Source: Sminthopsis crassicaudata | Lineage: Eukaryota | Direction of reading: 5' to 3' | DNA: 64,000 bases | Assembly (NCBI RefSeq): GCF_048593235.1 | Contig: NC_133618.1 | Location: 683,190,361 to 683,254,360, forward strand | Shown: piece after piece, positions 1 to 64,000 of the stretch | Layout: each line of letters starts with the position of its first letter | Position numbering within the stretch: the stretch's first letter is position 1 | Notes under the pieces: model-generated | Told to the model about the DNA's origin: nothing | The model's input: only the letters and a program-made list of their open reading frames with translations | Database searches by the model: none | Made by a program: the position numbers and the translations under genes

Positions 1-99
1 ACCTCAGAGCTGTTTAATGTGTATTTCTCTAGTCAACAGTGAGTTAGAGCATTTTTTCCTATGACTGTAGATAGTTCTGATTCGTTCATCTGAACACAA

Positions 100-300
100 C
101 CTATTGTATCCATTTGGGCTTTCCTTAGCCAAGATGCTGGAGTAGTTTGCCTTTTCCTTGTCCAATTTATTGGACAGATGAGGAAACTGAGCCAAACCGG
201 GTGAAGGGATCATACAAGCTAATATGTGTCTAAGGTTAGAGTTGAACTCAAGTCTTACTGACTATGGTCCTGTGCTCTATCTACTGAACCATCCAGCTCA
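100..300 (-). mobile_element. MAR1/CORE-type SINE fragment
   Basis: RTE-like tail (cttagccaagatgctggagtagtttgcc) followed by a CORE-like segment (acagatgaggaaactgag...gaactcaagtct); boundaries approximate. Confidence 0.55.
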
Positions 301-844
301 TCGTTTCAGAGGCGGTCGGTGAAATGGCAGGAGGCACCCACTGGGACCCCTGCCTCGGCCTGGCCCCGATACAAGGAGTTTCAGGGCCACCCTGACACCT
401 CCCCACATTTCCACCCATCCTGCAGGGCCACATTCCTTTCCCAGGCAGGGCGGCTTCCACCCTCTCACGAGGGAAAAGCAGATCCTGGGGGCAGAAGGAG
501 AGGTCTGGCTTACCCCTCCCCTAGGCTAGAGGATTTGCTGGTCACCCTCTCTGGACCTCTGCAAGTACCAGCATCTAGGACCAGAGCAGTAGGGACTGAG
601 CTGTCCTTTCTGACCAGCCTGCCCGTCAGAGACGCAGGAGAAGCATCACGACACAGCAGATATTGAGGGGGCCCCTGGAGCCAGTGTGACTCAGAGCAGA
701 GCAGAAAGGGAGGCTAGAGGTTCCCAGCAATGCAAAGATCCAGGACAATCCCAAGGCCTGCTGAAGCGCAGAAAGAGCTGGTATCAATACAGACAGAAGC
801 GTGCTAGCTTTCTTTCCCTCTTTTCTGGATTCTTCTCATACAAA

Positions 845-975
845 ATGACTAATGGAAATGTTTTACACGACAGTACACGTATGCCCTATATCAGATTGCT
901 TATCGTCTAAGGGAGGGAATTTGGAACTCAAATTTTAAATAAAAATTCCAAAAATTAAAAAAAAAAAAAAAAAAG
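845..975 (+). mobile_element. L1 3' end fragment with poly(A) tail
   Basis: marsupial L1-like 3' UTR end (gagggaatttggaactcaaa...aataaaaa) followed by an A-rich tail at ~955-975. Confidence 0.55.
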
Positions 976-989
976 AATGCTAGAGGCTT

Positions 990-1095
990 TTCATGTTGCA
1001 AATGAGGAAACAGAAACTTAGGCAGGGAGAGTGACAGGCCTACCCAGAGTTGCACAGAATTTGAACCCAGGCAGGTCCTCTGCATATGCCCTCTA
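990..1095 (+). mobile_element. MIR/CORE-SINE fragment
   Basis: gcaaatgaggaaacag...ttgcacagaatttgaacccagg resembles the CORE consensus. Confidence 0.45.
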
Positions 1096-1319
1096 CCACT
1101 CCTGCACAACTTGCAGGCCTCTTCCATATGCCAGAATTGGCCACAGGATGATCAAGACTAATAGAGCTCACATCCACAGAAAGGTCTTCCCTAAACCCTT
1201 CAGCTTCCCCATGTCCTTCCAATGCAACCAAGCCAGGTTCCCAGTCTCAGAGTCAGTCTGGATTCCTTGCTCTCTCACCAAACATCCAAGTCTCCGTAGC
1301 CCGTGATCTCCCCCCAGAA

Positions 1320-1760
1320 ACATCTTTTGTCACTTTCACTTCTGCCACACTTCTTCATGTCTTGTATATGTCACCTTTGTTACTTTTTTAGGGTCAATTT
1401 CACCTCTGCCTAATGACAATTCCATTTCTGCAACATCTCTCGTCAATTCCACCTTGACTAATATCTTCTGTCAATGGCACCTCTGAAACATCTTTTGTCA
1501 ATTCCCCTCTGTAACATCTTGTCCATTCTACCTTTACAACCTCTCTCCTCAATTCCACCTTGACTAATATCTCTTGTCAATTCTACCTTTGCAATATCTC
1601 CTGTCAATGGCACCTCTGCAACAGCTCCTGTCAGTTCTACCTTTACAACATCTCTTGTCAATTCCAACTTCACAACATCTTGTCAATTCCTTATACAATA
1701 TCTCCTGTCAATTCTATCTTTACATTTCCTGTCAATGGCACCTCTGCAACATCTCTATCT
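1320..1760. repeat. degenerate ~27-bp tandem repeat
   Basis: units such as aatatctcctgtcaatggcacctctgc and aacatctcttgtcaattccaacttcac; mostly 27 bp, some 23-24 bp. Confidence 0.8.
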
Positions 1761-3699
1761 TCCTATCATTTCCCCAATACTTTTCCCCCTCTCTGCACTG
1801 GCCCCATTCTGGTGCAGACCCTCATCACCCCTGGAATACTGTAACAGCTGCTGACTCTAGGAGTCTAACTATAAAGAAACCTGGATTTTGTAAAGAAACC
1901 ATATTTTGTACTGATTACAATCTGTTTCTCCCACTGCGTAAGTTCCATTCCAGGTGGTTTGGAAAATGCCTGTGGATAGATGGATGGATGGATGGTTGTA
2001 AGGCTACCCCTACCACCATTTGAGAGTTGAGGGGAAGAAAAGTGTAAGTGGCCGAGAAGCTTGGCAGGGGAGTTTGGAGTATGATCCTGGAGTTTTCTGT
2101 AAGGAAGAGATAAGAGTTTTGGCTTGCGAGGCCCATGATGAAGTTCAACTTCAGGCCTAAGACTAGTCCTGACACCTGGATTTCCAGAACAGGCCTGGGA
2201 GGCCTGGGAGACCTCTAGAGTGATACCAAGATCTCAAGGCAAGGTCACGTTGGGCTGGAGCTCTATGTTCAAGGACATGACAGGGACAAAGCAAGTGGTC
2301 TGGGAGTCAACAGAACTGGCTCTGTGTCTCAGTCCTGGTTCTGGCTGGTTGGGCAGTTTGCCCTCCTCTAGCCCCTGTCGTCTTTGAGGGCCAGCTGAAG
2401 ACAGTGGGCATAGACACCCTAAAGATGAAACAGCTCGGTGTGGGAGAGATGCTGATTTTGTGTCTGTCCCATAAAAAGGGGTCCCAGAGACCAGACCTGA
2501 AAGCAATCTGCTGGGGAAGGGAAAGTAGTGAACTTCCCCGTCCCCAAGTTCTGCCAGCAGAGGCTGAATGAGAACTTGTTGAGGATGAAGCAGGAAACCC
2601 TTGTGTGCAGGTATGGGCTGGACTAGCTAAATGGCCTCCAAAGTCCTTTACTAGAGTGACAAGCTGCCATGTGTTTTGGGCCTCAAGCTTTCCATCTGAA
2701 CTATGTGGCCCCAGGGGTGTGATGGAACAGCTCAGCTACCCATAACTGTATCCATCCAGGGCTTAGCACAGTGCCTGGCATTCAGCAGGCATTTAATATA
2801 GTTGACTGCTGTGATCTCCCAAGACAAGCCACAAGAGGCTGAAGGGAGTGTCCCCTTGAGGAACTGTCTCTCCTCCCCTCTCCCCCCCACATACTCCATC
2901 TCTTAGCTCCACCTTGACTGTAAGTCCATCTGGCCTGTAATGGCCTCTCCAGGGCTAAAATTCTTATGGAAGAAGGAACTAAGACCTGAGCTTTTCTGTC
3001 TTTATCGTAATCTGTGTCACTGTTTCTGTCCCTGAACCTGTTCCTCTGTCACAATCTCTCTTCCTCTGTCCCTGTCTCTGTCATAATCTCTCTCCTGTCT
3101 CTATTTCTCTGCCCTTCCCCCCACTTCCTCCCTTCCCTCTGTTTAGCACTTGAATGATTCTGGTTACCCCATAAGTTCCACTCCTTCATTTTATAGGAGA
3201 ATGGGGGGGGGGGGAGTTCCAAAGGAATAAGGGACTTGATCAAAGTCACACTCGTTTGGCTTTGGGCCCAGAGTCCCAACTTCTGGGTTTTTAATGTTCT
3301 GAACAGTTACTTTGAACCTCAGTTTACTCACCTGTAGGCTGGAAATAATGGTATCTGCTTCCCCTTACTCTCAGGCCAGCAAGTAATATATATATTCATC
3401 ATTTCCTATGTGTCAAGCGCGAGATTTGAGGGCTGCGGACCCAGAGAAAGGGAAACTGCCCTGCCCCCCGGGATTTGAGCTTGCACTCTCTCTGATGGCT
3501 AGAGGAACTGCTCATAAAAATCTGCAAAGTGGGGGGGAGGTGTAGGAAGGTCAGGACAGTGGGGAGTCCTGAGGACCTGGGTCTCTAATGTTGGCCGGCT
3601 GGGAGACCCTGTCAGAGTCACTTATCCGCTGTCTGTGGAAGTACAAGGGAACAGAAACAGCTGGGAAAGGGCACAGCCTGCCCGCTGACCTCAGTCCAG

Positions 3700-6300
3700 C
3701 TCCCAGGGAGGGCGGGAAGTCTGAGGCTACTCTACCCCCCCCCCCAAAGTCCTGCTATCGCCTCCCATCGCATGGGGCTCCGGCAGCGACCACCCACCCA
3801 GCTCCTCCCCCCAGCCTCCAGCCCCGGGAACTCAGAGGAGCCTCGGTTTCTCCAGGTCCCTGCCTCCAGCTACCCGCGCTCCGTGGCTTTCCCAGCCCAG
3901 CTTACCCTAAATTCCGCAGCGCTCACGCAAAGGGGATTTTCCAGGCAGGGGAGGAGCCCCATTGCCCTGCGCTCCCCCCTTTCCATTAATAATAAAGAAG
4001 TGGAGCTCAGAAAGCCCTCGGCACTTGTCGTCCTCTCCCATCCCACAGCTCCACATAGACCAGCCGTGTGTCTGGTTTCGGGCCGGCTCTCAGGGAAGGG
4101 ACGCCACGTATCCAAGGTCACCCCATCCCAGGGCCAGAGTCCCCGGGCTCGGGAGCTTTCCGTCCCCGCTCCTAAGACTTGCAGAGACCTGGGGGAGACT
4201 TGGGGGAGACCAGGGGCTCCCGCTCGGCCTGAGGCTCTTCCCCAGGCCCCGAGGTAAGCCCCTCCCCCAGCTCCCGGTGCCTCCGCCGCAGGGGACCGGA
4301 TGATTCACCGCCATTAGTCAGGGCAGATAGGGGAATCACCTCCCGCGGCGGCCGCGAGGTTTTGGGTTACTCAGGACGCCGGCTCAACCTTCCCTGAAAA
4401 GTGCAGCCCTCCCCCTCCTTTGGGTGGTCGGCGTAGACGCCCCGCGTCCCCCAAGCCTCAGTCCCTGACCCCCAAGCGGGAGGCCCGAGCCCTGGCTGGG
4501 CGGCTGGGTCCCCGAACTCCGGGCCGCCGCCTTCCGCGTTTCGGAGCGAAATGAGAACTTGGACCGACCGGGTGGCCCCGGGGCCGAGCTTCGGGGAGTC
4601 CGAGCGCTGACCCCGAGTGAGAGCCGAGCCGCCTGGCAGGACGCTTGTAGAAGAGCCGGCGGTCAAGGTGGCTCCCGAGAGCCCAGGGAAACCGGCAAAG
4701 GTCAAGGCTCCCTCCCGCCACATGGGCTGGGGGCTGCGCAGGGGAGGGAAGCGCTCTCGGGGGAGCCCCCAGATCGCAGCGCCTTCTCCCCCGACACACC
4801 CGCGCTCCGGGAAGCGGGAAGTTCGCCCGGCCGCCCCCAGGCTCCCACCCCGGAGAGGTGCCGGGGTCCCGCCTGACTCACTTCCCTTCACCAAAGCCTG
4901 GGGGCCAAACCTCCCCGAGCGCCCGAGCCTCGGACCCGTCGGACGGGACGCGTTCCGGGACCAGCCTGGAGACGCCGGGATCCCTCCCAGGACCCGGGCG
5001 GCGATCCGGCCCCGGCCCGAGCCGGGCGAGGGCGCCGGGTAAACAGCCCGCGAAGCGCGGCGAGCGTGCTCCCTCCGGCCTGAGCGGCCGGCCCCCAGCT
5101 CCGCTGCCCCTCACTCACCGGGGAGCCCCGGGGCGCCGCGCGGGCTCAGGAAGAACGCCCACAGGAGCCCCAGAAGGCAGCGGCGGCCGCACATGGTCCC
5201 GGCTCTGACCCGGCGGGAGCGGAACTGGGCACGGTCCCAGGTCGGCCGACGCTCCACCCCCGTGCTCCCGGGCTGCGAGGGGGCGGTGCTCCCCTCCCTC
5301 CCCTTCCTCTGGTTTCCTCCTCCGCCCTGTTAGAGTTCAGGGGCTCAGGTGGATGCCAAATGTGGCCGGCCGTGGGTGGGCGTCCCGTCCGCTTCAGCTC
5401 CAGCGCAGAGGGAAGTTCTGGACGCTGGCGGCGAGTTCTCCTGCCTCCTTGGCAGCAGGCTTTCTCAAGGCTGAAATGGCTGGGGAAGCCCCCCAGGTGT
5501 TCAGAGGGACTCTCTGCGCCCCCCCCCCCCCACGCCAGAGCTTTCCCACCCGCCACTGATCGGACAGCCACGCTCAGGACCGGACCGGAACTCCGGCCGT
5601 CGCTGAAGCGCTGGCCAGGGACGCCCACCTGGACGATGCGATTGTCACTTGCCAGCTCAGGGAGGGGGAGGCTCCCAAGGAAAGTGGGGGCCGGGCGAGG
5701 CCCCCAGACGGAGAGGCCTCCTTAGCGAAGCCTGCCAAATCTGCCCCACGCCCGACGGAATCGCTGCCCGGGGGGGCGCGGCTCCCTCACGCGGGCCACG
5801 GGGCTTGAATTCGAGATGGGCCTTTGCGGAAACGGCGATTTTAGGGAGAACTCACGCAGGTTAAGAGCTCCCAAGAAGGTCCCCCAAAGTGGCCACTCTC
5901 GAGGTCTGGAGAGCTCTAAAGCTCTCGGGAGCTTCTCGGAGTTCGGGGACCCAGGGGAGACCCTGGCCCAGGACCGCCCGGACGGCGAGCCCTCCCCGGG
6001 GAAGGGGTGTGCTCCGGGAGCAAAGCTGAGTGGAAGGGGCCCAGGAGAAACCCCCAACGTGGCCACAGTAACTCTGGGGACCGAACAGCCAGCTCACGGC
6101 CCCGGGCAGGAACCGCCGCCAGACCCTCCTTTCCAGGTCCCCTGGCTGGGGCGCGGCGGCCGGGCTCAGCCCCAGAGGGAAAATAGGGGCCAGCTGGGAG
6201 CCCGCCCCTTCCTGGGAGGGGCGGGAGGGCCCGGCCCGGGAGATGACTTTTACCTGAGGTAGTCTCGCCCCTCCGGGAGTCTCACTGACTAATGCCCGGG
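3700..6300. promoter_or_regulatory. CpG island around the putative signal-peptide exon
   Basis: high GC and dense CpG by inspection; contains the ATG exon at 5119-5194. Confidence 0.6.
5119..5194 (-). CDS. putative first coding exon encoding a signal peptide (MCGRRCLLGLLWAFFLSPRGAPGLP); ADAM8 candidate by synteny only
   Basis: gggaccATG start, 76 nt, basic N-region plus hydrophobic core, consensus G|gtgagt phase-1 donor; same strand as TUBGCP2 and downstream of it, as ADAM8 is in human; no ADAM8 exon 2 recognised in 1-5118. Confidence 0.45.
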
Positions 6301-6507
6301 ACTACTGGAGGATGTGCGCGGACAAGCTGGACGCTGGATGAATGAGAACTAATTAAGGCAGGGGGTTAAGAGCCTTGAGGGGCTTGGGAAAGGCTTCCTG
6401 GGCTAGGGGCGACTTTAGCTGACATTGGAAGGAAGCCGGGAGGCTGATGCGGAGGAGGCACAGACGGTGAAAAGGCAGACAGACAGGGGACAGCGTGGCC
6501 AGAGATA

Positions 6508-9500
6508 GAGAGACCCAAACACGGATAGAACAGAGGCCGAAACACGGATAGAACAGAGACCCAGACACGGATAGAACAGAGACCCAAACGCAGATAGAAC
6601 AGATACAGAAACGGGGATAGAACAGAGGCCGAAACACGGATAGAACAGAGGCCGAAACACGGATAGAACAGAGACCCAGACACGGATAGAACAGAGACCC
6701 AAACGCAGATAGAACAGATACAGAAACGGGGATAGAACAGAGGCCGAAACACGGATAGAACAGAGACCCAGACACGGGTAGAACAGAGGCCGAAACACGG
6801 ATAGAACAGAGACCCAAACACGGGTAGAACAGAGGCCGAAACACGGATAGAACAGAGACCCAAACACGGGTAGAACAGAGACCCAGACACGGATAGAACA
6901 GAGGCCGAAACACGGATGGAACAGAGACCCAGACACGGATAGAACAGAGGCCGAAACACGGATAGAACAGAGACCCAGACACGGGTAGAACAGAGGCCGA
7001 AACACGGATAGAACAGAGACCCAAACACGGGTAGAACAGAGACCCAGACACGGATAGAACAGAGGCCGAAACACGGATGGAACAGAGACCCAGACACGGA
7101 TAGAACAGAGGCCGAAACACGGATAGAACAGAGACCCAAACGCGGATAGAACAGAGACCAGAACACGGATAGAACAGAGACCCAAACGCAGATAGAACAG
7201 ATACAGAAACGGGGATAGAACAGAGGCCGAAACACGGATAGAACAGAGGCCGAAACACGGATAGAACAGAGACCCAGACACGGATAGAACAGAGACCCAA
7301 ACGCAGATAGAACAGATACAGAAACGGGGATAGAACAGAGGCCGAAACACGGATAGAACAGAGACCCAGACACGGGTAGAACAGAGGCCGAAACACGGAT
7401 AGAACAGAGACCCAAACACGGGTAGAACAGAGGCCGAAACACGGATAGAACAGAGACCCAAACACGGGTAGAACAGAGACCCAGACACGGATAGAACAGA
7501 GGCCGAAACACGGATGGAACAGAGACCCAGACACGGATAGAACAGAGGCCGAAACACGGATAGAACAGAGACCCAGACACGGGTAGAACAGAGGCCGAAA
7601 CACGGATAGAACAGAGACCCAAACACGGGTAGAACAGAGACCCAGACACGGATAGAACAGAGGCCGAAACACGGATGGAACAGAGACCCAGACACGGATA
7701 GAACAGAGACCGGAACACGGATAGAACAGAGACCCAGACACGGATAGAACAGAGACCCAAACACGGATAGAACAGAGACCCAAACGCGGATAGAACAGAG
7801 ACCAGAACACGGATAGAACAGAGGCCGAAACACGGATAGAACAGAGGCCGAAACACGGATAGAACAGAGACCGGAACATGGATAGAACAGAGACCCAAAC
7901 ACGGATAGAACAGAGGCCAAAACACAGATAGAACAGAGACCGGAACATGGATAGAAAGGAGACCCAAACGCGGATAGAACAGAGACCGGAACATGGATAG
8001 AACAGAGACCCAAACGCGGATAGAACAGAGACCGGAACATGGATAGAACAGAGGCCAAAACACAGATAGAACAGAGGCCAAAACACGGATAGAACAGAGA
8101 CTCAAACGCGGATAGAACGGAGACCCAAACACGGATAGAACAGAGACCGGAACATGGATAGAACAGAGACCCAAACACGGATAGAACAGAGACCGGAACA
8201 TGGATAGAGCAGAGACCCAAACACGGATAGAACAGAGACCGAAACACGGATAGAACAGAGGCCGAAACACGGATAGAACAGAGACCCAAACACGGGTAGA
8301 ACAGAGGCCGAAACACGGATAGAACAGAGACCAGAACACGGATAGAACAGAGGCCAAAACACGGATAGAACAGAGACCGGAACATGGATAGAACAGAGAC
8401 CGAAACACGGATAGAACAGAGACCAGAACACGGATAGAACAGAGGCCAAAACACGGATAGAACAGAGACCGGAACATGGATAGAACAGAGGCCAAAACAC
8501 AGATAGAACAGAGACCGGAACATGGATAGAACAGAGGCCAAAACACGGATAGAACAGAGACCGGAACATGGATAGAACAGAGGCCGAAACACGGATAGAA
8601 CAGAGACCCAGACACGGGTAGAACAGAGGCCGAAACACGGATAGAACAGAGACCCAAACACGGGTAGAACAGAGACCCAGACACGGATAGAACAGAGGCC
8701 GAAACACGGATGGAACAGAGACCCAGACACGGATAGAACAGAGACCGGAACACGGATAGAACAGAGACCCAGACACGGATAGAACAGAGACCCAAACACG
8801 GATAGAACAGAGACCCAAACGCGGATAGAACAGAGACCAGAACACGGATAGAACAGAGGCCGAAACACGGATAGAACAGAGGCCGAAACACGGATAGAAC
8901 AGAGACCGGAACATGGATAGAACAGAGACCCAAACACGGATAGAACAGAGGCCAAAACACAGATAGAACAGAGACCGGAACATGGATAGAAAGGAGACCC
9001 AAACGCGGATAGAACAGAGACCGGAACATGGATAGAACAGAGACCCAAACGCGGATAGAACAGAGACCGGAACATGGATAGAACAGAGGCCAAAACACAG
9101 ATAGAACAGAGGCCAAAACACGGATAGAACAGAGACTCAAACGCGGATAGAACGGAGACCCAAACACGGATAGAACAGAGACCGGAACATGGATAGAACA
9201 GAGACCCAAACACGGATAGAACAGAGACCGGAACATGGATAGAGCAGAGACCCAAACACGGATAGAACAGAGACCGAAACACGGATAGAACAGAGGCCGA
9301 AACACGGATAGAACAGAGACCCAAACACGGGTAGAACAGAGGCCGAAACACGGATAGAACAGAGACCAGAACACGGATAGAACAGAGGCCAAAACACGGA
9401 TAGAACAGAGACCGGAACATGGATAGAACAGAGACCGAAACACGGATAGAACAGAGACCAGAACACGGATAGAACAGAGGCCAAAACACGGATAGAACAG

Positions 9501-9662
9501 AGACCGGAACATGGATAGAACAGAGGCCAAAACACAGATAGAACAGAGACCGGAACATGGATAGAACAGAGGCCAAAACACGGATAGAACAGAGACCGGA
9601 ACATGGATAGAACAGAGGCCAAAACACGGATAGAACAGATACAGAAACGGGGATAGAACAGA
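6508..9662. repeat. 23-bp minisatellite array (~137 units) with higher-order duplications
   Basis: unit GAACAGAG(A/G)CC(C/G)(A/G)(A/G)ACA(C/T)GGATA; rare variants recur at 598 bp (gacccaaacgcag at 6581/7179 and 6696/7294) and 1035 bp (minus-strand stop variant at 8102/9137). Confidence 0.97.
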
Positions 9663-11085
9663 GAGAGACTGAAACAGATAAACAGAGACCCAGACAAACA
9701 AGAAGGAAGCAGAAGTCCATGAGGCCCCCACTCCTCTCCCTCATTCAATTCCTGCCCTAATCCTAGGGGAGCAAAGCTGGGCCTCTGCAGGCTAGGTGAG
9801 AGGAGCAGGAAGTCGTGGCTCTTGCCTCAGCTTCCTCCCTAGAGCTTAGTCCAGACTGGAAATGAAGGGGCAGTCACCTGTCCAGCCTGCACCTGAACCC
9901 TGGACGTGTCTGGGGGCCTTGCCCTGCTTGGGGGGGGACCCCTTCCATGACGGGACAGCCCCCGGGGGAGGAAGTTTGTTCAGAGATCCAGATCTGCCTC
10001 CTGGCAACCTCCTGTGGCGCCCCCCAAACCCCAGTCAAGAAGAAAACTCTTATGTCTCCTCTGTCCCCCTTCCGTATTCCTGCAGCTCTTCTCCCAGGTC
10101 CACTTCTCCAGGTCCTTTTCCTAACCCCAAGATGGCACCATCTGCGTCCTTCACTGTCCTGTTAACCAGCGCTGGTCCTCTGGGGGGCCCTCTCTCAACA
10201 TCCCCGAAGCCCGATGCTGGGGCCTGGCCAGGGCTGGGTGAACAAGCCCCCTCCCCCAGGACATTCGCCTCTCAGTAAGGCAGAAGGTGACTTCAGGAAC
10301 CACTCTGGACGTTGGGGGAGGGGAGATGGGGAAGTAGAAGGTCTCCCTTGTTTCACAGATGAGAAAATGGGGACCATTCGCCCAAGATCCCCCAAGAGTC
10401 GGGCTGAGCTGGGACTGGAATGATTTCATTTCCCTTTGAGTTTGTGACTCATCCCCCAGGGATCATTTCTGCATGAAAGGAGGTGTGAACTTTTCGAGCC
10501 AAGCCTCCCCCTCCATTTAGAAAGCTAAGAGATCGAAGAGAAGGGAGCACTTTTATCCCGATTCAGTGGATTTTGTCATGGGGGGGGGGGGGGCGTTCAT
10601 GAAGGTAACAGCATGGGCAAGCAGGAATGGGCTGCAATCTGCCTCAAAGGAGGGCACTCCCCCACAGAGGAGGGCGTGACTCCATTGAGAAGACTTTCTG
10701 CTTGTCCCGGTGACCGCTGGGGTCACTTCAGTTCTCCAGGCTGCTGTCCAGCAGGTCAGCCATCCTTCCACCCTTCACATGCACAAATTTGGGGACCCTC
10801 CTGTCTCGGCGCCATCCTCGTCCCGGACAAGAGCGCTCCCTGGCCCCGGGCAGGACCGATGCTCCGCGGGGGCAGCACAAGTTCGGCTCCGTGAGGGCAG
10901 GGCAGTGTTGTTTTGGTCTCAGTATCTAATACAGTAATATTCATTCTAAGAAATATTTCCTGGACCGAACCTCGTGACTCCCAGGCCAATGTGCCCACCC
11001 CAGGGGCAGGGCTGCTCGCATTGACCCCAAGGTCCCTCTGCGGCCGTCCCTCTCGCGTCCCGATGTGCCCCGATTCCTCCCCCAG

Positions 11086-11233
11086 ACTAGAGGAGCGGGA
11101 GATTCTTCTCGAGAAGATCACAGAGTCCATGAGAACAGAGACTTGGCTTGACCAGTTGAACAATGAGTTGGTCAAGGAAATGAGACAAGGTGGAGGTGTC
11201 CAAAATCTGGCCAGCCATTTGGCTGGACGTTAG
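11086..11233 (+). other. candidate orphan terminal coding exon (LEEREILLEKITESMRTETWLDQLNNELVKEMRQGGGVQNLASHLAGR*)
   Basis: pyrimidine-rich acceptor ttcctcccccag at 11085; helical, charged open frame ending in TAG; no family recognised. Confidence 0.25.
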
Positions 11234-12110
11234 GATCCTTGTCTTCAAACTTTCGTCAGACAGTGCCTTCTCAACCCCAGCCCACTGCCTGGGTCCTGGG
11301 CCCCCCCTTTTTGTCCCCAACGGCCACACAACCCCCCAGCCCAAGATGGTGTGCCTGTCTTCCCCCCCCTCCCATGAAGAGTCAGGAAGTGGCTGGAGGA
11401 GAAAAATTCCACATCTACACCCGCTTTCCAGAAGGATGCAAAGACTTCCTAGTCCTGATCTGCCTCTTCCCCTTTCTGGGACTCAGTTTCCTACTCTGCA
11501 AAATGAGGCTTCAAGGGCCCTTCCTTGCCTAGTGATCCACAAGCCTGACCTTCCCTGCTACTTCCTGGGCGCTGAGAGGCTCAGCATTGTGACCAGAAAC
11601 GGTGGGTTTGTAACACCATCACACTGCAGATGGCGAGGGTATACCCAGCCGGCCTCCTGCAGTCAGAACTCTGCTAAAGGAGCATTTAGTCAATCCAATA
11701 AGCCCAAAGAGAAAGCCAAAAGAAAGCCATGTCCCAAATGGGCCGGTTACAAAGTTCAAGGGGCAGAGTCTCTGGGTAATGAATCCTTTGATTATTATTG
11801 CTTGGAGTCTATAAAAGGATCGCTCATTTGGCTGCCTTTTTTAAACCAAAGATGGATCCTTGTGGCCCTTTAATGCTTATATACCGGGAAGAACGAGTGT
11901 CCCAACAGCTGGCGATCAACTCTGATTGGTTAACAATGAATCCGAAGAATGGGTGTTTTATTCTAATGAGGGGCTGGGGGACGGAGCCTTTGGTGACAGA
12001 CCACCCTCAGCGGGGGTCCAGACTCTAGCCCCTCAAACTGTGGCTCTCGCCCCCTGTGGGGTCTTGTAACTGAAGGGGGGAGTCGTGAAATTAAGATTTA
12101 TCCCCAATAA

Positions 12111-12254
12111 GGGGCAGCTAGGGGGCGCAGTGGAGAGAGCACCAGCCTTGAATTCAGGAAGACCCGAGTTCAAATCTGGTCTCAGACACTTAACACTTCC
12201 TAGCTGTGTGACCCTGGGCAAGTCACTTAACCCCAGCCTCAGGGGAAAAAAAAA
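12111..12254 (+). mobile_element. young tRNA-derived CORE-SINE (WSINE1-like)
   Basis: ggggcagctagg head with A/B boxes, A tail, perfect 18-bp TSD aagatttatccccaataa (12093-12110 and 12255-12272). Confidence 0.92.
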
Positions 12255-12424
12255 AAGATTTATCCCCAATAAATGTTTGATTTGTATTTTATAAACCTAC
12301 ATACCCCGAGGCAAGTCAAAATTTCTTGGACAAAAAAGGAGTGTCCCATGGCCAAGGTTCAAGAAGCCTTGATCTAGATTAAAGATTTACACTGTCCCCC
12401 CCTGCCCCCCAAGCCCAAGCACAA

Positions 12425-13160
12425 TGGGCAGGGGTGGGGGCTCCCGGGGCACAGGGGTGGGGGCTCCCGGGACACAGGGGTGGGGGCTCCCGGGATACAG
12501 GGGTGGGGGCTCCTGGGGCACAGGGGTGGGGGCTCCCGGGGCACAGGGGTGGGGGCTCCTGGGATACAGGGGTGGGGGCTCCCGGGGCACAGGGGTGGGG
12601 GCTCCCGGGGCACAGGGGTGGGGGCTCCTGGGATACAGCGGTGGGAGCTCCTGGGGCACAGGGGTGGGGGCTCCCGGGGCACAGGGGTGGGGGCTCCCGG
12701 GACACAGGGGTGGGGGCTCCCGGGGCACAGGGGTGGGGGCTCCTGGGATACAGGGGTGGGGGCTCCCGGGGCACAGGGGTGGGGGCTCCCGGGGCACAGG
12801 GGTGGGGGCTCCTGGGATACAGGGGTGGGGGCTCCTGGGGCACAGGGGTGGGGGCTCCCGGGACACAGGGGTGGGGGCTCCTGGGATACAGGGGTGGGGG
12901 CTCCCGGGGCACAGGGGTGGGGGCTCCTGGGATACAGGGGTGGGGGCTCCCGGGGCACAGGGGTGGGGGCTCCCGGGACACAGGGGTGGGGGCTCCTGGG
13001 ATACAGGGGTGGGGGCTCCCGGGGCACAGGGGTGGGGGCTCCCGGGACACAGGGGTGGGGGCTCCCGGGGCACAGGGGTCGGGGCTCCTGGGATACAGGG
13101 GTGGGGGCTCCCGGGGCACAGGGGTGGGGGCTCCTGGGATACAGGGGTGGGGGCTCCTGG
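12425..13160. repeat. G-rich 23-bp minisatellite (~32 units)
   Basis: unit ACAGGGGTGGGGGCTCC(C/T)GGG(GC/AC/AT); produces periodic ORFs in all frames. Confidence 0.95.
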
Positions 13161-13397
13161 GGGCCCCAGCTGGAGGCATTGCCAAGGGAGCACGCATTTG
13201 CACATTTAGACTTTAAGAATAATAGTTCCTGCTTCCTCTCTAAGTTTGTAAAATGTTAAAATCGTGCAGCCTCTTAAAAAATAAAATGGAATTCAAGGAG
13301 TGGGGTGTTGGAGGAGCGGGTTCTGCAAGTGGCTGGAGATGGGGGGGTTAGCCATTAGTTCTACAGAGGTGAGCTGAGACTGCAGGGGTCAGGAGAG

Positions 13398-13643
13398 TGG
13401 CTGCTGTGGGGTACACTGAGACAGTGGGGGAAGTCGGGGTGCTGTGGGATACACGGAAACAGTGGGGAGAGTTGGGGTGCTGTGGGGTACACCCAGACAG
13501 TGGGGGGAGTCGGGGTGCTGTGGGGTACACCCAGACAGTGGGGGGAGTCGGGGTGCTGTGGGGTACATGGAAACAGTGGGGGAAGTCGGGGTGCTGTGGG
13601 GTACACCGAGACAGTTGGGGGAGTCGGGGTGCTGTGGGGTACA
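13398..13643. repeat. 38-bp minisatellite (~6.5 units)
   Basis: unit tggggggagtcggggtgctgtggggtacacccagacag with variants. Confidence 0.9.
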
Positions 13644-14740
13644 GTAAGGAGAAAGTCCGGGAGGAAGGGGCGGCAGCAGCGTCATTCTTGGAGATGCAGA
13701 GAAGGGCTGAGCAAAGTTCCACGAGGTCCCTGGTGCCCGGGCCCATGGGGGGGAGGCCGCTGATGCCGGGCCATCTCCCCCTCCCCCTCCGCAGCCATCT
13801 GGGCTAGGGCTGGGCCTGGGGCCTGGCCGGTCTGCTTCCTGTCCAATCCCCCCAGGATCTCCGAGTCCTGTTAGAGGGCCCCCCCAGCCCCGCTGGACCC
13901 CACAGATCCCTGGTCTCTGGCCTCCCTCCCAGCGCAGCCCCATGCTTTGAGCTCTGCCCTCCCCCATATCTTCCCTCTTTCTGGGACCAGGAGGAGTAAG
14001 GGAAAGGGCCCTTGTCTTGGGAGTACGGGAGGGGGGGCTCCGTTCTGTGGCCAAGCCGGGGTGACAGTGATAAGAGCCAGCATCCGTGTAGCGCCTGCTG
14101 TGGACCAGGCACTGGGCTCCAAAACGTGACCTCAGGTGATCCTCACATCAGGTTGGGGGGTAGAGCGGTTTGCCCCTGTTTGACAGATGAGGAAACCGAG
14201 TCAGGCAGGGAGCGGCCGCACTCTGGGCACGGGCGGGGGGGCCCAGGTCCCCTGCCCTCGTCCTGCCCTTGGTGATGGGGGCGCTGAGCCTGGGACGGGC
14301 TTCTCGGGTCATTGGGAGAATCTCATTACTCAGCTCTTCAATATCGCCCTTAAACAGGAAGTGTGGGGAGGAAGGAGGGGAGAGTGAGACGGAAGGATAT
14401 TGTGCAAAGGGGCAGGACAGAGGAGGTGACTTCCGGGGTCCAGAACCTGCGGCAGGCGCCAGGCCCGAGGTACCGCAGGGCCCAGGAAAGGCCTCCAGCT
14501 TTAAATCCCTTCGGCACCCCCAGGGAAAGGGGGCCCACGTGTGAGCTGGGCCGACTCCCCACCATCTGGAGGGAGCAGCCGCAGGGATTGCTGGGTCCGG
14601 GCCCACCTTGGCTATCCCGATGTGGATCTGGGACTCCTACCAGGCCCACCTTGCGGTGCATCCAAAGCCTATGGCCACCCTCGAGGGAGCTGCAGGGGCA
14701 CCCCGGTGCCCCCCGCCTCCGGCTGCCCCCTGTCACTCAC

Positions 14741-14876
14741 CCAGCCAGTGGGGACCCCCCAGCCGGCCGGCCTTCCGGGAACAGGCTGATGACAGGAGCG
14801 TCCCGAGCCAGGAAGGAAGAAGTGAGCTGATGATTACCCAGAAGGCCGACCACAAGATCCTGCAGATTCATCTGAG
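14741..14876 (-). other. candidate orphan internal exon (xQMNLQDLVVGLLGNHQLTSSFLARDAPVISLFPEGRPAGGSPLAG)
   Basis: acceptor ctcttttctcacag and donor gtgagt on the minus strand, 136 nt, only one frame open; partner exons not resolved. Confidence 0.3.
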
Positions 14877-15306
14877 CTGTGAGAAAAGAGAGCAGCGGCT
14901 GGGGCTGAGTCACCGGGGCCAGACAGCGGCCCAAGGATGTGAGGGGGCAGGCTGGGAAGGAAGGGAGCCAAGGCCCTGCCCCTCAGGGTGCCAGAGGCGG
15001 GGGGTGCTCCGGGAGGTGGGCGCCCACCCGGACTGCTGGCGCGATCCCCAGAGAAAGCGGAGAAAGGCGCAGGGACACCCTAGTCCAGGCTTGGTTTGTG
15101 TCAGAAAAACTAAAGGCGAAGAGCCCACGGACCCAAAGGAAGGGGGCAGGGGTGGCGCTGCTGTGGCTGAGGAGTAGAGAAAAACAACCCAGGACGTAGA
15201 TCAAACCAGTGACCAATCCCCGACCCAGAGCGGGAAAGGACCCTGCCTCCCGGGGAGAGATGCAGGATGGGAGGCTGGGCCTGGCTGTGCTTGGCTGTGT
15301 GTCCTA

Positions 15307-15555
15307 NNNNNNNNNNNNNNNNNNNNNNNNNNNNNNNNNNNNNNNNNNNNNNNNNNNNNNNNNNNNNNNNNNNNNNNNNNNNNNNNNNNNNNNNNNNNNN
15401 NNNNNNNNNNNNNNNNNNNNNNNNNNNNNNNNNNNNNNNNNNNNNNNNNNNNNNNNNNNNNNNNNNNNNNNNNNNNNNNNNNNNNNNNNNNNNNNNNNNN
15501 NNNNNNNNNNNNNNNNNNNNNNNNNNNNNNNNNNNNNNNNNNNNNNNNNNNNNNN
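15307..15555. other. assembly gap (N run)
   Basis: 249 N. Confidence 1.
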
Positions 15556-16999
15556 TTCTTTTTGCCTCCCTGGCTTCTGCTTCTCTTTCTTCTTCCTGAA
15601 CGGGAGGGAGAGTGGGCAGTGGAAGGAAAAGGAAATAAGTGCTTGGAAAGAGCCCGTGCAGCCCGGGAGGTTTCCCAGCTCTAGCCCCTTGAGGTACTGG
15701 CCGGCACATGGTCGGCCCAGAACCGCTGTGACCCTCAAAGAACCAAAAGCCAGATCAGAATCCCGGTGAGCTCATGGTAGACTCTGCCTCCCTGGAGCCT
15801 CTGGGGCTTTGCTTGTGTTGTTGTCAAATATTTCCTAATCACGGGGTCAGGCCCGGCTCCGGAGAATGCCCCCGACCGGCTTTGGGCCTGGGGGCTCCGA
15901 CTGTGAACACCCCAGGGCCCCTCCCCTCATTTTACAGAGAAGCAAAGGGAGGCTCTAAGGGTGGGTGGAAGCCTTTCTGGAGGTCACAAGGCTGGCCAGA
16001 GAAAGTGAGGAGGGGGCTCAGCTCTTCTTGAGAGGAGGAGGTGAGGAGGGGCCGGGGAGCCTGAGGAGCCGGCCAAAGCTCGGGAATAGCCTCTTGGGCA
16101 GTCGGTGGTGGGAATGGAATGGGTTGGGGGGGGCAGCATGTCCCGGGCCGGCCTGGGAGCAGGAGCTGGGAGGCGCTGGGTGCTCCTCCAGGCCCGGACG
16201 CCTGCTGCTGTTCCTCCTCCCAGCGGTGTCGTCAGGGGGTGCCTTGACTTGGATTTCATCGAGGCGGAGCAGTTGCAGTCTTGGACCCCACTCTCTCCTG
16301 CAGTCGCCCGGGTCCAGTGGCCAGAGACCGAGACCTGGGAGGCGCCATCAAGGGTCCGAAGCCCGGCGGGTCCTCTTCAGGAGGAGACACAAGGCCTTCC
16401 CGAGGCCCTGGGTGCAGGAGAAGGCTGGGCTCGGCGGCGGAGGAGACGGGCCAGGTGAGGAGAGCCGGCTCCCGGCCCTTTACTCAGATGCAGCCTCCTT
16501 CCCGAGTTTCACAGAGAATCGGGCTGAATGAGGGATCCGAGGGCCTGCCCGGGTCAGCAGGGCCGGGGTCCCAGCGGGCAACCCGACGAGTGTGGGCAAA
16601 GCCGGAAACCCTGCTGGGGGGGAGGAATGGCCTCCTGGCCCCTCCCCGACCCACGATTTCCCTTCAAAAGCGGCGATGGTTCAGTTCAGTTTAAGGGACA
16701 GAAGCAAACACCAAGGAATGAAAAGTCCATCAGAGATGCATGGAGGGGACGGGCTCTCGGAATCCCAATTATCCGAGTTAGAGGCAGCCTCTGGAGCATC
16801 CTCCCCCAACACGCCCAAGCAGGCGGCCCAAGGAACGCATTACCCCTCCCTCACGGGGTAGTTCTTCCAATAGTCGGCCTTTTTCATCCCAAACTCTCCC
16901 TTCAGAAGTGCCAAGGCTGCCTGTCTCTATCTGTCTCTCCTTCTCTGTCTCTTCATCTGTCTCTGTGTGTCTCCCCTCTCTCTCCCCATAAGTGGGAAG

Positions 17000-17530
17000 T
17001 TTGTTTTAAATTTTTAAATAACATTTCATTTCTTAATTACTTGTAAAAATAATTTCCATGCTTGTTTTTCTGTTTTGAGTTCCAAGTTCTATTCCTCTCT
17101 CCTCTCCCCCTTCCCCATATCATAAGCAGTCTGATGCAAGTTAGATATGGGTAAGCATGTAAAATCTTTCCAGATCAGGCTTTTTTTTTTCATGAAGACG
17201 AACAAAAAAGAAAGGAAGGAAGGAAGGAGAAAACTAGCGCGCTTCGTCCAGCATTCCCTCTCTGGGAAGCGGAGAGCTCAGCATTGCGGGGACAGCCGAG
17301 CCTCGGACCGGGCAGCCTCACAGTCGCTGCCCGGAGGCAGTGAGCTCCCGGTCCTGCTCACTTCACTTAGCATTAGTTCATGGGAATCCTTCCAGGTTCT
17401 TCTGCCCCCCCCCCTTGTATTCCATTACAAGCATATAGCCCAGCTTGGGTAGCCCTTCCCCATCCATGGGCATCCCCTCGGCTTCTAGTTCTCAGCCATC
17501 ACAAAAAGAACTGTTGTAAAAACAGGCCCT
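17000..17530 (-). mobile_element. L1 3' UTR fragment, GC-shifted
   Basis: ggtcctgctcacttcacttagcattagttcatgggaatccttccagg and gggcatcccctcggcttctagttctcagccatcacaaaaag match the antisense of a marsupial L1 3' end. Confidence 0.6.
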
Positions 17531-20214
17531 TTTTCCTTTTTGTTTTTTAACCTTTTGGGGTCCAGATATTGGGGCGCCATTGCTGGCTCAAAGGGACTGC
17601 ACTGAATCCCATGCTCAGGGGCCCTCTGAGCGGCTACCGTGCCGCTGGAGAGAAGGGGGTTCGCGTAGAGGTGGGGAGGCTGGGCCGTGGCCAGAGACTG
17701 GCTGCTGGGGCCCAGGAGTGATGGGTCTGGTGACCGGGTGCATGGTGGCGGTCTCAGTAACAGGGAAGCCTGGAAGAGATGAGAGCAGGCGTTTCATGTG
17801 GGACTCCTTGAGTCTGTCTGGTTGGAGATGCAAGAATGGGGGTCAGCAGCGCGGTGGAACCAGCCGTAATCTGAGGGGATTCAGAGATTGCAGGAGGGGG
17901 AGTCAGGCCTGGTGCTAAGGGCATTGACTTGTGGTTGCTTTGCCGGATCAGTCTCTCCCTCCACCCAGCTTCCAGGAGACCCTCAATAAACCTCCTTGGC
18001 TCCCTGTTGCTCCCATCCTCCAGCTTGAAGTTGAAAATCTCTTTTTTCCAGGCTTCTCAAACACTTCTGGAGCCAGCTGGCCCAGACATCTCACCCGTGG
18101 TCCTGGGCCTGGGCCTTCTCTGCTCGATTTCTCCACATGCCCCAGGAAGTCCATTATTGGGATAACCTCCTTTTCCCCTAGAAACCCGTCTTGCTCTCCC
18201 TCTCCTGCGACCAGGAGCTCCAAAATTCCCTAAGGAAAGAGCTCAACTCATTCATCTCATTGTCAGGGGGGATGCCTCAGACTGACTCTCTCACTTCCAC
18301 GGGCCACCTCCCCCGCTCCTGGAGGGCAGGATCTATCACTGCCCCTTAATGAATGGTGCTTAATGAATGCTCACTGACCGACTTTACTCTGGTCCAGTCT
18401 CCTGCCTCCTCCCTCATCTCAGGGCCTTTCACTGACTGCCTCCCCTCCTGCCTCTCTGGGCTTCTGGCTTCCCTCAAAACTCACTTTAAATCCCATCTTC
18501 TCTGAGACCCTTTCAGGTCCCCTCCTTTTGAAATACCTCAGTTTCCCTGAGTTAGTATGCTATGCCCACCCTCCACTTCCTGGCCATTAGGACTGAGAAT
18601 GAGGGCCTCAGCGCTCTGGCCACTCTCACATTCATACAGCTCCACATGGCTTATCTCAAATACCTGGATGCGACTTCCTGCCTCCTGCTCCACCACCAAC
18701 TCATCAGAACTTATGACTTCCTGAAATTAGGACTTACTAAGTGTTTCTCCCCCTCCCCCCACCTGTGTTTCCCTGATAGCTGGAGCCTTATAAAAATCTC
18801 TGGAATTAATTGCTGAATGTTTTGAGACAAGAGTCCCATTCAGCCAGCTGGGGGCCAGATTCTCCACTATTAAAATAGTGTCTTGCCTCAGTTTCTCCAG
18901 AATTACACCTTTTTCATAAATGCTGATAGGCTGTGATCAGTTGGTTGGTTCCCTGTTGGGGAATGGGACTTGTCCCATTTGGATCTGACCTCAGTAGGAG
19001 CAAAGCCTTGTAGGAGCTGTGGGGATCCTCCTTGGACACGAAGATGGTCCAGGATAGAATACATTCTCAAGGTGTTGTGGTGAAATGTTCTTGCTGTGTT
19101 TAAAAGGAAATCTCCCTCTCTAAAATGTAATTGACTTTAATGTGGGCACTCACTAGTGGGCTACCACTGAGGGATATACCTAAACTAGGGGCTCAGATCA
19201 ATGGTGTTGATCCCTCTTAGGGGGACCCCTAGGATTCTGAGGGGGGGCAGTGAAGCCAGAGCCCGACCTGTTGATGGAGGCAGGCTCCTGTCATTTGGGG
19301 AGACTGAGAAAGCTGCCTCTTCATAAGAAAGAAGGGCTCCATGATAAGGTGGAGGTGAAGAGGAAAGGCGCCCAAGGTAGGGGGCCCAGAGATGGGACCA
19401 GACTGGCTCTCTGGGACGATGCTGGAAAGGTAGGTCTGGCCAGAAGGGGAAGGACTTTCAAAATGCCCGAGTGTATTTTGTCCAGAGGAGCCACGGGAGT
19501 CTATCTGGGCAGAGCCTTGCCATGGATGAGCTGCTCCCAGGAGATCCGGGGTGGGGTGGGGCTAATTGAGGTGTTGGCTAGGGAAGGAGGGCTGAGAAGG
19601 GACAGAGGCAGGGAAATGGCAGGATTCGGCTTCCCCAGAGATATGGGGGTTGAGAGGGGGAGCTGAGGCTCAGAGCCCAACCCTGACGTCTCCCACAGAG
19701 ATGGGGATGGGGTGGAGGGAAGGTAAGGAATTCTCCTTTGGATATCAGGGGGGAGACCTTGTCTCCCTGGGGTCCAGAATGTCCAGAAGGCCCCCAGGGC
19801 CTGGGACTGAGCCTGCCTTTGCAGATCTGAGAGTGACCTGTCCTGAGTCAGGGAGGAGGGCTGACGACAAAGAGGTCCCCGACCACAGGAAGTGATTAAG
19901 AAATGTCTTCTGAGACTCCACTCCTTCTAGACTTGAGAACACCTGCTGCCAGTCAGCAGCGGTGACGACCCTCATGCCTGTCCCTGGCGGCCTTGCTTCC
20001 CCCCATGCCTAAATCGCTTGGTGGGCTCCCCTACACTGCCCCCCTCCTCCAGTGCTGGGCTCTGGACAACCTGGAGCGCTTCCTGCGTGCCCCACGCGGG
20101 CTTCTCCCGCTAGCCAGCTTTGTTCTTCCCCTTCGTTCTCTGAAATCTTGCGTTTGTTGTTGAGTCATTCACTTGGGCCTGATTTGTCTCAAGTGACTCC
20201 AAAGCACTGAGGGT

Positions 20215-20395
20215 AAAGAGGCCGGAATCGTTCGCCATTTCCTTCCCCAGTGTGTCCCCATGTTACCGATGGGGAACCGAGGCAAACGGGGTGAAGTAAC
20301 TTGTCCAGGGTCACACAGCTGGCGAGTGTCTGGGGCGGCACTTGAACCCAGCCCTTCCTGGCTCCAGGTCAGGGGCTCTATCCACTGCTTCCTCT
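20215..20395 (-). mobile_element. MAR1/CORE-type SINE fragment
   Basis: gccatttccttcccc...gaggcaaacggggtgaagtaacttgtccagggtcacacagct...ctctatccactg. Confidence 0.65.
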
Positions 20396-20429
20396 CTTAA
20401 AATCCACTATATATTGAGGGACGTGTGTC

Positions 20430-20900
20430 AGAATACTGCGGCTTATCACAAACTGAGAGAGTTGGGGTCAGTGGGGGGGCAAAACTCCCACCAGAATCCA
20501 AAGTTCAGAGTCTGAATTGAAGATCAGAAAAAGTCTTTATTCTTTCCCGGGAGGCAGGGCACCGGCTCAAACAGCTACGACGCGGAGTGTGAAGAACTCA
20601 ACAAAGCACAAAACTTTTATCCCTAAAGCGGAGTCCCCCCTCCCCCCTCTCTTCTCACCATTTGCTGATAAGGGAGCTCACTAATTGACCAAGACAATAT
20701 CCAAGCTACCCTAATGATTCCTAGATAATCGGACCTATCCGAAGGTTGCATTTTACAAACCCGGAAGTATTTCCTTCCGGCAAATTTGGAAGCATCCCAT
20801 CAAAAGGGGCTAGTACAATCCTCCTTTTGCATTACCTCATCCTGACTTGTAAAGTTGAGCCGCTATGAATATTAGATGAGGGGATAGGAGTGAGGAAAAT
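20430..20900 (-). mobile_element. LTR-like element (probable solo ERV LTR)
   Basis: on the minus strand a GATAAAA TATA-like box, then AATAAA (20536-20541), then a U5-like end ...gaccccaac; boundaries approximate. Confidence 0.45.
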
Positions 20901-22640
20901 TCACCTGGGGTCACTTCTCACACTTCTCTCTTCCAAACCCCTCTTTTCCATCCCAGCAAAAAGCTTCTTCCCGTGGGCAAGAAGTCAATCCCCCAAAGAA
21001 GTTCTGGGTGGGTGGAATTATCTGAAAGGCAAGGGTGTTTTAGGTGCTCAATTTTGGGGAGGTGATAAGCTCTAGCTGGCCCATTGCCACCACACCATCC
21101 CTGTGGGCAAGGTTTGTAATTTGTTTCCTTAATTATACAACGGCTTTCTCTTTCTAGATGGTGTCTGATATAGCTCAGGGACAAAACCTTCTCCACTTCA
21201 GCCAAAAGGCTAAGTCGGGCTTTTCTCTTCTGCTTCCTGGATTTCTGCACAAAAATATATCCTTATAATCTAGAATGGGTCTGATTCCCCACGCCACCAT
21301 CTTGCCGTGGCTGTTTCCTTCCTTCCCTTCTTTTCCTTCCTCCTTCCTTCCTCCCTTTCCTATTTTCTCTCAATATTATTATGTGACTTTCTACAATGCC
21401 AACAAAAACTATGAACGTGAAGCGTTTGGAAGGCCCTCCATTCCTGCTGGTCAAGAGGTTAGTGGCAACAAGAGGGTTATTAAGCAGTGAAAGAATTCTC
21501 TCCTTCCCGAATTCTTAGTCGAAAAATGAAAGTTTGTGGTTGGGTGGAAATCACTTTGCCAAGGGACTGACTCTTGTGGTGGCAACGACCTATCCAGGAA
21601 ATGGAGTTTTGGAGCTGAGAACAGCAGCAGGGCCCTGGCAGCTGAGCGGGCCGCTGGGGCCATCTGCGGAGGGCTTGGCTCTAGGAAGCCGTCATATCGG
21701 GCACCTTGGTGGGGGCCGGGACAGCCCGGCCGATCCGACCAGGATTCCTCAATTGAATGAGAGCTAAGAACGTCTAAGGGAGTTGTTTAGCCCCCGCACA
21801 GCACTGCCTCTCTGTCCTGGGAGGATGCTTCTGAGCCCGGGAGAGCCTGATCTCAGAGCAGAAACGGGGACACACTCTCAGCGTGATCCTCTTAAAGGGA
21901 GCAGGCCCCCTCCCTCCCAGCACTGCTACATGCACAACGGGGCTTTTTCCTCTTCAGGGGGCCCTGAGTCCCGTGTGCAGAGACTGCGCCCAGTGGAAAC
22001 AAGCCGGGTAACTCCACATTTTGTCCAGAAAGGCCCCACTGGCGCATTTTTTCTTGTTACCAAGAGCATAAAAGGGGAGTTAAGGGAAAGTTCACTGGTT
22101 CCTAGCAGAGGAAAGAGGCTACATTCTATGTAACAAGCCAGCCCGCGGAAACTATCTACGCGGAAATGTTATTCCTAGAATAACGAGAGCCTGCTGGCTG
22201 AGAAGTCCCTGAATGGAGAAGAGCATGTACTGGAAGCCTCCCGAACAAGAAAGGCTTTGGGCACGCTGGAGGCTCGGGCTTGTCTTTCCTTGTTCGTGTT
22301 TTTAAACAACGGAAGCGTGCGCGGTCACGTTCTCGCGTGGGAGAGAACGCAGCGGCTTCGGTCCCGCTGGCAGAGTTCTCCAGAACCTTCTGGGCCTTTT
22401 ATCCTAGAACATCCTGTAAACAACCACCCCTCCCCCATCGGGATTCCGTTCTCCCCGGTACAAAAGAAAAGGGGAATGGGGAAGGTGCTCAGGGCGCCGC
22501 GGACCCGCATCTCAACCTCCATCTACAGAAAACAGACAGACAAGGAGGGAAAACAAACTAAAAGGCCCTTTGTTGCGGTGTCACGGGTACAAACGGTGCA
22601 GAAGCGGCGGATGGTCCGTCCCCCAGCGCTGGTCGCGGGC

Positions 22641-23867
22641 TCAGCAGCTCTCGCCCTCGTCCTCCGTCTGGGGCCAGGCTCTGGAGGGGGCGCGCGGCTC
22701 CCGGAGGCGCTGCTGGGCCTCCCAGTCGGCCTTGTCCAGCTCAAACTGGCGCCACTTCTCGGCCAGCTCGCGGTGCTGCTGCTCCAGGGTGACCCTCATC
22801 TGCTCGTGCCGCTGCAGCAGCTGCGCCTCGGACTCCTGCAGCTTCTGCACCTTCTCGCGCAGCTTCAGCTCGAACACCCGCTCCATCTGCGCCTCGAGCT
22901 CCCGCATGCGGGCCGCGTGCTCCTCCCTCTGCGCCCGCGGGCTGACGAGCAGCTGGGCCCGGCTCCGGGGCCGCGTCATGGCGGCCAGCTTGCGGCTGCG
23001 GTAGTTCTCGTAGTGCACGTTGTTGGTGACGTCCTTCAGGTCCTGGGTGTGGGTTCTCATCAGCATGTTTCGGAGGATGGTGAAGTCACAGTGATCGCCG
23101 TTTTCCACCTCGGCCACGCCCCAGGGGTACTTTCTCCCGCGGACCCTTCGCCCGTCGACCTCGACGATGGTGTTGCTCCCGACCACGGCGAGCGGCAGGC
23201 GGTCCTGGATCTTCTTGGCCGGCCTCCTGTCGCCCGCGTCGCCCGTCCCCGGGAACTCGTAGATCTTAATTTGGTGCTCCTGGATCTCCTGCATGATCCG
23301 CTTCTTGAAGCGCTGGCACTCCTCGGGCGTGAGCGTGTCGGCTTTGGCAATAAGGGGGATGACGTTGACCTTGTCGTGCAGGCGCTTCATGAACTCCACG
23401 TCCAGCGGCTTGAGGCCGCGGCCCGAAGGGGACAGGAAGTACAGGCAGCACTGCACCCTGTGGTCCGGCGTCTGCCGCCGGTACACCCGCGACTCGGCGT
23501 TCAGGTAGTCCTCGAACTTGCTGTCGATGTAGTCGAGGACGGGCTGCCAGCAGTTGCTGTTGTCCACCGCGTCCCCGAAGCCGGGCGTGTCCACGATGGT
23601 GAGCAGCAGCTGCCCGCCGCCTTCTTTGCGGAGGACTTTGGCCTGCTCCACCAGGGCGCTCTTTTCACTTCTGCGGGGGGGCCCCGGGGCCTCGGAAGAA
23701 TACAGGTCCGTGAGGAACAACGAGTTGATGAACGTGGACTTGCCCAGGCCGGATTCTCCCACCACCATCAGGGTGAACTCGAAGCCCCTCTTCACCGACT
23801 TTCTGTACACTTGATCCGGGAGATTGGCAAAGCCCACGTAGCCTTGGACGTTCTTCGCTTGAGCCAT
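22641..23867 (-). CDS. SEPTIN7: intronless septin-7-like retrogene, 408 aa
   Basis: single [34 protein letters not shown]...; GGCGCCATGG Kozak context; G1 GESGLGKS, G3 DTPG, G4 AKAD, septin unique element and coiled coil present; no introns, stops or frameshifts. This is a retrocopy, not the parental multi-exon gene. Confidence 0.9.
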
Positions 23868-23869
23868 GG

Positions 23870-24350
23870 CGCCCCCGCCGCCGGCTCCGCGGCCAGCCCA
23901 CTGACCCGCGTCCCCTCGCGGGGGCCCTGTCCATTCTCCGACGCCACGGGCGCCCTGACGCAGCCCAGCCGGCGCCGCGCCCCAGGCGCTCGCTTTCGGG
24001 ACTTCGGGGTTTGCCCGGGCGATTCTTCTTCCGGCAAAGTCTCGGACGAATGGGCTCCTCGGTCCTTTCCTCTGGGCCCGCAAGCTAGGCTGGCGGAGCG
24101 GCGGCCAGTCTTGTTGAGGGGAGGGCCCCGGCTGGCCCGAGACCTCCCGAGGGCGTTTCTGCAGCCGTTGGGGCTCCGGAGATTATTCGCTGCTCTTTCC
24201 TTGCTTGGAGTCGTCTCGTGTGGGGCTCTCCGCTGCCGTTCTTCCCGGACGGTGGCTCTCTCTGGATCCCGAGCCTGGAGGCCGCGGGCGGGAAGTTCCC
24301 TTCGTAAAGGGCCAGGTCCCTAGCACGACTTTGTCAGGTCCCGATTTTAA
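23870..24350. promoter_or_regulatory. CpG-rich 5' region of the septin retrogene
   Basis: dense CpG immediately upstream of the ATG at 23867. Confidence 0.5.
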
Positions 24351-26339
24351 GGCTGTTGTCAAGCCCACTTCTCCCACCCCGTTCCGACTTCCCAAAGCTG
24401 CTTTTCGTGTGTGCGACCTCTTCCTTCACTGGGCCACAGGACTTCAGAAGCCCTGCTTGTACCCTCGAGGTCTCGGGTCTCCTGCCAAACAGCGTCATTT
24501 TGGGTTGGAACATCGTGCTTCTGGGTTCTTTCTGGCAGTGTCTGTGCCTCCCCCCCTCCCCCCCACCCGGGAAGCGCCCAGAAGGGAGTCCTAGTTTCCC
24601 TGGGTGTCCGCTTGGCTGAGATCCGGGTGAGTCTTTGCCCATCCTGGACACCGGCCAGAGAAGAGGGCAGACTAGACCAAGAGCAAGAAAGCTGCCTTCC
24701 CTCCCAGAAGGGAGGAATGGCCACCCCCCCCCACTTCTCTCGAGCCTGGGCCGCAGGGATGCTGCCTCCTCCATTCTGGGCAAGACCCACAGACGATTTC
24801 TCTGCACAAAGAGCCTCCAGAGGGGATCCTGGAAAGATGGTGGGATGGGTGGGAAATTCCCTGCAAATGACTTGAAACAATATTTCAAGTGACACTTTGG
24901 AGAGGCAGAAATAAGGAAAGTGAGGGCAAAGCCATCCTCCAGCCTGACGGGACTGGGGAAGGAGGCCGGAAAGACTTGCCCCATCTGGGTTTTGTGGTCT
25001 GGCCAAGCTACACACGGGTTGTCTCAACAAACAGCAAACCTTGGGCTGCTCTGTGGGTGGCAGGAGCCCTAAAGCTTCAGGAACTTTCACTCCATGGTCT
25101 CTGGGATGGTGAGAGTGTGTGTGGGGGGGTCTGGCTGATCAGGGAAGACTGAGGGGTTCCCTGCTCGGGTTCCATGACAAAGAGGACAGATTGTGGTCTC
25201 TCCTGGGACGGAGGTTCCAGGACAAGGTGAGTGAGCCAGGGAAGATTGGAGGTGGGGTCCATTCTGGGACCTGGGCAGAGAGTGTTTGCAGTGGAGCCTG
25301 CAGGGACCTGGGTAGGGAGGGCTGAGTTCAGGGTGGCGAGGAGTACTGGAGGTAATTCCTAAACAAAATGGGAGCTGGAGGAGCAGAGCCCTACTTGGCC
25401 TGGGGTCACAGCTCATTGGAAGAACCAAGAAGTCAAAGGTCTTCAGTGGAGCTCTGAAAACTCCCAAAACCCTGGAGCCTGAGACCTCATCCCACCACCC
25501 TGGGAGCAAGTCCCCAAGCCAACGTGGAGTTAACAGTTAAGAACCAGCCTAAGAGTACACAGCAGAAACATGATCTGACCCCCTAGTGTTCCCATGATGA
25601 TAGAGAAGGTCGGGCTCAAACAGACTCACCTAGACCAGAACCCTCCTCTGGCCTGGGACATGCTCAGAGCTGGTTGGAGCCGGAGAATCTGGACACAAAG
25701 GGAAGCAGAGTTCAATTCTATGACACAAAGGGAAGCTGAGCTCCTTTCTAAGTGGGAAAGCACTTGCAAGTAGGAGCTCCGCTTCCTGAGCACGAGGGCT
25801 TGGGGTTCTGGGGCAACAGCCCAGGGAGGCTGGACCACGCCATCCTCACTCTCAGCTGTTCCCTATGGACAAGGCCAAGTTCCTGGGTCTTGTGGGAATA
25901 GTCTCACAGACACAAACAGAACCAGTTAGCGCATTGAAGGTAAAATCTGGCTTAGTTCTCAAGCAGAGAATTCAGCAATCGTGAACCCATGGAGGTGTGA
26001 GGGATGGCTCTCAAGTCCTGGGAAACAAGGGGAACCAAATCCCTCATGGAACACTTGGTGCTGGTGACACTTTGTCAGAAGGTGAGAACATCCAGAGCGC
26101 AAAAGGATTATTGTGATGGCAAGTTCAGCTGCTTGCTGGCCTAAGGCTCTAGGAAACGGTGCCTCCAAAATATTTCTGCCAAAGGAAGGGGGTCGGGAAA
26201 AACCTAGAAGGAGACAAAGAGGAGAACCGTAGAATAAGCCTTATTCTCAGGACAATTCTGCTTCTCTGCCTCCAGATATAGAGATTTCAGCTTGGTTTTC
26301 CAGTTTTGAAACTTCAGAGAAGTTCAGCTTATATGTCAT

Positions 26340-29300
26340 TTGCTACCTCTATCCTTGCCTAACTCTTGTACCTGATACAATGTTTGATAGAATTCACTTG
26401 TGAATCTGCCGTACTAGAACTTTTTCTTAGGAATCTCACTTAAGACTTGTTCTGCCTTTTAAAATTAGAGAAAGATACTTTAAAAAATAGAAAAATAATT
26501 TCATTTTCTATATCATTATCAATACAATTTATGTGTAAAATCCAAATAATCTTTAATTTATAAAACCTTAATCCAGTTTTGAGAAATTATTACTAAAACT
26601 CAAAACAAATAAATAAATTTTGGAGCTAATCGTATACATCTGTGCATAGTTCTTAGAGAACATAGTCTAGTCCTATTGCTTTTCTCAACAGCAGAGGTAG
26701 AGAAAAAACTGGGGAAAGAAATAAGAGTAATGCCACAAAATTATGAAAAGATTCAACAGTTGGGAAAAGAGCTTACTGAAGAAAACTCCTTATAAATTAC
26801 AAAAGGAAGCTAGTGACTTCCTAAGAAATTAAAACAAATCTTAAAAACAAAATCAACAGTATGAAAAATAGAAGAGAACATGAACTATCTCATTGGAAAA
26901 ATAACTGACCTGGAAAGCAAATCAAGGAGAGACAGTATAAGAATTATTGGACTACTGGAAAATCATAATTAAAAAAAAAAGATAATTTCAAGAAGTTATT
27001 AAGGAAAAATGCCTGAAATTACAAAACTAAAGGGAAAAATAGAAACTGAAAAAAAAAAAAATCCACTGATCACTGCTTGAAAAAGATCCCCAGATAAAAA
27101 CTCACAGTAACATTGTAGCTGTGTTTCAAAGCTCCTGTGTCAAGCAGAAAAGATTACAAGCAACTATAAACAAACAATTCAAGTATTGCCTTGCTGCAGT
27201 CAAGATAATACAAGATTTAGCAACTTCTACATGAAAAGTCTGAAGGGCTTATACTATATTCCAAAGAGCAAAGGAGCTGGGTTTGCAATCAAGATTAATC
27301 TACTCAGCAAAGTTGAATGTAATCCTGCAAGGAAAAAAAAAAATGGAAATTTAATGAACAAAAGGACTTTCAGACATTTTTGAGGAAAAATCCAGAGTTA
27401 AATAGAAAATTTGACTTTCAAATTCAGGAGGAACATAAGGAGGTAAAGGGATTTAATAAGGCTAAACTGTTTGCTGTCCTATAGAAAGTTATATCTATGA
27501 CTCTTAAGAATGCTGTATCATTTGTAGGATAGTTAGAAAGAGCATATATAGGTAGAGGAACTGGGTTTGAATTGATTATAATGGGATGATACCAAAAGGT
27601 AAAATCGAGTAGGGAGAGATAAAATGGAGCAAATTATCTCACACAATCAGGTGTGAATGGAAGAACCATTATGGTGTCTGGCAGAAGGGGGTGGAGGGCT
27701 GGTAGTGCTGGAATGTTATTTTCATTAAGCCTGGGTTTAAAAAAGGGAATAACATACATCCAGAAGGCTATAAAAGGCTTCTTAAAGAGAAATAGGAGAA
27801 TGAGGGGAAAGGATAAGGGAAGAGACTCTTAGAAGAAGGTATGGATTAGGGAGCAATGGTCAGAAGTAAACTACACTTATGAGGTGAGAGAGAGGAAGAA
27901 GAGAAAGAAGGATAAATAGTAGGGAAAATAGGGTGGAGGGAAAAATACAACTAGTAACTAACTTTCAATGTGAAGGGGATGAAATGGAAACAACAGAATG
28001 GATCATAAATCAGAATCCAAAAATATGTTGTTTAAAAAAACACACATTTGAAAATGAGAGACACACAGAGTAAATACAAAAGTTGGAGTAGAATTTATTA
28101 GGCTTCAGCTGATGTAAAAAAAAAGTAGGAGTAGTAATATTGATCTCAAAGCTAAGACTAAAATAGATGTAATAAATATTGTGTTAAAAAGTACTGTAGG
28201 GGGCAGCTAGGTGGCATAGTGGATAGAGTACCAGCCCTGAAGTCAGGAGGACCTGAGTTCAAATCTGTCCCAGACACTGAACACTTCCCAGCTGTGACAC
28301 CTTGGGCAAGTCACCTAACCTCAATTGCCTCCCCCTCAAAAAAAAAAAAAAAAGTACTGTAGATAATAAAGTAATATCAATACTAAACATATGCACCAAA
28401 TATTGTATCATCCAAATTTATAACGAAAAAGGGAAATGAAAATAGGTGGAACTATTTAGCAAAATCCCAAGAGCAAAACTGATAAATCTAAGAAATCGAA
28501 AAGTCAAGGAGATGAGCAGACTCTTAGATAAGCTAGTTATGATAGCTATCTGTAGACAACTGAATGGGAATAGGAAGGAATATAGTTTAACTGGGCCATG
28601 TGGCAACTCTCTAAAATTTGACCACATAGTGACCATATATAAAAGTCTCTGCAGAAAAGCAGAAATATTAATGCATACTTTTCAAATCCTAAGGCAATGA
28701 TAATTACATTTAATACAGGATTGTGAAAACACAGATTAAAATTTAATTGAAATTAAATAACCTTAAAGAATGAGTGGTTTTGGAACTTAAAATACTTTTT
28801 AAAATGTTAAATATCATTTTAATAAATAATACAGGAAATATAATATAAAATATTATATATGTATTTTTAAAATGAGCGGTTCAAAGAGCAAATCATGGAA
28901 ATAATAATTTTATTAAAGAGAATGATAATGAGGCAACATACCAGAACTTAAGGGATGCAGCAAAAGTGGTAATCAGAGAAAAACTTATATCTCATAATGC
29001 TTACATCAATAAAATAAGGAACAGATCAACAAAATGAGTATACAGTTTTTAAAAAGTAGGAAAAAAACATTTAAAATGCCCAATTAAACACCAAATTGGA
29101 AATTTTGAAAATTAAAGGTGAGATTAATAAAATTAAATGTAAGAAAACCATTGAATTAATCAATCGATAAAACTCAGCTGCTTTTCATGGGAAAAAATTG
29201 TGGAAATGTTAACAAAATATTAAAAATATTAAAATATTAAAATTTAAAATGTTTTTTTTAATTTAGTTAATATGATTTGAAAAAAGAGAGAAGAAAACAT

Positions 29301-29660
29301 CAACTAGTATCAAAAATGGAAAATGAATACACCACTAATGAAGATGAAATTAAAGCAGTTATTAGGAATCATTTTGCCCAATTATATGCAAATCAACTTA
29401 ATTTAAATGAAATGGAAGAGTCTTTGCAAAAAAAATAAACTGCTTAGATTAACAGAAGAGGAAAATGAACATCTAAATAAACCTGTTTTTAGAAAAAGAA
29501 ATTGAATGGTCCATAAATGAGCTTCCTGGGGAAAAAAGGTATCAGGATGAGAGAGATTTACAAGGAACATTACCAAACATTTAAAAATCAACTAATTCCG
29601 GCATTAAGGAAAATTATCTGAAATTAATCGGGATAGGAGGAGGCCCACCACACCCCTTTT
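26340..29660 (+). mobile_element. degraded L1 (ORF1 3' half, inter-ORF region, ORF2 endonuclease and downstream part)
   Basis: ORF1-like segment near 26890-26960 (TDLE-RSRRD-RIIGL type) and ORF2-like segments from ~27960 to ~29660; many stops; AT-rich. Confidence 0.85.
28200..28348 (+). mobile_element. tRNA-derived CORE-SINE nested in L1
   Basis: ggggcagctaggtggc head, poly(A), 14-bp TSD aaaaagtactgtag (28186-28199 and 28349-28362). Confidence 0.9.
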
Positions 29661-29759
29661 ATGAAACAAAGGAGCCTCGGCTCAGAGCAAAACCAGAAGA
29701 AGAAAATGGGGTGGCTCAAAGCAAGGGCGGAGAGCCAGGGGGTTCATGGGGGAGCGCCC

Positions 29760-30343
29760 GCGGGTGCGGTGCACACACACGTTCTCAGCGTGCACACGTG
29801 CAAACATTCTCAGCATGCACGTGCCCCTAGGCACACGCAGCGTACATCCATGCACACACGGACACACGATGCACATACATAGCCAGTCCACAATGTTTGC
29901 ACACACAGCATACATCTATACACATGAGTGCATAATACACGTGTGTACATGCTTCCCTTGCACACAAGGTACTCACATATCCACACACAGCACACACCTA
30001 TGCACATGTGTGCACACGATGCACATGTATAAACATGCGTACACCTTACACACACACTCCCAGTGCGCACTGTGCTTGCCCACGTAGACAAGCACACACC
30101 CACACGGTGCACTCACATGCAGCACATACGCGTGCTTGCACACACAGCATGATAGGCACACAGCACACACGCGCACAGTGCAATCTAGCCACATACACCC
30201 GGATGGGCGCGTAATACACACCACTACACGTGGCTTGCACGTGCTTGCACGCACGGCACACACCTATCCACACGGCACACACGTGACAGCTCCCCGCCCT
30301 GCACACAATTCACTCACAAAGGCAGTACGCCGCGCGCGCGCGC
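29760..30343. repeat. (CA)n/(CACG)n-rich low-complexity tract ending in (CG)6
   Basis: long imperfect alternating purine-pyrimidine sequence; cgcgcgcgcgcgc at 30331-30343. Confidence 0.8.
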
Positions 30344-31750
30344 TTAGGGAACAAGCGGGCCGGGAGGCTGCTGAGGGGACCCTCCTCTCTCGGCCTCTCC
30401 GGGCCCCTTGATGCGTTTCCTCCCGAGCCTCAGAGCTCCCTATGGGCCCACACCCCCAGCACCTCCCAAGGGAAATTGTAGCAACAGTGATGAATTTCCC
30501 AAAGGCCCGAGGGCGGGAGGGAGAGAACCCCAGGCGCAGCCGGGTCCCCAGGAGCTTTGGGGAAAGGACCGCGGGGGGCCTCGCCGCGGCCCCTCCCCAA
30601 GGTCCTTCCGCCTCGGTCCGTTTCTGTCGGCTGTCTCAGTCTCCCGGGTCTGTGGGGCCGTGGGTGAGTCACTGCCCTGCCCCGGGAAGGGGCCCCTTCC
30701 ATCTCCGGACGGAGTGACAGGCCCTTAGGCCTCCGAGACTTGGCTAACCCCGTCACTGACCCTTTGAGCTTCTCCCCTTTCACCCAGGCTGGAAGCAGGC
30801 GGTGGGTCAGAGGCCTCCTGCCCAGTCCCTCCTTCCCCACCCCCACTCCGTGCGCGGTTCCGGGGATCACCTGCCCCGTGCCGCCACGCCTCCCGGCCCC
30901 CAGGTCCTTCCCCTAGACACAAGGCTGGCCAGTGGGGCTCCAGGTGTGAGTCCCGCCCTCCCTCCTCGGGCCTGGCCCCCCGGCCCCCGGTCTGGAAGCG
31001 GAGCCCCCACCGCAGCCCCGGAGCGCCCGTTCGGATCTGGTGCCCAGCGGCGGCCCGCGAGCTCGCTCTAGGGTCTTCCCGCTTGGGATCCAGCCGGTGC
31101 GGGCCTGCCGGGACCTCCGGACGCTGCCGGGCTTGAGGGGGCGAGGGAGGCCGGAGCCTCGGGTACCCTGCGGTCCAGGTCCGGAGCCGCCGGGACAACC
31201 GCGGCGGCGGGGAGCGGGGAGCGCGCCCGAATCCGGAGCTCCTGCTCCCCCGGCCCTGTGGGCCGCTTCTCCTTCCCAGGATTTCGGGAAAAGTCGGCTT
31301 TGTCATTTGTTTTGACGTCATCGCGCCCCCTCCCCCATCCTCCCCTTCCATGCACCGATGGAGGCCTAAATGCGGTTCCGGCGGTTCCGGCCCAGCCGCC
31401 CGGGCAGCCCCGAATGCGGGCCCAGGCTGGCGGCCGCACTCCGGCTGGGCCCACGCGGGGTCTTCCCGCCCGGGACTGTAGATGGCGTCTTCCCGGCGGC
31501 CACGTGTCTCTCCGGGCCTCCCGCCTATTGTTAGAGCACGAGGAGAGGCCCGGGCCCAGTGCCAGGGGAGGTTGGTGCTTCCGCTTCAGCTCTGAGGAAA
31601 CGCGGCTGGGCGGGATTGGGCCCTCTGTGGGGGATGGGCCGGCCCGGGCCCTCGCTGCCGAGGGAAGCAGGTTCTGGGGGGCTCCAGGCTCGGGGAGGCG
31701 GAGGAGGGGCCCCTGAGCCGCCGGGAACCCCACAGTGACGGCACCGCTCA
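30320..31750. promoter_or_regulatory. orphan CpG island with CRE, CCAAT and GC box
   Basis: TGACGTCA at 31313-31320, GGGCGGG at 31608-31614, ATTGG at 31615-31619; dense CpG; no recognisable CDS. Confidence 0.5.
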
Positions 31751-32690
31751 GAAGCGAGCTGCGCGGCCGTGGCACTGGGGGGGGGGCAGGAGGCGCCGCC
31801 ACCGCTCGGGAGCACTAGGGTCCTGCTCTGGGGAGGCCCCGCCCCCCACGGGGCACAGGGCCTTGTAGAGCTCCGGGGGCGGTGGGAGCGCCCCGAGTGG
31901 GCCCCTCTGCGAGCGCCCACGAGGGAGGGGCTGGGCAGCGGCCCCAGGGTCTGCGAGAGGGAAGGAAGGGCCGGGCCGCAGCTCCCCCCCCCCATGCGGG
32001 GGTAGACAAGGCCGTGGGGCCCAGGGCGCGTGCATGTGCAGCGTGGACATGTACGCGTGCACCCGTGCGGGGGCGGGGCGAGTTGTGTGTGCCTGAAGGG
32101 AGTGCTCCTGGGGGGGGGAGTGTGGGGCCTTGGGGGTGGCCCCCCCAGCCCTCCAAGGACCCTCTTTGGATGGCCGCCCACAGGAGGTGGGGGGGCCCAG
32201 GGAGTAGTGCTGTGTGTGCACGGGGGTGGGTGCTGGAGATGCTCCTGTGACAGCCCGCAGGCAGGAGAAGCCCCTCTGGGGGAAGGGGCTCATGGGGGGG
32301 GGGGGGGCGACAGAGGGAAGGCCAGCTTTCTTCGGCCCAGGGAGAACCTCACCCCCTCCTGTACCTTGGGGCGCATCTACCCTGTCGCAGCTGAGACCCT
32401 GGGAGGGGGAGGCTGCCCCTCCCCCCATGAAACATGGCCCCGAGGCATGACAGCTGCAGGACCTCCCCTGACCCTCCCCCGAAGCCCCTGGGGGAGACCT
32501 CATGCTTCCCATTTTACAGGAGAGGAAACTGAGGCAGCCAGAAGCAGCATGAGGGACCCAGGGCCGCCAAGACTGGAGCAGGGGGCTCATCGACCCCTGG
32601 GGGCAGCTGGAGGGGAGAGCTGGGCCCCCCACCCACCCCTGCCCGGTCAGGGCCCACACGGACACAGGAGACCTTCGGTCTAAATACGCT

Positions 32691-32696
32691 TTTAAT
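32691..32696 (-). terminator. TUBGCP2: TUBGCP2 polyadenylation signal ATTAAA
   Basis: tttaat on the plus strand, ~45 nt past the stop codon. Confidence 0.6.
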
Positions 32697-32738
32697 CTCC
32701 ATCTCCTAATCACGCGTGGCCGCGGCGGCACCGGGCAC

Positions 32739-35700
32739 TCACTGCACGGGCACCGCCGCCCTGGGCACGGGCATCGGGGCCGCCGCCTTCCGGCTCCTCT
32801 CGGCCGACAGGCGCTCCAGGCGCTCCGTGTAGAAGCCGTTGAAGTCCAGCCTGTGGGGGAAGGGAAGCGTGGGCCCCGCGTGAGACTGGGGGGTTCCCGC
32901 CCCCCCATTCCCCCCCCCACCGGCCGCATCCCAGAAATACTTTGCCTTTGGCACTGGCTCCCCAGAGGAAATGGCAAAGCCAAGGCTGGGGGGGGGGACG
33001 GTGCTGGGGTGTCGCCCGTTTACCACCTTCTCCTGGGGTAGCGCCAAGCCCTGGGGAGAGCCCCTTGTGGGGGAGGGAGGGGAGGCTCCGCAGAGACAGG
33101 GCGAGACAGCCCTATCCCCAGCCCCCGTAGGGGGGCCTGTTTCGGATCCCCTCGCCCTCTCCCCTCCATGACTCCGGGATGGCCTCCGAGAGGGCTCAGT
33201 GGGGGGGGGGGGAGCCGGCCTTTCCCCGGGCCCCCCGCACCTGGAGATGACGCTGACCATGCTGTGCTCGCAGTCGTTGGTGCTGAAGACGCTCAGCTTG
33301 TCCAGGAGGTCCAGCAGGTGCGCCGAGAAGTTCTTGTCGAACTTGGTGATGGTGGCCTCGAAGCCGGAGGTCATCTGCAGCGCGTCCACGTGCTCCGCCA
33401 GGTGCTGGGAGAGCCCGCGTCTGAGCCCCTCCCCCGCTGGGCCTGTCCCCCGACCTCCCCCGCAGTGCCCCGTTCTCTCCCCACAGCCCCCCCTTCGCCC
33501 CCCGGGAGCCGCGGCCGCTACCTTAGTGGCCAGTTTCCTCTTGAGCGCTTCCTCGGCCCGCTCGGCCTCCGTGGGGGGGCCCAGCATGGTGCCGGGCTCG
33601 GCGGGGGGGCGGCCCAGCTCGCCGTCCAGCTTCATGCTCTGGGTGAACCTCTGGGGGGAGAGGCCGGTGAGAGCGGCGGCGGCGGGGCCCGGGGCCCCGC
33701 TCCGAGGCCCCCCCCCCCCCCGTCCCCCCGCCCCCGCTGACCTGCATGCAGTTGGTGAACATGACGCAGACGGACATCAGCTTGGAGAAGACCTTGAGCA
33801 GCTCGGGGTTGGTCAGCATGCAGTCCTTCAGGCAGTTGTCCAGGAAGCTGGTGTGGTGACCCAGCACGTCGTCGATGTTGGAGGCCTGCGGCGAGGGGGG
33901 CGCTCAGGGCGGGGGCAGCTCCCCGGGGGGACGCGGACGCCCTCGGGGTCAGGGACACCCCGCGCTCACCGACTTCAGGTTCTTCTCCAGGATGTGCCAG
34001 GTCGGCTCCATGACCTCGAACATCATGTAGTACTGGATGTTCTGGACGAAGTTCAGCATGCGTTGCCTCAGCGTGAAAGCCCCGGCGAACCTGGGGGCCA
34101 AGAGCACGCCCACAGGAATCCCAAGGTTTCGGCCGCTGTCGGCGTCCCCCGGTCCCCGGATCCCGCCCATTCCCCCGAGGGGGACACCGAGGCAGCCGGT
34201 GAGGGCCAGGCGGGGGCCCTGCAGCTCCCTCCCTCGCGGCACGTACCACTTGGCGCAGTGCAGGGAGAACTGCTTGGCCGTCTTGTTGCTGATCCAGACG
34301 TTGCAGAGCTGCCGCTCCACGTGCTTGCAGTAGAACATGTGGCGGAAGAGCATCTGGTAGCGCGTGAGCGCCTTCCTGGGGCGGAGGGAGGGGGCTGGCG
34401 TGTGTGGAGGGGGGCCTGGCCGCCCAGCTGATGCCAGCGTGGGCCCCCCTCCCTAAGGCCGCCACACGTGGCCACGACACACCCGTGGGCACACGCCTCT
34501 TGCGTCACATACACACACTGCCCCCTACAGCCCCCAGTGGGCCCCGGACGACGTTAGGGGGAAGGAGCGGAGCCCCCTGCTCTGAGAGGCCCCTGGGGGG
34601 GGCTCCCCTACCTGTTGATGATCAGCGACAGCGGCCACTTGACGATGTAGTCGAAGGAAAAGGCCTCAAGGCCGCTCAGAGTCAGCTCCGTGGGGTCGGC
34701 GCTGAGGATCGACTTCTCCTGCTTGGTCTCGATGGCGAGGACGCGCAAGAGCTGCGTGATGAGGTCGTGGGGCATCAGGTCAATCTGGAAGGGGGAGACA
34801 AAGGAGGGGGCTTGGAGCGGGGCCGGCCCTTGGAGCCCCCACGGTGGAGTTCTAGAGGGAGGGCAGTGAGGGCCCCCGGCCCAGGCCCCCACCAGACCTT
34901 GAAGCCTGCAAGTGGCCACCCCGACCTGTGCTCCCGGAGCCTCGGGGCGCCCCCACCTTCAGGTCGTCCTTGAAGGGGTCCGTGTTGGCCGTGCTCATCC
35001 TCAGGGCCAGCTCCAGCAGCGCCTCCAGCCGGGTCGGGATGATGTCGTCCACCGGCTTCTTGAGCTCCTCCTCGGTCAGGTCCATGAAGTGCACGAAGAA
35101 GTCGCCCTGGTCCATGAGGAAGTAGTGCTTGATGGACCTGCGGAGACCCCGGGAGACGCTGCCGAGCCGGCCCCCAAAAGCGGGCTGGAGCTCTGAGGAG
35201 GCGCCGGGACGGGCCACGCCAGGAGGGGGAATCACGTGGAGGGGCACATGGGGGGGGGCCGTGCCGAGAGGGACCAGGAGTGGGGGGCCCACCGGGAGGG
35301 GGCCGTCACCTCAAGTGCGCCACGAGCTCCTTCTCCTCCATCAGGAAGTCCAGCAGCACGCGGCTGGCGTAGTTGAAGGCCTTTTCGATCTGCTCCACGT
35401 AGGCGCGCTCCTTCAGCGTGTAGACGATCTCCTTGGCCACGGGGCACGTCACGTCGTGGCCGCACTCTCGGACCACGTTCAGGTACTTGCCTGGAAGGAG
35501 GGGGCCGGGAGAGACGGTCGCCGAGCCGCGGGGCCCCTCGGGGGCCTCCCCACCCCTCTGCCAGCGGCCCCTCCCTGCCATTCTTGCCCCAGCTCTGCCC
35601 CCTACTCGGGGCAATCGGGGGAGGGGAACAGCCACTAACAGGAGCCTCCAGAGAAGGACGCAGAACTGGAGGCCCTGCCTCGTGACCCGGGCTCCCCCAG

Positions 35701-38700
35701 AGCTCCCCGCGGGGACCATGGCCTGCGCCAGAAGGGCCCTGGGAAGGGGGCGGGGAGACTGAGGGGACGGCGGTGCTGGAACTCTGTCTTCCCAGAAATC
35801 AGCCGGAGTCAGGGTCACTAAACGTCTTTATTCTGGATCTTTTACGGTCAAGGTCAGGGGTTAGGCCTAGCAACCTCACACACACCTTCCTCCCTCAAAC
35901 GCCAGGAGAGAGTGAGCGTGAGCGTCTCACTTCCCCTTCCTCCCCCCCCCCACGTCACTTCCCCCTCTTTGTCCCACCTGGGGAGGGTCCCACTGGCCAC
36001 TAGTCTCCCGTGCTCCGTTACCCAAGTGCTCAGTTCTAGCCCTTTGCACCGGGGAACCAGCTCTACCCTGACTGCAGCGCGTGCGGGGCCCTGAAACAAG
36101 CTGGGGGGGGAAGGAGGGACAGACATGGGGGGAGGGGGAGAGAGGGGAGACAGACAGAAGCCCCCCACCTGTACTGAGGATCTTGTCGGCCATCTTCTGG
36201 AGGAAGGAAGGGATCTGGGGCTGGACCACGGTGTACCGCTGGTCCCAGTACTTGTCGTTGTAGTCCTCCTGGATCTTCTCCTTCTGCAGCTCGTGCTCCT
36301 CCACCATGAACTCGCTGGGCCGGGGGAGAGGAGGGAACGGAGCTCCAGCACAGAGGGGGGGGAGGGGCCTCCCCTCAACAAGCGCCGCCTGGGCCCGGGC
36401 CGGGCCGCACTGACCTGTAGGGGTCGTTGATGATCCCGCGGTAGATCCACTTCTCCAGGATCTCAAAGTAGGGCACGCTGGCCGCCTTGGTCAGGTAGAG
36501 GCAGAGCTCCTGGGCCTGGCTGTCCCCCGTGTAGTTGAAGCTTCGGTCGTGGAGGAGGCTCAGCGTGGCGCCCCCCAGGCACTCCCCTTTGTCCACGGAG
36601 GTGGCTGCGGGCAGGGAAGGGCGCGTCAGCGAGGGAGGCTGCTCCCGGAGCTGGGGTCCCCAGGGGGAACGGCCAGGACCGACAAGGCCCAGAAGCCTGA
36701 CCGGGAAACGGCGGGTCACCGACGGGTCCCTGCGGCCGGAGGTCACGGACGCCCGCCCCCGGCCGCCACGCCGTCGAGCTGCCTCTCGAAGCTTCCCCGG
36801 GGGACCTTCCCACTGAGACTCGGGGAGCCGTCACGCCCCGCTCCCACTGTGCAAGGTGAGGCTCCAGGCATCTCTCCTGACCCCCCGAGTGTCCGTGCCC
36901 GCCCCGCCAAAGGGCCGGGGGAGGCTCACCCAGGGAGGCCAGGATCTCCATGGTGCGCATGGTGGGCTGGATGTAGAACCAGAGCTTCTGCAGGGAGAGC
37001 AGGCCCTGACGCTGCAAGTGCTCCAGCTGAGTGACCAGGATCATGTACTCCTTGACCAGCGTCCGCATGGCGGCCGCCAGGGCGTGATTGACCTGGCCGT
37101 ACTCGAAGGAGGACTTCTCCTCTATGAACCTGCGGGGGAGGCCGGGAGGCTCGGAGGACGGGCTCCTCCCCCCGCCCTCCCTGCCTGGCCGGCCAGAGCG
37201 ATGGGAAGAGCGTGGCCCAGAGGGAACCCGGCTCAGGGCGATCCCAGCCCGGCCAAAGCCCAGCTCCGGAGCGGGAGGAGCCAGCCGGGGGAGACAAGGG
37301 GCCGGGGTGACCGGGAGGAGCGGGGACCCCCGGGGGGCAGGAAGACCAGGCCTCCCCTGAGTCTCGGCCGGGAAGGAGAGGTCAGCGCAGGGAGGCCAGA
37401 GAGGAGCCCGGGCCCAAGAGGCAGGGGGCACTTGGGGGCAAACCACGAGGGGGGGGCCGAGCCCCGGGCACAGCAGGGGTGACCGGAGGGCGTAAAGTCC
37501 CCGACGGCGTCCGCGGCGAGGGGCTCCGCTGCCGTCCCAGGCCCGGCCTGCCTCAGTCTGGCCAGCCGGCCCCGGGGAGGAGAACCAGGCTCCAGGTAAT
37601 GGAGGCTCCCGGGCCGGTCACAACCTGCGGGAAGGAGGCAGGGAGCCCCTCGGAGGGAGGCCGGAGGGTCAAGGCCGACACCCAGGCGCGCACCTGGTCA
37701 CTGTGGAGTAACTTGCGGCCACCGGCAGGATCCGGTTCACCAGCTCCTTCACGGACATGTCCAGGTTGGGGTCCACGAGGAAAGTGCGGCTCTGCCGGCC
37801 GAGCAGCGCCTGCGCCGTGATGTAGCGCCCGTCCACGCCGACCAGCAGGTACAGCAGGTCCTCCACGACCGTGGCCTCCTGGGAGGCCAAGGGCAAGCTG
37901 CCTGCGGGAAAGGGCACGAGCTCCGTCACTTTCCAGCTCCCGAGAGTCGTCGGGCGCCGTCCGGCGGCCTCCCCGGAGGGGTCCCGGCCCGGGGTGGAGG
38001 AGCAGAAGCTGAAGTGGCCAGAGGAGAGCCAGATGGGGTCCCTGGGGGGCTTACAGAGCTCCCCTCACACAGGGAGGAGGAGGGGGAGCCCCTCAGGAGG
38101 ACGCTGCCCAGCAGGAAGGGGAACGGCCGGGCGACCTCCATCCTCCCCAGGAAGGAAACAACATCGGAGTCGCCACAACATCAGAGGCCCTCCCCCGCCC
38201 CCTCTGGCCCGGAGCTCTATTCCACAAAGGGTCCCAGGAGGGGGGAAGGGTGGGGAGTCCCCAGGACCCCCCGGCTCACGGGCCCCCGGGGGGGGGGGGC
38301 GTACCGATGGGAGCGGGCGAGTCCGAGCCGACCCCGGAGCCCACCAAGAAGTCCCCGATCAGGGTGGGCCTCTCGTAGACCCAGGCGGGGAACACGGGCA
38401 GGTGGTGGCCGCAGTTCCTCTTGCTCTGTTTGTCACGGAGCAGCTTCCGCATCAGTTCCTGAGACTGAGAGTTTGGGTTTTTAGTGAGAAAAAAGGGGCT
38501 TTCCCTCGGTGACTCCGGAGGAGGAGAACGGCGGCCGCGATCGCCCACGGGGAGCGAGGAAGGAGCTGGGGCGCCTCCTCTTCCCATCGGGGGGTTCTAG
38601 GCTGCAGCTGCTGTCACCCTCCCGGACCCTCGCTGACCCCTGCTGCCCGAGGTCGGGGAGGGGGCCGCATCCGGGCCTCCGCCAGGACACAGGGCAGAAA

Positions 38701-40359
38701 AGACCGGAAGCAGGAAGAGTTCTGGGCAAAAAGGTGACCCTAGGGAAGGGGCCGGCTGGCGGACGACCCCCAAGAGGCTCCTCTCCCTGCCCAAGGCCGG
38801 CTTCCCTCCCCCGGGCCTGGTCCTTCCTGCGCTCTCGCCCCCTCGGGGGCGCCCTCCCAGCTATCGGGGCCACAGGCCCCTCTCCCTCCTCCCTCCGCGG
38901 TTAAGCTTTCTGCCAGCTGCCCTCGCCGGCCAGGACGCGCCCGCGGCCCCATTCTCGGGGCTCCCAGGGAGGAGCCGCACAGAGACCGAGCCCACCTGCT
39001 GCAAGCTGGGGCCGGTGGCCACGCTGCCCAGCTGCTTGCGCAGCTCCTCCAGCTCCTGCATGGAGATCTTGGACGCCGCCGCGGGGACGCTGAAGTGGGG
39101 GCCGCTGCTCGCGGCCGCGCCGGCGGCCAGCTCGGCCCGCTCCTTGGCGTTCTGCTGCAGGTACTGCAGCGTCTGAAACACCGGCACGCCGTCGGGCCCC
39201 GGTGATTTCCGATGGGCCCGCCGCCCACGGGAAAAGGGGGGTCGGGGCCGCCCGCGCTCCCGCAGGGAGGACGCCCCCCGTCTCCCACACGCGGGGGAGC
39301 CCGGGCGCAGACGGGGAGGGCGCGCCCTGCTGGGGGGCCGGGGTCTCCTGCCCTGCGCCCACGCCCCGGGGAGCCGGGCTGTCCCGAGGCCGCTACCTCT
39401 CTGTCCTCCGTGAGCTTCGCCAGGAGGTAGACCAGGGGGTCGAGGTTCCGGGCGTTCTTCGATTTCAGCTCATCGTACTTTTTCAGGAAATCCTCGGGAG
39501 TCCGGGAAAATTCTGCTATTTTAACCTGGGGGCACGGCAGCCGTCAGCGCCGCCCAAAGGGAGCCGGTCCAGACCCACAGAGGCCACTTGGTGAGCGCTA
39601 GAGGGAAGCTGGCGGAGCTCGGGTCTCTGCCGGGCCAGCGCGGACGGAGACCCGGGCCCCGGGGCAGCGCCGACAGCGGGGGGGCTCCGGCTTCCCAAAG
39701 CCTGGGGGGTCTCACCTCACCACAGCCCTTGGGGGAGTGGGGGGGACCTCGAACCCAGGGCTTCCAGCCCCCCTCCCCCACAGCTGCCTTTCTTCAGAGG
39801 GGTTACAGAGGACCCAAGGCTGGGCGCCGTGAGAAGTGCCAGGGCCTGATGGGGGGCAGGGCCCGAGGGCCGGTGGGGGGCAGGGCCCTGGGGCCCGGTG
39901 GGGGGCAGGGCACTGTGGGCCCGGTGGGGGGCAGGGCCCTGTGAGCCTGATGGGGGGCAGGGCCCTGGGAGCCCGGTGGGGGGCAGGGCCCTCGGAGCCC
40001 GGTGGGGGGGGGGGGGGCAGGGCACTGGGAGCCCGGTGGGGGGGGGGGCAGGGCACTGGGAGCCCGGTGGGGGGCAGGGCACTGGGGCCCGGTGGGGGGC
40101 AGGGCACTGTGAGCCTGATGGGGGGCAGGGCCTGAGGGCCGGTGGGGGGCAGGGCCCTGGGGCCCGGTGGGGGGCAGGGCCCTGGGGCCCGGTGGGGGGC
40201 AGGGCCCACCTTGGCGCTGTGCGCGGACACGGTGGTGGTGACGTAGGGGGTCCGGTTCTTCTGCAGCAGGTCGATGTAGACCTCGGCCCCGTCGCCCCCA
40301 TGCACGCGCAGCAGGCTCAGCAGCTCGTTCACGTCGTGGTGAATCCGGAACTCGCTCAT
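32739..40359 (-). CDS. TUBGCP2: gamma-tubulin complex component 2, 897 aa, 17 coding exons
   Basis: GT-AG exons with consistent phases: 40210-40359, 39397-39525, 38996-39172, 38305-38464, 37694-37901, 36930-37129, 36415-36604, 36169-36314, 35310-35490, 34957-35137, 34612-34784, 34247-34375, 33970-34090, 33742-33885, 33522-33650, 33241-33404, 32739-32850 (2694 nt); translation MSEFRIHHDVNELLSLLRVHGG...LDFNGFYTERLERLSAE matches GCP2. Confidence 0.98.
39840..40205. repeat. G-rich ~25-bp minisatellite in the intron after the first TUBGCP2 coding exon
   Basis: unit ggggcccggtggggggcagggccct with variants; abuts the donor at 40209. Confidence 0.9.
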
Positions 40360-40779
40360 GGCTGAGCTGAGGGAGAACTCCAGGAACGTTTGTGAAGGGG
40401 GGCTGAGGGTTCTGGGCTCCGGGCGCTTCCAGGAAGCGGCCCAGACAACCCTCCCCCACAAGGCGCCCCCAAAGGAGCCTCGGAAGGGGCCGCAGGACCC
40501 CGAGGTCCGAGGGAGCTGGGGCTGCCCCGGGAGGGAGGGAGGCGCTGTCCGCGGTCCTGGAGGAGCTGTCCAGGGTCCGAGGGAGGGGGAGGAGGAGGAG
40601 GAGCTGCCCTGGCGGGGAGGGGAAAGAGGAGGGGCCGGCGGCCTCCCGTGTCCCAGCGGGGATTCCGTCCGGCCCGGCTAGCGCGCGCCAGGGACTGGGG
40701 GGCGGGGCAGGGAAAGAGCGTCTCCAGCCCCGTTCCGAGGCCGCCGATCCCGGGGCCACAGACACCGAACTAATTTAGG

Positions 40780-41045
40780 GCGCGAGACCGGAAGTTCTCC
40801 AGCGCTTACCGGCACGCGGGACAGAGACGCTCCGACCCGGACCCGCCCGCGGGGGGAGGGGGGGTCCTCTCCTCACTCACCCGGCCGCGGCGCTCCCTTC
40901 TAGTGCCGGTCGGCTCCCGCCTCCGGCTCAGGCACGACCCGGAAGTTGTTCTTGGGCCGGAAGTGACATCACGAGCCTTTCCCTCCCGCCTCCGGGCTCC
41001 GACCCGCCCGGAGGCACAGTTGGGGGGGGAAAAAAGTACAGAAAA
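40780..41045. promoter_or_regulatory. bidirectional TUBGCP2/ZNF511 promoter, including the TUBGCP2 non-coding exon 1
   Basis: three ETS/GABP-type CCGGAAGT motifs (40788-40795, 40939-40946, 40957-40964); minus-strand gtaag donor at 40805-40809; head-to-head genes. Confidence 0.8.
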
Positions 41046-44000
41046 ATGGAGCGGCCCCCGGGGCTGCTGATCCTCCCAGGCCCAGGCTCGGCCTGGCGAT
41101 ATCCTCCGGGTCACCCCCTCCCCCCCAGCTACCCGTGCTTCACCTGGCTGCCGTGGCCACCCCTTCCCGCTTCGTGCCTCCGAGCCCCGAGCCTACGCTG
41201 GGACAGCGACTGTTTGAGGTCACGTGGTTTCAGAGCTGGGCTAGGCTGAGGGGCGGGATCTGGGGCGGGCACTAAAGTGAGATGGGCAGAGTTTGAAGTG
41301 AAACTAAGGCAACGGTGGAGCCTTGGCTTGAGACTTAGGCAGAGAGGCGGGAACTAATCGTTGAGAGACAGGTGGAAAGGAGAGGTCTGTGGTGAGAGAC
41401 AGGCGGAGAGGCGGGGCCTACGGTGAGAGACAGGTGGAGAGGCGAGGTCTGTGGTGAGAGACAGGCAGAGAGGTGGGGCCTACGGTGAGAGACTAGGCGG
41501 AGAGGGGAGGTCTGTGGTGAGAGACAGGCGGAGAGGCGGGGCCTACGGTGAGAGACAGGCAGCGGGGCGGGTTTATGGTGAGAGACAGGTGGAGAGGCGG
41601 GGCCTACCGTGAGAGACAGGCAGCTGGGCGGGTTTATGGTGAGGGACAGGCGGGGAGGCGGGGCCTACGGTGAGAGACAGGCCGCGGGGCGGGTTTATGG
41701 TGAGAGACAGGCAGAGAGGCGGGGCCTACGGTGAGAGACAGGCAGCGGGGCGGGCTTATGGTGAGGAAAAAGCGGGGAGGCGGAGTGTGCGGGCAGACTG
41801 CGGCGAAGAGGCGGGGTTTGCGGGCAGACTGAGGCGGAGAGGCGGGGTCTGCGGCCAGACTGAGGCGGAGAGGCGGGGTTTGCGGGGGGTGGGCAGGGTG
41901 TGGGAGGTAAGAAAAAGGTTCGTCTGAGAAAAAGGTTCGTCATCGTCGCGGTGATCGGGGCTCGGTCCGCATCGCTGGTCGCGCCCTCCTCGGCCCTGCG
42001 CTTTCCAGGATGGGGACCCTACGAGACACTCTGAGCACCCGAAGGTTGTCTCGGCGTCCGCCCGGGGAGGGGAAGCCGCGCGGGGTCCGGCTCCTCGGGC
42101 TCCGCCGCGGCTCGCGGCGGGTCCGCGGAGGGTCTGGGCGATGGGCGGCGGAGGGGCGGCCGATGAGCCGGCGGGCGGCGGGAGGAGACGGGGCTAGCGA
42201 GCGGCTCTCCCCGCAGGGTGCCCGCCTACTGCTGCCACATCGGAGGCTGCGACCGGGTGTTCGACTCCCTGCCGGGCTACGTGCGTCACTACCAGACGCT
42301 GCACCAGAACGCGTGCTCCTTCTGCCGCCGCTCGTTCCCCTCGGACCAGCTGCTGGACATCCACCTCCTGGAGCGCCACGGCACCGTGCCGTCCTCGCCC
42401 ACCCGGGCGGCGGCCGCGCGCGAGCGCCGCCCCATCCCCTTCTACTACCAGTGCCCGGTGTGGGGCTGCACCGACAAGTTCATGAGCCCCGAGGAGCAGA
42501 CGGACCATCTGATCCGCATCCACCACTACCCCGCCCATCTCTGGTTCGACTCGCCCCCCGACAACCAGAGGTAGGGGGGCGGGCGACCCCTGGGGCAGTG
42601 CGCAGAGCAGCCCGGAGACCGTTCGGGGAGCGGGAGAGGAGGGAGGTGGTCGGCTATTATGGGGGATCCGAGGGGGGGAGCGGGAGAGGGTGGGGGCGGG
42701 GAGGACGGGAGGTGGTCGTCCTCGCTGGGATAAATAGGGGGTGGGGTAGCGCAGGGAGGCGGTCGATCATTATTGGGGACGGATGGAGAGCGGAGAAAGG
42801 ACGCCCATCGTTCTGGGGACGGATGGAAGCGGGAGAGGAGGGATGTCGATCATTATCGGACGGACGGGGAAGGGGGAGTGCGGAGAGGAGGGGGAGGCTG
42901 ATCACTGCGGGGATAGATGAGGTGGGGGAAAGAGGAGGGAGGGAGGAGGGGCGGAGGCCGAGCAGAGCCGGAGGGGGCGGGGGCGACGAGGAGAGCGAGG
43001 GGAGGGGGGGTCGATGGGGAGGGGTGGGGGGGAGGGGCGGGGAGGGGCGGCGGACATCCGGGCCCGAGCTCGTTCGGAGGACGCCAGAGGGGCGTCATCG
43101 GTGAGGGGGGGGCTGCAGGGCTCTCACGCCCCAGTCCCTCTCCTCTGCAGTTCCGGCCAGCAGGGCTCTGCATCCTCGGCCTCGGCCTCCGCGGGGTCCG
43201 CCTCCGAGGCTTCTGCTAAGGAATCGGCCTCCGCCTCCGCGTCCGCATCCGCGGCCTCCGCCGCGGCGGCCTCCGCCCCCCAGGGCGCTGGGGTGGGAGG
43301 AGGAGCAGGCGGGGACAGTGGCCAGGAGCCGGAGGAGGCCATGGAGGAGACCGTGGAGGAGGAGGCTGAGGAGGAGCCGGTGGACGAGACTGAGGACGAA
43401 CCGGACGAGGAGCCCATGGGGGAGGAGGACATGGGGGAGGACGAGGAGGACCCCGAGTCGGAGGCTGGCAGCGACCCCGAGCCCCCTGAGGATGACATCT
43501 CCAGCCTCAGGTCAGCCGCCCGGGAGAGCGGAGTGGGACGGCCGGACACTCCCCGGCGGGAAGCCTTCTCACTGTTCCACACCCCCCACCCCGAGCCTGC
43601 GCTAGAGACACACTTAACAAAAGCGCCCACCCAGACGGGGAGGGGCCGCGGCTCCTCCAACCACACCTAGGGAGGGGGCCGGCTCCGGCCAGTAAAGGCA
43701 AACTGAGGCACACGGAGATCCCCCAGCCAGTCTGAGGGAACTTGCCCCCCCCCCCCCTTGGATCTCAGCACACGTTTCCCAGCCTTCCCCCTGCTTGGGG
43801 GCCGACTCTCTGGGGATAAAGCTTAGCTGCATCCGTGCTCAGGGAGGAGAGGGACGGCACCTTGGCCCCGGCTGGCCAGCGGAGGGCGTCTCCATGGCCC
43901 TGGCCGGGCGCTGGGAGGCCGGTGTTCCTTAGAGACCCTGCTTCCCCGCGCTTTCTCAGTGTAGAAGGGGCCCTGGGCAGGCTGAGGGCAAGGGGGGGGG

Positions 44001-44388
44001 GAACATGAGGGAGCAGGCTCAGCTGGCGGGCTCCTGCGGAGGAGGGTCTGTTCCCTCAGGGACGGAGACAAGGCCGGGCCCTCCTGAACGGGAGAACGGG
44101 GCACAGGTCTCAGGAGGGCAGTGGGAGCTCCCAGGCCTGGGAGGCCCACTGAGGCGGCAGAGAGCAGGACCGTGCCAGAGGCCCTCCCCGCCCTGGGCAG
44201 CCCCCGACTGGCACGAGCGCCATCTGGAGGGGGGGGGCAGGCCTCTAAGCCCCCGAGCCGTGGGCGAGGGGTCTCGAGTGTCACGCTCACCCCAGTCTGC
44301 TTTTCATTCCAGCGTCCCTGCACTTGCCTTTGGCCCCGGGGCGGCCGGCGGATTCGACAGTGCAGAGGAAAGTAACGAGGACCACTGA
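41046..44388 (+). CDS. ZNF511: divergent zinc finger protein 511, 332 aa, 5 coding exons
   Basis: exons 41046-41218, 42009-42044, 42217-42570, 43151-43510, 44313-44388 (999 nt, open); three C2H2-type fingers (CHIGGC..HYQTLH, CSFC..HLLERH, CPVWGC..HLIRIH) and terminal VPALAFGPGAAGGF match ZNF511; head-to-head with TUBGCP2 as in human. The first donor (gtcacg) is weak; the ATG at 42010 is an alternative start. Confidence 0.8.
41365..41880. repeat. 31-bp minisatellite (then a shorter ~27-30-bp variant) in ZNF511 intron 1
   Basis: unit ggtgagagacaggcggagaggcggggcctac, ~12-13 copies. Confidence 0.9.
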
Positions 44389-44805
44389 GCACCTACAGGG
44401 CTGGGCTGCCACCTGGGGTCACGAAGCAGGACCCCCTCCCCCCCACCCAGAAGCATGTTTTCTGGGCTTCGAGCAGCCCAGAGGTGCCTCCACCTACAAG
44501 GATTGGCCTGGGGGTGCTGCTTCCTTGGTCTGAACAGAGCCCCCAGGACATCGGGGCGGCCAAGCACCTCTCGGACCCGGCTGAGTCCAGCCCAGGCCTC
44601 TTCCCCTCCCCCCCTTGCTCACTCCTCCCCGGGAGTATCCCTCGTCTGTCTGTGTGTTTGTCTTGTCCGTCTGTGAAGCACAGGCCCCTGGTGTGCCCGC
44701 CAGGAACCCCGGGAGGACTCCCGAGGCTCTTGCCCGCAGCAGCTGCGCCTGCTCCGGGCCTTCCTGGGGACCTTCTAGGGACTGCTCCCCCACCCTGTGA
44801 CCCTA

Positions 44806-44811
44806 AATAAA
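44806..44811 (+). terminator. ZNF511: ZNF511 polyadenylation signal AATAAA
   Basis: AATAAA ~420 nt after the stop, followed by a GT-rich stretch. Confidence 0.65.
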
Positions 44812-45405
44812 GTCTGTGTAAGCAACCCTCCTGTGGTGGCCTCCATTTGTAAGCGCAGGGGGGGGGGGGCTTCTTCCCAGCATCCTCTTCTGAAAAGGCT
44901 CCAGGCCCACTCCCGGAGTCCAGCCCCTCCACTTCAGGGGCCTCTCATCCCTCCGCCCACGCTTGCTGCCCACAGCTGAGCCCACAGATTGGTTCTGGGA
45001 TCCCTTGGGGTCTGCCAGAACCAGCCATAGTCATTTACACGATCCCAATCCCAGCCCTTCTGGACCAAAGAATGGGGCTTCCCAGGCCCTGGGCCGAGTG
45101 GGGTGCACCAGTACAAGGGGAGTCCCTGCCTGCGAGGTGTTTCCTTGGGGGAGAAAATCCACGAAGGAAAGCCAAGGAGATGCGCAGGACGGGGCTCCTT
45201 GGGAGGTTCTGGGAGGGCCTGGCCGAAGCAGGAGAGGGGCACCCCAGTGGCAGGCAGCGTGCTCCAGCTCCGCTTCCTGTCTGCACCCACCTGGCCCCTG
45301 GGGGAGTCCGGGAGCCCTCTTCCTCTGGCGCCCCCCCAGAGGGGGCTGCTGCCTCCCCAGGGCTCCCTGCCCCTCCCGCCTCAGCATTTGGCCCAGCTGC
45401 TCACC

Positions 45406-45561
45406 ATGGTGACCTCAGGGGCCCTTCTCGGAGCTCTCTGCGGCCTTGGACTGGTCACTCTCCTCCTCTGGGTTCTTGGGCCCTGGACCCTCAGGGCTCG
45501 CACTCCCAGACACAATCACCATGTCTATGGGTGTCTCTGGGCAACCCCAGCCCACCTCTAG
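45406..45561 (+). other. candidate 51-aa single-pass or secreted microprotein ORF
   Basis: ACCATGG Kozak; MVTSGALLGALCGLGLVTLLLWVLGPWTLRARTPRHNHHVYGCLWATPAHL has a hydrophobic helix followed by basic residues; no homolog recognised. Confidence 0.2.
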
Positions 45562-47039
45562 TTCACCTGCTTTGCCCCTCCCTATCGCCTCTCACCTGGC
45601 CCGTGGCTCTTGTCTGCAGGGAGGGCTGGGCAAAGGGGCCCGAGCACAAAACCCCGTCTGCCCCCCCTTACCTGGCTCCTTGCCCAGCCCGTGTAGCGCC
45701 ACTGCCTCCCGTGGGTCACTCTGCCATTTGTCCCAGCCAGGGGAAAGCCCTGGAGGGCCAGCCGGGCCTGGGGCTGAGGGCAAGGAAGGTGGCTGGGTTT
45801 AATCCTCTTCCCTTGGGAGGTATCAGATCCTTCTGAAAGGGGAAAAGGAAAGTGGAAGGGGCCTTTCCCTTGGAATGGGAAGAGCTCCCAGAGTTTAGGT
45901 GGATCCCAGGCTGGGCCAGGCCCTTCCCGCTTTGCAAAGGTCGTTCCTGCCCTTAATCCTTTTGTTCCCTTTTGTTCGGGACCTAATCCACCTTGTAGGG
46001 AGGGGAAGTCCAGAAAGGCTTTTTACATTAAAAAACCCCTTTAGTTCTCAATATTTCTGGCTAAACTGAAAGGCAGGCTCTTCCATTCCTGTGACTGGCC
46101 ATTTGTAGCCCCCTTGGGATCCCCTTTGGTTCCTTCTGGCCTTCCTTTTCCAGTTGAGAAAACAAGCAAACGGGGTGACCTGACTTGCCCAAGGGTCCCA
46201 GGCCCCATCTCCATCCCCTCTGCCCGTGGCACTAGGGAGCAGCCTGGGAGGGGAGTTTAGGGTTTGCCTTCAAGTTCAGACAGGCCTTCAGGTCCCTCCA
46301 ATAGCCTTTGCCAGGAAAGCCTCCCCTAGGGTCATGGAGGGTCAGTCAATGGCTCCCCTGGTCCTACTCTCACCCCCCTTGACTGGCCCAGCATCTTTCC
46401 TCCTTTCTGCCCTTCACCTGCTCACTTCATTCCCCGCTCCGGGCCTTTCCCACGCCCTGCCTGGAAAGCTCCCCCCACCCCCAGCCTCCGGCCCCCCTTC
46501 TGCAAAAATCTTTCCCCCCTCCTCATGATCCCCAGTTGTTCCTGCCATCTTGTTTGTGGGTGGTTGTCCGAAAGCCGTCTCTCCTCATTCCATGGTGAGC
46601 ACCAAGGACATCATGGGTGCTTAATAAGTGCACGTTCTTCCTCCCCCGCCCCCACTGGAATTATCTGCCAGTTCTTTGCCTAACCCTCCAAAGCAGCTCT
46701 TGCATCTTTCTCTCCTCATCTCCTGCCCCAACTCCTTCTCTAGCCAAGGCGGTTCTGTCCTCCTCGAGCTCCCCCCTCCCCAAGCTGTCTTCCACATGGC
46801 AGGGCCCCGATTTCCCTAATGCTTACCGGCGGTCGCCTCCTCCTGGGACAGGGGTCAGACCTGCAGGTCTGTCCTCCTGCCAGGAAGGTAATGATATACA
46901 TTAGATGGCATAATAAGCCTCCCCAGCTTATCGGGAGCTTCCAAGGAGATAATGTTCCTCAAGGGCTTGGGCAAGCTCTAAGTCACTCTACAAGTAGCAG
47001 CCATGATTGCGTTTTTGTGGAAAGAGCTTCCCCATGTTC

Positions 47040-47530
47040 TAGTTCTGTAAGAAACGACCGGCAGGAGGGTTCCTGGGAGGCCCGGAGAGCCCTACAGGAA
47101 CCAGTGCTGAGGGCAGTGAGCCGAGCCAGGAGATCGTCGGACACAAGACCATGGCTCCCTTCCACACAATGAGAGGATTCAGACCAGGTCCAATGATCTC
47201 CCGATGGAGAGAGCACTGTGGGAGCGGAGTGTGGAGCACAACATGGCATTCTCGCTCTATCGGATGTTGTTCCCTTCGTTCTGTTTTCTTTCTCATTTTC
47301 TTTCCTTTTTGATCTGAGTTTTCTTGGGCAACAAGAGAACTGCATAAATACGTTTACACATATTGTATTTAACATATATTTTAGCATGTTTAGGTATATT
47401 AGCTTGCTGCCACCTGGGGAGGGGGTGGGGGGAAGGAGGGGAAAATCTGAAACCCAAGGCTAGGCAAGGTCAATGGTGTCAATGTATGCACGCATGTGTT
47501 TTGAAAATAAAAAGCTTTAATTAAAAAAGA
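47040..47530 (+). mobile_element. L1 3' UTR fragment, strongly GC-shifted at its 5' part
   Basis: aagaaacgaccggcaggagg...gccaggagatcgtc, then a typical L1 end (gaaaataaaaagctttaattaaaaaag). Confidence 0.75.
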
Positions 47531-48602
47531 AAGAAAGTTCTTCCCCACCTGGCTCCAGCACTCTTTCCAGGCTTATTGCACAGGACTTTCTTTTAAGCAG
47601 GCAAGTGGTGGCTAAATTGGCTTGCTGCTAGTCCTCCTCCATGCCCTTTAATTTCCCACCTCCATGCCTTTGCTTGAATGTCCTTCTACTTCTCCACTTC
47701 TTTTGGAAGGTAGCTGTCTTCGAAGCTGAGCTCGATGTCACTTCCTAGGAGATGACTGCCCCGATCCGTGGGGTTCCCTCCCCGCCAGCCACGGGAATGC
47801 CCCAGATCCCTGCTGGCTCTACATGCCACAGTCACTCATCTGGGAGCATGTTGCTCCTCGTGCCCTCACCCAACCTCCCTCCACAGAAGCTCATTGAAGG
47901 CTGAGCTCTTGTCTCTCTCCTTAGGGACAGGCTCACATCCCCAGAGGTTTCACATTAATTTTAAGAGTGACTCTTAAAGGTTTTTCTTTAAAAGAAGATG
48001 TTGTAATGTCTCTCATTTCAATCCTCTGAGAGTCATAGAAATATTCCTTATCGTCGTGTCACCATCAGCACGACGTCCTGGCCATTTGTGACTCCCCATT
48101 GCTCGTGACGGAAGCTTCCAACGTCCCTTGGGACCAAGCGAAGGGAACAAAGCTGGGACAGAACAAGCATTGCCAGGAGTGGATCCCACAGGGATGAGCA
48201 TTCGGCCCTCCCCGAGGAAAGGAGAAAGGCCGCCCTTCAAGCCCTGCTCATCTTTTCCCTGAAGTTGTCATGGGGACCCCCCACTTCCTGAGGTCCCCGC
48301 CTTCTCTGTTCATCCTTACAGCTCCACCCTGGGACTGTTCTGATGTAGTTTCTCTTATGCTTGATTTTTAAATTTTAGGTAACTGAAAGTCCACTTGCCT
48401 TTCCTAAGCTCCTCCTTGTGTTGACTTGAGGTTAAGCTGTGGAATCCAAAGAAAGGCCAAAAGCAGGGCCCCCGGCCTCAGGGAAATCAAGTCTGACGAT
48501 GAATTGTCCAAAATAGACGAGTTGGACAGATTGTTCAGTTATCCCTTTATATTTGCTTTCATCCCATTTCACTAGGGAAGGAAGAAGCCTTTACCGACCA
48601 CG

Positions 48603-49547
48603 TCTGTGTTAAAGTGGGGGGGGGGGGGGTCCAAAGAGATCTCCTCCACTTTTTTTTCTTGGGATTTTGCTGTTGTTGCTGACTCGTATATATAGTGTAA
48701 TAAACCTTTGCCCAAGCGGGCCTGTGGTGGAATAAGCTTAGGAGAAGAATCACTTCTTCTGGAGAAGCAGTTGGTCCCAGAGCTCATGAATTCAAAGAAC
48801 ACTTGGACTCTATTTGACCAAAACTGCTGGGGAAGTTGACGTTCCCCGCCGGGGTCAGCACTTCACAAATATCCTTTCTCTTCCAGGGCTACAAGATTCT
48901 TGCTCCTCATTTTCCACCTGGGAGCACTCATCCTAGTTCCATTTTGGACTTTGACCTCCCTGGGCCTAGCAGGGAGATCTTTGGGTCCCCAGTCTCCCAC
49001 AATAGTGTATCAACACCCCCTCCTCCTGCAGCCCTTCCCCCACAGACCATTTCTGTCATTTGCCATCTTTGTCAACTTGAGATGTGAGAACTGGTCCACA
49101 GAGATTTTAGTTGGGATTAGTGGTTCGAGGCTGTGGGTCTGACCCGTGGCTGTCCAGTTGAAATTCGGGTCCCATTTACGATCTGCTTCTCTTATCTGGT
49201 TAGGAATTGTCTCTCTGGCTCTAGCTCTGAGATGCATCTCCTGACTCTGTCTATTGAAACTCTTTATGATCTTTTAGCTCAAACATCTATTCGAATCTAT
49301 ATGGTGTGGAACCTCAAATGCTGGTCTAACCCTAGTTTCAGGTGACTTCCCGACAGTTTTGGTCAAATAGAGTCCAAGTGTTCTTTGAATTCATGAGCTC
49401 TGGGACCAACTGCTTCTCCTAAGTTTATTCCACCACAGGCCCGCTTGGGCAAAGGTTTATTACACTATATACGAGTCAGCAACAACAGCAAAATCCTAAG
49501 AAAAAAAAGTGGAGGAGATCTCTTTGGACCCCCTTGCTTTAGCACAG
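48603..49547. repeat. long inverted repeat: arms ~48603-48838 and ~49343-49547, spacer ~500 bp
   Basis: the reverse complement of 49343-49547 reproduces ccaaagagatctcctccac...gagctcatgaattcaaagaacacttggactctatttgaccaaaactg almost exactly; the left arm carries a 20-bp insertion. Confidence 0.92.
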
Positions 49548-49549
49548 CA

Positions 49550-51525
49550 GATCTCACAGTAGGGCAGAAAAGAGGGCTTCTGGTCAGGTTCCTAGTTCTG
49601 AAAACAGCTGCACAAAACCCCTGAAACTTGGGAGGGAACTCTCTATTCTGGAAGCAGAGCCCCGCTTTAATAAAAAGTTAAAAGCTGAGTAACAGAATAG
49701 GAAAATGAGCAGGCAACAGAAAAAAGATTCTGACGATAGAAAGTTACTATTGTAGAGGGCCAGGACTGGGTAAGTCCACATACAAGAAGAGTCCAGTCCA
49801 GATCTCAAGTAATAACTGGAATGGACTCTTTCTGTAAGTGGACTTATTAAATAGTGGTCCTCTACGTGCTATGATGACAAGGAAGGTCAAAACACACTCA
49901 GAAGATAACAAAGTCAATACGCAGAGTCTCCAAGAAAAATAAGAATTGGCTCAGGCTATGAAGAGCTCAAAAGAAATTTTGTAAATAGAGTAAGAGAGAT
50001 AGAGGAACAATTAGGAAAAGAAATGAGAGTGGTACAAAAGGAAATATAACAAGCTAATGAGGAGAAAAAGATCTTAAAATGCAAAATTGACCAAATGGGA
50101 AAGAAGGTACAAAAACTCACTGAGGAAAATAATTCCTTAAAAATTACAATTGAGAAAATGGAAGCTAATGACTTTATGAGAAATTAAGAAAAAATAAAGC
50201 AAAACAAACAAACAAAAAAGAAAAATAAGCAAGGGAAATGTGTAATATCTCCTTGGAAAAACAACTGACCTGGAAAATAGATCCAGGAAAAATAGCTTAA
50301 AAGTTATTGTTCTACAGGAGGTCATTATATACTTCAACAATACTACACGATGACCAATTGCCACCAATAGAGCAGTAATGAATTGAACAGCTACACCCAG
50401 CAAAAGAACTCTGGGAGATAACTATGAACCACTACATAGAATTCCCAATCCCTCTATTTTTGTCTGCCTGCATTTTTGATTTCCTTCACAGGCTAATTGC
50501 ACACTGTTTCAAAGTCTGATTCTTTTTGTACAGCAAAATAACTGTTTGGACATGTATACATATATTGTATTTCATTTATATTTTAACATATGTAACATGT
50601 ATTGGTCAACCTGCCATCTGGGGGGAAGAGGTGGGGGGAAAGAGGGGAAAAATTGAAACAAAAGGTTTTGCAATTGTCAATGACGAAAAATTACCCATGC
50701 ATATATCTGGTAAATAAAAAGCTATAGTAAAAAGAAAAAGAAAAAAAGTTATTGGTCTACTTGAAAGTTATAGTCAAAAAAGGAGCTTATACATTATCTT
50801 TCAAGAAATTATCAAGGAAAACTTATGTTTTTCTAGAACCAGAATGTAAAATAGAAATTGAAAGACTCCATGGATCATATCCTAAAAGAGATTCCAAAAT
50901 GAAAACTCCCAGAAATATTATAGCCAAATTCCAGAACTCTTAGGTCAAAGAGAAAATATTGCTAGTATCCAGAAAGAAAGAACTCAAGTATAGTGGGGCC
51001 ACAGTCAGAACAACACTAGATTTAGCAGCTTCTATATTAAAGAAACATAAGACTTGAAATACGGTATTCCAGAGAGCAATGGAGCTAGGATGACAACCAA
51101 GAATCACCTACCCAACAACACAATAATTCTTCAGGGAAAATGATGGATATTCACTGAAAAAAGAGGATTTTCAGGCATCCACAATGAAAAGACCAAAGCT
51201 GAATGGAAAATTTGATTAAAAAAAAACCAAAAAACAAAAACACTATTCAGGAGAAGCATAAGAGGGTAATCAGGAAGAGATAGCACAAAAGATTAATAAG
51301 GTTTATTTGTTTACAGTCCTACATGGGAGGATGATACTTGTAAACTTATTAGAACTTTCTCATTATTATGGCAGTTTGAAGGAATATAGAGAGAGGCTCC
51401 AGGTGTGAGTTGAATATGAAGGTATAATATCTTTTAAAAAAGGAAATGAAAGGGTGAGAGAGGAATATACTTGGAGAAAGGGAAAAAGAAAAGTGGAATG
51501 GTATAAATTATCTGCCATAAAAAGA

Positions 51526-51560
<35 letters not shown>

Positions 51561-52460
51561 TTTACAGTGGAGGGAAAGGGTGAGGAGAGGGTGAGTCAGT
51601 GAACTCTTACTCTCATCAGAATTGGTTCAAAAAAGAAATAACATAATACAGTTGATATGAGTCTAGAACTCTTATCTTGCAGGAGAATAGGAGGGGAATG
51701 AGATACAGGAAGGGGCAAGGGTGATAAAAGAGTGGGCATATTGAGGGAGGGAGTGGTCAATAGCAAAACACTTTTGAAGAGGGCTAGGGTAAAAGGAGAG
51801 AGAGAACAGAATAAATAGGGGGGACTACAGTTAGCAATAATAATTGTAAAAAGAATTTTGAAGCAGATTTCTCATGTCTTAAAAGAAACAGTCAATTTTA
51901 TTAAAAAAATAAGAGCTATGCCTCAACTGATAAATGATCAAAAGATATGATCTCTGCACAAAGGGCTATTAATTCATGAATATCCTATGACCTAACAATA
52001 CTACTACTTGGTGTGAATGCCAAAAGATGTTTTTAAAAAAGGAAAATGACCTATATGTGCAAAAATTATTCATAGCAGTTCTCTTCTCAGGGCAAAAAAT
52101 TGGAAATTGAGGGCATGTCCATCAATTTGGGAATGGCTAAATAGTTATGTGTTTAAACTGGAATAGTATTGTTCTATAGGAAATGATAGTCAGGATGCTC
52201 TAGAAAAAACCTGGAAAGTCATCCAAGAACTCAAGCAAAGTGAAATGTATTGTATACAAAGTAATACAATGTTTTGGATTGATCAGTTGTAAATGACTTT
52301 GTTATTCTCAGCAGTTCAATGATCCAGGACTATTCTGAAGGACTTATGATGAAAAGTCCTATCCAGACCCAGGGAAGGAACTGATTGTATCTGAATGCAG
52401 ATTGAAGCATGCTCTCTATCTTTTAGTTTATTTTTCTCTTGAGGTTTTTTCTTTCTTTCT
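49550..52460 (+). mobile_element. internally deleted L1 (5' UTR/ORF1, inter-ORF region, then 3' end)
   Basis: ORF1-like MSRQQK start near 49705, TDLENRSR near 50260, ORF1 C-terminus to ~51230, 3' UTR-like sequence from ~51960. Confidence 0.8.
50316..50743 (+). mobile_element. 5'-truncated L1 nested within L1 ORF1
   Basis: L1 3' UTR with A tail flanked by a 17-bp TSD aaaagttattg(t/g)tctac (50299-50315 and 50744-50760). Confidence 0.85.
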
Positions 52461-52529
52461 TTTGTTAGAGTGGGAGATAGATGGTTTGTTTTGTTTTCCT
52501 CACAGCATTACTTTTTTGGAAATGTTTTT

Positions 52530-52850
52530 ATTTTATTTATTAATTTTTTATTAAAGCTTTTTATTTTCAAAACATATACATGGATAATTTTTCAACATTG
52601 ACTCTTGAAAACCTTGTGTTCCAAATTTTCTCCTCCTTCCCCCCTCTTCCTCCCCTAGATGTCAAGAAATCCAATATACGTTAAACATATTAAAATATAT
52701 GTTAAATCCAATATATGTATACATATTTATGCAATTATCTTGCTGCACAAGAAAAATCAGATCAAAAAAGGGAAAAATGAGAAAAAAAATGCAAGCAAAG
52801 AACAACAAAAAGAGTGAAAATGCTATGTTGTGATCCACACTCAGTTATAT
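52530..52850 (-). mobile_element. L1 3' end, antisense
   Basis: ttattaaagctttttattttcaaaacatatacatgg... is the antisense of the L1 terminal motif. Confidence 0.75.
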
Positions 52851-52994
52851 GGAAATGTTTTGCATAATTTCACATGTGGTTTCTTGATGGGGGCTGGGGG
52901 AGAGAACCTGGAACTCAAAAGTTTTCATAACAAATTGTTTTAAATATAAGTGAGGAAAAATACTACATAAATTTAAACAAAAGAAAAAAGAAGT

Positions 52995-53485
52995 GGGAGA
53001 AAGCTATCTGATGAGGCTTTGCAGAAAGCTGAGGAAAGAAGGAAAAGAGAAAAGACACACCCAACTCAATGCCAAACTCCAGAGAATAGCACCCAGAGAT
53101 GAGATTTCCTCTGATGAACAATGTAAAGGCAGAAGAAAGCAATCCAATGGGAAAGACAAAGGTCTCAAGAAAAGTAGAGATATCAAGGGAACATTGTGCA
53201 AAAATGGGCACGATAAAAAAAAAAAATGCTAAGGACTTTACTACTGGAAGAGATTAAGAAGAGGTCTCAAGAATACTAGAACTGCCTAAGAAAGATCCTA
53301 GCCTCCCTGCTAACCAGGATGGTCTAGTCTGATCCAGAGCCAGAGAATAGGGTTCCCAGCACCCAGGAAGCACTGGTAATAATAAGGTTAGTGAAGGTAA
53401 TGGAATTCCAACCCAGCTACTTAAAACCCTAAAAGACGCTGCACTCCAAGTTTGGAAAGCCAACAATGGCCACTGCATGGGAAGG
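52995..53485 (+). mobile_element. RTE (BovB-like) LINE ORF fragment
   Basis: translates to RTE-like EALQKAE..HTQLNAKLQRIA..D..MGK..KK.RDIKGT..KMG and ..QVWK.QQWP with frameshifts. Confidence 0.75.
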
Positions 53486-54049
53486 GATCAGTCTGTGTCC
53501 CAGCCCTAAGAAGAGTAATGCCGGGGAATGCTCAGATTACTCAGCCATGGCACTCATTTAATTTGCCAGCAAGGTTAGGCTTAAGAAGCTGCAAGCTAGA
53601 CTTGAGCACCAGGTCAATCATGGAGTCCCAAAGGAGCAGGCTGGTTTGGGGAGAGGCAGAGGGACGACAGACCAAGTTACCTCCTTCCCTGGATTATATA
53701 GAGAAAGGAAGGGAGTGCCTGGAAACATCTAGCTCTGCTCCATTGGCTAACTAAAGCCTTTGGCTAGAGGGGTCCCAGCAAAAGGTGGCAAGTCCTCCAA
53801 GACATGGGAGCACCCCATCATCGCTTGTCTCCTGAGGAGCCACGAAGCAACAGTTAAAACTGAACCGGGAACAGGTTTAAGATTGGAAAGCCATCTAGCA
53901 TCACTTGGACACAGAGCATTTTGGGAGAAATGCTAGGATGGATGAGTCAAAAGCTGGAATCGAGCTTGCCAGGGGCCGGGCACTGGACACTACGAAATGT
54001 GTTGCAAAAATTATCATATCTGAGCTCCAAACCTCCCTGGGAGGTGGGT

Positions 54050-54160
54050 GCTCTTATTCTCTGCACTTGACAGTTGAGAAAACTGAGGCAGGTAGAAGTT
54101 GAGTGCCTTGCCCAGTTCACAAAGCTAGTAAACTGTCTGGATTTGAAGTCAGGTCATCAT
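54050..54160 (+). mobile_element. MIR/CORE-SINE fragment
   Basis: tgacagttgagaaaactgaggc...gtgccttgcccagttcacaaagctagtaaa...ggatttgaagtcagg. Confidence 0.55.
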
Positions 54161-55149
54161 CCCTATTACTCTGATACCTCCTCTCCAGTGCCATAGAAAT
54201 CCACCTTGGAAGTTTACTCCATCTCAGACTAGAAGTTAGCCTCCATCCCTCATGGGCTCAACAGCTGATTGGCTGGTGACTCCACCTCATTTTTGTGCAT
54301 CCCCACCCTGTCTTTTGTACTGTGCTGTTCCATTAGCAGGCAAGCTCCCTGAGGACAGGAATGCTCTCTCTTTTTCCTTATATTCCTGTGCTCCACTTAC
54401 CTATCTGGCTCTGGACCCAGACTGTGCAATCTGGAGGCAGGAGTGTCTGCACAGGTATGGGATCGAATCACCCTGATATCCTTTCCATGTGACAGGGGTG
54501 TTCAAGGTGGCCAAGATATTCTGGCCCTGCCCTGGGGAACAGGGTGAACACTTGACAACACAGAGTTATTCATTGTTCCTATGTGGGGGATTTGATATCA
54601 ATTTTTAATTTTCTTTGACTTGTTCTCCCTGGACTGAATTCTAGCCTGGTTTTATATGTGTGTGTGTTAGAGTCTATAAGGGAAGAATTTGATATTTCTA
54701 CATTTTTATACTTATTTATAATTTACCTGTGTCTTATTACATAATCCATTTGTGTAAAGGTGGATTGGCCAAAAACACTGAGTAAGAAAAACCACTGAGG
54801 CATAATCCAAAGCAAGAGCATTTCCAAAAGGGTCTGTGGTCCTCTCTAATGAAGTTGACCTCAGGCCTTCCTCATGAGCTGACATAGCTCTGATCCCCAG
54901 GACCCTATTTGGTAGGATTTGATACTCAAATAGGCAAAAGAGACAAGGTAAAATATATAATCTCATTGATTGATAGAACTTGTTCTTAGGGGACAAAAAT
55001 GATGTATCAGCAGCAGTGGGGTCACAGGCTGAAGCCTAGAAGATGGTCACCTGTTCATATTGGATAAGAGAGAGTGGTCTGAAGATATGGAAATAAGAGG
55101 AACCCGTGCTAGAATTGGTCCAGGAATTTGGGCAAAATAGGGTAGAGAT

Positions 55150-55388
55150 AGCTTTGTCAAGATTAGTTGTACAATAGCAAAATAACTGTTTGGACATGTA
55201 TACATAGATTGTATTTAACTTATACTTTAACATATTTAACATATATTGGTCAACCTGCCATCTTGGGGAAGGGGTGAGGGGAAGGAGGGGAAAAACTGAA
55301 ACAGAAGGTTTTGCAATTGTCAATGCTAAAAAATTACCCATGAATATATTTAAAAAGCTACTAAAAAAAAAAAAAAAAAAAAAAAAAG
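55150..55388 (+). mobile_element. L1 3' end with poly(A)
   Basis: agcaaaataactgtttggacatgtatac...aaaaattacccatg, same family as 50316-50743; long A run at 55364-55387. Confidence 0.8.
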
Positions 55389-55406
55389 ATTAGTTATACA
55401 AGTGAG

Positions 55407-55557
55407 GGGGCAGCTAGGTGGCGCAGTGGATAGAGCACCAGCCCTGAATTCAGGAGGACCTGAGTTCAAATATGGTCTCAGACACTTGACACTTCCTAGC
55501 TGTGTGACCCTGGGCAAGTCACTTAACCCCAGCCCCAGAAAAAAGAAAAAAAAAAAG
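55407..55557 (+). mobile_element. tRNA-derived CORE-SINE (WSINE1-like)
   Basis: ggggcagctaggtggcgcagtggatagagcacc head; 15-bp TSD agtt(a/g)tacaagtgag (55392-55406 and 55558-55572). Confidence 0.92.
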
Positions 55558-56849
55558 AGTTGTACAAGTGAGCTTCATCCCTGGTAAAAAAAAGTAGTGA
55601 AGGTCACATTAAAGTAACTATCAAGGCCTACTATAAGTACCTATCTTATTTGATTGTCCCTCTATGATTTATGTGAAATATCAAACTGATTAATATTGAC
55701 TGAAATGCAGTAATAGTCCTCATGAATCCTATCTCCCAAAGGTATCATGTGAGAAATATGCATATTCTTGTGATACCCCTGATCTTTTAGCAATAAATTC
55801 CCTGACAATTTGTTAAAGGGTAAATTTTACTTTCTGTTGATCTTTTGATTAGATTTGTTCACTTCTGATAGAGGAATGCTGAGGTCTCCTGTTGTGTCAC
55901 TATGCTTTGTTGCCATTTAGTAATTGTTTCTTTCTCCATGTAGATACTATACTACCTTCTGTATAGCCGCAGAACACTGAAATCATTGTTTGGAGATCTT
56001 TTACGTATCTCCTAATTTCCTTGTTTCTCTCTAGTGGTATTGGGAATCTCTACTTTTTGCTTTGTTTCATTGCACAATTACAACTCCTGAGTTTGGGAAC
56101 GTAGCTTATAAATGTGCTTTGCCATACTACTGGCACAGTCGATTTTATTCCAGACTCCTGAGTTGGTTCTGGGTCCTTCCTTGCTCATCTCCAGAGATGC
56201 TTTCCCCCTGTCCTGTTGCCAATTTTGTCCTGGCTTTGTCCTTGGTTCAGTCCCACCATCCACTGCTTTCACCCCTATTCACACAGCTGCAGAAAATGGT
56301 AAACACAGATGGAAGACACCCAATCTGGCCCCTAGCCGCCGTTCCTCAGAGGGCTTCTGAAGAACAGAAGCTTCCTGAGGGCCTTCTCATGTTTCTGGGA
56401 ACTTCTTTTTCATTGTTTCATTATCTTTGCACCCACTATCCAGCACAGTGCCTGCCTCTAAGGGTTCTATAAAGGCATAGTGGTTTAAAGTTCACATCTT
56501 TTAACCCATAGAGCTCACTGCCAGGCAGGTGTAGACCCCACTGAGGTCAGAGACAAGAAAATACTGAAACTGTTGGTTGGGAGCTCACTAGGCCAGCCAT
56601 GGGGAGCTGGGGATGCAAAGAAATGGCCTGGTAGCCACATGAGACAGACAAAGGAGGTGGATCTGTTCTGAGGGGATTTAAAGCACACAAAGCATCTCTT
56701 TGTCTTCTTACCCGGCTCCTCCTCTTGGAGACTTGGGGCAAGAAGTTCATTCTTGGGATAACCTCATCAGGTAGTAAGGACCCACCTGCCTTCCAACTTC
56801 CCCTCCTCCACATCCTGGGCCTCCCAGATCACAGTGTGGGGCCATGAAC

Positions 56850-57060
56850 CCTTGGTGTGCCCATTCGGTCCTTTCAGTCCTGTCCAACTTTTCAGAACCA
56901 CATTTGGCGTTTTCTTGGCAAAGATACTGGAGTTTTGGGCCGCTTTTCTAGCCCATTTTACAGCTGAGGAAACTGCAGCAAACAGGGGGAAGTGTCTTGT
57001 CCAGGGTCACATAGCTAGAAAGTTTTAAAAGCTGGATTTGAACTCGGGGAGACCCAGCCC
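56850..57060 (-). mobile_element. MAR1-type SINE fragment
   Basis: gttttcttggcaaagatactggag...cattttacagctgaggaaactg...ccagggtcacatagctag...ggatttgaactc. Confidence 0.65.
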
Positions 57061-58199
57061 TAACCCTCACTTCTGGTGCCTTGTTTATAGACTATGGACT
57101 TTTCTGACTCAGGCTCAGAGCACAGATAGATACAGCCTGGCAGGGCCAAGTGGCTCTCTAAACACAGACTTGCATCTGATTGATAAGCATCCCCCCCCCA
57201 AAAGGCCTCTTTTTGCCCCCCCTCCCCATCTAGGGAAGCCTTCCTTCCAGAGCTTAGCCATGAAATCTCCCTGGGGGAGTTCCCTGTTCACTGTTGGGGC
57301 TGAGTGTTCTGGGGGAGGGACCGGCAGGGGGCTGCTGGTCTCCGTGGGACTCATCCCTTTTCTCCCTTATGAAGTGAAGGCTCTAAGAGCTGCTGCTATC
57401 TGACCAGATCTCATAGCCAACCAAGCAATACTTGTGAGGAGAGACACAAAGAGGCCAGTCTCTTCCCCTTTGACTTCAGTGGGGTATCTGTCCAGCAGGG
57501 AAGTCTCTGAATTAAAAATACATGGGAACAAGATGGAGATAACGGAGGGCATTAACCAGAATCCTGAGGGGCCAGGACAGCTTTCTTGGGGCAGGGACTC
57601 CAGGAAGCCAGAAGAGCGGGAACGGGGTCAGGGAGCATTGGGACCCCTGGGGACCAGAGTCTGGAGACGGGGCACCTGGTCCAAGCCGGGAAGCCAGTGT
57701 CACTGTATCACGCGGGGAGGGGGCCGGTGGAAAGAACTAAAGGCAGAAGAGGATGGTAGATTTGGGGCCCCAAGCAGCTGGTGGTATCGAAAGGGGGAGG
57801 TCACTTTGACAGCTGAGTGGAAGGGGGCCACCCAGCAGCTACTGCTTCAATGGGGGGGGGGGAGTTAGTGCCACAGGAGAGACAGGGACAGAGGTGAGGC
57901 TGACAGGCCTCGGTGCCTTACTGGGGGGAGGCTGGGAAGGGGGAGAGTGAGGAGTCCAAGGGCTCCCAGCCTGAGGGTCTCTGCGGGTGGAGTGAAGCCC
58001 GGAAGCCCGGAAGGTTTTCTGGGCAAGATGAGCGCGGCTTTGGCCCGAGTTGCAGCATGGCTCCGGTTATCAGGAAGGCGCGGAGGTGAGAGATCGGAGA
58101 TCGGGGAGAGATGGGCCAAGATAGGAAGGGGGGAGAATCCACAGCCTGGAGAGGCCAATCGGACCCAAGGAAGTGAAGGGTTCTCCCAATGAGGAGCAC

Positions 58200-59380
58200 C
58201 GAGGGACCAGAGGAGAGAGCCTCGGGCACCTACAGGCAAGGGAGCCGCAGGCCCAGTGGTTAGCCCTCTGTGGGAGAGTCCACGGCTGCGCCGGGGCCCG
58301 AGGGGCGAAGGAGAGGAAGAGCCTGGTCCTGAACTCCCTGATGGAGGAAGCGGACCGCCTGAGGGGGAGGGGTGTAGAGCCTTTCGGCCGTGGCCAACGC
58401 CCGGTGACCCGCGTGTGGGCACGGGCCCCGGAGGGGTCTGTTCCTTCTCTGGCTCGTTTTACCGAGGAGGAAACTGAGGGAGGCCTAAGTGAGCAAGTAA
58501 GGTCTGAGTGGAATTGGGACTCCGCCCTTCTCGCCACCTCCCGGGTCCAGCCGCGGCGGCCGAGGGGCAGGGGCTCGGCCGGGAGAAGCGAGGCCGTTCC
58601 ACCCATTCCTCCGCCCAGAAGCCCCACCCCGCCCCCGGGCTCCCAGTCCCCGGCTCGCGTCGCAGTCAGATGCCTTGGGTGGGGAGGGCCGGGGCCCACG
58701 GGATCCGGATTGGTCGGTAGGGGCGGGGTCCGAAGGGGAGGTCGGCCCGCTCCCGCGGCCGAACTGCTCAAACCCGGACGCCGGGCGTGCTTGGCGCAGC
58801 GGGCCTCTGCGGACCCAAGCCATGGAGCCTTCCCGGCCGTCGACGCCAAGCTGGCCGCAGGGCCCTCCCGCCGACGGCAGTCCTCCCGGGGCCGCGGGGG
58901 GCGCCTTCCCCGAGCCCTGGGCTGCGCCCCTGCCGCCGGACCCCACCGCAGCCGCTCCGCGGGAGAGTCCGGGTGAGATGGGCCGGCCGCGCGCCGCCCC
59001 GAGGCTCCGGGGTGGAGACTGCTTGGAGGGGGGCGGCCGCGGCCGGCCCGGGAGCCCCACTCGATCCGAGGATGGGGGGGCGGCCCCGGGAGGCGGCGCA
59101 GTGGCAAAGGTCGCTGTGAGGTCCGCCCCCGCCCGAATCCCGCAGAGGGGGGGAGGCCGGAAAGTGGAGCCGGTCAGTGGCCGGCGCTCGGCCACTGTCC
59201 CAGGAGCCCGCCCGCAAGGGTGACGGCGCTGCTGAGGCGCCTAGCCACAGGAGAAAGCCGCCTCCGGCCCCTGAAGCAGGGGCCGAGCCCGGCCTCCACT
59301 TAGCCGGGGGGCTCCGGGAATGCCGGCTCGGCCCGGAGCAAGAGGACGCTTGCAGAGGGAAGCCCAGCTAGCCCGAGCCC
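58200..59380 (+). promoter_or_regulatory. CpG island promoter of the NANOG-like gene
   Basis: ATTGG (CCAAT box) at 58709-58713, GGGGCGGGG at 58720-58728, about 100 nt upstream of the ATG at 58822. Confidence 0.6.
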
Positions 59381-61683
59381 GGAGCCTTTTAATGGAAGCG
59401 AGGAAGGAGGAAAAGGAAGGCAGAAACAAGGAGGGAGAAGGGAAGGACTAGGGGGGGAGAAAGGAAGGACAAGGGGGGGAGAAAGGAAGGAAGGCAGAAA
59501 CAAGGAGGGAAAGAGGGAAGGAAGGAAGGCAGAAACAAGGGAAGGAGAANNNNNNNNNNNNNNNNNNNNNNNNNNNNNNNNNNNNNNNNNNNNNNNNNNN
59601 NNNNNNNNNNNNNNNNNNNNNNNNNNNNNNNNNNNNNNNNNNNNNNNNNNNNNNNNNNNNNNNNNNNNNNNNNNNNNNNNNNNNNNNNNNNNNNNNNNNN
59701 NNNNNNNNNNNNNNNNNNNNNNNNNNNNNNNNNNNNNNNNNNNNNNNNNNNNNNNNNNNNNNNNNNNNNNNNNNNNNNNNNNNNNGGCGAGGGGTGGGTC
59801 AAGAGTGGGCTCTGTACCCCCCAGCTACTGGGGGGAATCTTAGCCAGTCCCACTTTGGGCCTGTGTGGGGTGTTGGAGGCTTAGAGGATGTGGGCAGGAG
59901 CAGAGTTCTGCCACAGAAGCATCTGTGGTTGGGCTGGACCCCCCCCAACCCTCTTCCCCAGCTAACCTCTGCACCCCAAGGGTTCCCTGCTTTATCACAA
60001 TGGCTCTTTTGCCTTCCTGGGTGGTCCTGTGTTTGACCCAATTTCAGTTAGCCCTGGCCTCTGTCCCTGAGCCCATTTGGAGTTTTCTTAGCAGAGTAAC
60101 TAGAATGTCTGATCACTTCCTTCTCCAGCCCATGTTACAGTTGACATAACTGAGGCAAATGACGGAATGGACTTGTCCGGAGCCTCACAGGCAGCATTTG
60201 AATTCGGGAATATCCTCCCAGGCGCTGCACTCTGCATGATGCCCTTGGCCCACTTCAGGACCCTCTACCTTTAGTCCGGCTGCCTCCCTTCCCTGTGTGG
60301 TGGGAGAGGAGTGTGGAGGCCAGGGCCTTGATCTCTCCCAAGCCCCAAGAGCATTGTGGCTCAGGCCTGCTTCTCTTCCAGGCAAATGGGACGCCGACCA
60401 AACTCCGGGCCTCTCCTCGCTTTCTCCTCCTCCAGCCTTTGCCCCTGCTCCCCAGTCCCTGAACGCGCTTGTTCACCCTCCTGGCTCCTTGAGCAGCCCC
60501 ACGGTCCAGGAGAATAAGGTGGACCAGAGCAAGGCCAAGAAGCAGAAGACCCGGACGACGTTCACAGAGGAACAGCTGAATTTGCTTCGGAGAGACTTTG
60601 CTGTGTCCAAATATATTACCCCGCAGAGGGGACGCTACTTGGCCCAGCTATTGGGACTTAGTTACAAACAGGTGATCAGCCATTGGAGGGGGGTCTGCAC
60701 TGGCCTCCGTGGTGCCGAGAGGCCAGGAGGCCAGGGAAATGGGCTTTCCCCTTCAGTGTGGTCTACTACAGTATGAATGAGATGGGAGGCTGGGGGAGGC
60801 AGGGGTGTCGGGGAGTCTGGCCTAGACGTGGGGAAGGGGCTGCTGTGGGTGACCAGAAGCTGGCTGTCTTCTCCAGGTTAAAACATGGTTTCAGAACCAA
60901 AGACTGAAAACAAAGAGGCCACAGATGGTCCTTGTGTCCTCGCCACATGACCCGAGGCTGCCCCAGGTAAAGAGGCTCCCCCTGGCCTTGGGCTTCCCTG
61001 CGTCCTGGGAGGGGGCGGGGTAGGGCCCCTGTGGGGGTCCATTCCTTCAGGTAACCCATCTCCCCTTCTTTTAGCTGGGACCGGCCATCAGACCACAAGG
61101 CTTCAGGCTCTCCTCTTCATTTCACACGGACCCTGGAAACAATCATCCCGGAAACTATTCAGGATGGAGTGACCGGGGTCCCGAAGGCTGTCTCCCCAAT
61201 TACGGAGAGGCATCCTTCCCTTACCCAGATGGCCCTCCAACACCCCTCCACTACCCGCCAGGGGGCCCCATGAGGCACGCTGGCTGGAGCTGCCCCACGG
61301 GGCCACAGAGCAGTGCGGCGGGGGCCCCCATGGGGCACGCTGGCTGGAGCTGCCCCACGGGGCCACAGAGCAGTGTGGCGGGGGCCCCCATGGGGCACGC
61401 TGGCTGGAGCTGCCCCACGGGGCCACAGAGCAGTGCGGCGGGGGCCCCCATGGGGCACGCTGGCTGGAGCTGCCCCACGGGGTCACAGAGCAGTGCGGCG
61501 GGGCCCCCCATGGAGCACGCTGGCTGGAGCTGCCCCACGGGGCCACAGAGCAGTGCGGCCGCTTGTGGCCCGCTGGGCATGCAGAGGCAACTGGCGCCCC
61601 TCCCCAGCGCCTCTGAAGCCGGCTCTGCTTACAGGCCAGCCCCGGGCGGCAGTGGAGCCATCCTACCCGGTGGGCAAAAGTGA
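58822..61683 (+). CDS. divergent NANOG-family homeobox protein, 379 aa, 4 exons
   Basis: exons 58822-58972 (GCCATGG, 151 nt, phase 1), 60382-60671, 60877-60966, 61075-61683 (1140 nt, open). Homeodomain KQKTRTTFTEEQLNLLRRDFAVSKYITPQRGRYLAQLLGLSYKQ|VKTWFQNQRLKTKRPQ has the NANOG-diagnostic KQKTRT and LSYKQVKTWFQNQR; intron phases 1,0,0 are as in NANOG. Symbol left blank because orthologue versus paralogue is unresolved. Confidence 0.85.
59400..59549. repeat. purine-rich (GAAGG/GGAG) low-complexity repeat flanking a gap
   Basis: recurrent ggaaggcagaaacaagg units; runs into Ns. Confidence 0.8.
59550..59785. other. assembly gap (N run) in intron 1 of the NANOG-like gene
   Basis: 236 N. Confidence 1.
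61261..61560 (+). repeat. coding 60-bp tandem repeat x5 (20-aa unit MGHAGWSCPTGPQSSAAGAP)
   Basis: five near-identical 60-bp units in frame within exon 4. Confidence 0.95.
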
Positions 61684-61977
61684 ACTCTCCAGGTTTGGCC
61701 CCCAGATCTGAGGTTATCCAAATCCAGATGGAAATGACCGAGCTGGAGAGGGACCAGCAGCCGAGGTGGGGAGGGGGACTCACCGGGGGCTTTGGCTTTC
61801 CGTCTTGAACTCTGTTGCTATGGTGATTTGGGGGTGGGGTTGGTCATGATCCTGGCAGGCTGGCTGGCGCTCCAGCCATTCGTTTTTACCTTTCTCGTTC
61901 CAAAGGGCTGAGTGTAAAGGAGTCTCATTAAATCCCTGAAATGAATTTCATTGAAATCTTTTCATTTTTGAAAAGAA

Positions 61978-61983
61978 AATAAA
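61978..61983 (+). terminator. polyadenylation signal AATAAA of the NANOG-like gene
   Basis: AATAAA ~295 nt after the TGA, preceded by an AU-rich stretch. Confidence 0.6.
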
Positions 61984-62679
61984 AATGTTTCCCCAGCTCA
62001 CGGGTGATTTGGAAGCACATCGGACTGTGGCGGCTGCTGCCACAAGGGGACTGGGCTAGCCGGGGACCACCTTTTCTCTCTAGAGCACCCAGTCTTTGGA
62101 AGAGATGGTACTGGGTCCCCGGACTCCCCCCCCCCCAAAGTACTCGTGGAGAACGGGGGAGATAGGCAAGGCATAAGGGGTGTGGTTTCTGGATCCTTCC
62201 TCCCCAGGAAGTCCCTTTTCCAGCTGTGTAAGTGTAGGTGCAGTCAGGTGCAAGCAGCCTCCAGTGGAGGGTGGGAAGTGGGGGAGGGCCGGAGGGCTTT
62301 AAGGAGGAGCAAAAAAGGCCAATTGGATATCCCAGGGGACGCTGGCTGCTGCATGAGGACCGGGTCGGGGCTTACATCCCTGCTGTGGGAGGCCCGGCGA
62401 CCGCGCCAAGTCTTGTCAGGGGCCTAGTCAGCCTCCATCAGACGGATCAGTGTCCTCATCTCTTGGCAGATACCTTCTCCCCTGGGGAGTCTCAGGCGGT
62501 CCAGATTCATTCAGGGCTAGAGAAGCCTTGCGCCGGAGTCGGGGACTTCAAATTTCACTGGACATTAGCTTTCATTATGCTCTTGAACTGTTTGCTTCTT
62601 TGTAAAATGAGAGTTGGACCCAATGGTTGGAAGGTCCCTTCTGTTACCATAGACAGGATCCTAGAAATTGTTTCTCAGT

Positions 62680-63420
62680 ATTTCTTTTTTTTTTTAATGT
62701 GCAAAAAACTTCCTCACACCCACCCTCAAATGAGGAAAAAAACCTAAGCCCCTGCCTGCATTGGCCACATGCCCCCATGCCAACTCCCCCCACTCCTTCC
62801 GGCTCCTGGAGGTGGCAGACGGTTCACTGGAAGCCCTTTGGAATCGGACTCAGCCCTTACACTGATCTAAGTCTTCTAACGCTGTATTCATACTATTCTT
62901 GGCATTAAAAGTTTTTTTGGTTCTGCTCACTTCCCTGTGTGTGCCTCAGTTTACTTCTCTGAAATCCTTCTCTTTATCCTTTCTTCCAACATATTTATAT
63001 GGCATAAATTGTTCACTCATTTTCCAGCTGTAGGCACCTGTTCAATTTCCAGTTCTTTGCCGTGGCAAACTAGAAATAGTGGGTAACTCCTGGAAGCTTT
63101 TCGGGGGGTACATCCTTAGAGGTTTCCGGGAGGAACGCTCCTTCCTTTCTCCTCCTGTTTTCCTGTTAAATGTGTGCACAGTTTAGTTTTTTTTTTTTTT
63201 TTTAATAGCTTTCCATTTTCCAAATACATGCATAGAGAAGGTTCACCCTTGCAAAACCTTGTTCCCAATTTTTTTCCTCCCCCCCATCCCCTAGAGAGCA
63301 AGTGTCCCATCTACCTCCCGTGGGCAGTGGCTTCGGCCTGTGGGGCGAAGCTGTCCTTGCTCCCTGTTGGTGGGCGGCCCCCTTGATTATGGGAGCTGCT
63401 TTTGCTTTTTTCTCCCTCCG
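62680..63420 (-). mobile_element. two antisense L1 3' fragments (one older, one younger with a poly-T head at ~63187-63203)
   Basis: tggttctgctcacttc...ttcaatttccagttctttgcc and tttaatagctttccattttccaaatacatgc...cccttgcaaaacctt. Confidence 0.6.
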
Positions 63421-64000
63421 CAGCTGGACAGCTCCCCTGGATGTTCCCCACTGCATGTCCCAGCTGGAGCCGTGGCCTTTTCTGTGAAAGGCGACACTTC
63501 CCTGCTTAGACTCTGGAGGCCTCGGTTATCCCCTGGATTCTTCCTCTTCCCCCCTCCCCCCCCTTTTTTTTGCATTCCGCCTCTCTCTAGTCTCCATTCC
63601 CACCGCCGCCCCCTCAGTTTATGCTTGGATCCCCACTGGAGGGGGCTGTTCGTTGGTCCTGCTTTTCAAATGCGGCTTCCTAAGGCACAGGGCCCTCCCT
63701 CCCAAGGCTTCCGGGGCTCCCTCTGCCGGCGGGGTAGCAAGCGGGAGAAGCCCCGCACGGACTGGCCCCTACGGCCAGTTACTCTCCAGCAGCTCTCCGC
63801 TGCAGCCCCACTAAGAGCTCCACGCTTTGCCCCCTGTCCCGGCAGTGTCTGCCCACCGACTCTTGCCGCCCTGTTTTCCGCCTCAGACGAACCCTCCGTG
63901 GGCCTCAGGGGCCGGACGGGCTGGGCAACTCAAGATTCCATTCCGTGTCATGCTGCAGTTCAGCCAGTGTGGCCCCTCCGCTCCGTCCGGGGCCAGAAAC

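What the first reader, a model, noticed from the sequence alone, without database searches (positions are those of the whole stretch)
22641..23867. Intact, GC3-rewritten SEPT7 retrogene: a candidate lineage-specific septin
Seen: 408 uninterrupted codons, no introns, optimal Kozak, CpG-rich upstream region, third positions overwhelmingly G/C. All GTPase motifs are retained, while the N-terminal extension, the linker before the coiled coil and the C-tail have diverged. Established: SEPT7 is the only member of its septin subgroup in mammals and is multi-exon. Inference: extensive synonymous change without a single disablement points to purifying selection on a second SEPT7-class subunit; retrogenes of this kind are often testis-expressed.
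Basis: partly seen in the sequence, partly recalled or inferred. Interest (0 to 1): 0.7.

Follow-up and report, generated by a model that had tools for sequence, protein, structure and literature searches.

The report
Conserved dasyurid SEPT7 retrogene, GC-rewritten
This is a real, intronless second copy of the cytoskeleton gene SEPT7 that carnivorous marsupials (dunnart and antechinus) have kept intact for over 20 million years; it is a sound but fairly ordinary lineage-specific retrogene, unusual for its extreme G/C enrichment and for changes at the surface where septins choose partners.

Summary
Window 22641-23867, minus strand, is an uninterrupted 408-codon septin gene, closest to SEPT7, with a near-ideal Kozak context. 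GC3 is 0.92, and the CpG island covers the gene and its upstream 0.5 kb.

The genome is the fat-tailed dunnart. Antechinus flavipes has a 408-aa "septin-7-like" protein (XP_051838768.1) that is 94% identical and shares 79 derived replacements, so the copy predates the dasyurid crown (about 21-29 My).

Evidence for purifying selection:
- dN between the two species is about 0.029, against an expected neutral 0.056-0.08.
- The C-tail changes ten times faster than the rest (p=8e-6).
- Second codon positions took only about 10% of the W-to-S flux seen at third positions.
- There are no indels in either species or in four read sets.

One small run holds a contig covering just the CDS plus 50/78 nt at about 54x against 7x or less in the flanks, which looks like an unspliced mRNA.

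Caveats:
- The switch-I Thr is Ser in dunnart, and the trans-loop-1 His is Arg.
- The scan held no earlier septin note.

The parts
22641..23867 (-). Coding sequence of the SEPT7-derived retrogene, 408 codons plus TGA
   Evidence: ORF list and sequence. Pfam Septin PF00735, E 1.3e-114, profile 1-276/280. Best solved relative is human SEPT7 2qag_C, E 3.4e-204, against SEPT2 at 5.9e-109.
22563..23917 (-). Transcript-like unit: CDS plus about 50 nt 5' and about 78 nt 3', unspliced
   Evidence: Runs X7/X11 (one data set filed twice) hold a single contig of 1351-1355 nt at depth about 54. Depth is 7 or less upstream and 0 downstream, and there are no joints. The tool's RNA label is a guess, and the strand is not shown by contigs.
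23868..24400 (.). CpG-island promoter region; the island continues through the CDS
   Evidence: GC 0.68 and CpG o/e 0.89. The contig breaks at 23917/23919, where depth steps tenfold. There is no ATG between 23868 and 23917, and no in-frame ATG up to 24083.
23736..23759 (-). G1 / P-loop GESGLGKS (residues 37-44), unchanged from SEPT7
23643..23675 (-). Remodelled switch I (residues 65-75). Twelve replacements fall within residues 58-85. Codon 70 is Ser in dunnart and Thr in Antechinus and SEPT7.
23406..23429 (-). Trans loop 1, PSGRGLKP. The conserved His is Arg at codon 150 (23418-23420) in both species.
   Evidence: The role of this His in G-interface partner choice is from PMC7056273.
23292..23315 (-). 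Alpha4 helix. The residue matching human SEPT7 Gln210 is Arg at codon 190 (23298-23300) in both species.
   Evidence: Position mapped through the table in PMC7056273.
23337..23348 (-). G4 motif AKAD, unchanged
22704..22928 (-). Coiled coil (residues 314-388). It is 38% replaced, mostly K>R, M/V/I>L and E>Q/D, and 94% identical between the two species.
   Evidence: It still matches the SEPT7 coiled-coil crystal sequence 8sjj_C at E 3e-21.
22644..22691 (-). C-terminal tail (residues 393-408). The polybasic SEPT7 tail (net +5) has become acidic (-3 dunnart, -1 Antechinus). It evolves fast, with 7 of 16 residues differing between species, and Q400E is polymorphic.

Best explanation
This is a protein-coding retrogene, made from a spliced tetrapod-type SEPT7 mRNA. 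It inserted downstream of TUBGCP2, in a GC-rich, minisatellite-rich region, before the dunnart and antechinus lineages split.

After insertion it went through a fast early phase. Nearly all synonymous sites moved to G/C, and about 80 amino acids were replaced, mostly towards residues with GC-rich codons. Since then purifying selection has held the G domain, linker and coiled coil, while the C-tail drifts.

It is transcribed from its own CpG-island promoter as a short unspliced mRNA.

Inferred mechanism: the protein takes the SEPT7 slot in septin hexamers or octamers. It keeps the nucleotide-binding motifs, the alpha0 polybasic stretch, the septin unique element and the coiled coil that pairs with SEPT6-group septins. 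Its G interface is retuned at switch I, at trans-loop-1 (His to Arg) and at the alpha4 position of SEPT7 Gln210 (to Arg), and the basic tail is lost. These changes probably alter which partner it meets across the G interface (another SEPT7-class subunit or a SEPT3-group septin) and how it is regulated.
For: Identity:
- Pfam Septin E 1e-114. SEPT7 is far the best solved relative.
- The tree puts the copy inside tetrapod SEPT7, support 93/96. It has the tetrapod-type C-terminus and the isoform without the alternative exon.

Retro-origin:
- The full protein is encoded without interruption.
- Its neighbours are TUBGCP2-like exons at 33.7-37.1 kb on the same strand and ZNF511. No GCP exons were found below 31 kb.

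Conservation:
- Antechinus XP_051838768.1 has the same length, is 94% identical, and shares 79 replacements.

Selection:
- dN is 0.029 (0.019 without the tail). The neutral expectation is 0.056-0.080, Poisson p 7e-5 to 1e-10.
- Tail versus rest, p=8e-6.
- The W-to-S flux at position 2 is 0.08-0.12 of that at position 3.
- Four read sets show 3 SNPs and no indel in the CDS, against 31 SNPs and 7 indel sites in 4.7 kb of flanks (Poisson p about 0.04, my arithmetic).

Transcription:
- One contig covers the CDS plus short UTRs at 54x against 7x or less in the flanks.
- Its 31-mers are present in some small runs and absent from others of the same studies.

G-interface reading:
Against: - No nucleotide sequence of the Antechinus copy or of the parental SEPT7 could be fetched, so dS is assumed from published figures, not measured. 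With the lowest neutral estimate, omega is about 0.5.
- Synteny of the Antechinus gene was not checked.
- No counterpart protein is on record for the devil or any other annotated marsupial. The gene may be lost or broken in some dasyurids.
- 20 of 209 G-domain positions that are invariant from shark to mammal are changed, which could mean relaxed constraint rather than a new role.
- The RNA label of the runs is a guess. The strand is unknown, and no canonical poly(A) signal lies near 22563.
- No protein evidence exists.
Confidence: 0.75

Rival explanations
1. It is a transcribed processed pseudogene. The reading frame survives because GC-biased gene conversion in this region fixes W-to-S changes, which almost never create stops. 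There is no protein function.
For: Only 1 of 856 possible W-to-S changes makes a stop. The antisense strand carries a 688-aa ORF from composition alone. Replacements are strongly compositional, with GARP gain 34 against loss 5. About 10% of deeply invariant G-domain sites are changed.
Against: Biased conversion does not prevent frameshifts, yet both species keep the same 408 codons, start and stop. Rates differ tenfold between the tail and the rest. Second positions were about tenfold protected relative to third. Fourfold sites are 96% GC while the flanks are 51-66%, so the CDS is not simply at the regional equilibrium.
Confidence: 0.12
2. It is an old DNA-level SEPT7 paralogue (pre-mammalian or early vertebrate) that lost its introns, not a marsupial retrocopy.
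For: The stem branch is very long: 0.49 changes per site against tips of 0.026-0.059. At the crown rate that would take over 200 My. The AU test of placement outside all vertebrate SEPT7 gives p=0.065, not formally rejected.
Against: The best tree places it inside tetrapod SEPT7, support 93/96. It shares the tetrapod-type C-terminal indel and the spliced isoform lacking the alternative exon. Complete loss of every intron is the signature of retroposition. No such paralogue is on record in any other vertebrate among 5.8 billion proteins.
Confidence: 0.04
3. The retrocopy has replaced the multi-exon SEPT7 in dasyurids and is their only SEPT7.
For: I could not show the parental SEPT7 in dunnart with the tools available.
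Against: NCBI names the Antechinus protein 'septin-7-like', not septin-7. A sole SEPT7 would not be expected to change 16% of its G domain and lose its basic tail, when SEPT7 stays over 90% identical from fish to mammals. Its 31-mers are missing from several small runs of the same studies, which is odd for a ubiquitous essential gene.
Confidence: 0.03
4. The locus works mainly as RNA or as a CpG-island regulatory element, and the ORF is incidental.
For: The CpG island covers the whole unit. There is low-level coverage upstream of the presumed start.
Against: Codon-position asymmetry and domain-specific conservation are protein-level signals.
Confidence: 0.05

Closest known systems
SEPT7 (human septin-7; PDB 2QAG chain C, 7M6J chain C)
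   Same: Same family and subgroup, with about 73-74% identity over the full length. The G1, G3 and G4 motifs, the alpha0 polybasic stretch, the septin unique element and a SEPT7-type coiled coil are kept.
   Different: It is intronless and sits at another locus, beside TUBGCP2/ZNF511. It lacks the first 19 aa. Switch I is remodelled, the trans-loop-1 His is Arg, and the Gln210 equivalent is Arg. The acidic loop is neutralised (net -5 to 0). The basic tail has become acidic. GC3 is 0.92.
Antechinus flavipes 'septin-7-like' XP_051838768.1
   Same: 408 aa, 94% identical, with the same start and stop, the same two in-frame deletions and 79 shared derived replacements. It is the same gene in a species of the other dasyurid subfamily.
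   Different: 24 residues differ, 7 of them in the last 16. Antechinus keeps the switch-I Thr and is closer to the parent (tip branch 0.026 against 0.059). It is an automatic annotation only, and its locus could not be inspected.
Drosophila Sep5, a retrogene of the SEPT6-group septin Sep2
   Same: A functional septin retrogene, partly redundant with its parent and filling the same slot in the complex (PMC4938648 and the O'Neill & Clark 2013 title cited there; PMC3690201).
   Different: It belongs to a different subgroup (SEPT6, not SEPT7) and a different phylum. No comparable GC rewriting is reported.
Young mammalian SEPT7 retrocopies (for example rat 'septin-7-like' XP_038954020.1; human SEPT7 pseudogenes once called SEPT13)
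   Same: They show that SEPT7 mRNA is often retrocopied (papers mention SEPT13 as a pseudogene).
   Different: The rat copy still sits in the same 90%-identity cluster as SEPT7. It is young and shows no sign of long retention. The dasyurid copy is old, diverged and conserved between subfamilies.
GC enrichment of functional retrogenes (Mordstein et al. 2020, PMC7181179)
   Same: Functional retrogenes have higher fourfold-site GC than their parents (median +11.5%), whereas retro-pseudogenes have lower. This gene follows that direction.
   Different: This case is extreme: 96% GC at fourfold sites against flanks of 51-66%. GC-biased gene conversion in a minisatellite-rich, probably subtelomeric region may add to it. 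That is an inference.

Membership tests
Septin family (Pfam PF00735) | Septin-type G domain with P-loop G1 (GxxGxGKS/T), G3 (DxxG) and G4 (xKxD) | tested here: met
   Pfam E 1.3e-114 over profile 1-276/280. [14 protein letters not shown] and AKAD are present.
Septin family (Pfam PF00735) | Septin unique element at the end of the G domain | tested here: met
   The Pfam match runs to profile position 276 of 280. The YPWG...HYENYR stretch has only 4 conservative changes.
SEPT7 subgroup | Closer to SEPT7 than to any other septin subgroup, and placed within SEPT7 on a tree | tested here: met
   SEPT7 E 3e-204, against SEPT2 6e-109, SEPT3 7e-87 and SEPT6 1e-76. It sits inside tetrapod SEPT7, support 93/96.
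SEPT7 subgroup | Long C-terminal coiled coil of SEPT7 type | tested here: met
   It aligns to the SEPT7 coiled-coil crystal sequence 8sjj_C at E 3e-21. Core hydrophobic residues are kept or swapped M/V/I>L.
SEPT7 subgroup | Switch-I 'catalytic' Thr, as in GTP-hydrolysing septins | tested here: inconclusive
   It is Ser in dunnart (codon 70, AGC) and Thr in Antechinus. Whether Ser supports hydrolysis is not testable here.
SEPT7 subgroup | Conserved trans-loop-1 His (psgHGlkp in SEPT7) | tested here: not met
   It is Arg in both species. Conservation and role of the His are from PMC7056273, which notes yeast Cdc10 has Lys here.
Functional retrogene | Intronless copy of a multi-exon parent at a different locus | tested here: met
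   One ORF is collinear with the whole SEPT7 protein, and no read joints were seen. It lies beside TUBGCP2 and ZNF511. The multi-exon structure and location of the parent rest on established knowledge and were not tested here.
Functional retrogene | Poly(A) remnant and target-site duplication | tested here: inconclusive
   No A-rich tract was found. Only weak, chance-level direct repeats exist, for example 15 nt with 13 matches at 22278 and 24189. This is expected for a copy older than 20 My.
Functional retrogene | Open frame kept in independent lineages, with non-synonymous change below neutral | tested here: met
   Two dasyurid subfamilies keep 408 codons. dN is 0.029 against an assumed neutral 0.056-0.080. 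Rate heterogeneity gives p=8e-6. The position 2 to position 3 flux ratio is about 0.1. Codon-level dN/dS was not possible.
Functional retrogene | Transcription | tested here: inconclusive
   There is a transcript-shaped contig at 54x in one data set. The run's RNA label is the tool's guess, the strand is not shown, and the tissue is coded.

The most novel reading that the evidence does not exclude
Dasyurid marsupials have evolved a second SEPT7-slot subunit whose G interface is retuned at three places: trans-loop-1 His to Arg, the SEPT7 Gln210 equivalent to Arg, and a rewritten switch I. Its basic tail has also been lost. It would therefore change the choice between hexamers and octamers, or the SEPT3-group partner, in particular tissues. 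That would be a natural experiment on the rules of septin assembly. It arose while biased gene conversion or selection for GC-rich intronless mRNA rewrote the gene.
Probability: 0.2. Interest if true: 0.6.

Novelty: new member of a known kind. Interest (0 to 1): 0.4.

Why it matters
SEPT7 is the only member of its subgroup in mammals and sits at the centre of every canonical septin rod, so any second SEPT7-class protein is worth knowing about. This one carries changes at exactly the residues that a yeast study proposed to steer G-interface partner choice. That gives a concrete, cheap biochemical test.

It is also an unusually clean case for a second question: whether GC enrichment in retrogenes comes from biased gene conversion or from selection for expression of intronless mRNAs. 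Here the parent's protein fixes the ancestral second-position composition, and the flanks give the local background.

The class itself is common, however. Lineage-specific functional retrogenes are frequent in this genome and elsewhere, and the Antechinus copy is already in RefSeq as an automatic model.

Tried and rejected
I could not fetch the Antechinus locus, any devil, quoll or opossum locus, or a parental SEPT7 CDS. There is therefore no codon-level dN/dS, no synteny check and no dating of the insertion.
- All sequencing runs offered were of the same organism, so reads could not supply another species.
- Searches with the C-terminal 113 aa and the N-terminal 225 aa, looking for fragmentary counterparts, found none above SEPT7 level. 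Given the database's coverage, that blank is weak evidence.
- The dunnart protein itself is not in the protein collection.
- Cluster listings gave no marsupial SEPT7.
- The poly(A) and target-site-duplication search was negative or at chance level.
- I first scored two CDS SNPs as synonymous. Translation showed that 22905 C>A is M321I. Within-species counts are therefore 2 non-synonymous and 1 synonymous, too few for pN/pS.
- The AU test of 'retro + mammals' did not finish in time. SEPT7 is too conserved among amniotes to resolve that anyway.
- I considered that the gene lies in a TUBGCP2 intron. This was rejected: GCP exons run only from about 37.1 to about 33.7 kb, and none were detected in 24-31 kb or 1-22.5 kb on that strand.
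- Literature searches found no paper on a marsupial SEPT7 retrogene.
- I did not fetch the unnamed Logan SEPT7 cDNA contigs, because their species is unknown.

Full report
**What is there.** On the minus strand, an ATG at 23867 opens 408 codons that end in TGA at 22641-22643.
- The protein matches Pfam Septin at E 1.3e-114 over almost the whole profile.
- Among solved structures it is by far closest to human SEPT7: E 3.4e-204, against 5.9e-109 for SEPT2 and weaker for SEPT3, SEPT6 and SEPT9.
- The alignment to SEPT7 is collinear from the internal Met of SEPT7 to the last residue. The only gaps are two in-frame deletions of 5 and 4 aa in the linker. Every intron of the parent is therefore absent.
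- The start context is gggcgccATGG.
- GC1/GC2/GC3 are 0.64/0.39/0.92. CpG observed/expected is 0.89 across the CDS and the 530 bp upstream, falling to 0.18-0.40 beyond.
G1, G3 and G4 are intact, but the switch-I Thr is Ser in this species, and the conserved trans-loop-1 His is Arg.

**Whose genome, and where.**
- I found TUBGCP2-like exons on the minus strand. GCP_N_terminal matches lie at about 36.9-37.1 kb and about 35.3-35.5 kb. GCP_C_terminal matches step down from about 35.1 to about 33.7 kb.
- No such exons appear among 146 minus-strand ORFs in 24-31 kb and 1-22.5 kb.
- The septin gene therefore lies at least 7 kb beyond the 3' end of TUBGCP2, on the same strand, in intergenic DNA.
- The surroundings are far more GC-rich than the 36% reported for the genome. 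Values are 51-66% beside the gene and 65-74% at 30-46 kb.
- The region also holds large minisatellites. That is typical of chromosome ends, though this is an inference.

**Relatives.**
- In a search of 5.8 billion proteins, one hit stands apart: Antechinus flavipes XP_051838768.1, 'septin-7-like', 408 aa and 94% identical.
- Everything else is ordinary SEPT7 at 74% or less.
- SEPT7 itself is so conserved that fish and mammal sequences share one 90%-identity cluster.
- Against positions invariant in five amniote SEPT7 proteins, the two marsupial proteins share 79 derived replacements and both deletions. They differ from each other at 24 sites. They are one gene inherited from a common ancestor.
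- Dunnart (Sminthopsinae) and Antechinus (Dasyurinae) span the crown of Dasyuridae, dated at 20.6-29.3 My (PMC5715987).
- A maximum-likelihood tree puts the pair inside tetrapod SEPT7 (support 93/96). The stem is 0.49 changes per site, and the tips are 0.059 (dunnart) and 0.026 (Antechinus).
- Placement outside all vertebrate SEPT7 costs 7.4 log-likelihood units (AU p=0.065).
- The pair also has the tetrapod-type C-terminal indel and the isoform without the alternative exon.
- No counterpart, whole or fragmentary, is on record for the devil or other marsupials.

**Is it under selection?** Four independent lines say yes, moderately.
1. *dN against a neutral expectation.* The 24 differences need at least 27 nucleotide changes over 943 non-synonymous sites, so dN is 0.029 (0.019 without the last 16 codons). 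A published rate of 1.37e-9 per site per year (PMC9290055) and the dates above give a neutral divergence of 0.056-0.080. That would predict 53-75 non-synonymous changes (Poisson p 7e-5 to 1e-10) and several frameshifting indels. None occurred. The implied omega is about 0.25-0.5. It rests on an assumed dS, not a measured one.
2. *Rate heterogeneity.* The tail differs at 7 of 16 residues, the rest at 17 of 392 (Fisher p=8e-6). The 21-aa linker is 52% changed from SEPT7, yet identical between the two species. A decaying pseudogene would not show this.
3. *Codon-position asymmetry.* The parent's protein fixes its second-position GC at 0.289. The copy has 0.389, with 44 of 283 weak sites converted and 4 of 115 the other way. 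Third positions of codons with an unchanged amino acid are 92% GC. Whatever GC3 the parent had (0.35-0.65), the W-to-S flux at second positions is only 0.08-0.12 of that at third positions. The protein was therefore shielded while the gene was being rewritten.
4. *Polymorphism.* Four read sets (three independent) show 3 SNPs and no indel in 1227 coding bases: Q400E, M321I and one synonymous. The 4.7 kb of flanks show 31 SNPs and 7 indel sites (Poisson p about 0.04 by my arithmetic).

- Of the 856 possible W-to-S changes in this CDS, only one makes a stop. Of the 1592 S-to-W changes, 97 do.
- The antisense strand carries a 688-aa ORF purely from composition.
- So 'extensive synonymous change without a stop' is weak evidence by itself. 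The missing frameshifts and the tests above carry the argument.

**The GC rewriting.**
- Replacements on the stem are strongly compositional. Gly/Ala/Arg/Pro were gained 34 times and lost 5 times. Phe/Tyr/Met/Ile/Asn/Lys were lost 33 times and gained 3 times.
- Fourfold sites are 96% GC while the flanking DNA is 51-66%, so the CDS exceeds its surroundings.
- Two non-exclusive causes fit. One is GC-biased gene conversion focused on the CpG island in a recombination-rich region. The other is selection for GC-rich synonymous sites in intronless mRNAs.
- The second is documented for functional retrogenes: median +11.5% at fourfold sites against parents, while retro-pseudogenes go the other way (PMC7181179).
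- The stem is about twelve times longer than the mean tip. Either there was an early burst of change, or the origin is much older than the dasyurid crown. I cannot tell which without other marsupial genomes.

**Expression.**
- All 24 runs offered are of the same organism, and none is on record as RNA.
- In X7/X11 (one data set filed twice, 74 Mb of contigs), a single contig of 1351-1355 nt covers 22563-23917 at depth about 54. Upstream pieces stand at 5-7 and nothing lies downstream. No joints were reported.
- That shape, with sharp tenfold steps 50 nt before the ATG and 78 nt after the stop, fits an unspliced mRNA and not genomic DNA or a chromatin library. The RNA label is a guess, contigs do not show strand, and the tissue is coded.
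- There is no ATG in the 50-nt leader. No canonical poly(A) hexamer lies near 22563; the nearest AATAAA on that strand is 2.1 kb further on.
- Other small runs of the same studies hold none of the gene's 31-mers. That would fit restricted expression or merely low depth.
- X1 and X13 cover all 5.9 kb evenly and say nothing about transcription.
- Testis expression is untested.

**How it probably works (inference).**
- *Kept:* everything SEPT7 needs to sit in a septin rod, namely nucleotide-binding motifs, the alpha0 polybasic stretch, the septin unique element and a coiled coil whose core residues are preserved.
- *Changed:* the changes cluster. Twelve replacements fall in residues 58-85 (switch I). 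The trans-loop-1 His becomes Arg. The residue matching SEPT7 Gln210 in helix alpha4 becomes Arg. An acidic loop goes from net -5 to 0. The polybasic tail (+5) becomes acidic.
[quoted passage not shown] It notes that an Arg at the alpha4 site favours homodimerisation of the Cdc3 subunit, and that Cdc10 carries Lys instead of the His (PMC7056273).
- From established knowledge of rod order (2-6-7-9-9-7-6-2, PMC8928218), SEPT7's G interface faces SEPT9-type septins in octamers or another SEPT7 in hexamers.
- My best reading is therefore an alternative SEPT7-slot subunit with altered G-interface preference and altered tail regulation. This step is a hypothesis, not shown here.

**Comparison and novelty.**
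- Septin retrogenes are known: Drosophila Sep5 from Sep2.
- SEPT7 is often retrocopied in mammals, for example a rat 'septin-7-like' still in the parent's 90% cluster.
- Old conserved retrogenes are common in this genome (earlier notes).
- The Antechinus copy is already an automatic RefSeq model.
- I found no paper on it, and the scan held no septin note.
- It is a new member of a known kind, of moderate interest.

Noticed in passing
window 22257-24323 (+): A 688-aa ORF runs antisense to the septin gene and beyond it. It appears to be a by-product of GC3-rich codons, since antisense stops need TTA/CTA/TCA sense codons, and not a gene. It gave no family match of its own.
   Followed up: partly
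window 33700-37100 (-): TUBGCP2-like exons (GCP_N_terminal, GCP_C_terminal) sit in a compact block of 65-74% GC. The last part of the C-terminal domain (profile 241-309) was not detected, so the 3' end of the gene is only roughly placed at 31-33.7 kb.
   Followed up: partly
window 6509-9664: A 3.1-kb minisatellite: about 137 copies of a 23-nt unit (TRF reports periods of 46 and 115), 90% matches and strongly A-skewed. It creates spurious ORFs of over 1100 aa.
   Followed up: no
window 12429-13162 and 13402-13643: Two further G-rich minisatellites: 23-nt unit x 32 and 38-nt unit x 6.4. Together with the arrays at 39.8-40.2 kb and 41.3-41.9 kb, the region looks subtelomere-like.
   Followed up: no
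window 26000-30000 and 50000-53000: AT-rich blocks (31-36% GC, A-skewed on the plus strand) with no ORF over 113 aa, inside otherwise very GC-rich DNA. They are probably decayed LINE insertions. This was not tested.
   Followed up: no
window 22670, 22905, 23397, 22503: Within-species variants were seen in read sets. Q400E has the E allele in 3 of 4 sets, and E is also the Antechinus state, so the reference Q may be the derived allele. The others are M321I, a synonymous V157 change, and a 10-nt insertion 138 nt 3' of the stop.
   Followed up: partly
window 23919-25594, 26010-26200: Low-depth contigs (5-7x) in the transcript-like run lie upstream of the septin start but not downstream of its end. 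This is possibly divergent transcription from the CpG island. The strand is unknown.
   Followed up: no
protein P0129 (rat XP_038954020.1): Rat carries an annotated 384-aa 'septin-7-like' protein with a mutated P-loop region (GLEKS) and G3 (GLGG). It still lies in the same 90% cluster as SEPT7. It looks like a young, probably decaying retrocopy.
   Followed up: no

Follow-up and report, generated by a model that had tools for sequence, protein, structure and literature searches.

A probable marsupial-wide switch of start codon and reading frame in ZNF511, and a later deletion in the relic first exon of the fat-tailed dunnart

The 5' end of the gene that we identify, by sequence comparison, as ZNF511 of the fat-tailed dunnart (Sminthopsis crassicaudata) raises a question of reading frame: from which start codon, and through which exons, are the zinc fingers reached? 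An ATG at position 41046 (all coordinates are positions within the window, the 64,000-nt stretch of S. crassicaudata DNA that was analysed) lies in strong context, with A at -3 and G at +4, and opens a frame of 57 codons plus 2 nt (MERPPG...WDSDCL) that extends to a GAG/gt donor at 41218, the slash marking here and below an exon boundary. A second frame of exon 1, which has no ATG, reads ..ATPSRFVPPSPEPTLGQRLFE into the same donor. A preliminary description of this DNA had noted that with an exon 1 of 173 nt and an exon 2 of 36 nt (173 + 36 + 1 = 210) the frame opened at 41046 rejoins that of the zinc fingers. These coordinates are confirmed, as are the strong context of a further ATG at 42010 (A at -3, G at +4) and, by translation, the lack of an ATG in the frame that ends ..QRLFE/DGDPTRHSEHPK. 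Two readings were offered, an N-terminus derived from compensating frameshifts and an N-terminal truncation. The comparisons presented here favor an account that we consider quite probable: a pan-marsupial switch of start and frame, to which a deletion in the relic exon 1 was added in the dunnart only.

The locus and its annotated isoforms

In a Pfam search, exon 3 matches zf-C2H2_4, zf-C2H2 and DUF7565; used alone as query against representative proteins, it gave 183 matches at E<=1e-10, and the closest ones that were followed up are named ZNF511. The matches included one primate-like protein (P0010). The gene lies head-to-head with TUBGCP2, and GCP-domain genes flank ZNF511 upstream in most of the marsupial loci fetched. 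With its C2H2 core, this position relative to TUBGCP2 and its identity to the annotated dunnart protein, the locus has the attributes of a ZNF511 orthologue save one: the motif ..FFEDGDxxRHLYLQD.. is not translated and is present as a DNA relic only, in a frame unable to reach exon 3. The untranslated condition of this motif in all marsupials examined is a derived state of the clade and no argument against orthology. The ETS-like motifs upstream of exon 1 (Table 1) presumably represent a promoter common to ZNF511 and TUBGCP2. Repeats related to the minisatellite of the former intron 1 are also found in Trichosurus.

Table 1. Coordinates of features at the ZNF511 locus in the window
Feature	Position	Strand	Remarks
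TUBGCP2 first coding exon	~40300-40460	-	MSEFRIHHDV..
Two conserved ETS-like motifs (CCGGAAGT, twice)	40938..40975	.	near-invariant in 9 Australidelphian species
Exon 1, ancestral first coding exon	41046..41218	+	ATG to GAG/gt, 173 nt; putative relic / alternative first exon
C7 run	41120..41126	+	frameshift site proposed earlier; not the break
1-nt gap, actual exon-1 frame break	41152..41153	+	alignment with Antechinus, Sarcophilus, Macrotis
GC-rich 31/61-nt minisatellite, former intron 1	41337..41878	.	17.5 copies of 31-nt unit; GC-box-like GGGGCGGGG units
Marsupial-specific conserved element	41905..42008	+	abuts start codon; AAAAAGGTTCGTC twice; from cross-species identity
Exon 2	42009..42044	+	36 nt, cag/G...AAG/gt; ATG 42010 opens MGTLRDTLSTR(R), +1 frame of ancestral DGDxxRH codons
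Intron 2	42045..42216	+	between exons 2 and 3
Exon 3, C2H2 zinc fingers	42217..42570	+	Pfam; initial G is third codon base
Exon 4	43151..43511	+	Ser/Ala-rich, then acidic; 119/119 identical to XP_074153332.1
Last coding exon	44313..44388	+	VPALAFGPGAAGGFDSAEESNEDH and stop; identical to RefSeq isoform

Compared one at a time, the exons in the window are 100% identical to the two RefSeq ZNF511 isoforms of S. crassicaudata. Isoform X1 (XP_074153332.1, 320 aa, MERPPG...SDCLR/VPAYCC) starts at ATG 41046 and passes from exon 1 straight to exon 3, leaving out exon 2; isoform X2 (XP_074153333.1, 274 aa) starts at ATG 42010 and reads MGTLRDTLSTRR/VPAYCC. Exon 1 corresponds to residues 1-57 of X1 at 100% identity, exon 3 is identical to X1 save for its first codon, which the tool read as a start, and exon 2 is 100% identical to the beginning of X2. 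The protein envisaged in the preliminary description, read through exons 1, 2 and 3, would differ from X1 by the 12 residues that exon 2 adds, and has no counterpart among the ZNF511 proteins found. The protein clusters retrieved contained no further dunnart transcript evidence. Both alternatives of the preliminary description are thus already public gene models, and the feature is largely annotated. RefSeq Gnomon models are predictions made by one common method, and their mutual agreement is not fully independent. A literature search found no paper on ZNF511 and marsupials together, and the evolutionary account given here may be unpublished.

Exon 2 and the MGTL start across marsupials

Genomic loci from 11 marsupial species all have a GT donor after exon 2. 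The exon is 36 nt long and ends AAG/gt in 9/9 Australidelphia, and is 33 nt long with CAG/gtgagc in the 2 didelphids. In the sauropsid outgroup (locus L012), exon 1 runs from an ATG to TTC TTT GAG/gt (..FFE/) in phase 0; exon 2, which encodes DGDxxRHLYLQD.., is 74 nt long (GAT GGA GAC ... TCC AA/gtaagt) and leaves two spare bases at its end, and exon 3 begins ag/G GTG. The exon-2 acceptor and the phase of the exon-1 donor are the same in sauropsid and marsupials, the 36 nt of the marsupial exon are colinear, codon for codon, with the first 12 codons of sauropsid exon 2, and the marsupial AAG/GT falls at the sauropsid CAA GAT. Because of this colinearity, the frame problem is to be traced to a new internal donor, and no 1-nt indel of the kind proposed near 42043 is seen. 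Marsupial exon 2 looks like the outcome of a splice donor gained within the ancestral exon before the living marsupials diverged, and the first ~38 nt of intron 2 would then be the site of the lost 3' part of the 74-nt exon. Inspection of the window by eye revealed no alternative exon-2 donor or exon-3 acceptor of the right phase to keep the old frame. Alignment of exons 1 and 2 across marsupials, suggested as a check in the preliminary description, shows that the exon-2 event is not private to this species and is pan-marsupial among the species examined.

The sauropsid +1 frame also reads G ATG GAG; the ATG at 42010 therefore predates the switch. As to the resemblance to ZNF511 that had been perceived in the ATG-less frame, the segment ..ATPSRFVPPSPEPTLGQRLFE is indeed homologous; 'QLPVLHLAAV' is not, and the match of EHPK to EKPR is coincidental. 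One database protein (P0002, UPI0001B20C09), with a longer exon 2 reading ..HPKVVAALPGKP/VPAY, seemed to represent survival of the old frame in a marsupial. It was set aside: it is an old archive entry encoded by no contig, and in the current wallaby genome a stop interrupts the read-through.

The start MGTLRDTL(S/N)TR is present in one or more forms of every marsupial RefSeq ZNF511 model found. Models beginning MGTLRDTLSTRR/VPAY exist for Trichosurus, Notamacropus, Vombatus, Phascolarctos, Dromiciops, Macrotis and Antechinus, besides Sminthopsis; Monodelphis and Gracilinanus begin MGTLRDTLNTR/MPAY, and in Sarcophilus the MGTL sequence lies inside a longer UniProt model, A0A7N4PVG2. When exon-2 substitutions are placed on the accepted marsupial tree (one 'F>L' being discounted, since it stems from the choice of background codon), the MGTL frame shows 12 synonymous changes, one amino-acid change (S/N) and one whole-codon indel, whereas the same substitutions in the DGD frame amount to 1 synonymous and 12 amino-acid changes. 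With an expectation that one third of possible exon-2 changes are synonymous, at least 12 synonymous of 13 has a binomial P = 1.7e-5. This pattern argues that the 12-residue MGTL peptide is under purifying selection and that the new frame, not the old one, is its object. Replacement of the N-terminus by a start at ATG 42010 accordingly appears as the conserved state, RefSeq ZNF511 forms of 11 marsupial species having this start. Of the two readings offered in the preliminary description, it is thus the truncation, better called a replacement, that is conserved; the frameshift-derived N-terminus belongs to one predicted dunnart isoform.

The sequence next to this start points in the same direction. 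The element at 41905-42008 is 90-94% identical between the dunnart and most other Australidelphia (69% in bilby) and ~80% identical to didelphids, while exon 1 reaches only 45-54% identity to non-dasyurid marsupials, which suggests that constraint has shifted from exon 1 to the element. The element was not found in the sauropsid intron, and an Rfam search of 40700-42700 gave no match. Its opossum counterpart forms part of a spliced, mRNA-like opossum contig of 1455 nt (L010), which aligns to the Monodelphis genome as four blocks of 100% identity with the introns removed and ends just past AATAAA. The first block of this contig starts 146 nt 5' of the ATG, within the former intron 1, and exon-1 sequence is absent. 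On the dunnart side, no ATG occurs between 41758 and 42010, and the ATG at 42010 is preceded, 33 codons away, by a conserved in-frame TAA. In bilby the exon-2 acceptor is GG instead of AG, which we count as acceptor disuse. The main transcript starts in the former intron 1 in opossum and, to judge from opossum and the RefSeq models, probably does so in the dunnart; the element is likely to be its 5'UTR or core promoter.

Exon 1 and the dunnart deletion

The fate of the exon-1 ATG differs from species to species. In Macrotis and Trichosurus its ORF is still open, in the old frame, from which exon 3 cannot be reached; in Antechinus and Sarcophilus it is reduced to 7 codons (MERPPGC*); in Notamacropus, Vombatus and Phascolarctos it contains in-frame stops; AAA replaces the ATG in Dromiciops, and the ATG is lost in Monodelphis. 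Only in Sminthopsis, among the species examined, is the ORF both open and compatible with the zinc fingers. Neither exon-1 frame has a Pfam match. In the last 30 nt of the exon, variation falls mainly at third positions of the old frame, a pattern that counts against the present account but that we tentatively attribute to CpG mutation. Exon 1 has the appearance of a decaying relic, serving as an alternative first exon without coding constraint.

The frame break in the dunnart exon was located by DNA alignment; protein-level alignments to exon 1 of bilby, possum and the sauropsid scored too low for this, the sequence being of low complexity. A 1-nt gap, which rests on the one dunnart assembly, lies between 41152 and 41153, where the dunnart has GCTGCC-GTGG and Antechinus, Sarcophilus and Macrotis have GCTGCCAG(G/A)GG. 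The intact bilby ORF (..PPSRMCFATPP) corresponds to the ATG frame on the 5' side of the gap; on the 3' side it is the other frame that is colinear (ARPFRFAPRGPEPAPGRLLVE). The N-terminal part of X1 would thus follow the ancestral frame for about 36 residues and the new one for a further 22. This frameshift-derived N-terminus exists as a prediction only, in the dunnart-specific isoform X1.

What the deletion means for the dunnart protein is a separate matter. Given its strong context, ATG 41046 would serve as the start codon should transcription begin 5' of exon 1, and the long form could then be a substantial product in the dunnart. We regard it as rather unlikely that the deletion, by reconnecting to the zinc-finger ORF an old start that had long lain in noncoding leader sequence, has made a chimeric long isoform (~36 ancestral and 22-34 new-frame residues) substantial alongside the pan-marsupial MGTL form; it may yield a minor long isoform. 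A more radical proposal, that the deletion was selected for the long N-terminal extension and that Sminthopsis has the 41046 isoform as its principal functional product, could appeal to the unique state of the dunnart ORF, to the strong start context and to the prediction of X1 by Gnomon. However, stops are few at 70% GC, about one third of open ORFs would be in the right frame by chance, and the state is observed in one species in nine. Moreover, nothing conserved corresponds to the new-frame segment WPPLPASCLRAPSLRWDSDCLR, the X1-type isoforms predicted for koala, wallaby and devil, which likewise join exon 1 to exon 3, begin at unrelated positions, and the MGTL start and its upstream element are still fully conserved in the dunnart. 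We consider such adaptive compensation improbable. The dunnart 'compensation' comes down to a single deletion that arose later, in this lineage alone and in an exon free of constraint; most likely it is a neutral by-product.

Less probable still, and in our view very unlikely, is the history originally proposed, in which two private 1-nt indels, one in the C-run at 41120-41126 and one near 42043, form a compensated frameshift and the main protein is read from 41046 through exons 1, 2 and 3. Its frame arithmetic is correct, its ATG has a strong context, and one RefSeq isoform does use the 41046 ORF. However, the stretch GTCACCCCCTC..CCCCAGCTAC, which takes in the C-run, is as long in Antechinus as in the dunnart and differs by two substitutions but no indel; exon 2 has its 36 nt in all Australidelphia examined and matches the first 12 codons of the outgroup exon; the junction of exons 1, 2 and 3 occurs in no protein found, X1 itself skipping exon 2; and exon 1 is unconstrained in other marsupials. 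Instead of two indels of lengths other than multiples of 3 in one lineage, the comparison gives first a donor shift without indel and then the 1-nt dunnart deletion, the only indel of the two. Finally, it is extremely unlikely that errors in sequencing GC-rich DNA account for either or both of the frame changes, because, although the region is ~70% GC with homopolymers and a single dunnart assembly was seen, the exon-2 state is common to 11 independent assemblies and the opossum mRNA-like contig, the C-run length agrees with that of Antechinus and the gap at 41152/41153 lies outside any homopolymer. The assembly errors that had been named as a possible refutation are thereby excluded for exon 2 and unnecessary for the C-run, and error of this kind is not needed to explain the locus.

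Course of events and known parallels

One could envision the pan-marsupial switch and the dunnart deletion as follows. To judge from the state that living marsupials share, a GT donor 36 nt into exon 2 (33 nt in didelphids) would have been in place by the time they diverged. With an exon of 36 nt, exon 3 could no longer be entered in the old frame. Entry in the +1 frame was possible, and this frame would have begun at the ATG that GAT-GGG already contained (42010). Since the +1 frame fits exon 3 and starts at this embedded ATG, the protein would have become MGTLRDTLSTRR followed by the zinc fingers, the nucleotides of the old conserved motif now being read in the new frame. The main transcript start would have moved into the former intron 1, with exon 1 persisting as an alternative first exon free of coding constraint. 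In the Sminthopsis lineage, the 1-nt deletion at 41152/41153 would then have put the intact ATG 41046 into a frame compatible with the zinc fingers, giving rise to the predicted X1. The trigger of the switch is likely to have been the shift of the splice donor, the start codon having been latent in the D-G codons.

If this is correct, a vertebrate-conserved N-terminal motif was dropped in one mammalian clade, and a peptide from another frame has been held constant across the marsupial lineages examined. The truncated look of marsupial ZNF511 models would be explained in this way and would not reflect faults of annotation or assembly. The exon-1 'long isoforms' of dunnart, koala, wallaby and devil are each confined to one species and are unlikely to be conserved products.

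Compared with ZNF511 outside marsupials (the sauropsid protein P0005 from locus L012, and eutherian sequences), the marsupial gene retains the adjacency to TUBGCP2, the C2H2 core and the positions of the exon-1 donor and exon-2 acceptor, and the DGDxxRH codons are recognisable in its DNA. It differs in that ..FFEDGDxxRHLYLQD.. is left untranslated, a 12-residue peptide in the +1 frame taking its place, and in that exon 2 measures 36 nt as against 74 nt. In addition, marsupial exon 3 corresponds to two exons in the outgroup, and the C-terminal tail is acidic in marsupials and basic in non-marsupial ZNF511.

Two known processes invite analogies. In overprinting, or start-codon turnover, an out-of-frame ATG that was already there comes to open a new frame through an existing coding stretch. 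ZNF511 resembles this process in that the same nucleotides coded first for DGDxxRH.. and then for MGTLRDTL.., with selection in the new frame. In contrast, the old frame was abandoned, which makes this a replacement and not a case of dual coding, and the trigger was probably a splice-donor shift rather than an indel. In the classical compensated frameshift, two nearby indels restore the frame within one lineage. The dunnart gene has in common with it a stretch in a non-ancestral frame between two frame-changing events, with the downstream domain kept. However, these events would belong to different branches, one preceding the divergence of marsupials and the other confined to the Sminthopsis lineage. 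One of the two is a shift of donor, and the frame problem had already been overcome by a conserved alternative start.

Conserved sequence around relic exon 1

The element directly upstream of the pan-marsupial start codon is better conserved among marsupials than coding exon 1 itself. It includes two copies of a direct repeat, AAAAAGGTTCGTC, and AGGTAAGA is invariant within it in the marsupial comparison. No counterpart was found in the sauropsid intron, and Rfam returned no match for the element. At the other end of the intron, the E-box is unchanged across species except in koala, where it carries one substitution; the Monodelphis locus has it too. This donor-side motif may be the reason that the relic exon remains conserved at its 3' end. 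In the bilby, Macrotis lagotis, the exon-2 acceptor is CGG, not CAG (about 4997-4999 of its locus, L008), so that the ancestral site cannot serve to join exon 1 to exon 2 in this species.

Features of the ZNF511 region in the window
Feature	Position	Location and remarks
Minisatellite, 25/31-nt units	40007-40205	Downstream of TUBGCP2 first coding exon
E-box GTCACGTGG	41219-41227	At exon-1 donor; seen at all marsupial loci
Minisatellite, 31/61-nt units with GGGGCGGGG	41337-41878	ZNF511 intron 1
Conserved element, ~105 nt	41905-42008	Directly 5' of ATG 42010
Stretch at sauropsid-intron position	42380-42450	Marsupial exon 3
C-terminal tail, acidic in marsupials (..AFGPGAAGGFDSAEESNEDH)	44313-44388

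Database records and the putative shared promoter

Two Sarcophilus protein models, P0157 (XP_031805266.1, 756 aa, labelled 'uncharacterized protein LOC100928937') and P0159 (labelled 'uncharacterized protein'), have reading frames that cross the promoter region shared by TUBGCP2 and ZNF511, translating its ETS motifs as ..HDPEVVPGPEVTF..; both are probably over-extended gene models. GC-rich minisatellites border this promoter on both sides, and the entire ZNF511 gene lies in ~70% GC DNA. The opossum contig L010 (JARCCX010255276.1, 1455 nt), from the genome-assembly record GCA_029782595.1, holds a fully spliced copy of the Monodelphis ZNF511 mRNA ending in a poly(A) signal, and is 100% identical to the exons of the Monodelphis genome. 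It is either cDNA-like or a retrocopy of very recent origin.

Exon 3 and the C-terminal tail

Marsupial exon 3 corresponds to two sauropsid exons, whose intron lies between ..QNM and YQC... Here the 13 sauropsid residues DSLFQIMAEKQNM become 22 residues, GTVPSSPTRAAAARERRPIPFY, and this stretch ends in a pyrimidine-rich run followed by CAG, resembling a former acceptor. The C-terminal tail differs in charge: in sauropsid and eutherian sequence seen it is basic (RIPSTICFGQGAxRGFKSxKKK), whereas that of marsupials is acidic.

Follow-up and report, generated by a model that had tools for sequence, protein, structure and literature searches.

A divergent, intron-containing NANOG-family gene near TUBGCP2 in the dunnart Sminthopsis crassicaudata is very probably the orthologue of devil NANOG2

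A homeobox gene identified in a window of 64,000 nucleotides from the dunnart Sminthopsis crassicaudata (NCBI RefSeq assembly GCF_048593235.1, contig NC_133618.1, positions 683,190,361 to 683,254,360) is very probably the orthologue of the devil gene NANOG2 and a marsupial-wide paralogue of NANOG. Since its introns are retained, the duplication that gave rise to it was most likely at the DNA level. The initial annotation proposed such a DNA-level duplicate, and the retained introns, a NANOG-type position in trees and a separate canonical NANOG all agree with that proposal. Its description as a novel element was not borne out: the devil orthologue has already been published as SARHA_NANOG2 (PMC3894937), and exons 2-4 of devil protein P0001 (UniProt A0A7N4V3G6) are letter-for-letter the sequence in File S1 of that paper. 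Scerbo et al. (2014, PLoS One) reported devil NANOG2 as a partial prediction from a tiny unplaced scaffold, without synteny and from the devil only (PMC3894937), and it was taken up again in 2017 (PMC5413911). Because synteny was lacking and a single species was covered, both papers left the origin of the gene open. New here are the location of NANOG2, its exon 1, RNA junctions and selection, its wider distribution and age among marsupials, and the changes of repeat and tail in the dunnart.

The gene is encoded on the forward strand by four exons at 58822-58972, 60382-60671, 60877-60966 and 61075-61683, which together give 1140 nt, or 379 amino acids plus a stop. All three introns begin with GT and end with AG after a pyrimidine tract, and the intact four-exon frame of the initial annotation was reproduced in its coordinates, splice sites and open reading. 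Coding exon 1 (151 nt, ATG at 58822, ending in phase 1) is defined by its open reading frame, its GT donor and an RNA contig of run X5; its counterpart, with the ATG retained, is present in Antechinus (L001 9730-9888, 53% identical) and in devil protein P0001. Pfam places the homeodomain across exons 2 and 3, with the homeobox starting at 60540 in exon 2 (290 nt; homeodomain residues 1-44) and residues 45-60 encoded by 60877-60924 of the 90-nt exon 3. Exon 2 has a second in-frame acceptor 54 nt downstream, at 60436, which corresponds to the junction of devil model P0001; an RNA contig from a devil-like organism has the same junction. Exon 4 (609 nt) ends with the stop codon at 61681-61683. A processed retrocopy or pseudogene was ruled out by three GT-AG introns at NANOG positions together with the open frame.

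The assembly contains a run of N at 59550-59785, entirely within intron 1 (58973-60381, forward strand), with a GA-rich simple repeat (about 59380-59549) on its left side. On either side of it the sequence runs collinearly with that of Antechinus, whose intron 1 holds about 1.9 kb of the GA-rich repeat. The reading frame is independent of the gap, since exon 1 is joined directly to exon 2 in an RNA contig. No protein encoded in the window was present in the protein collection searched, and the gene may therefore be unannotated in the dunnart. Only NANOGs were present among the 120 matches listed in a third protein search.

NANOG2 is transcribed and spliced in two species. An RNA-type contig of X5 includes 139 letters of exon 1, joined straight to exon 2 at 60382; the last 30 of these letters match 58938-58967 of the window uniquely. 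The junction 60966|61075 into exon 4 was present in RNA contigs from two runs, X5 (organism A) and X20 (organism B, devil-like). Two of the three junctions suggested for inspection in RNA, 58972-60382 and 60966-61075, were therefore seen; the third, 60671-60877 between exons 2 and 3, was not found in RNA, and the sole X5 contig in that region begins within intron 2 at 60810. Expression in the dunnart amounts to two short contigs at a depth of about 3, from one of roughly 15 RNA-labelled runs of the species. In runs X1-X4, labelled 'RNA?', coverage is no less even over introns than over exons; these runs were taken as DNA-like and excluded from the expression evidence, and the spliced form was not seen in them.

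Several lines of evidence assign the protein to the NANOG family. The 34/60 homeodomain identity to eutherian NANOG reported in the initial annotation was obtained again with retrieved sequences, and identities range from 30 to 37/60 across NANOGs. Glutamine 50, asparagine 51, glutamine 52 and leucine 54 had been correctly assigned, while the proline that replaces the tryptophan of NANOG is at position 59 and not 58. In the homeodomain tree the NANOG2 clade falls inside NANOG, with support of 97/96 against VENTX-type, HHEX-, LBX-, BarH- and En-like domains. The motif WFQNQR, with its glutamine at position 52, is common in our set only to NANOG2, mammalian NANOG and one sauropsid NANOG lineage, whereas fish, salamander and VENTX-type homeodomains have R52 and no QNQR. 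The NANOG2 exons were searched one by one, devil P0001 serving as the full-length query. Apart from the marsupial orthologues and NANOGs, an exhaustive phmmer search returned no more than a few other NK-like or engrailed domains; its nearest non-marsupial matches were NANOGs. All named matches to devil P0001 were likewise NANOG, and four NANOG entries were the best single-domain matches in a PDB ranking.

Being an NK-like homeobox gene of the wider VENTX/NANOG group with a human copy in the same chromosomal neighbourhood, VENTX is the obvious other candidate. NANOG2 could be a marsupial VENTX orthologue merely resembling NANOG, given that it sits in the TUBGCP2-ZNF511 block and that automatic NCBI names include 'VENTX-like' for the opossum copy (P0007) and 'prophet of Pit-1-like' for P0049. 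We consider this very improbable. The NANOG2 homeodomain clusters with NANOG, and an approximately unbiased (AU) test of a clade uniting it with VENTX gave p 0.036, the VENTX-type comparators being only two domains from a single bird gene model (P0143), whose Atlas features are vent/ved-like. Homeodomain identity to these VENTX-type domains is only 23-27/60, the motifs QNRRMK and LSE(V/I)Q are missing from NANOG2, and VENTX was absent among the 48 matches of the exhaustive search. The grouping with VENTX that the initial annotation had asked to be checked was not observed.

Outside the homeodomain, the relationship is closest within marsupials. In a BLASTP comparison within a set of 16 sequences, the region that follows it aligned collinearly with marsupial NANOG (E 2e-4 to 3e-4), sharing with canonical NANOG the motif FH.D..N..GN...WS.Q ... 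N.GE.S, and had no match to sauropsid or fish NANOG in the same set. Earlier, similarity past the homeodomain had been proposed from human NANOG; it is borne out, significantly against marsupial NANOG (E 2e-4) and only weakly against eutherian NANOG (E 0.6-1.4, not significant alone). Exon lengths are 151/290/90/609 in NANOG2 compared with 169/275/90/402 in Antechinus NANOG and 160/275/90/405 in Sminthopsis NANOG, all with phases 1,0,0. The intron phases had accordingly been matched to NANOG rightly, while exon 1 differs in length from dasyurid NANOG (169 or 160 coding nt rather than 151). The 90-nt exon 3 and the intron that separates residues 44 and 45 of the homeodomain (YKQ|VKTWF) are common to NANOG2 and dasyurid NANOG. 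Overall, NANOG2 resembles canonical NANOG (marsupial NANOG1 and eutherian) in QNQR, T47, the LSYKQ|V intron and four coding exons in phases 1,0,0, and differs from it in having only 30-37/60 of its homeodomain residues, in L54 and P59 in place of M54 and W59, and in lying in another chromosome region.

Unlike eutherian NANOG, NANOG2 has no pentapeptide tryptophan repeat (a tryptophan every fifth residue). The NANOG2 of relatives has one 20-residue unit with a single tryptophan, and the dunnart has five such units, giving a tryptophan every 20 residues. Judging from the sequences compared, the pentapeptide repeat is a eutherian and not a family-wide feature, the canonical NANOG of dasyurids having a mere rudiment of it.

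NANOG2 lies downstream of ZNF511 and TUBGCP2 and not in the SLC2A3-AICDA/GDF3 region. Exons of TUBGCP2 were identified on the reverse strand at 33952-38064 (Pfam GCP_C_terminal, 7e-23 and 3e-16; GCP_N_terminal, 3.5e-12 and 2e-6), and a C2H2 zinc-finger exon resembling ZNF511 on the forward strand at 42167-42571 (Pfam zf-C2H2 and DUF7565), about 16 kb upstream of NANOG2; the name ZNF511 is putative and derives from the position adjoining TUBGCP2. ADAM8, CALY or a second homeobox were not recognised in the 64-kb window, and ten further open reading frames had no Pfam match. Our literature search found no paper tying NANOG to ZNF511 or TUBGCP2. This placement bears on orthology to NANOG itself and not on membership of the family.

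Antechinus, Sarcophilus and Sminthopsis crassicaudata each have a canonical NANOG annotated apart from NANOG2, with a homeodomain that is identical across these three dasyurids. NANOG2 and canonical NANOG lie on different chromosome records in Antechinus, and their clades are well separated in trees. The location outside canonical NANOG synteny noted in the initial annotation agrees with the neighbours in the window and, in Antechinus, with the chromosome record. The same observations leave almost no probability for NANOG2 being the genome's only NANOG, relocated by rearrangement, a scenario that had been raised for checking and came out negative at the level of the family.

The timing of the duplication is less sharply defined by trees. 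Placing NANOG2 with marsupial, therian, mammalian or eutherian NANOG was not rejected in any AU test (p 0.21-0.38), nor was a single clade of all canonical NANOGs that excludes NANOG2 (p 0.34). The latter result would also fit an ancient NANOG-type paralogue, retained in marsupials only and in or close to the original neighbourhood of VENTX, that is, a relic of an ancestral VENTX/NANOG tandem and not a late NANOG copy. Scerbo and Monsoro-Burq have proposed that nanog arose by tandem duplication from ventx (PMC7190326), and the human counterpart of the TUBGCP2-ZNF511 block in which NANOG2 lies adjoins ADAM8 (PMC3055250), with VENTX at 10q26.3 (PMC8911082). The free tree puts NANOG2 outside crown-mammal NANOG (95/95), a position made unsafe by its long branch. 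Such a relic nonetheless seems decidedly unlikely to us. The rare Q52 is common to NANOG2 and amniote NANOGs, with R52 in its place in fish, salamander and VENTX-type domains; the post-homeodomain region is closest to marsupial NANOG with no sauropsid or fish match; exon 3, at 90 nt, is as long as in dasyurid NANOG; and no non-marsupial member was found among the 1.84 billion representatives covered by the exhaustive search. In addition, NANOG2 lies on the opposite side of ZNF511 from the human position of VENTX, the human order being VENTX-ADAM8-TUBGCP2 with VENTX between UTF1 and ADAM8. If the relic were nevertheless real, NANOG2 would be its last survivor and would mark the birthplace of NANOG.

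Copies of NANOG2 were detected in the devil, Antechinus, bilby, Monodelphis and one further genomic contig, and an intronless copy in Gracilinanus. They form a marsupial clade with support of 100/100. As copies occur in both Australian and American marsupials, NANOG2 dates back about 80 My or more. The devil, Antechinus, bilby and opossum copies all have an undisrupted reading frame, and a devil-like organism yielded spliced contigs, contrary to the possibility that the gene is disabled and unexpressed in relatives. The Antechinus entry 'homeobox protein NANOG-like' (P0052, NCBI) represents the same gene, at a locus collinear with that of the window. Devil NANOG2 shares with the dunnart gene 54/60 homeodomain residues, exon 1, the post-homeodomain motifs and the junctions; it differs in having one repeat unit and the conserved tail where the dunnart has five units and a frameshifted tail.

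Against Antechinus, overall dN/dS is 0.27, with 0.083 for the homeodomain and 0.40 for the rest of the gene. The homeodomain of NANOG2 is under purifying selection. NANOG2 was called fast-evolving in the initial annotation, and it evolves much faster than canonical NANOG: between the window and Antechinus or devil, 5-6 of the 60 homeodomain residues differ. It is possible that constraint on NANOG2 has been partly relaxed, in view of a homeodomain that changes faster than NANOG's and of the loss of a conserved tail in the dunnart.

This loss is one of two changes found in the dunnart only, among the dasyurid and bilby copies compared. The first is a tandem repeat on the forward strand at 61261-61559, with 5.0 copies of a 60-nt unit that are 96% alike and in frame and encode 20-residue units, each with one tryptophan and one cysteine. 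The devil, Antechinus and bilby each have a single copy of this 60-nt unit. In X2 and X4, but not in X1, short-read contigs in which the unit is collapsed reach about 3-5 times the depth of the flanks. The second is an 11-nt deletion at 61652-61653 (forward strand, relative to Antechinus). The conserved tail (EPSYP..GP.L..P) is lost through the resulting frameshift, giving way to 11 different residues and a stop codon that comes sooner. At this site, DNA-like contigs from X1, X2 and X4 align to the window ungapped.

These changes could mean that the duplicate is losing its function in the dunnart and is transcribed yet decaying, since the frameshift abolishes a tail that the devil, Antechinus and bilby copies have in conserved form and the repeat is young and found in the dunnart only. 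The RNA is also very scarce, one contig beginning within intron 2, and the end branch of the window's copy is the longest of the three dasyurid ones (0.16 vs 0.01-0.03). We nevertheless find decay unlikely, given a 379-codon frame that is open through four exons, a repeat that keeps the frame, a deletion that touches only about the last 20 residues, and splice sites that are intact and in use. The homeodomain ratio of 0.083 and the retention of all DNA-contacting positions point in the same direction.

As a dispersed and highly divergent copy, marsupial NANOG2 differs from other published NANOG duplicates. Human NANOGP1/NANOG2 and the duplicates of guinea pig, birds, turtle, coelacanth and gar are likewise DNA-level copies that keep introns, but they are tandem or segmental within the SLC2A3-AICDA region and close in sequence (PMC3894937, PMC5413911). 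NANOGNB, compared by description only, is also a divergent, fast-evolving mammalian homeobox gene derived from NANOG; it lies beside NANOG with about 20% homeodomain identity (PMC5413911), whereas NANOG2 has about 57% and lies elsewhere. In the marsupial pluripotency and iPSC papers searched, NANOG is handled as one gene (PMC9604385; bioRxiv 10.1101/2025.11.09.686659), and the literature search found no functional study of a second marsupial NANOG.

The NANOG2 homeodomain keeps R5, W48, F49, Q50, N51 and R53 together with the unusual Q52 of NANOG, which suggests a sequence-specific homeodomain transcription factor that probably recognises NANOG-like sites. It would probably act in the early embryo or germline. 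From its sequence, we hold this predicted role with about even confidence. Indirect hints at such a role are the spliced RNA of X5 and the intronless copy in Gracilinanus, the latter implying that the parent gene was expressed where a copy can be inherited through the germline. A canonical Oct-Sox composite site was not found within 2 mismatches in the 64-kb window (0.97 expected by chance). The regions flanking the homeodomain evolve fast, and in the dunnart the C-terminal part has been remodelled by the fivefold 20-residue, tryptophan-containing repeat and the frameshifted tail, which may change partner binding or self-association.

Pluripotency, in which NANOG is a core factor, is poorly understood in marsupials. 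Marsupials have kept a second factor of NANOG type since before the split of their American and Australian lineages. Its location and distribution make the question of its origin testable. Read mapping, antibody design and any 'NANOG' knockout in the dunnart, devil or opossum have two genes to reckon with. With a constrained homeodomain and a free-running activation region, NANOG2 is a concrete candidate for a lineage-specific part of the pluripotency network.

The initial annotation proposed a four-exon, 379-aa open reading frame at 58822-61683 (+), and this model was confirmed, with a homeodomain detected by Pfam. Coding exons on the forward strand are located at 58822-58972 (151 nt), 60382-60671 (290 nt), 60877-60966 (90 nt) and 61075-61683 (609 nt), giving 1140 nt or 379 codons plus a stop when joined. 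Exon 2 ends in homeodomain residues 1-44 and exon 3 opens with the last 16, so that the domain is split over these two exons. All three introns start with GT and end with AG, with a pyrimidine tract before the acceptor. A run of N at 59550-59785 falls entirely within intron 1 (58973-60381) and therefore cannot break the reading frame. The joining of the two gap sides was checked by an RNA contig and by collinearity with Antechinus; gap letters were neither read nor filled. Positions 59279-59549, left of the gap, match 10302-10586 of the Antechinus flavipes locus L001, and 59786-60756, right of the gap, match 12209-13165. The assembly breaks here because of a GA-rich simple repeat, which forms the left flank and occupies about 1.9 kb of the same Antechinus intron. 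The NCBI Antechinus model P0052 has another first exon, which falls within the region of the window's intron 1 (exons at L001 10001-10237 and 12689-13078, exon 2 being longer by 100 nt). This 5' end is either an alternative promoter or mis-modelled; Antechinus also keeps an orthologous ATG exon 1 upstream of the model start, at L001 9730-9888.

The predicted junctions 58972-60382 and 60966-61075 are both present in contigs of X5, an RNA-type run of this species. For the first, a contig aligned on 60377-60416 was extended upstream by 139 non-intron letters, and the 30 of these that were reported have a single window match at 58938-58967, the end of exon 1. The five exon 1 letters that follow, TCCGG, had been aligned with a single mismatch to TCCAG, the similar end of the intron; the junction is therefore 58972|60382. 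The second is a 108-nt skip with GT..AG ends, and X20, a run of a second, devil-like organism, joins exons 3 and 4 at the same position. The X5 contig with this second junction begins at 60810, within intron 2, and no RNA contig joining exon 2 to exon 3 was found. Runs X1-X4 were treated as DNA-like because their coverage of introns and exons is even. Spliced contigs from X20 and X21, both of the second organism, encode MGPQTSAAAC and AALLQS of the devil protein exactly. In X21 the end of exon 1 is joined 54 nt deeper into exon 2, in agreement with the devil model P0001 and corresponding to a second in-frame acceptor at window 60436 (ctcctcctccag|CC), a possible alternative 3' splice site whose use would remove 18 residues. 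Of about 15 runs labelled as RNA from this species, with tissues given in code, one (X5) supports the window gene at a depth of about 3; the evidence for expression is thin.

Every named match in a search with P0001 was a NANOG. An exhaustive exon-2 search gave 48 matches: marsupial orthologues, NANOGs from reptiles, birds, one salamander and fish (many of them exon-2 fragments ending ...YKQ), and a few engrailed, BarH, LBX and other domains; no VENTX-type protein was among them. The best single-domain matches of the whole homeodomain in PDB were four NANOG entries at 57-64 bits, with engrailed-2 at 57. VENTX-type comparators came from one bird gene model only, P0143, which fuses two such domains. 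This 467-aa protein of Mimus melanotis lies near the ved and vent1 clusters by Atlas features and probably reflects an annotation that joined two tandem VENTX genes. In a 60-column homeodomain tree including these domains and four other outgroups, NANOG and the marsupial sequences form a clade supported at 97/96, and grouping with VENTX, the alternative raised initially, was not recovered; forcing that placement lowers the log-likelihood by 8.0 units (AU p 0.036). The window homeodomain is identical to NANOGs at 30-37/60 residues vs 23-27/60 for VENTX-type domains, and the 34/60 counted earlier against eutherian NANOG was reproduced.

Canonical NANOG was mapped exon by exon in Antechinus (L002) and Sminthopsis crassicaudata (L003), with coding exons of 169/275/90/402 and 160/275/90/405 nt, respectively, and phases 1,0,0 in both. 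The window gene shares the homeodomain intron at YKQ|VKTWF, the 90-nt exon 3 and, as claimed, the intron phases, while its exon 1 has 151 nt vs 169/160. Since introns are retained at NANOG's positions, the gene arose by DNA-level duplication, as had been proposed. The suggested similarity beyond the homeodomain stands for dasyurid NANOG, which matches collinearly (FH.D..NH.GN...WS.Q ... N.GE.S) at E 2e-4 to 3e-4 by BLASTP in a 16-sequence set, but is weak for eutherian NANOG (E 0.6-1.6); no sauropsid or fish NANOG in this set matched behind the homeodomain.

An exon 4 search matched one protein, the 294-aa homeobox protein P0001 from Sarcophilus harrisii, whose exons 2-4 are identical in every letter to 'SARHA_NANOG2' of File S1 in Scerbo et al. 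2014 (PMC3894937). This kind of gene was thus already published, and the initial description as a novel element does not hold, although the initial interpretation is otherwise supported. Two putative NANOG genes were reported there, in devil only; the second, alone on its short scaffold, could not be analysed for synteny, and the paper left its origin open (PMC3894937). Beyond the 2014/2017 record, the present analysis adds the chromosomal position, marsupial-wide presence including didelphids, exon 1 and RNA junctions, an estimate of selection, the existence of canonical NANOG as a separate gene, and the repeat and altered tail specific to this species. The protein collection searched contained no protein from the window, and the gene may therefore lack annotation in its genome. 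A 311-aa GenBank devil protein, P0137 (KAM8980809.1), is named 'putative homeobox protein NANOG2', yet clusters with canonical NANOG and not with NANOG2 of Scerbo; the name has therefore been applied to different genes.

The Antechinus flavipes orthologue, NCBI 'homeobox protein NANOG-like', is 87% identical to the devil's, and an orthologue in the bilby Macrotis lagotis is annotated 'uncharacterized'. The Monodelphis domestica orthologue (P0007/P0049) carries the automatic names 'VENTX-like' and 'prophet of Pit-1-like', one per isoform; both mislead, since its homeodomain falls in the NANOG2 clade. A genomic contig from SRR17300728 carries exons 2-4 of the marsupial gene. The gene of Gracilinanus agilis P0005, 'homeobox protein NANOG-like', occupies exactly 867 nt for 288 codons and hence has no introns, and its homeodomain is degenerate (WFQQWR, N51 lost); we interpret it as a processed derivative of the NANOG2-type gene. 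A CRAL_TRIO gene adjoins it. Among 1.84 billion representatives, no non-marsupial protein was nearer than ordinary NANOGs.

All seven marsupial sequences group together in the tree (100/100), and the stem leading to them is very long. This clade takes in both American and Australian species, which split about 80 My ago or more, making the gene at least that old. The free tree sets it outside crown-mammal NANOG (95/95), a placement rendered unsafe by long branches; AU tests reject none of the four placements with marsupial, therian, mammalian or eutherian NANOG (p 0.21-0.38), nor a position sister to all NANOGs (p 0.34).

Upstream of the gene, the only homeobox in the window, lie TUBGCP2 exons (-; 33.9-38.1 kb; GCP_N and GCP_C domains, lowest E 7e-23) and a C2H2 exon fitting ZNF511 (+; 42.2 kb). 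The surrounding 16 kb are collinear with Antechinus CM028218.1, about 1.4 Mb from that record's end, and Antechinus canonical NANOG is on CM028221.1, a different chromosome record, bearing out the proposed location outside canonical NANOG synteny. Canonical NANOG is annotated in devil and Sminthopsis crassicaudata too, with an identical homeodomain, which rules out relocation of a sole NANOG. Human VENTX presumably lies on the ADAM8 side of TUBGCP2 and ZNF511, with the window gene then beyond ZNF511, on the opposite side. The human order is ADAM8-TUBGCP2-ZNF511 (PMC3055250), a block in the neighbourhood of VENTX at 10q26.3 (PMC8911082). Given this position and the proposal that nanog derives from a ventx tandem duplicate (PMC7190326), the gene could be an ancient relic of that tandem duplication, which we consider very improbable. 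Three derived characters argue against such a relic and for a duplication within amniotes, probably on the stem of mammals or of marsupials: the unusual Q52 (QNQR), common to amniote NANOGs only, a post-homeodomain region best matched by marsupial NANOG, and the 90-nt exon 3.

Elsewhere in the window, a septin retrogene at 22644-24182 (-) has a 513-codon open frame with no introns and a full domain (Pfam Septin, E 2.5e-114). A large tandem array at 6509-9664 consists of about 69 copies of a 46-nt unit (115 nt in an alternative scoring) that are 90% alike; it is strongly AT-skewed and yields very long spurious ORFs on the minus strand. A GC-rich repeat at 12429-13162 (23-nt unit, about 32 copies) is open in all six frames, and another array, built of 38-nt units, occupies 13402-13643. 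No Oct-Sox composite site was found within the window.

Homeodomain dN/dS against Antechinus is 0.083 (Nei-Gojobori; 7 non-synonymous and 17 synonymous differences), compared with 0.40 outside the homeodomain and 0.27 overall, and R5, W48, F49, Q50, N51 and R53 are retained. The homeodomain differs from those of Antechinus and devil at 5-6/60 residues, whereas canonical NANOG, which changes more slowly, shows no differences among three dasyurids. In exon 4, an in-frame tandem repeat at 61261-61559 (+; 60-nt unit x 5.0, 96% identity) encodes five 20-aa units with one Trp and one Cys apiece, whereas devil, Antechinus and bilby orthologues have a single unit. In two of three DNA-like runs, collapsed short-read contigs of this unit are covered 3-5x as deeply as the flanks. 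A deletion of 11 nt at 61652/61653 (+), a site where three DNA-like runs match the assembly, causes a frameshift: devil, Antechinus and bilby share the conserved tail EPSYP..GP.L..P, but here it is out of frame from 61655 onward, and the protein ends with 11 unrelated residues. Both the fivefold repeat and the deletion are private to the Sminthopsis crassicaudata copy.

The window gene encodes a NANOG-type homeodomain protein, spliced and under constraint. Judged from its sequence, it is a candidate transcription factor that would bind NANOG-like sites and act in the early embryo or germline. The heritable processed copy in Gracilinanus lends indirect support to germline or early-embryo expression of its parent gene. 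The variable C-terminal half may set partner choice or self-association, and it is this half that would have been remodelled in Sminthopsis crassicaudata.
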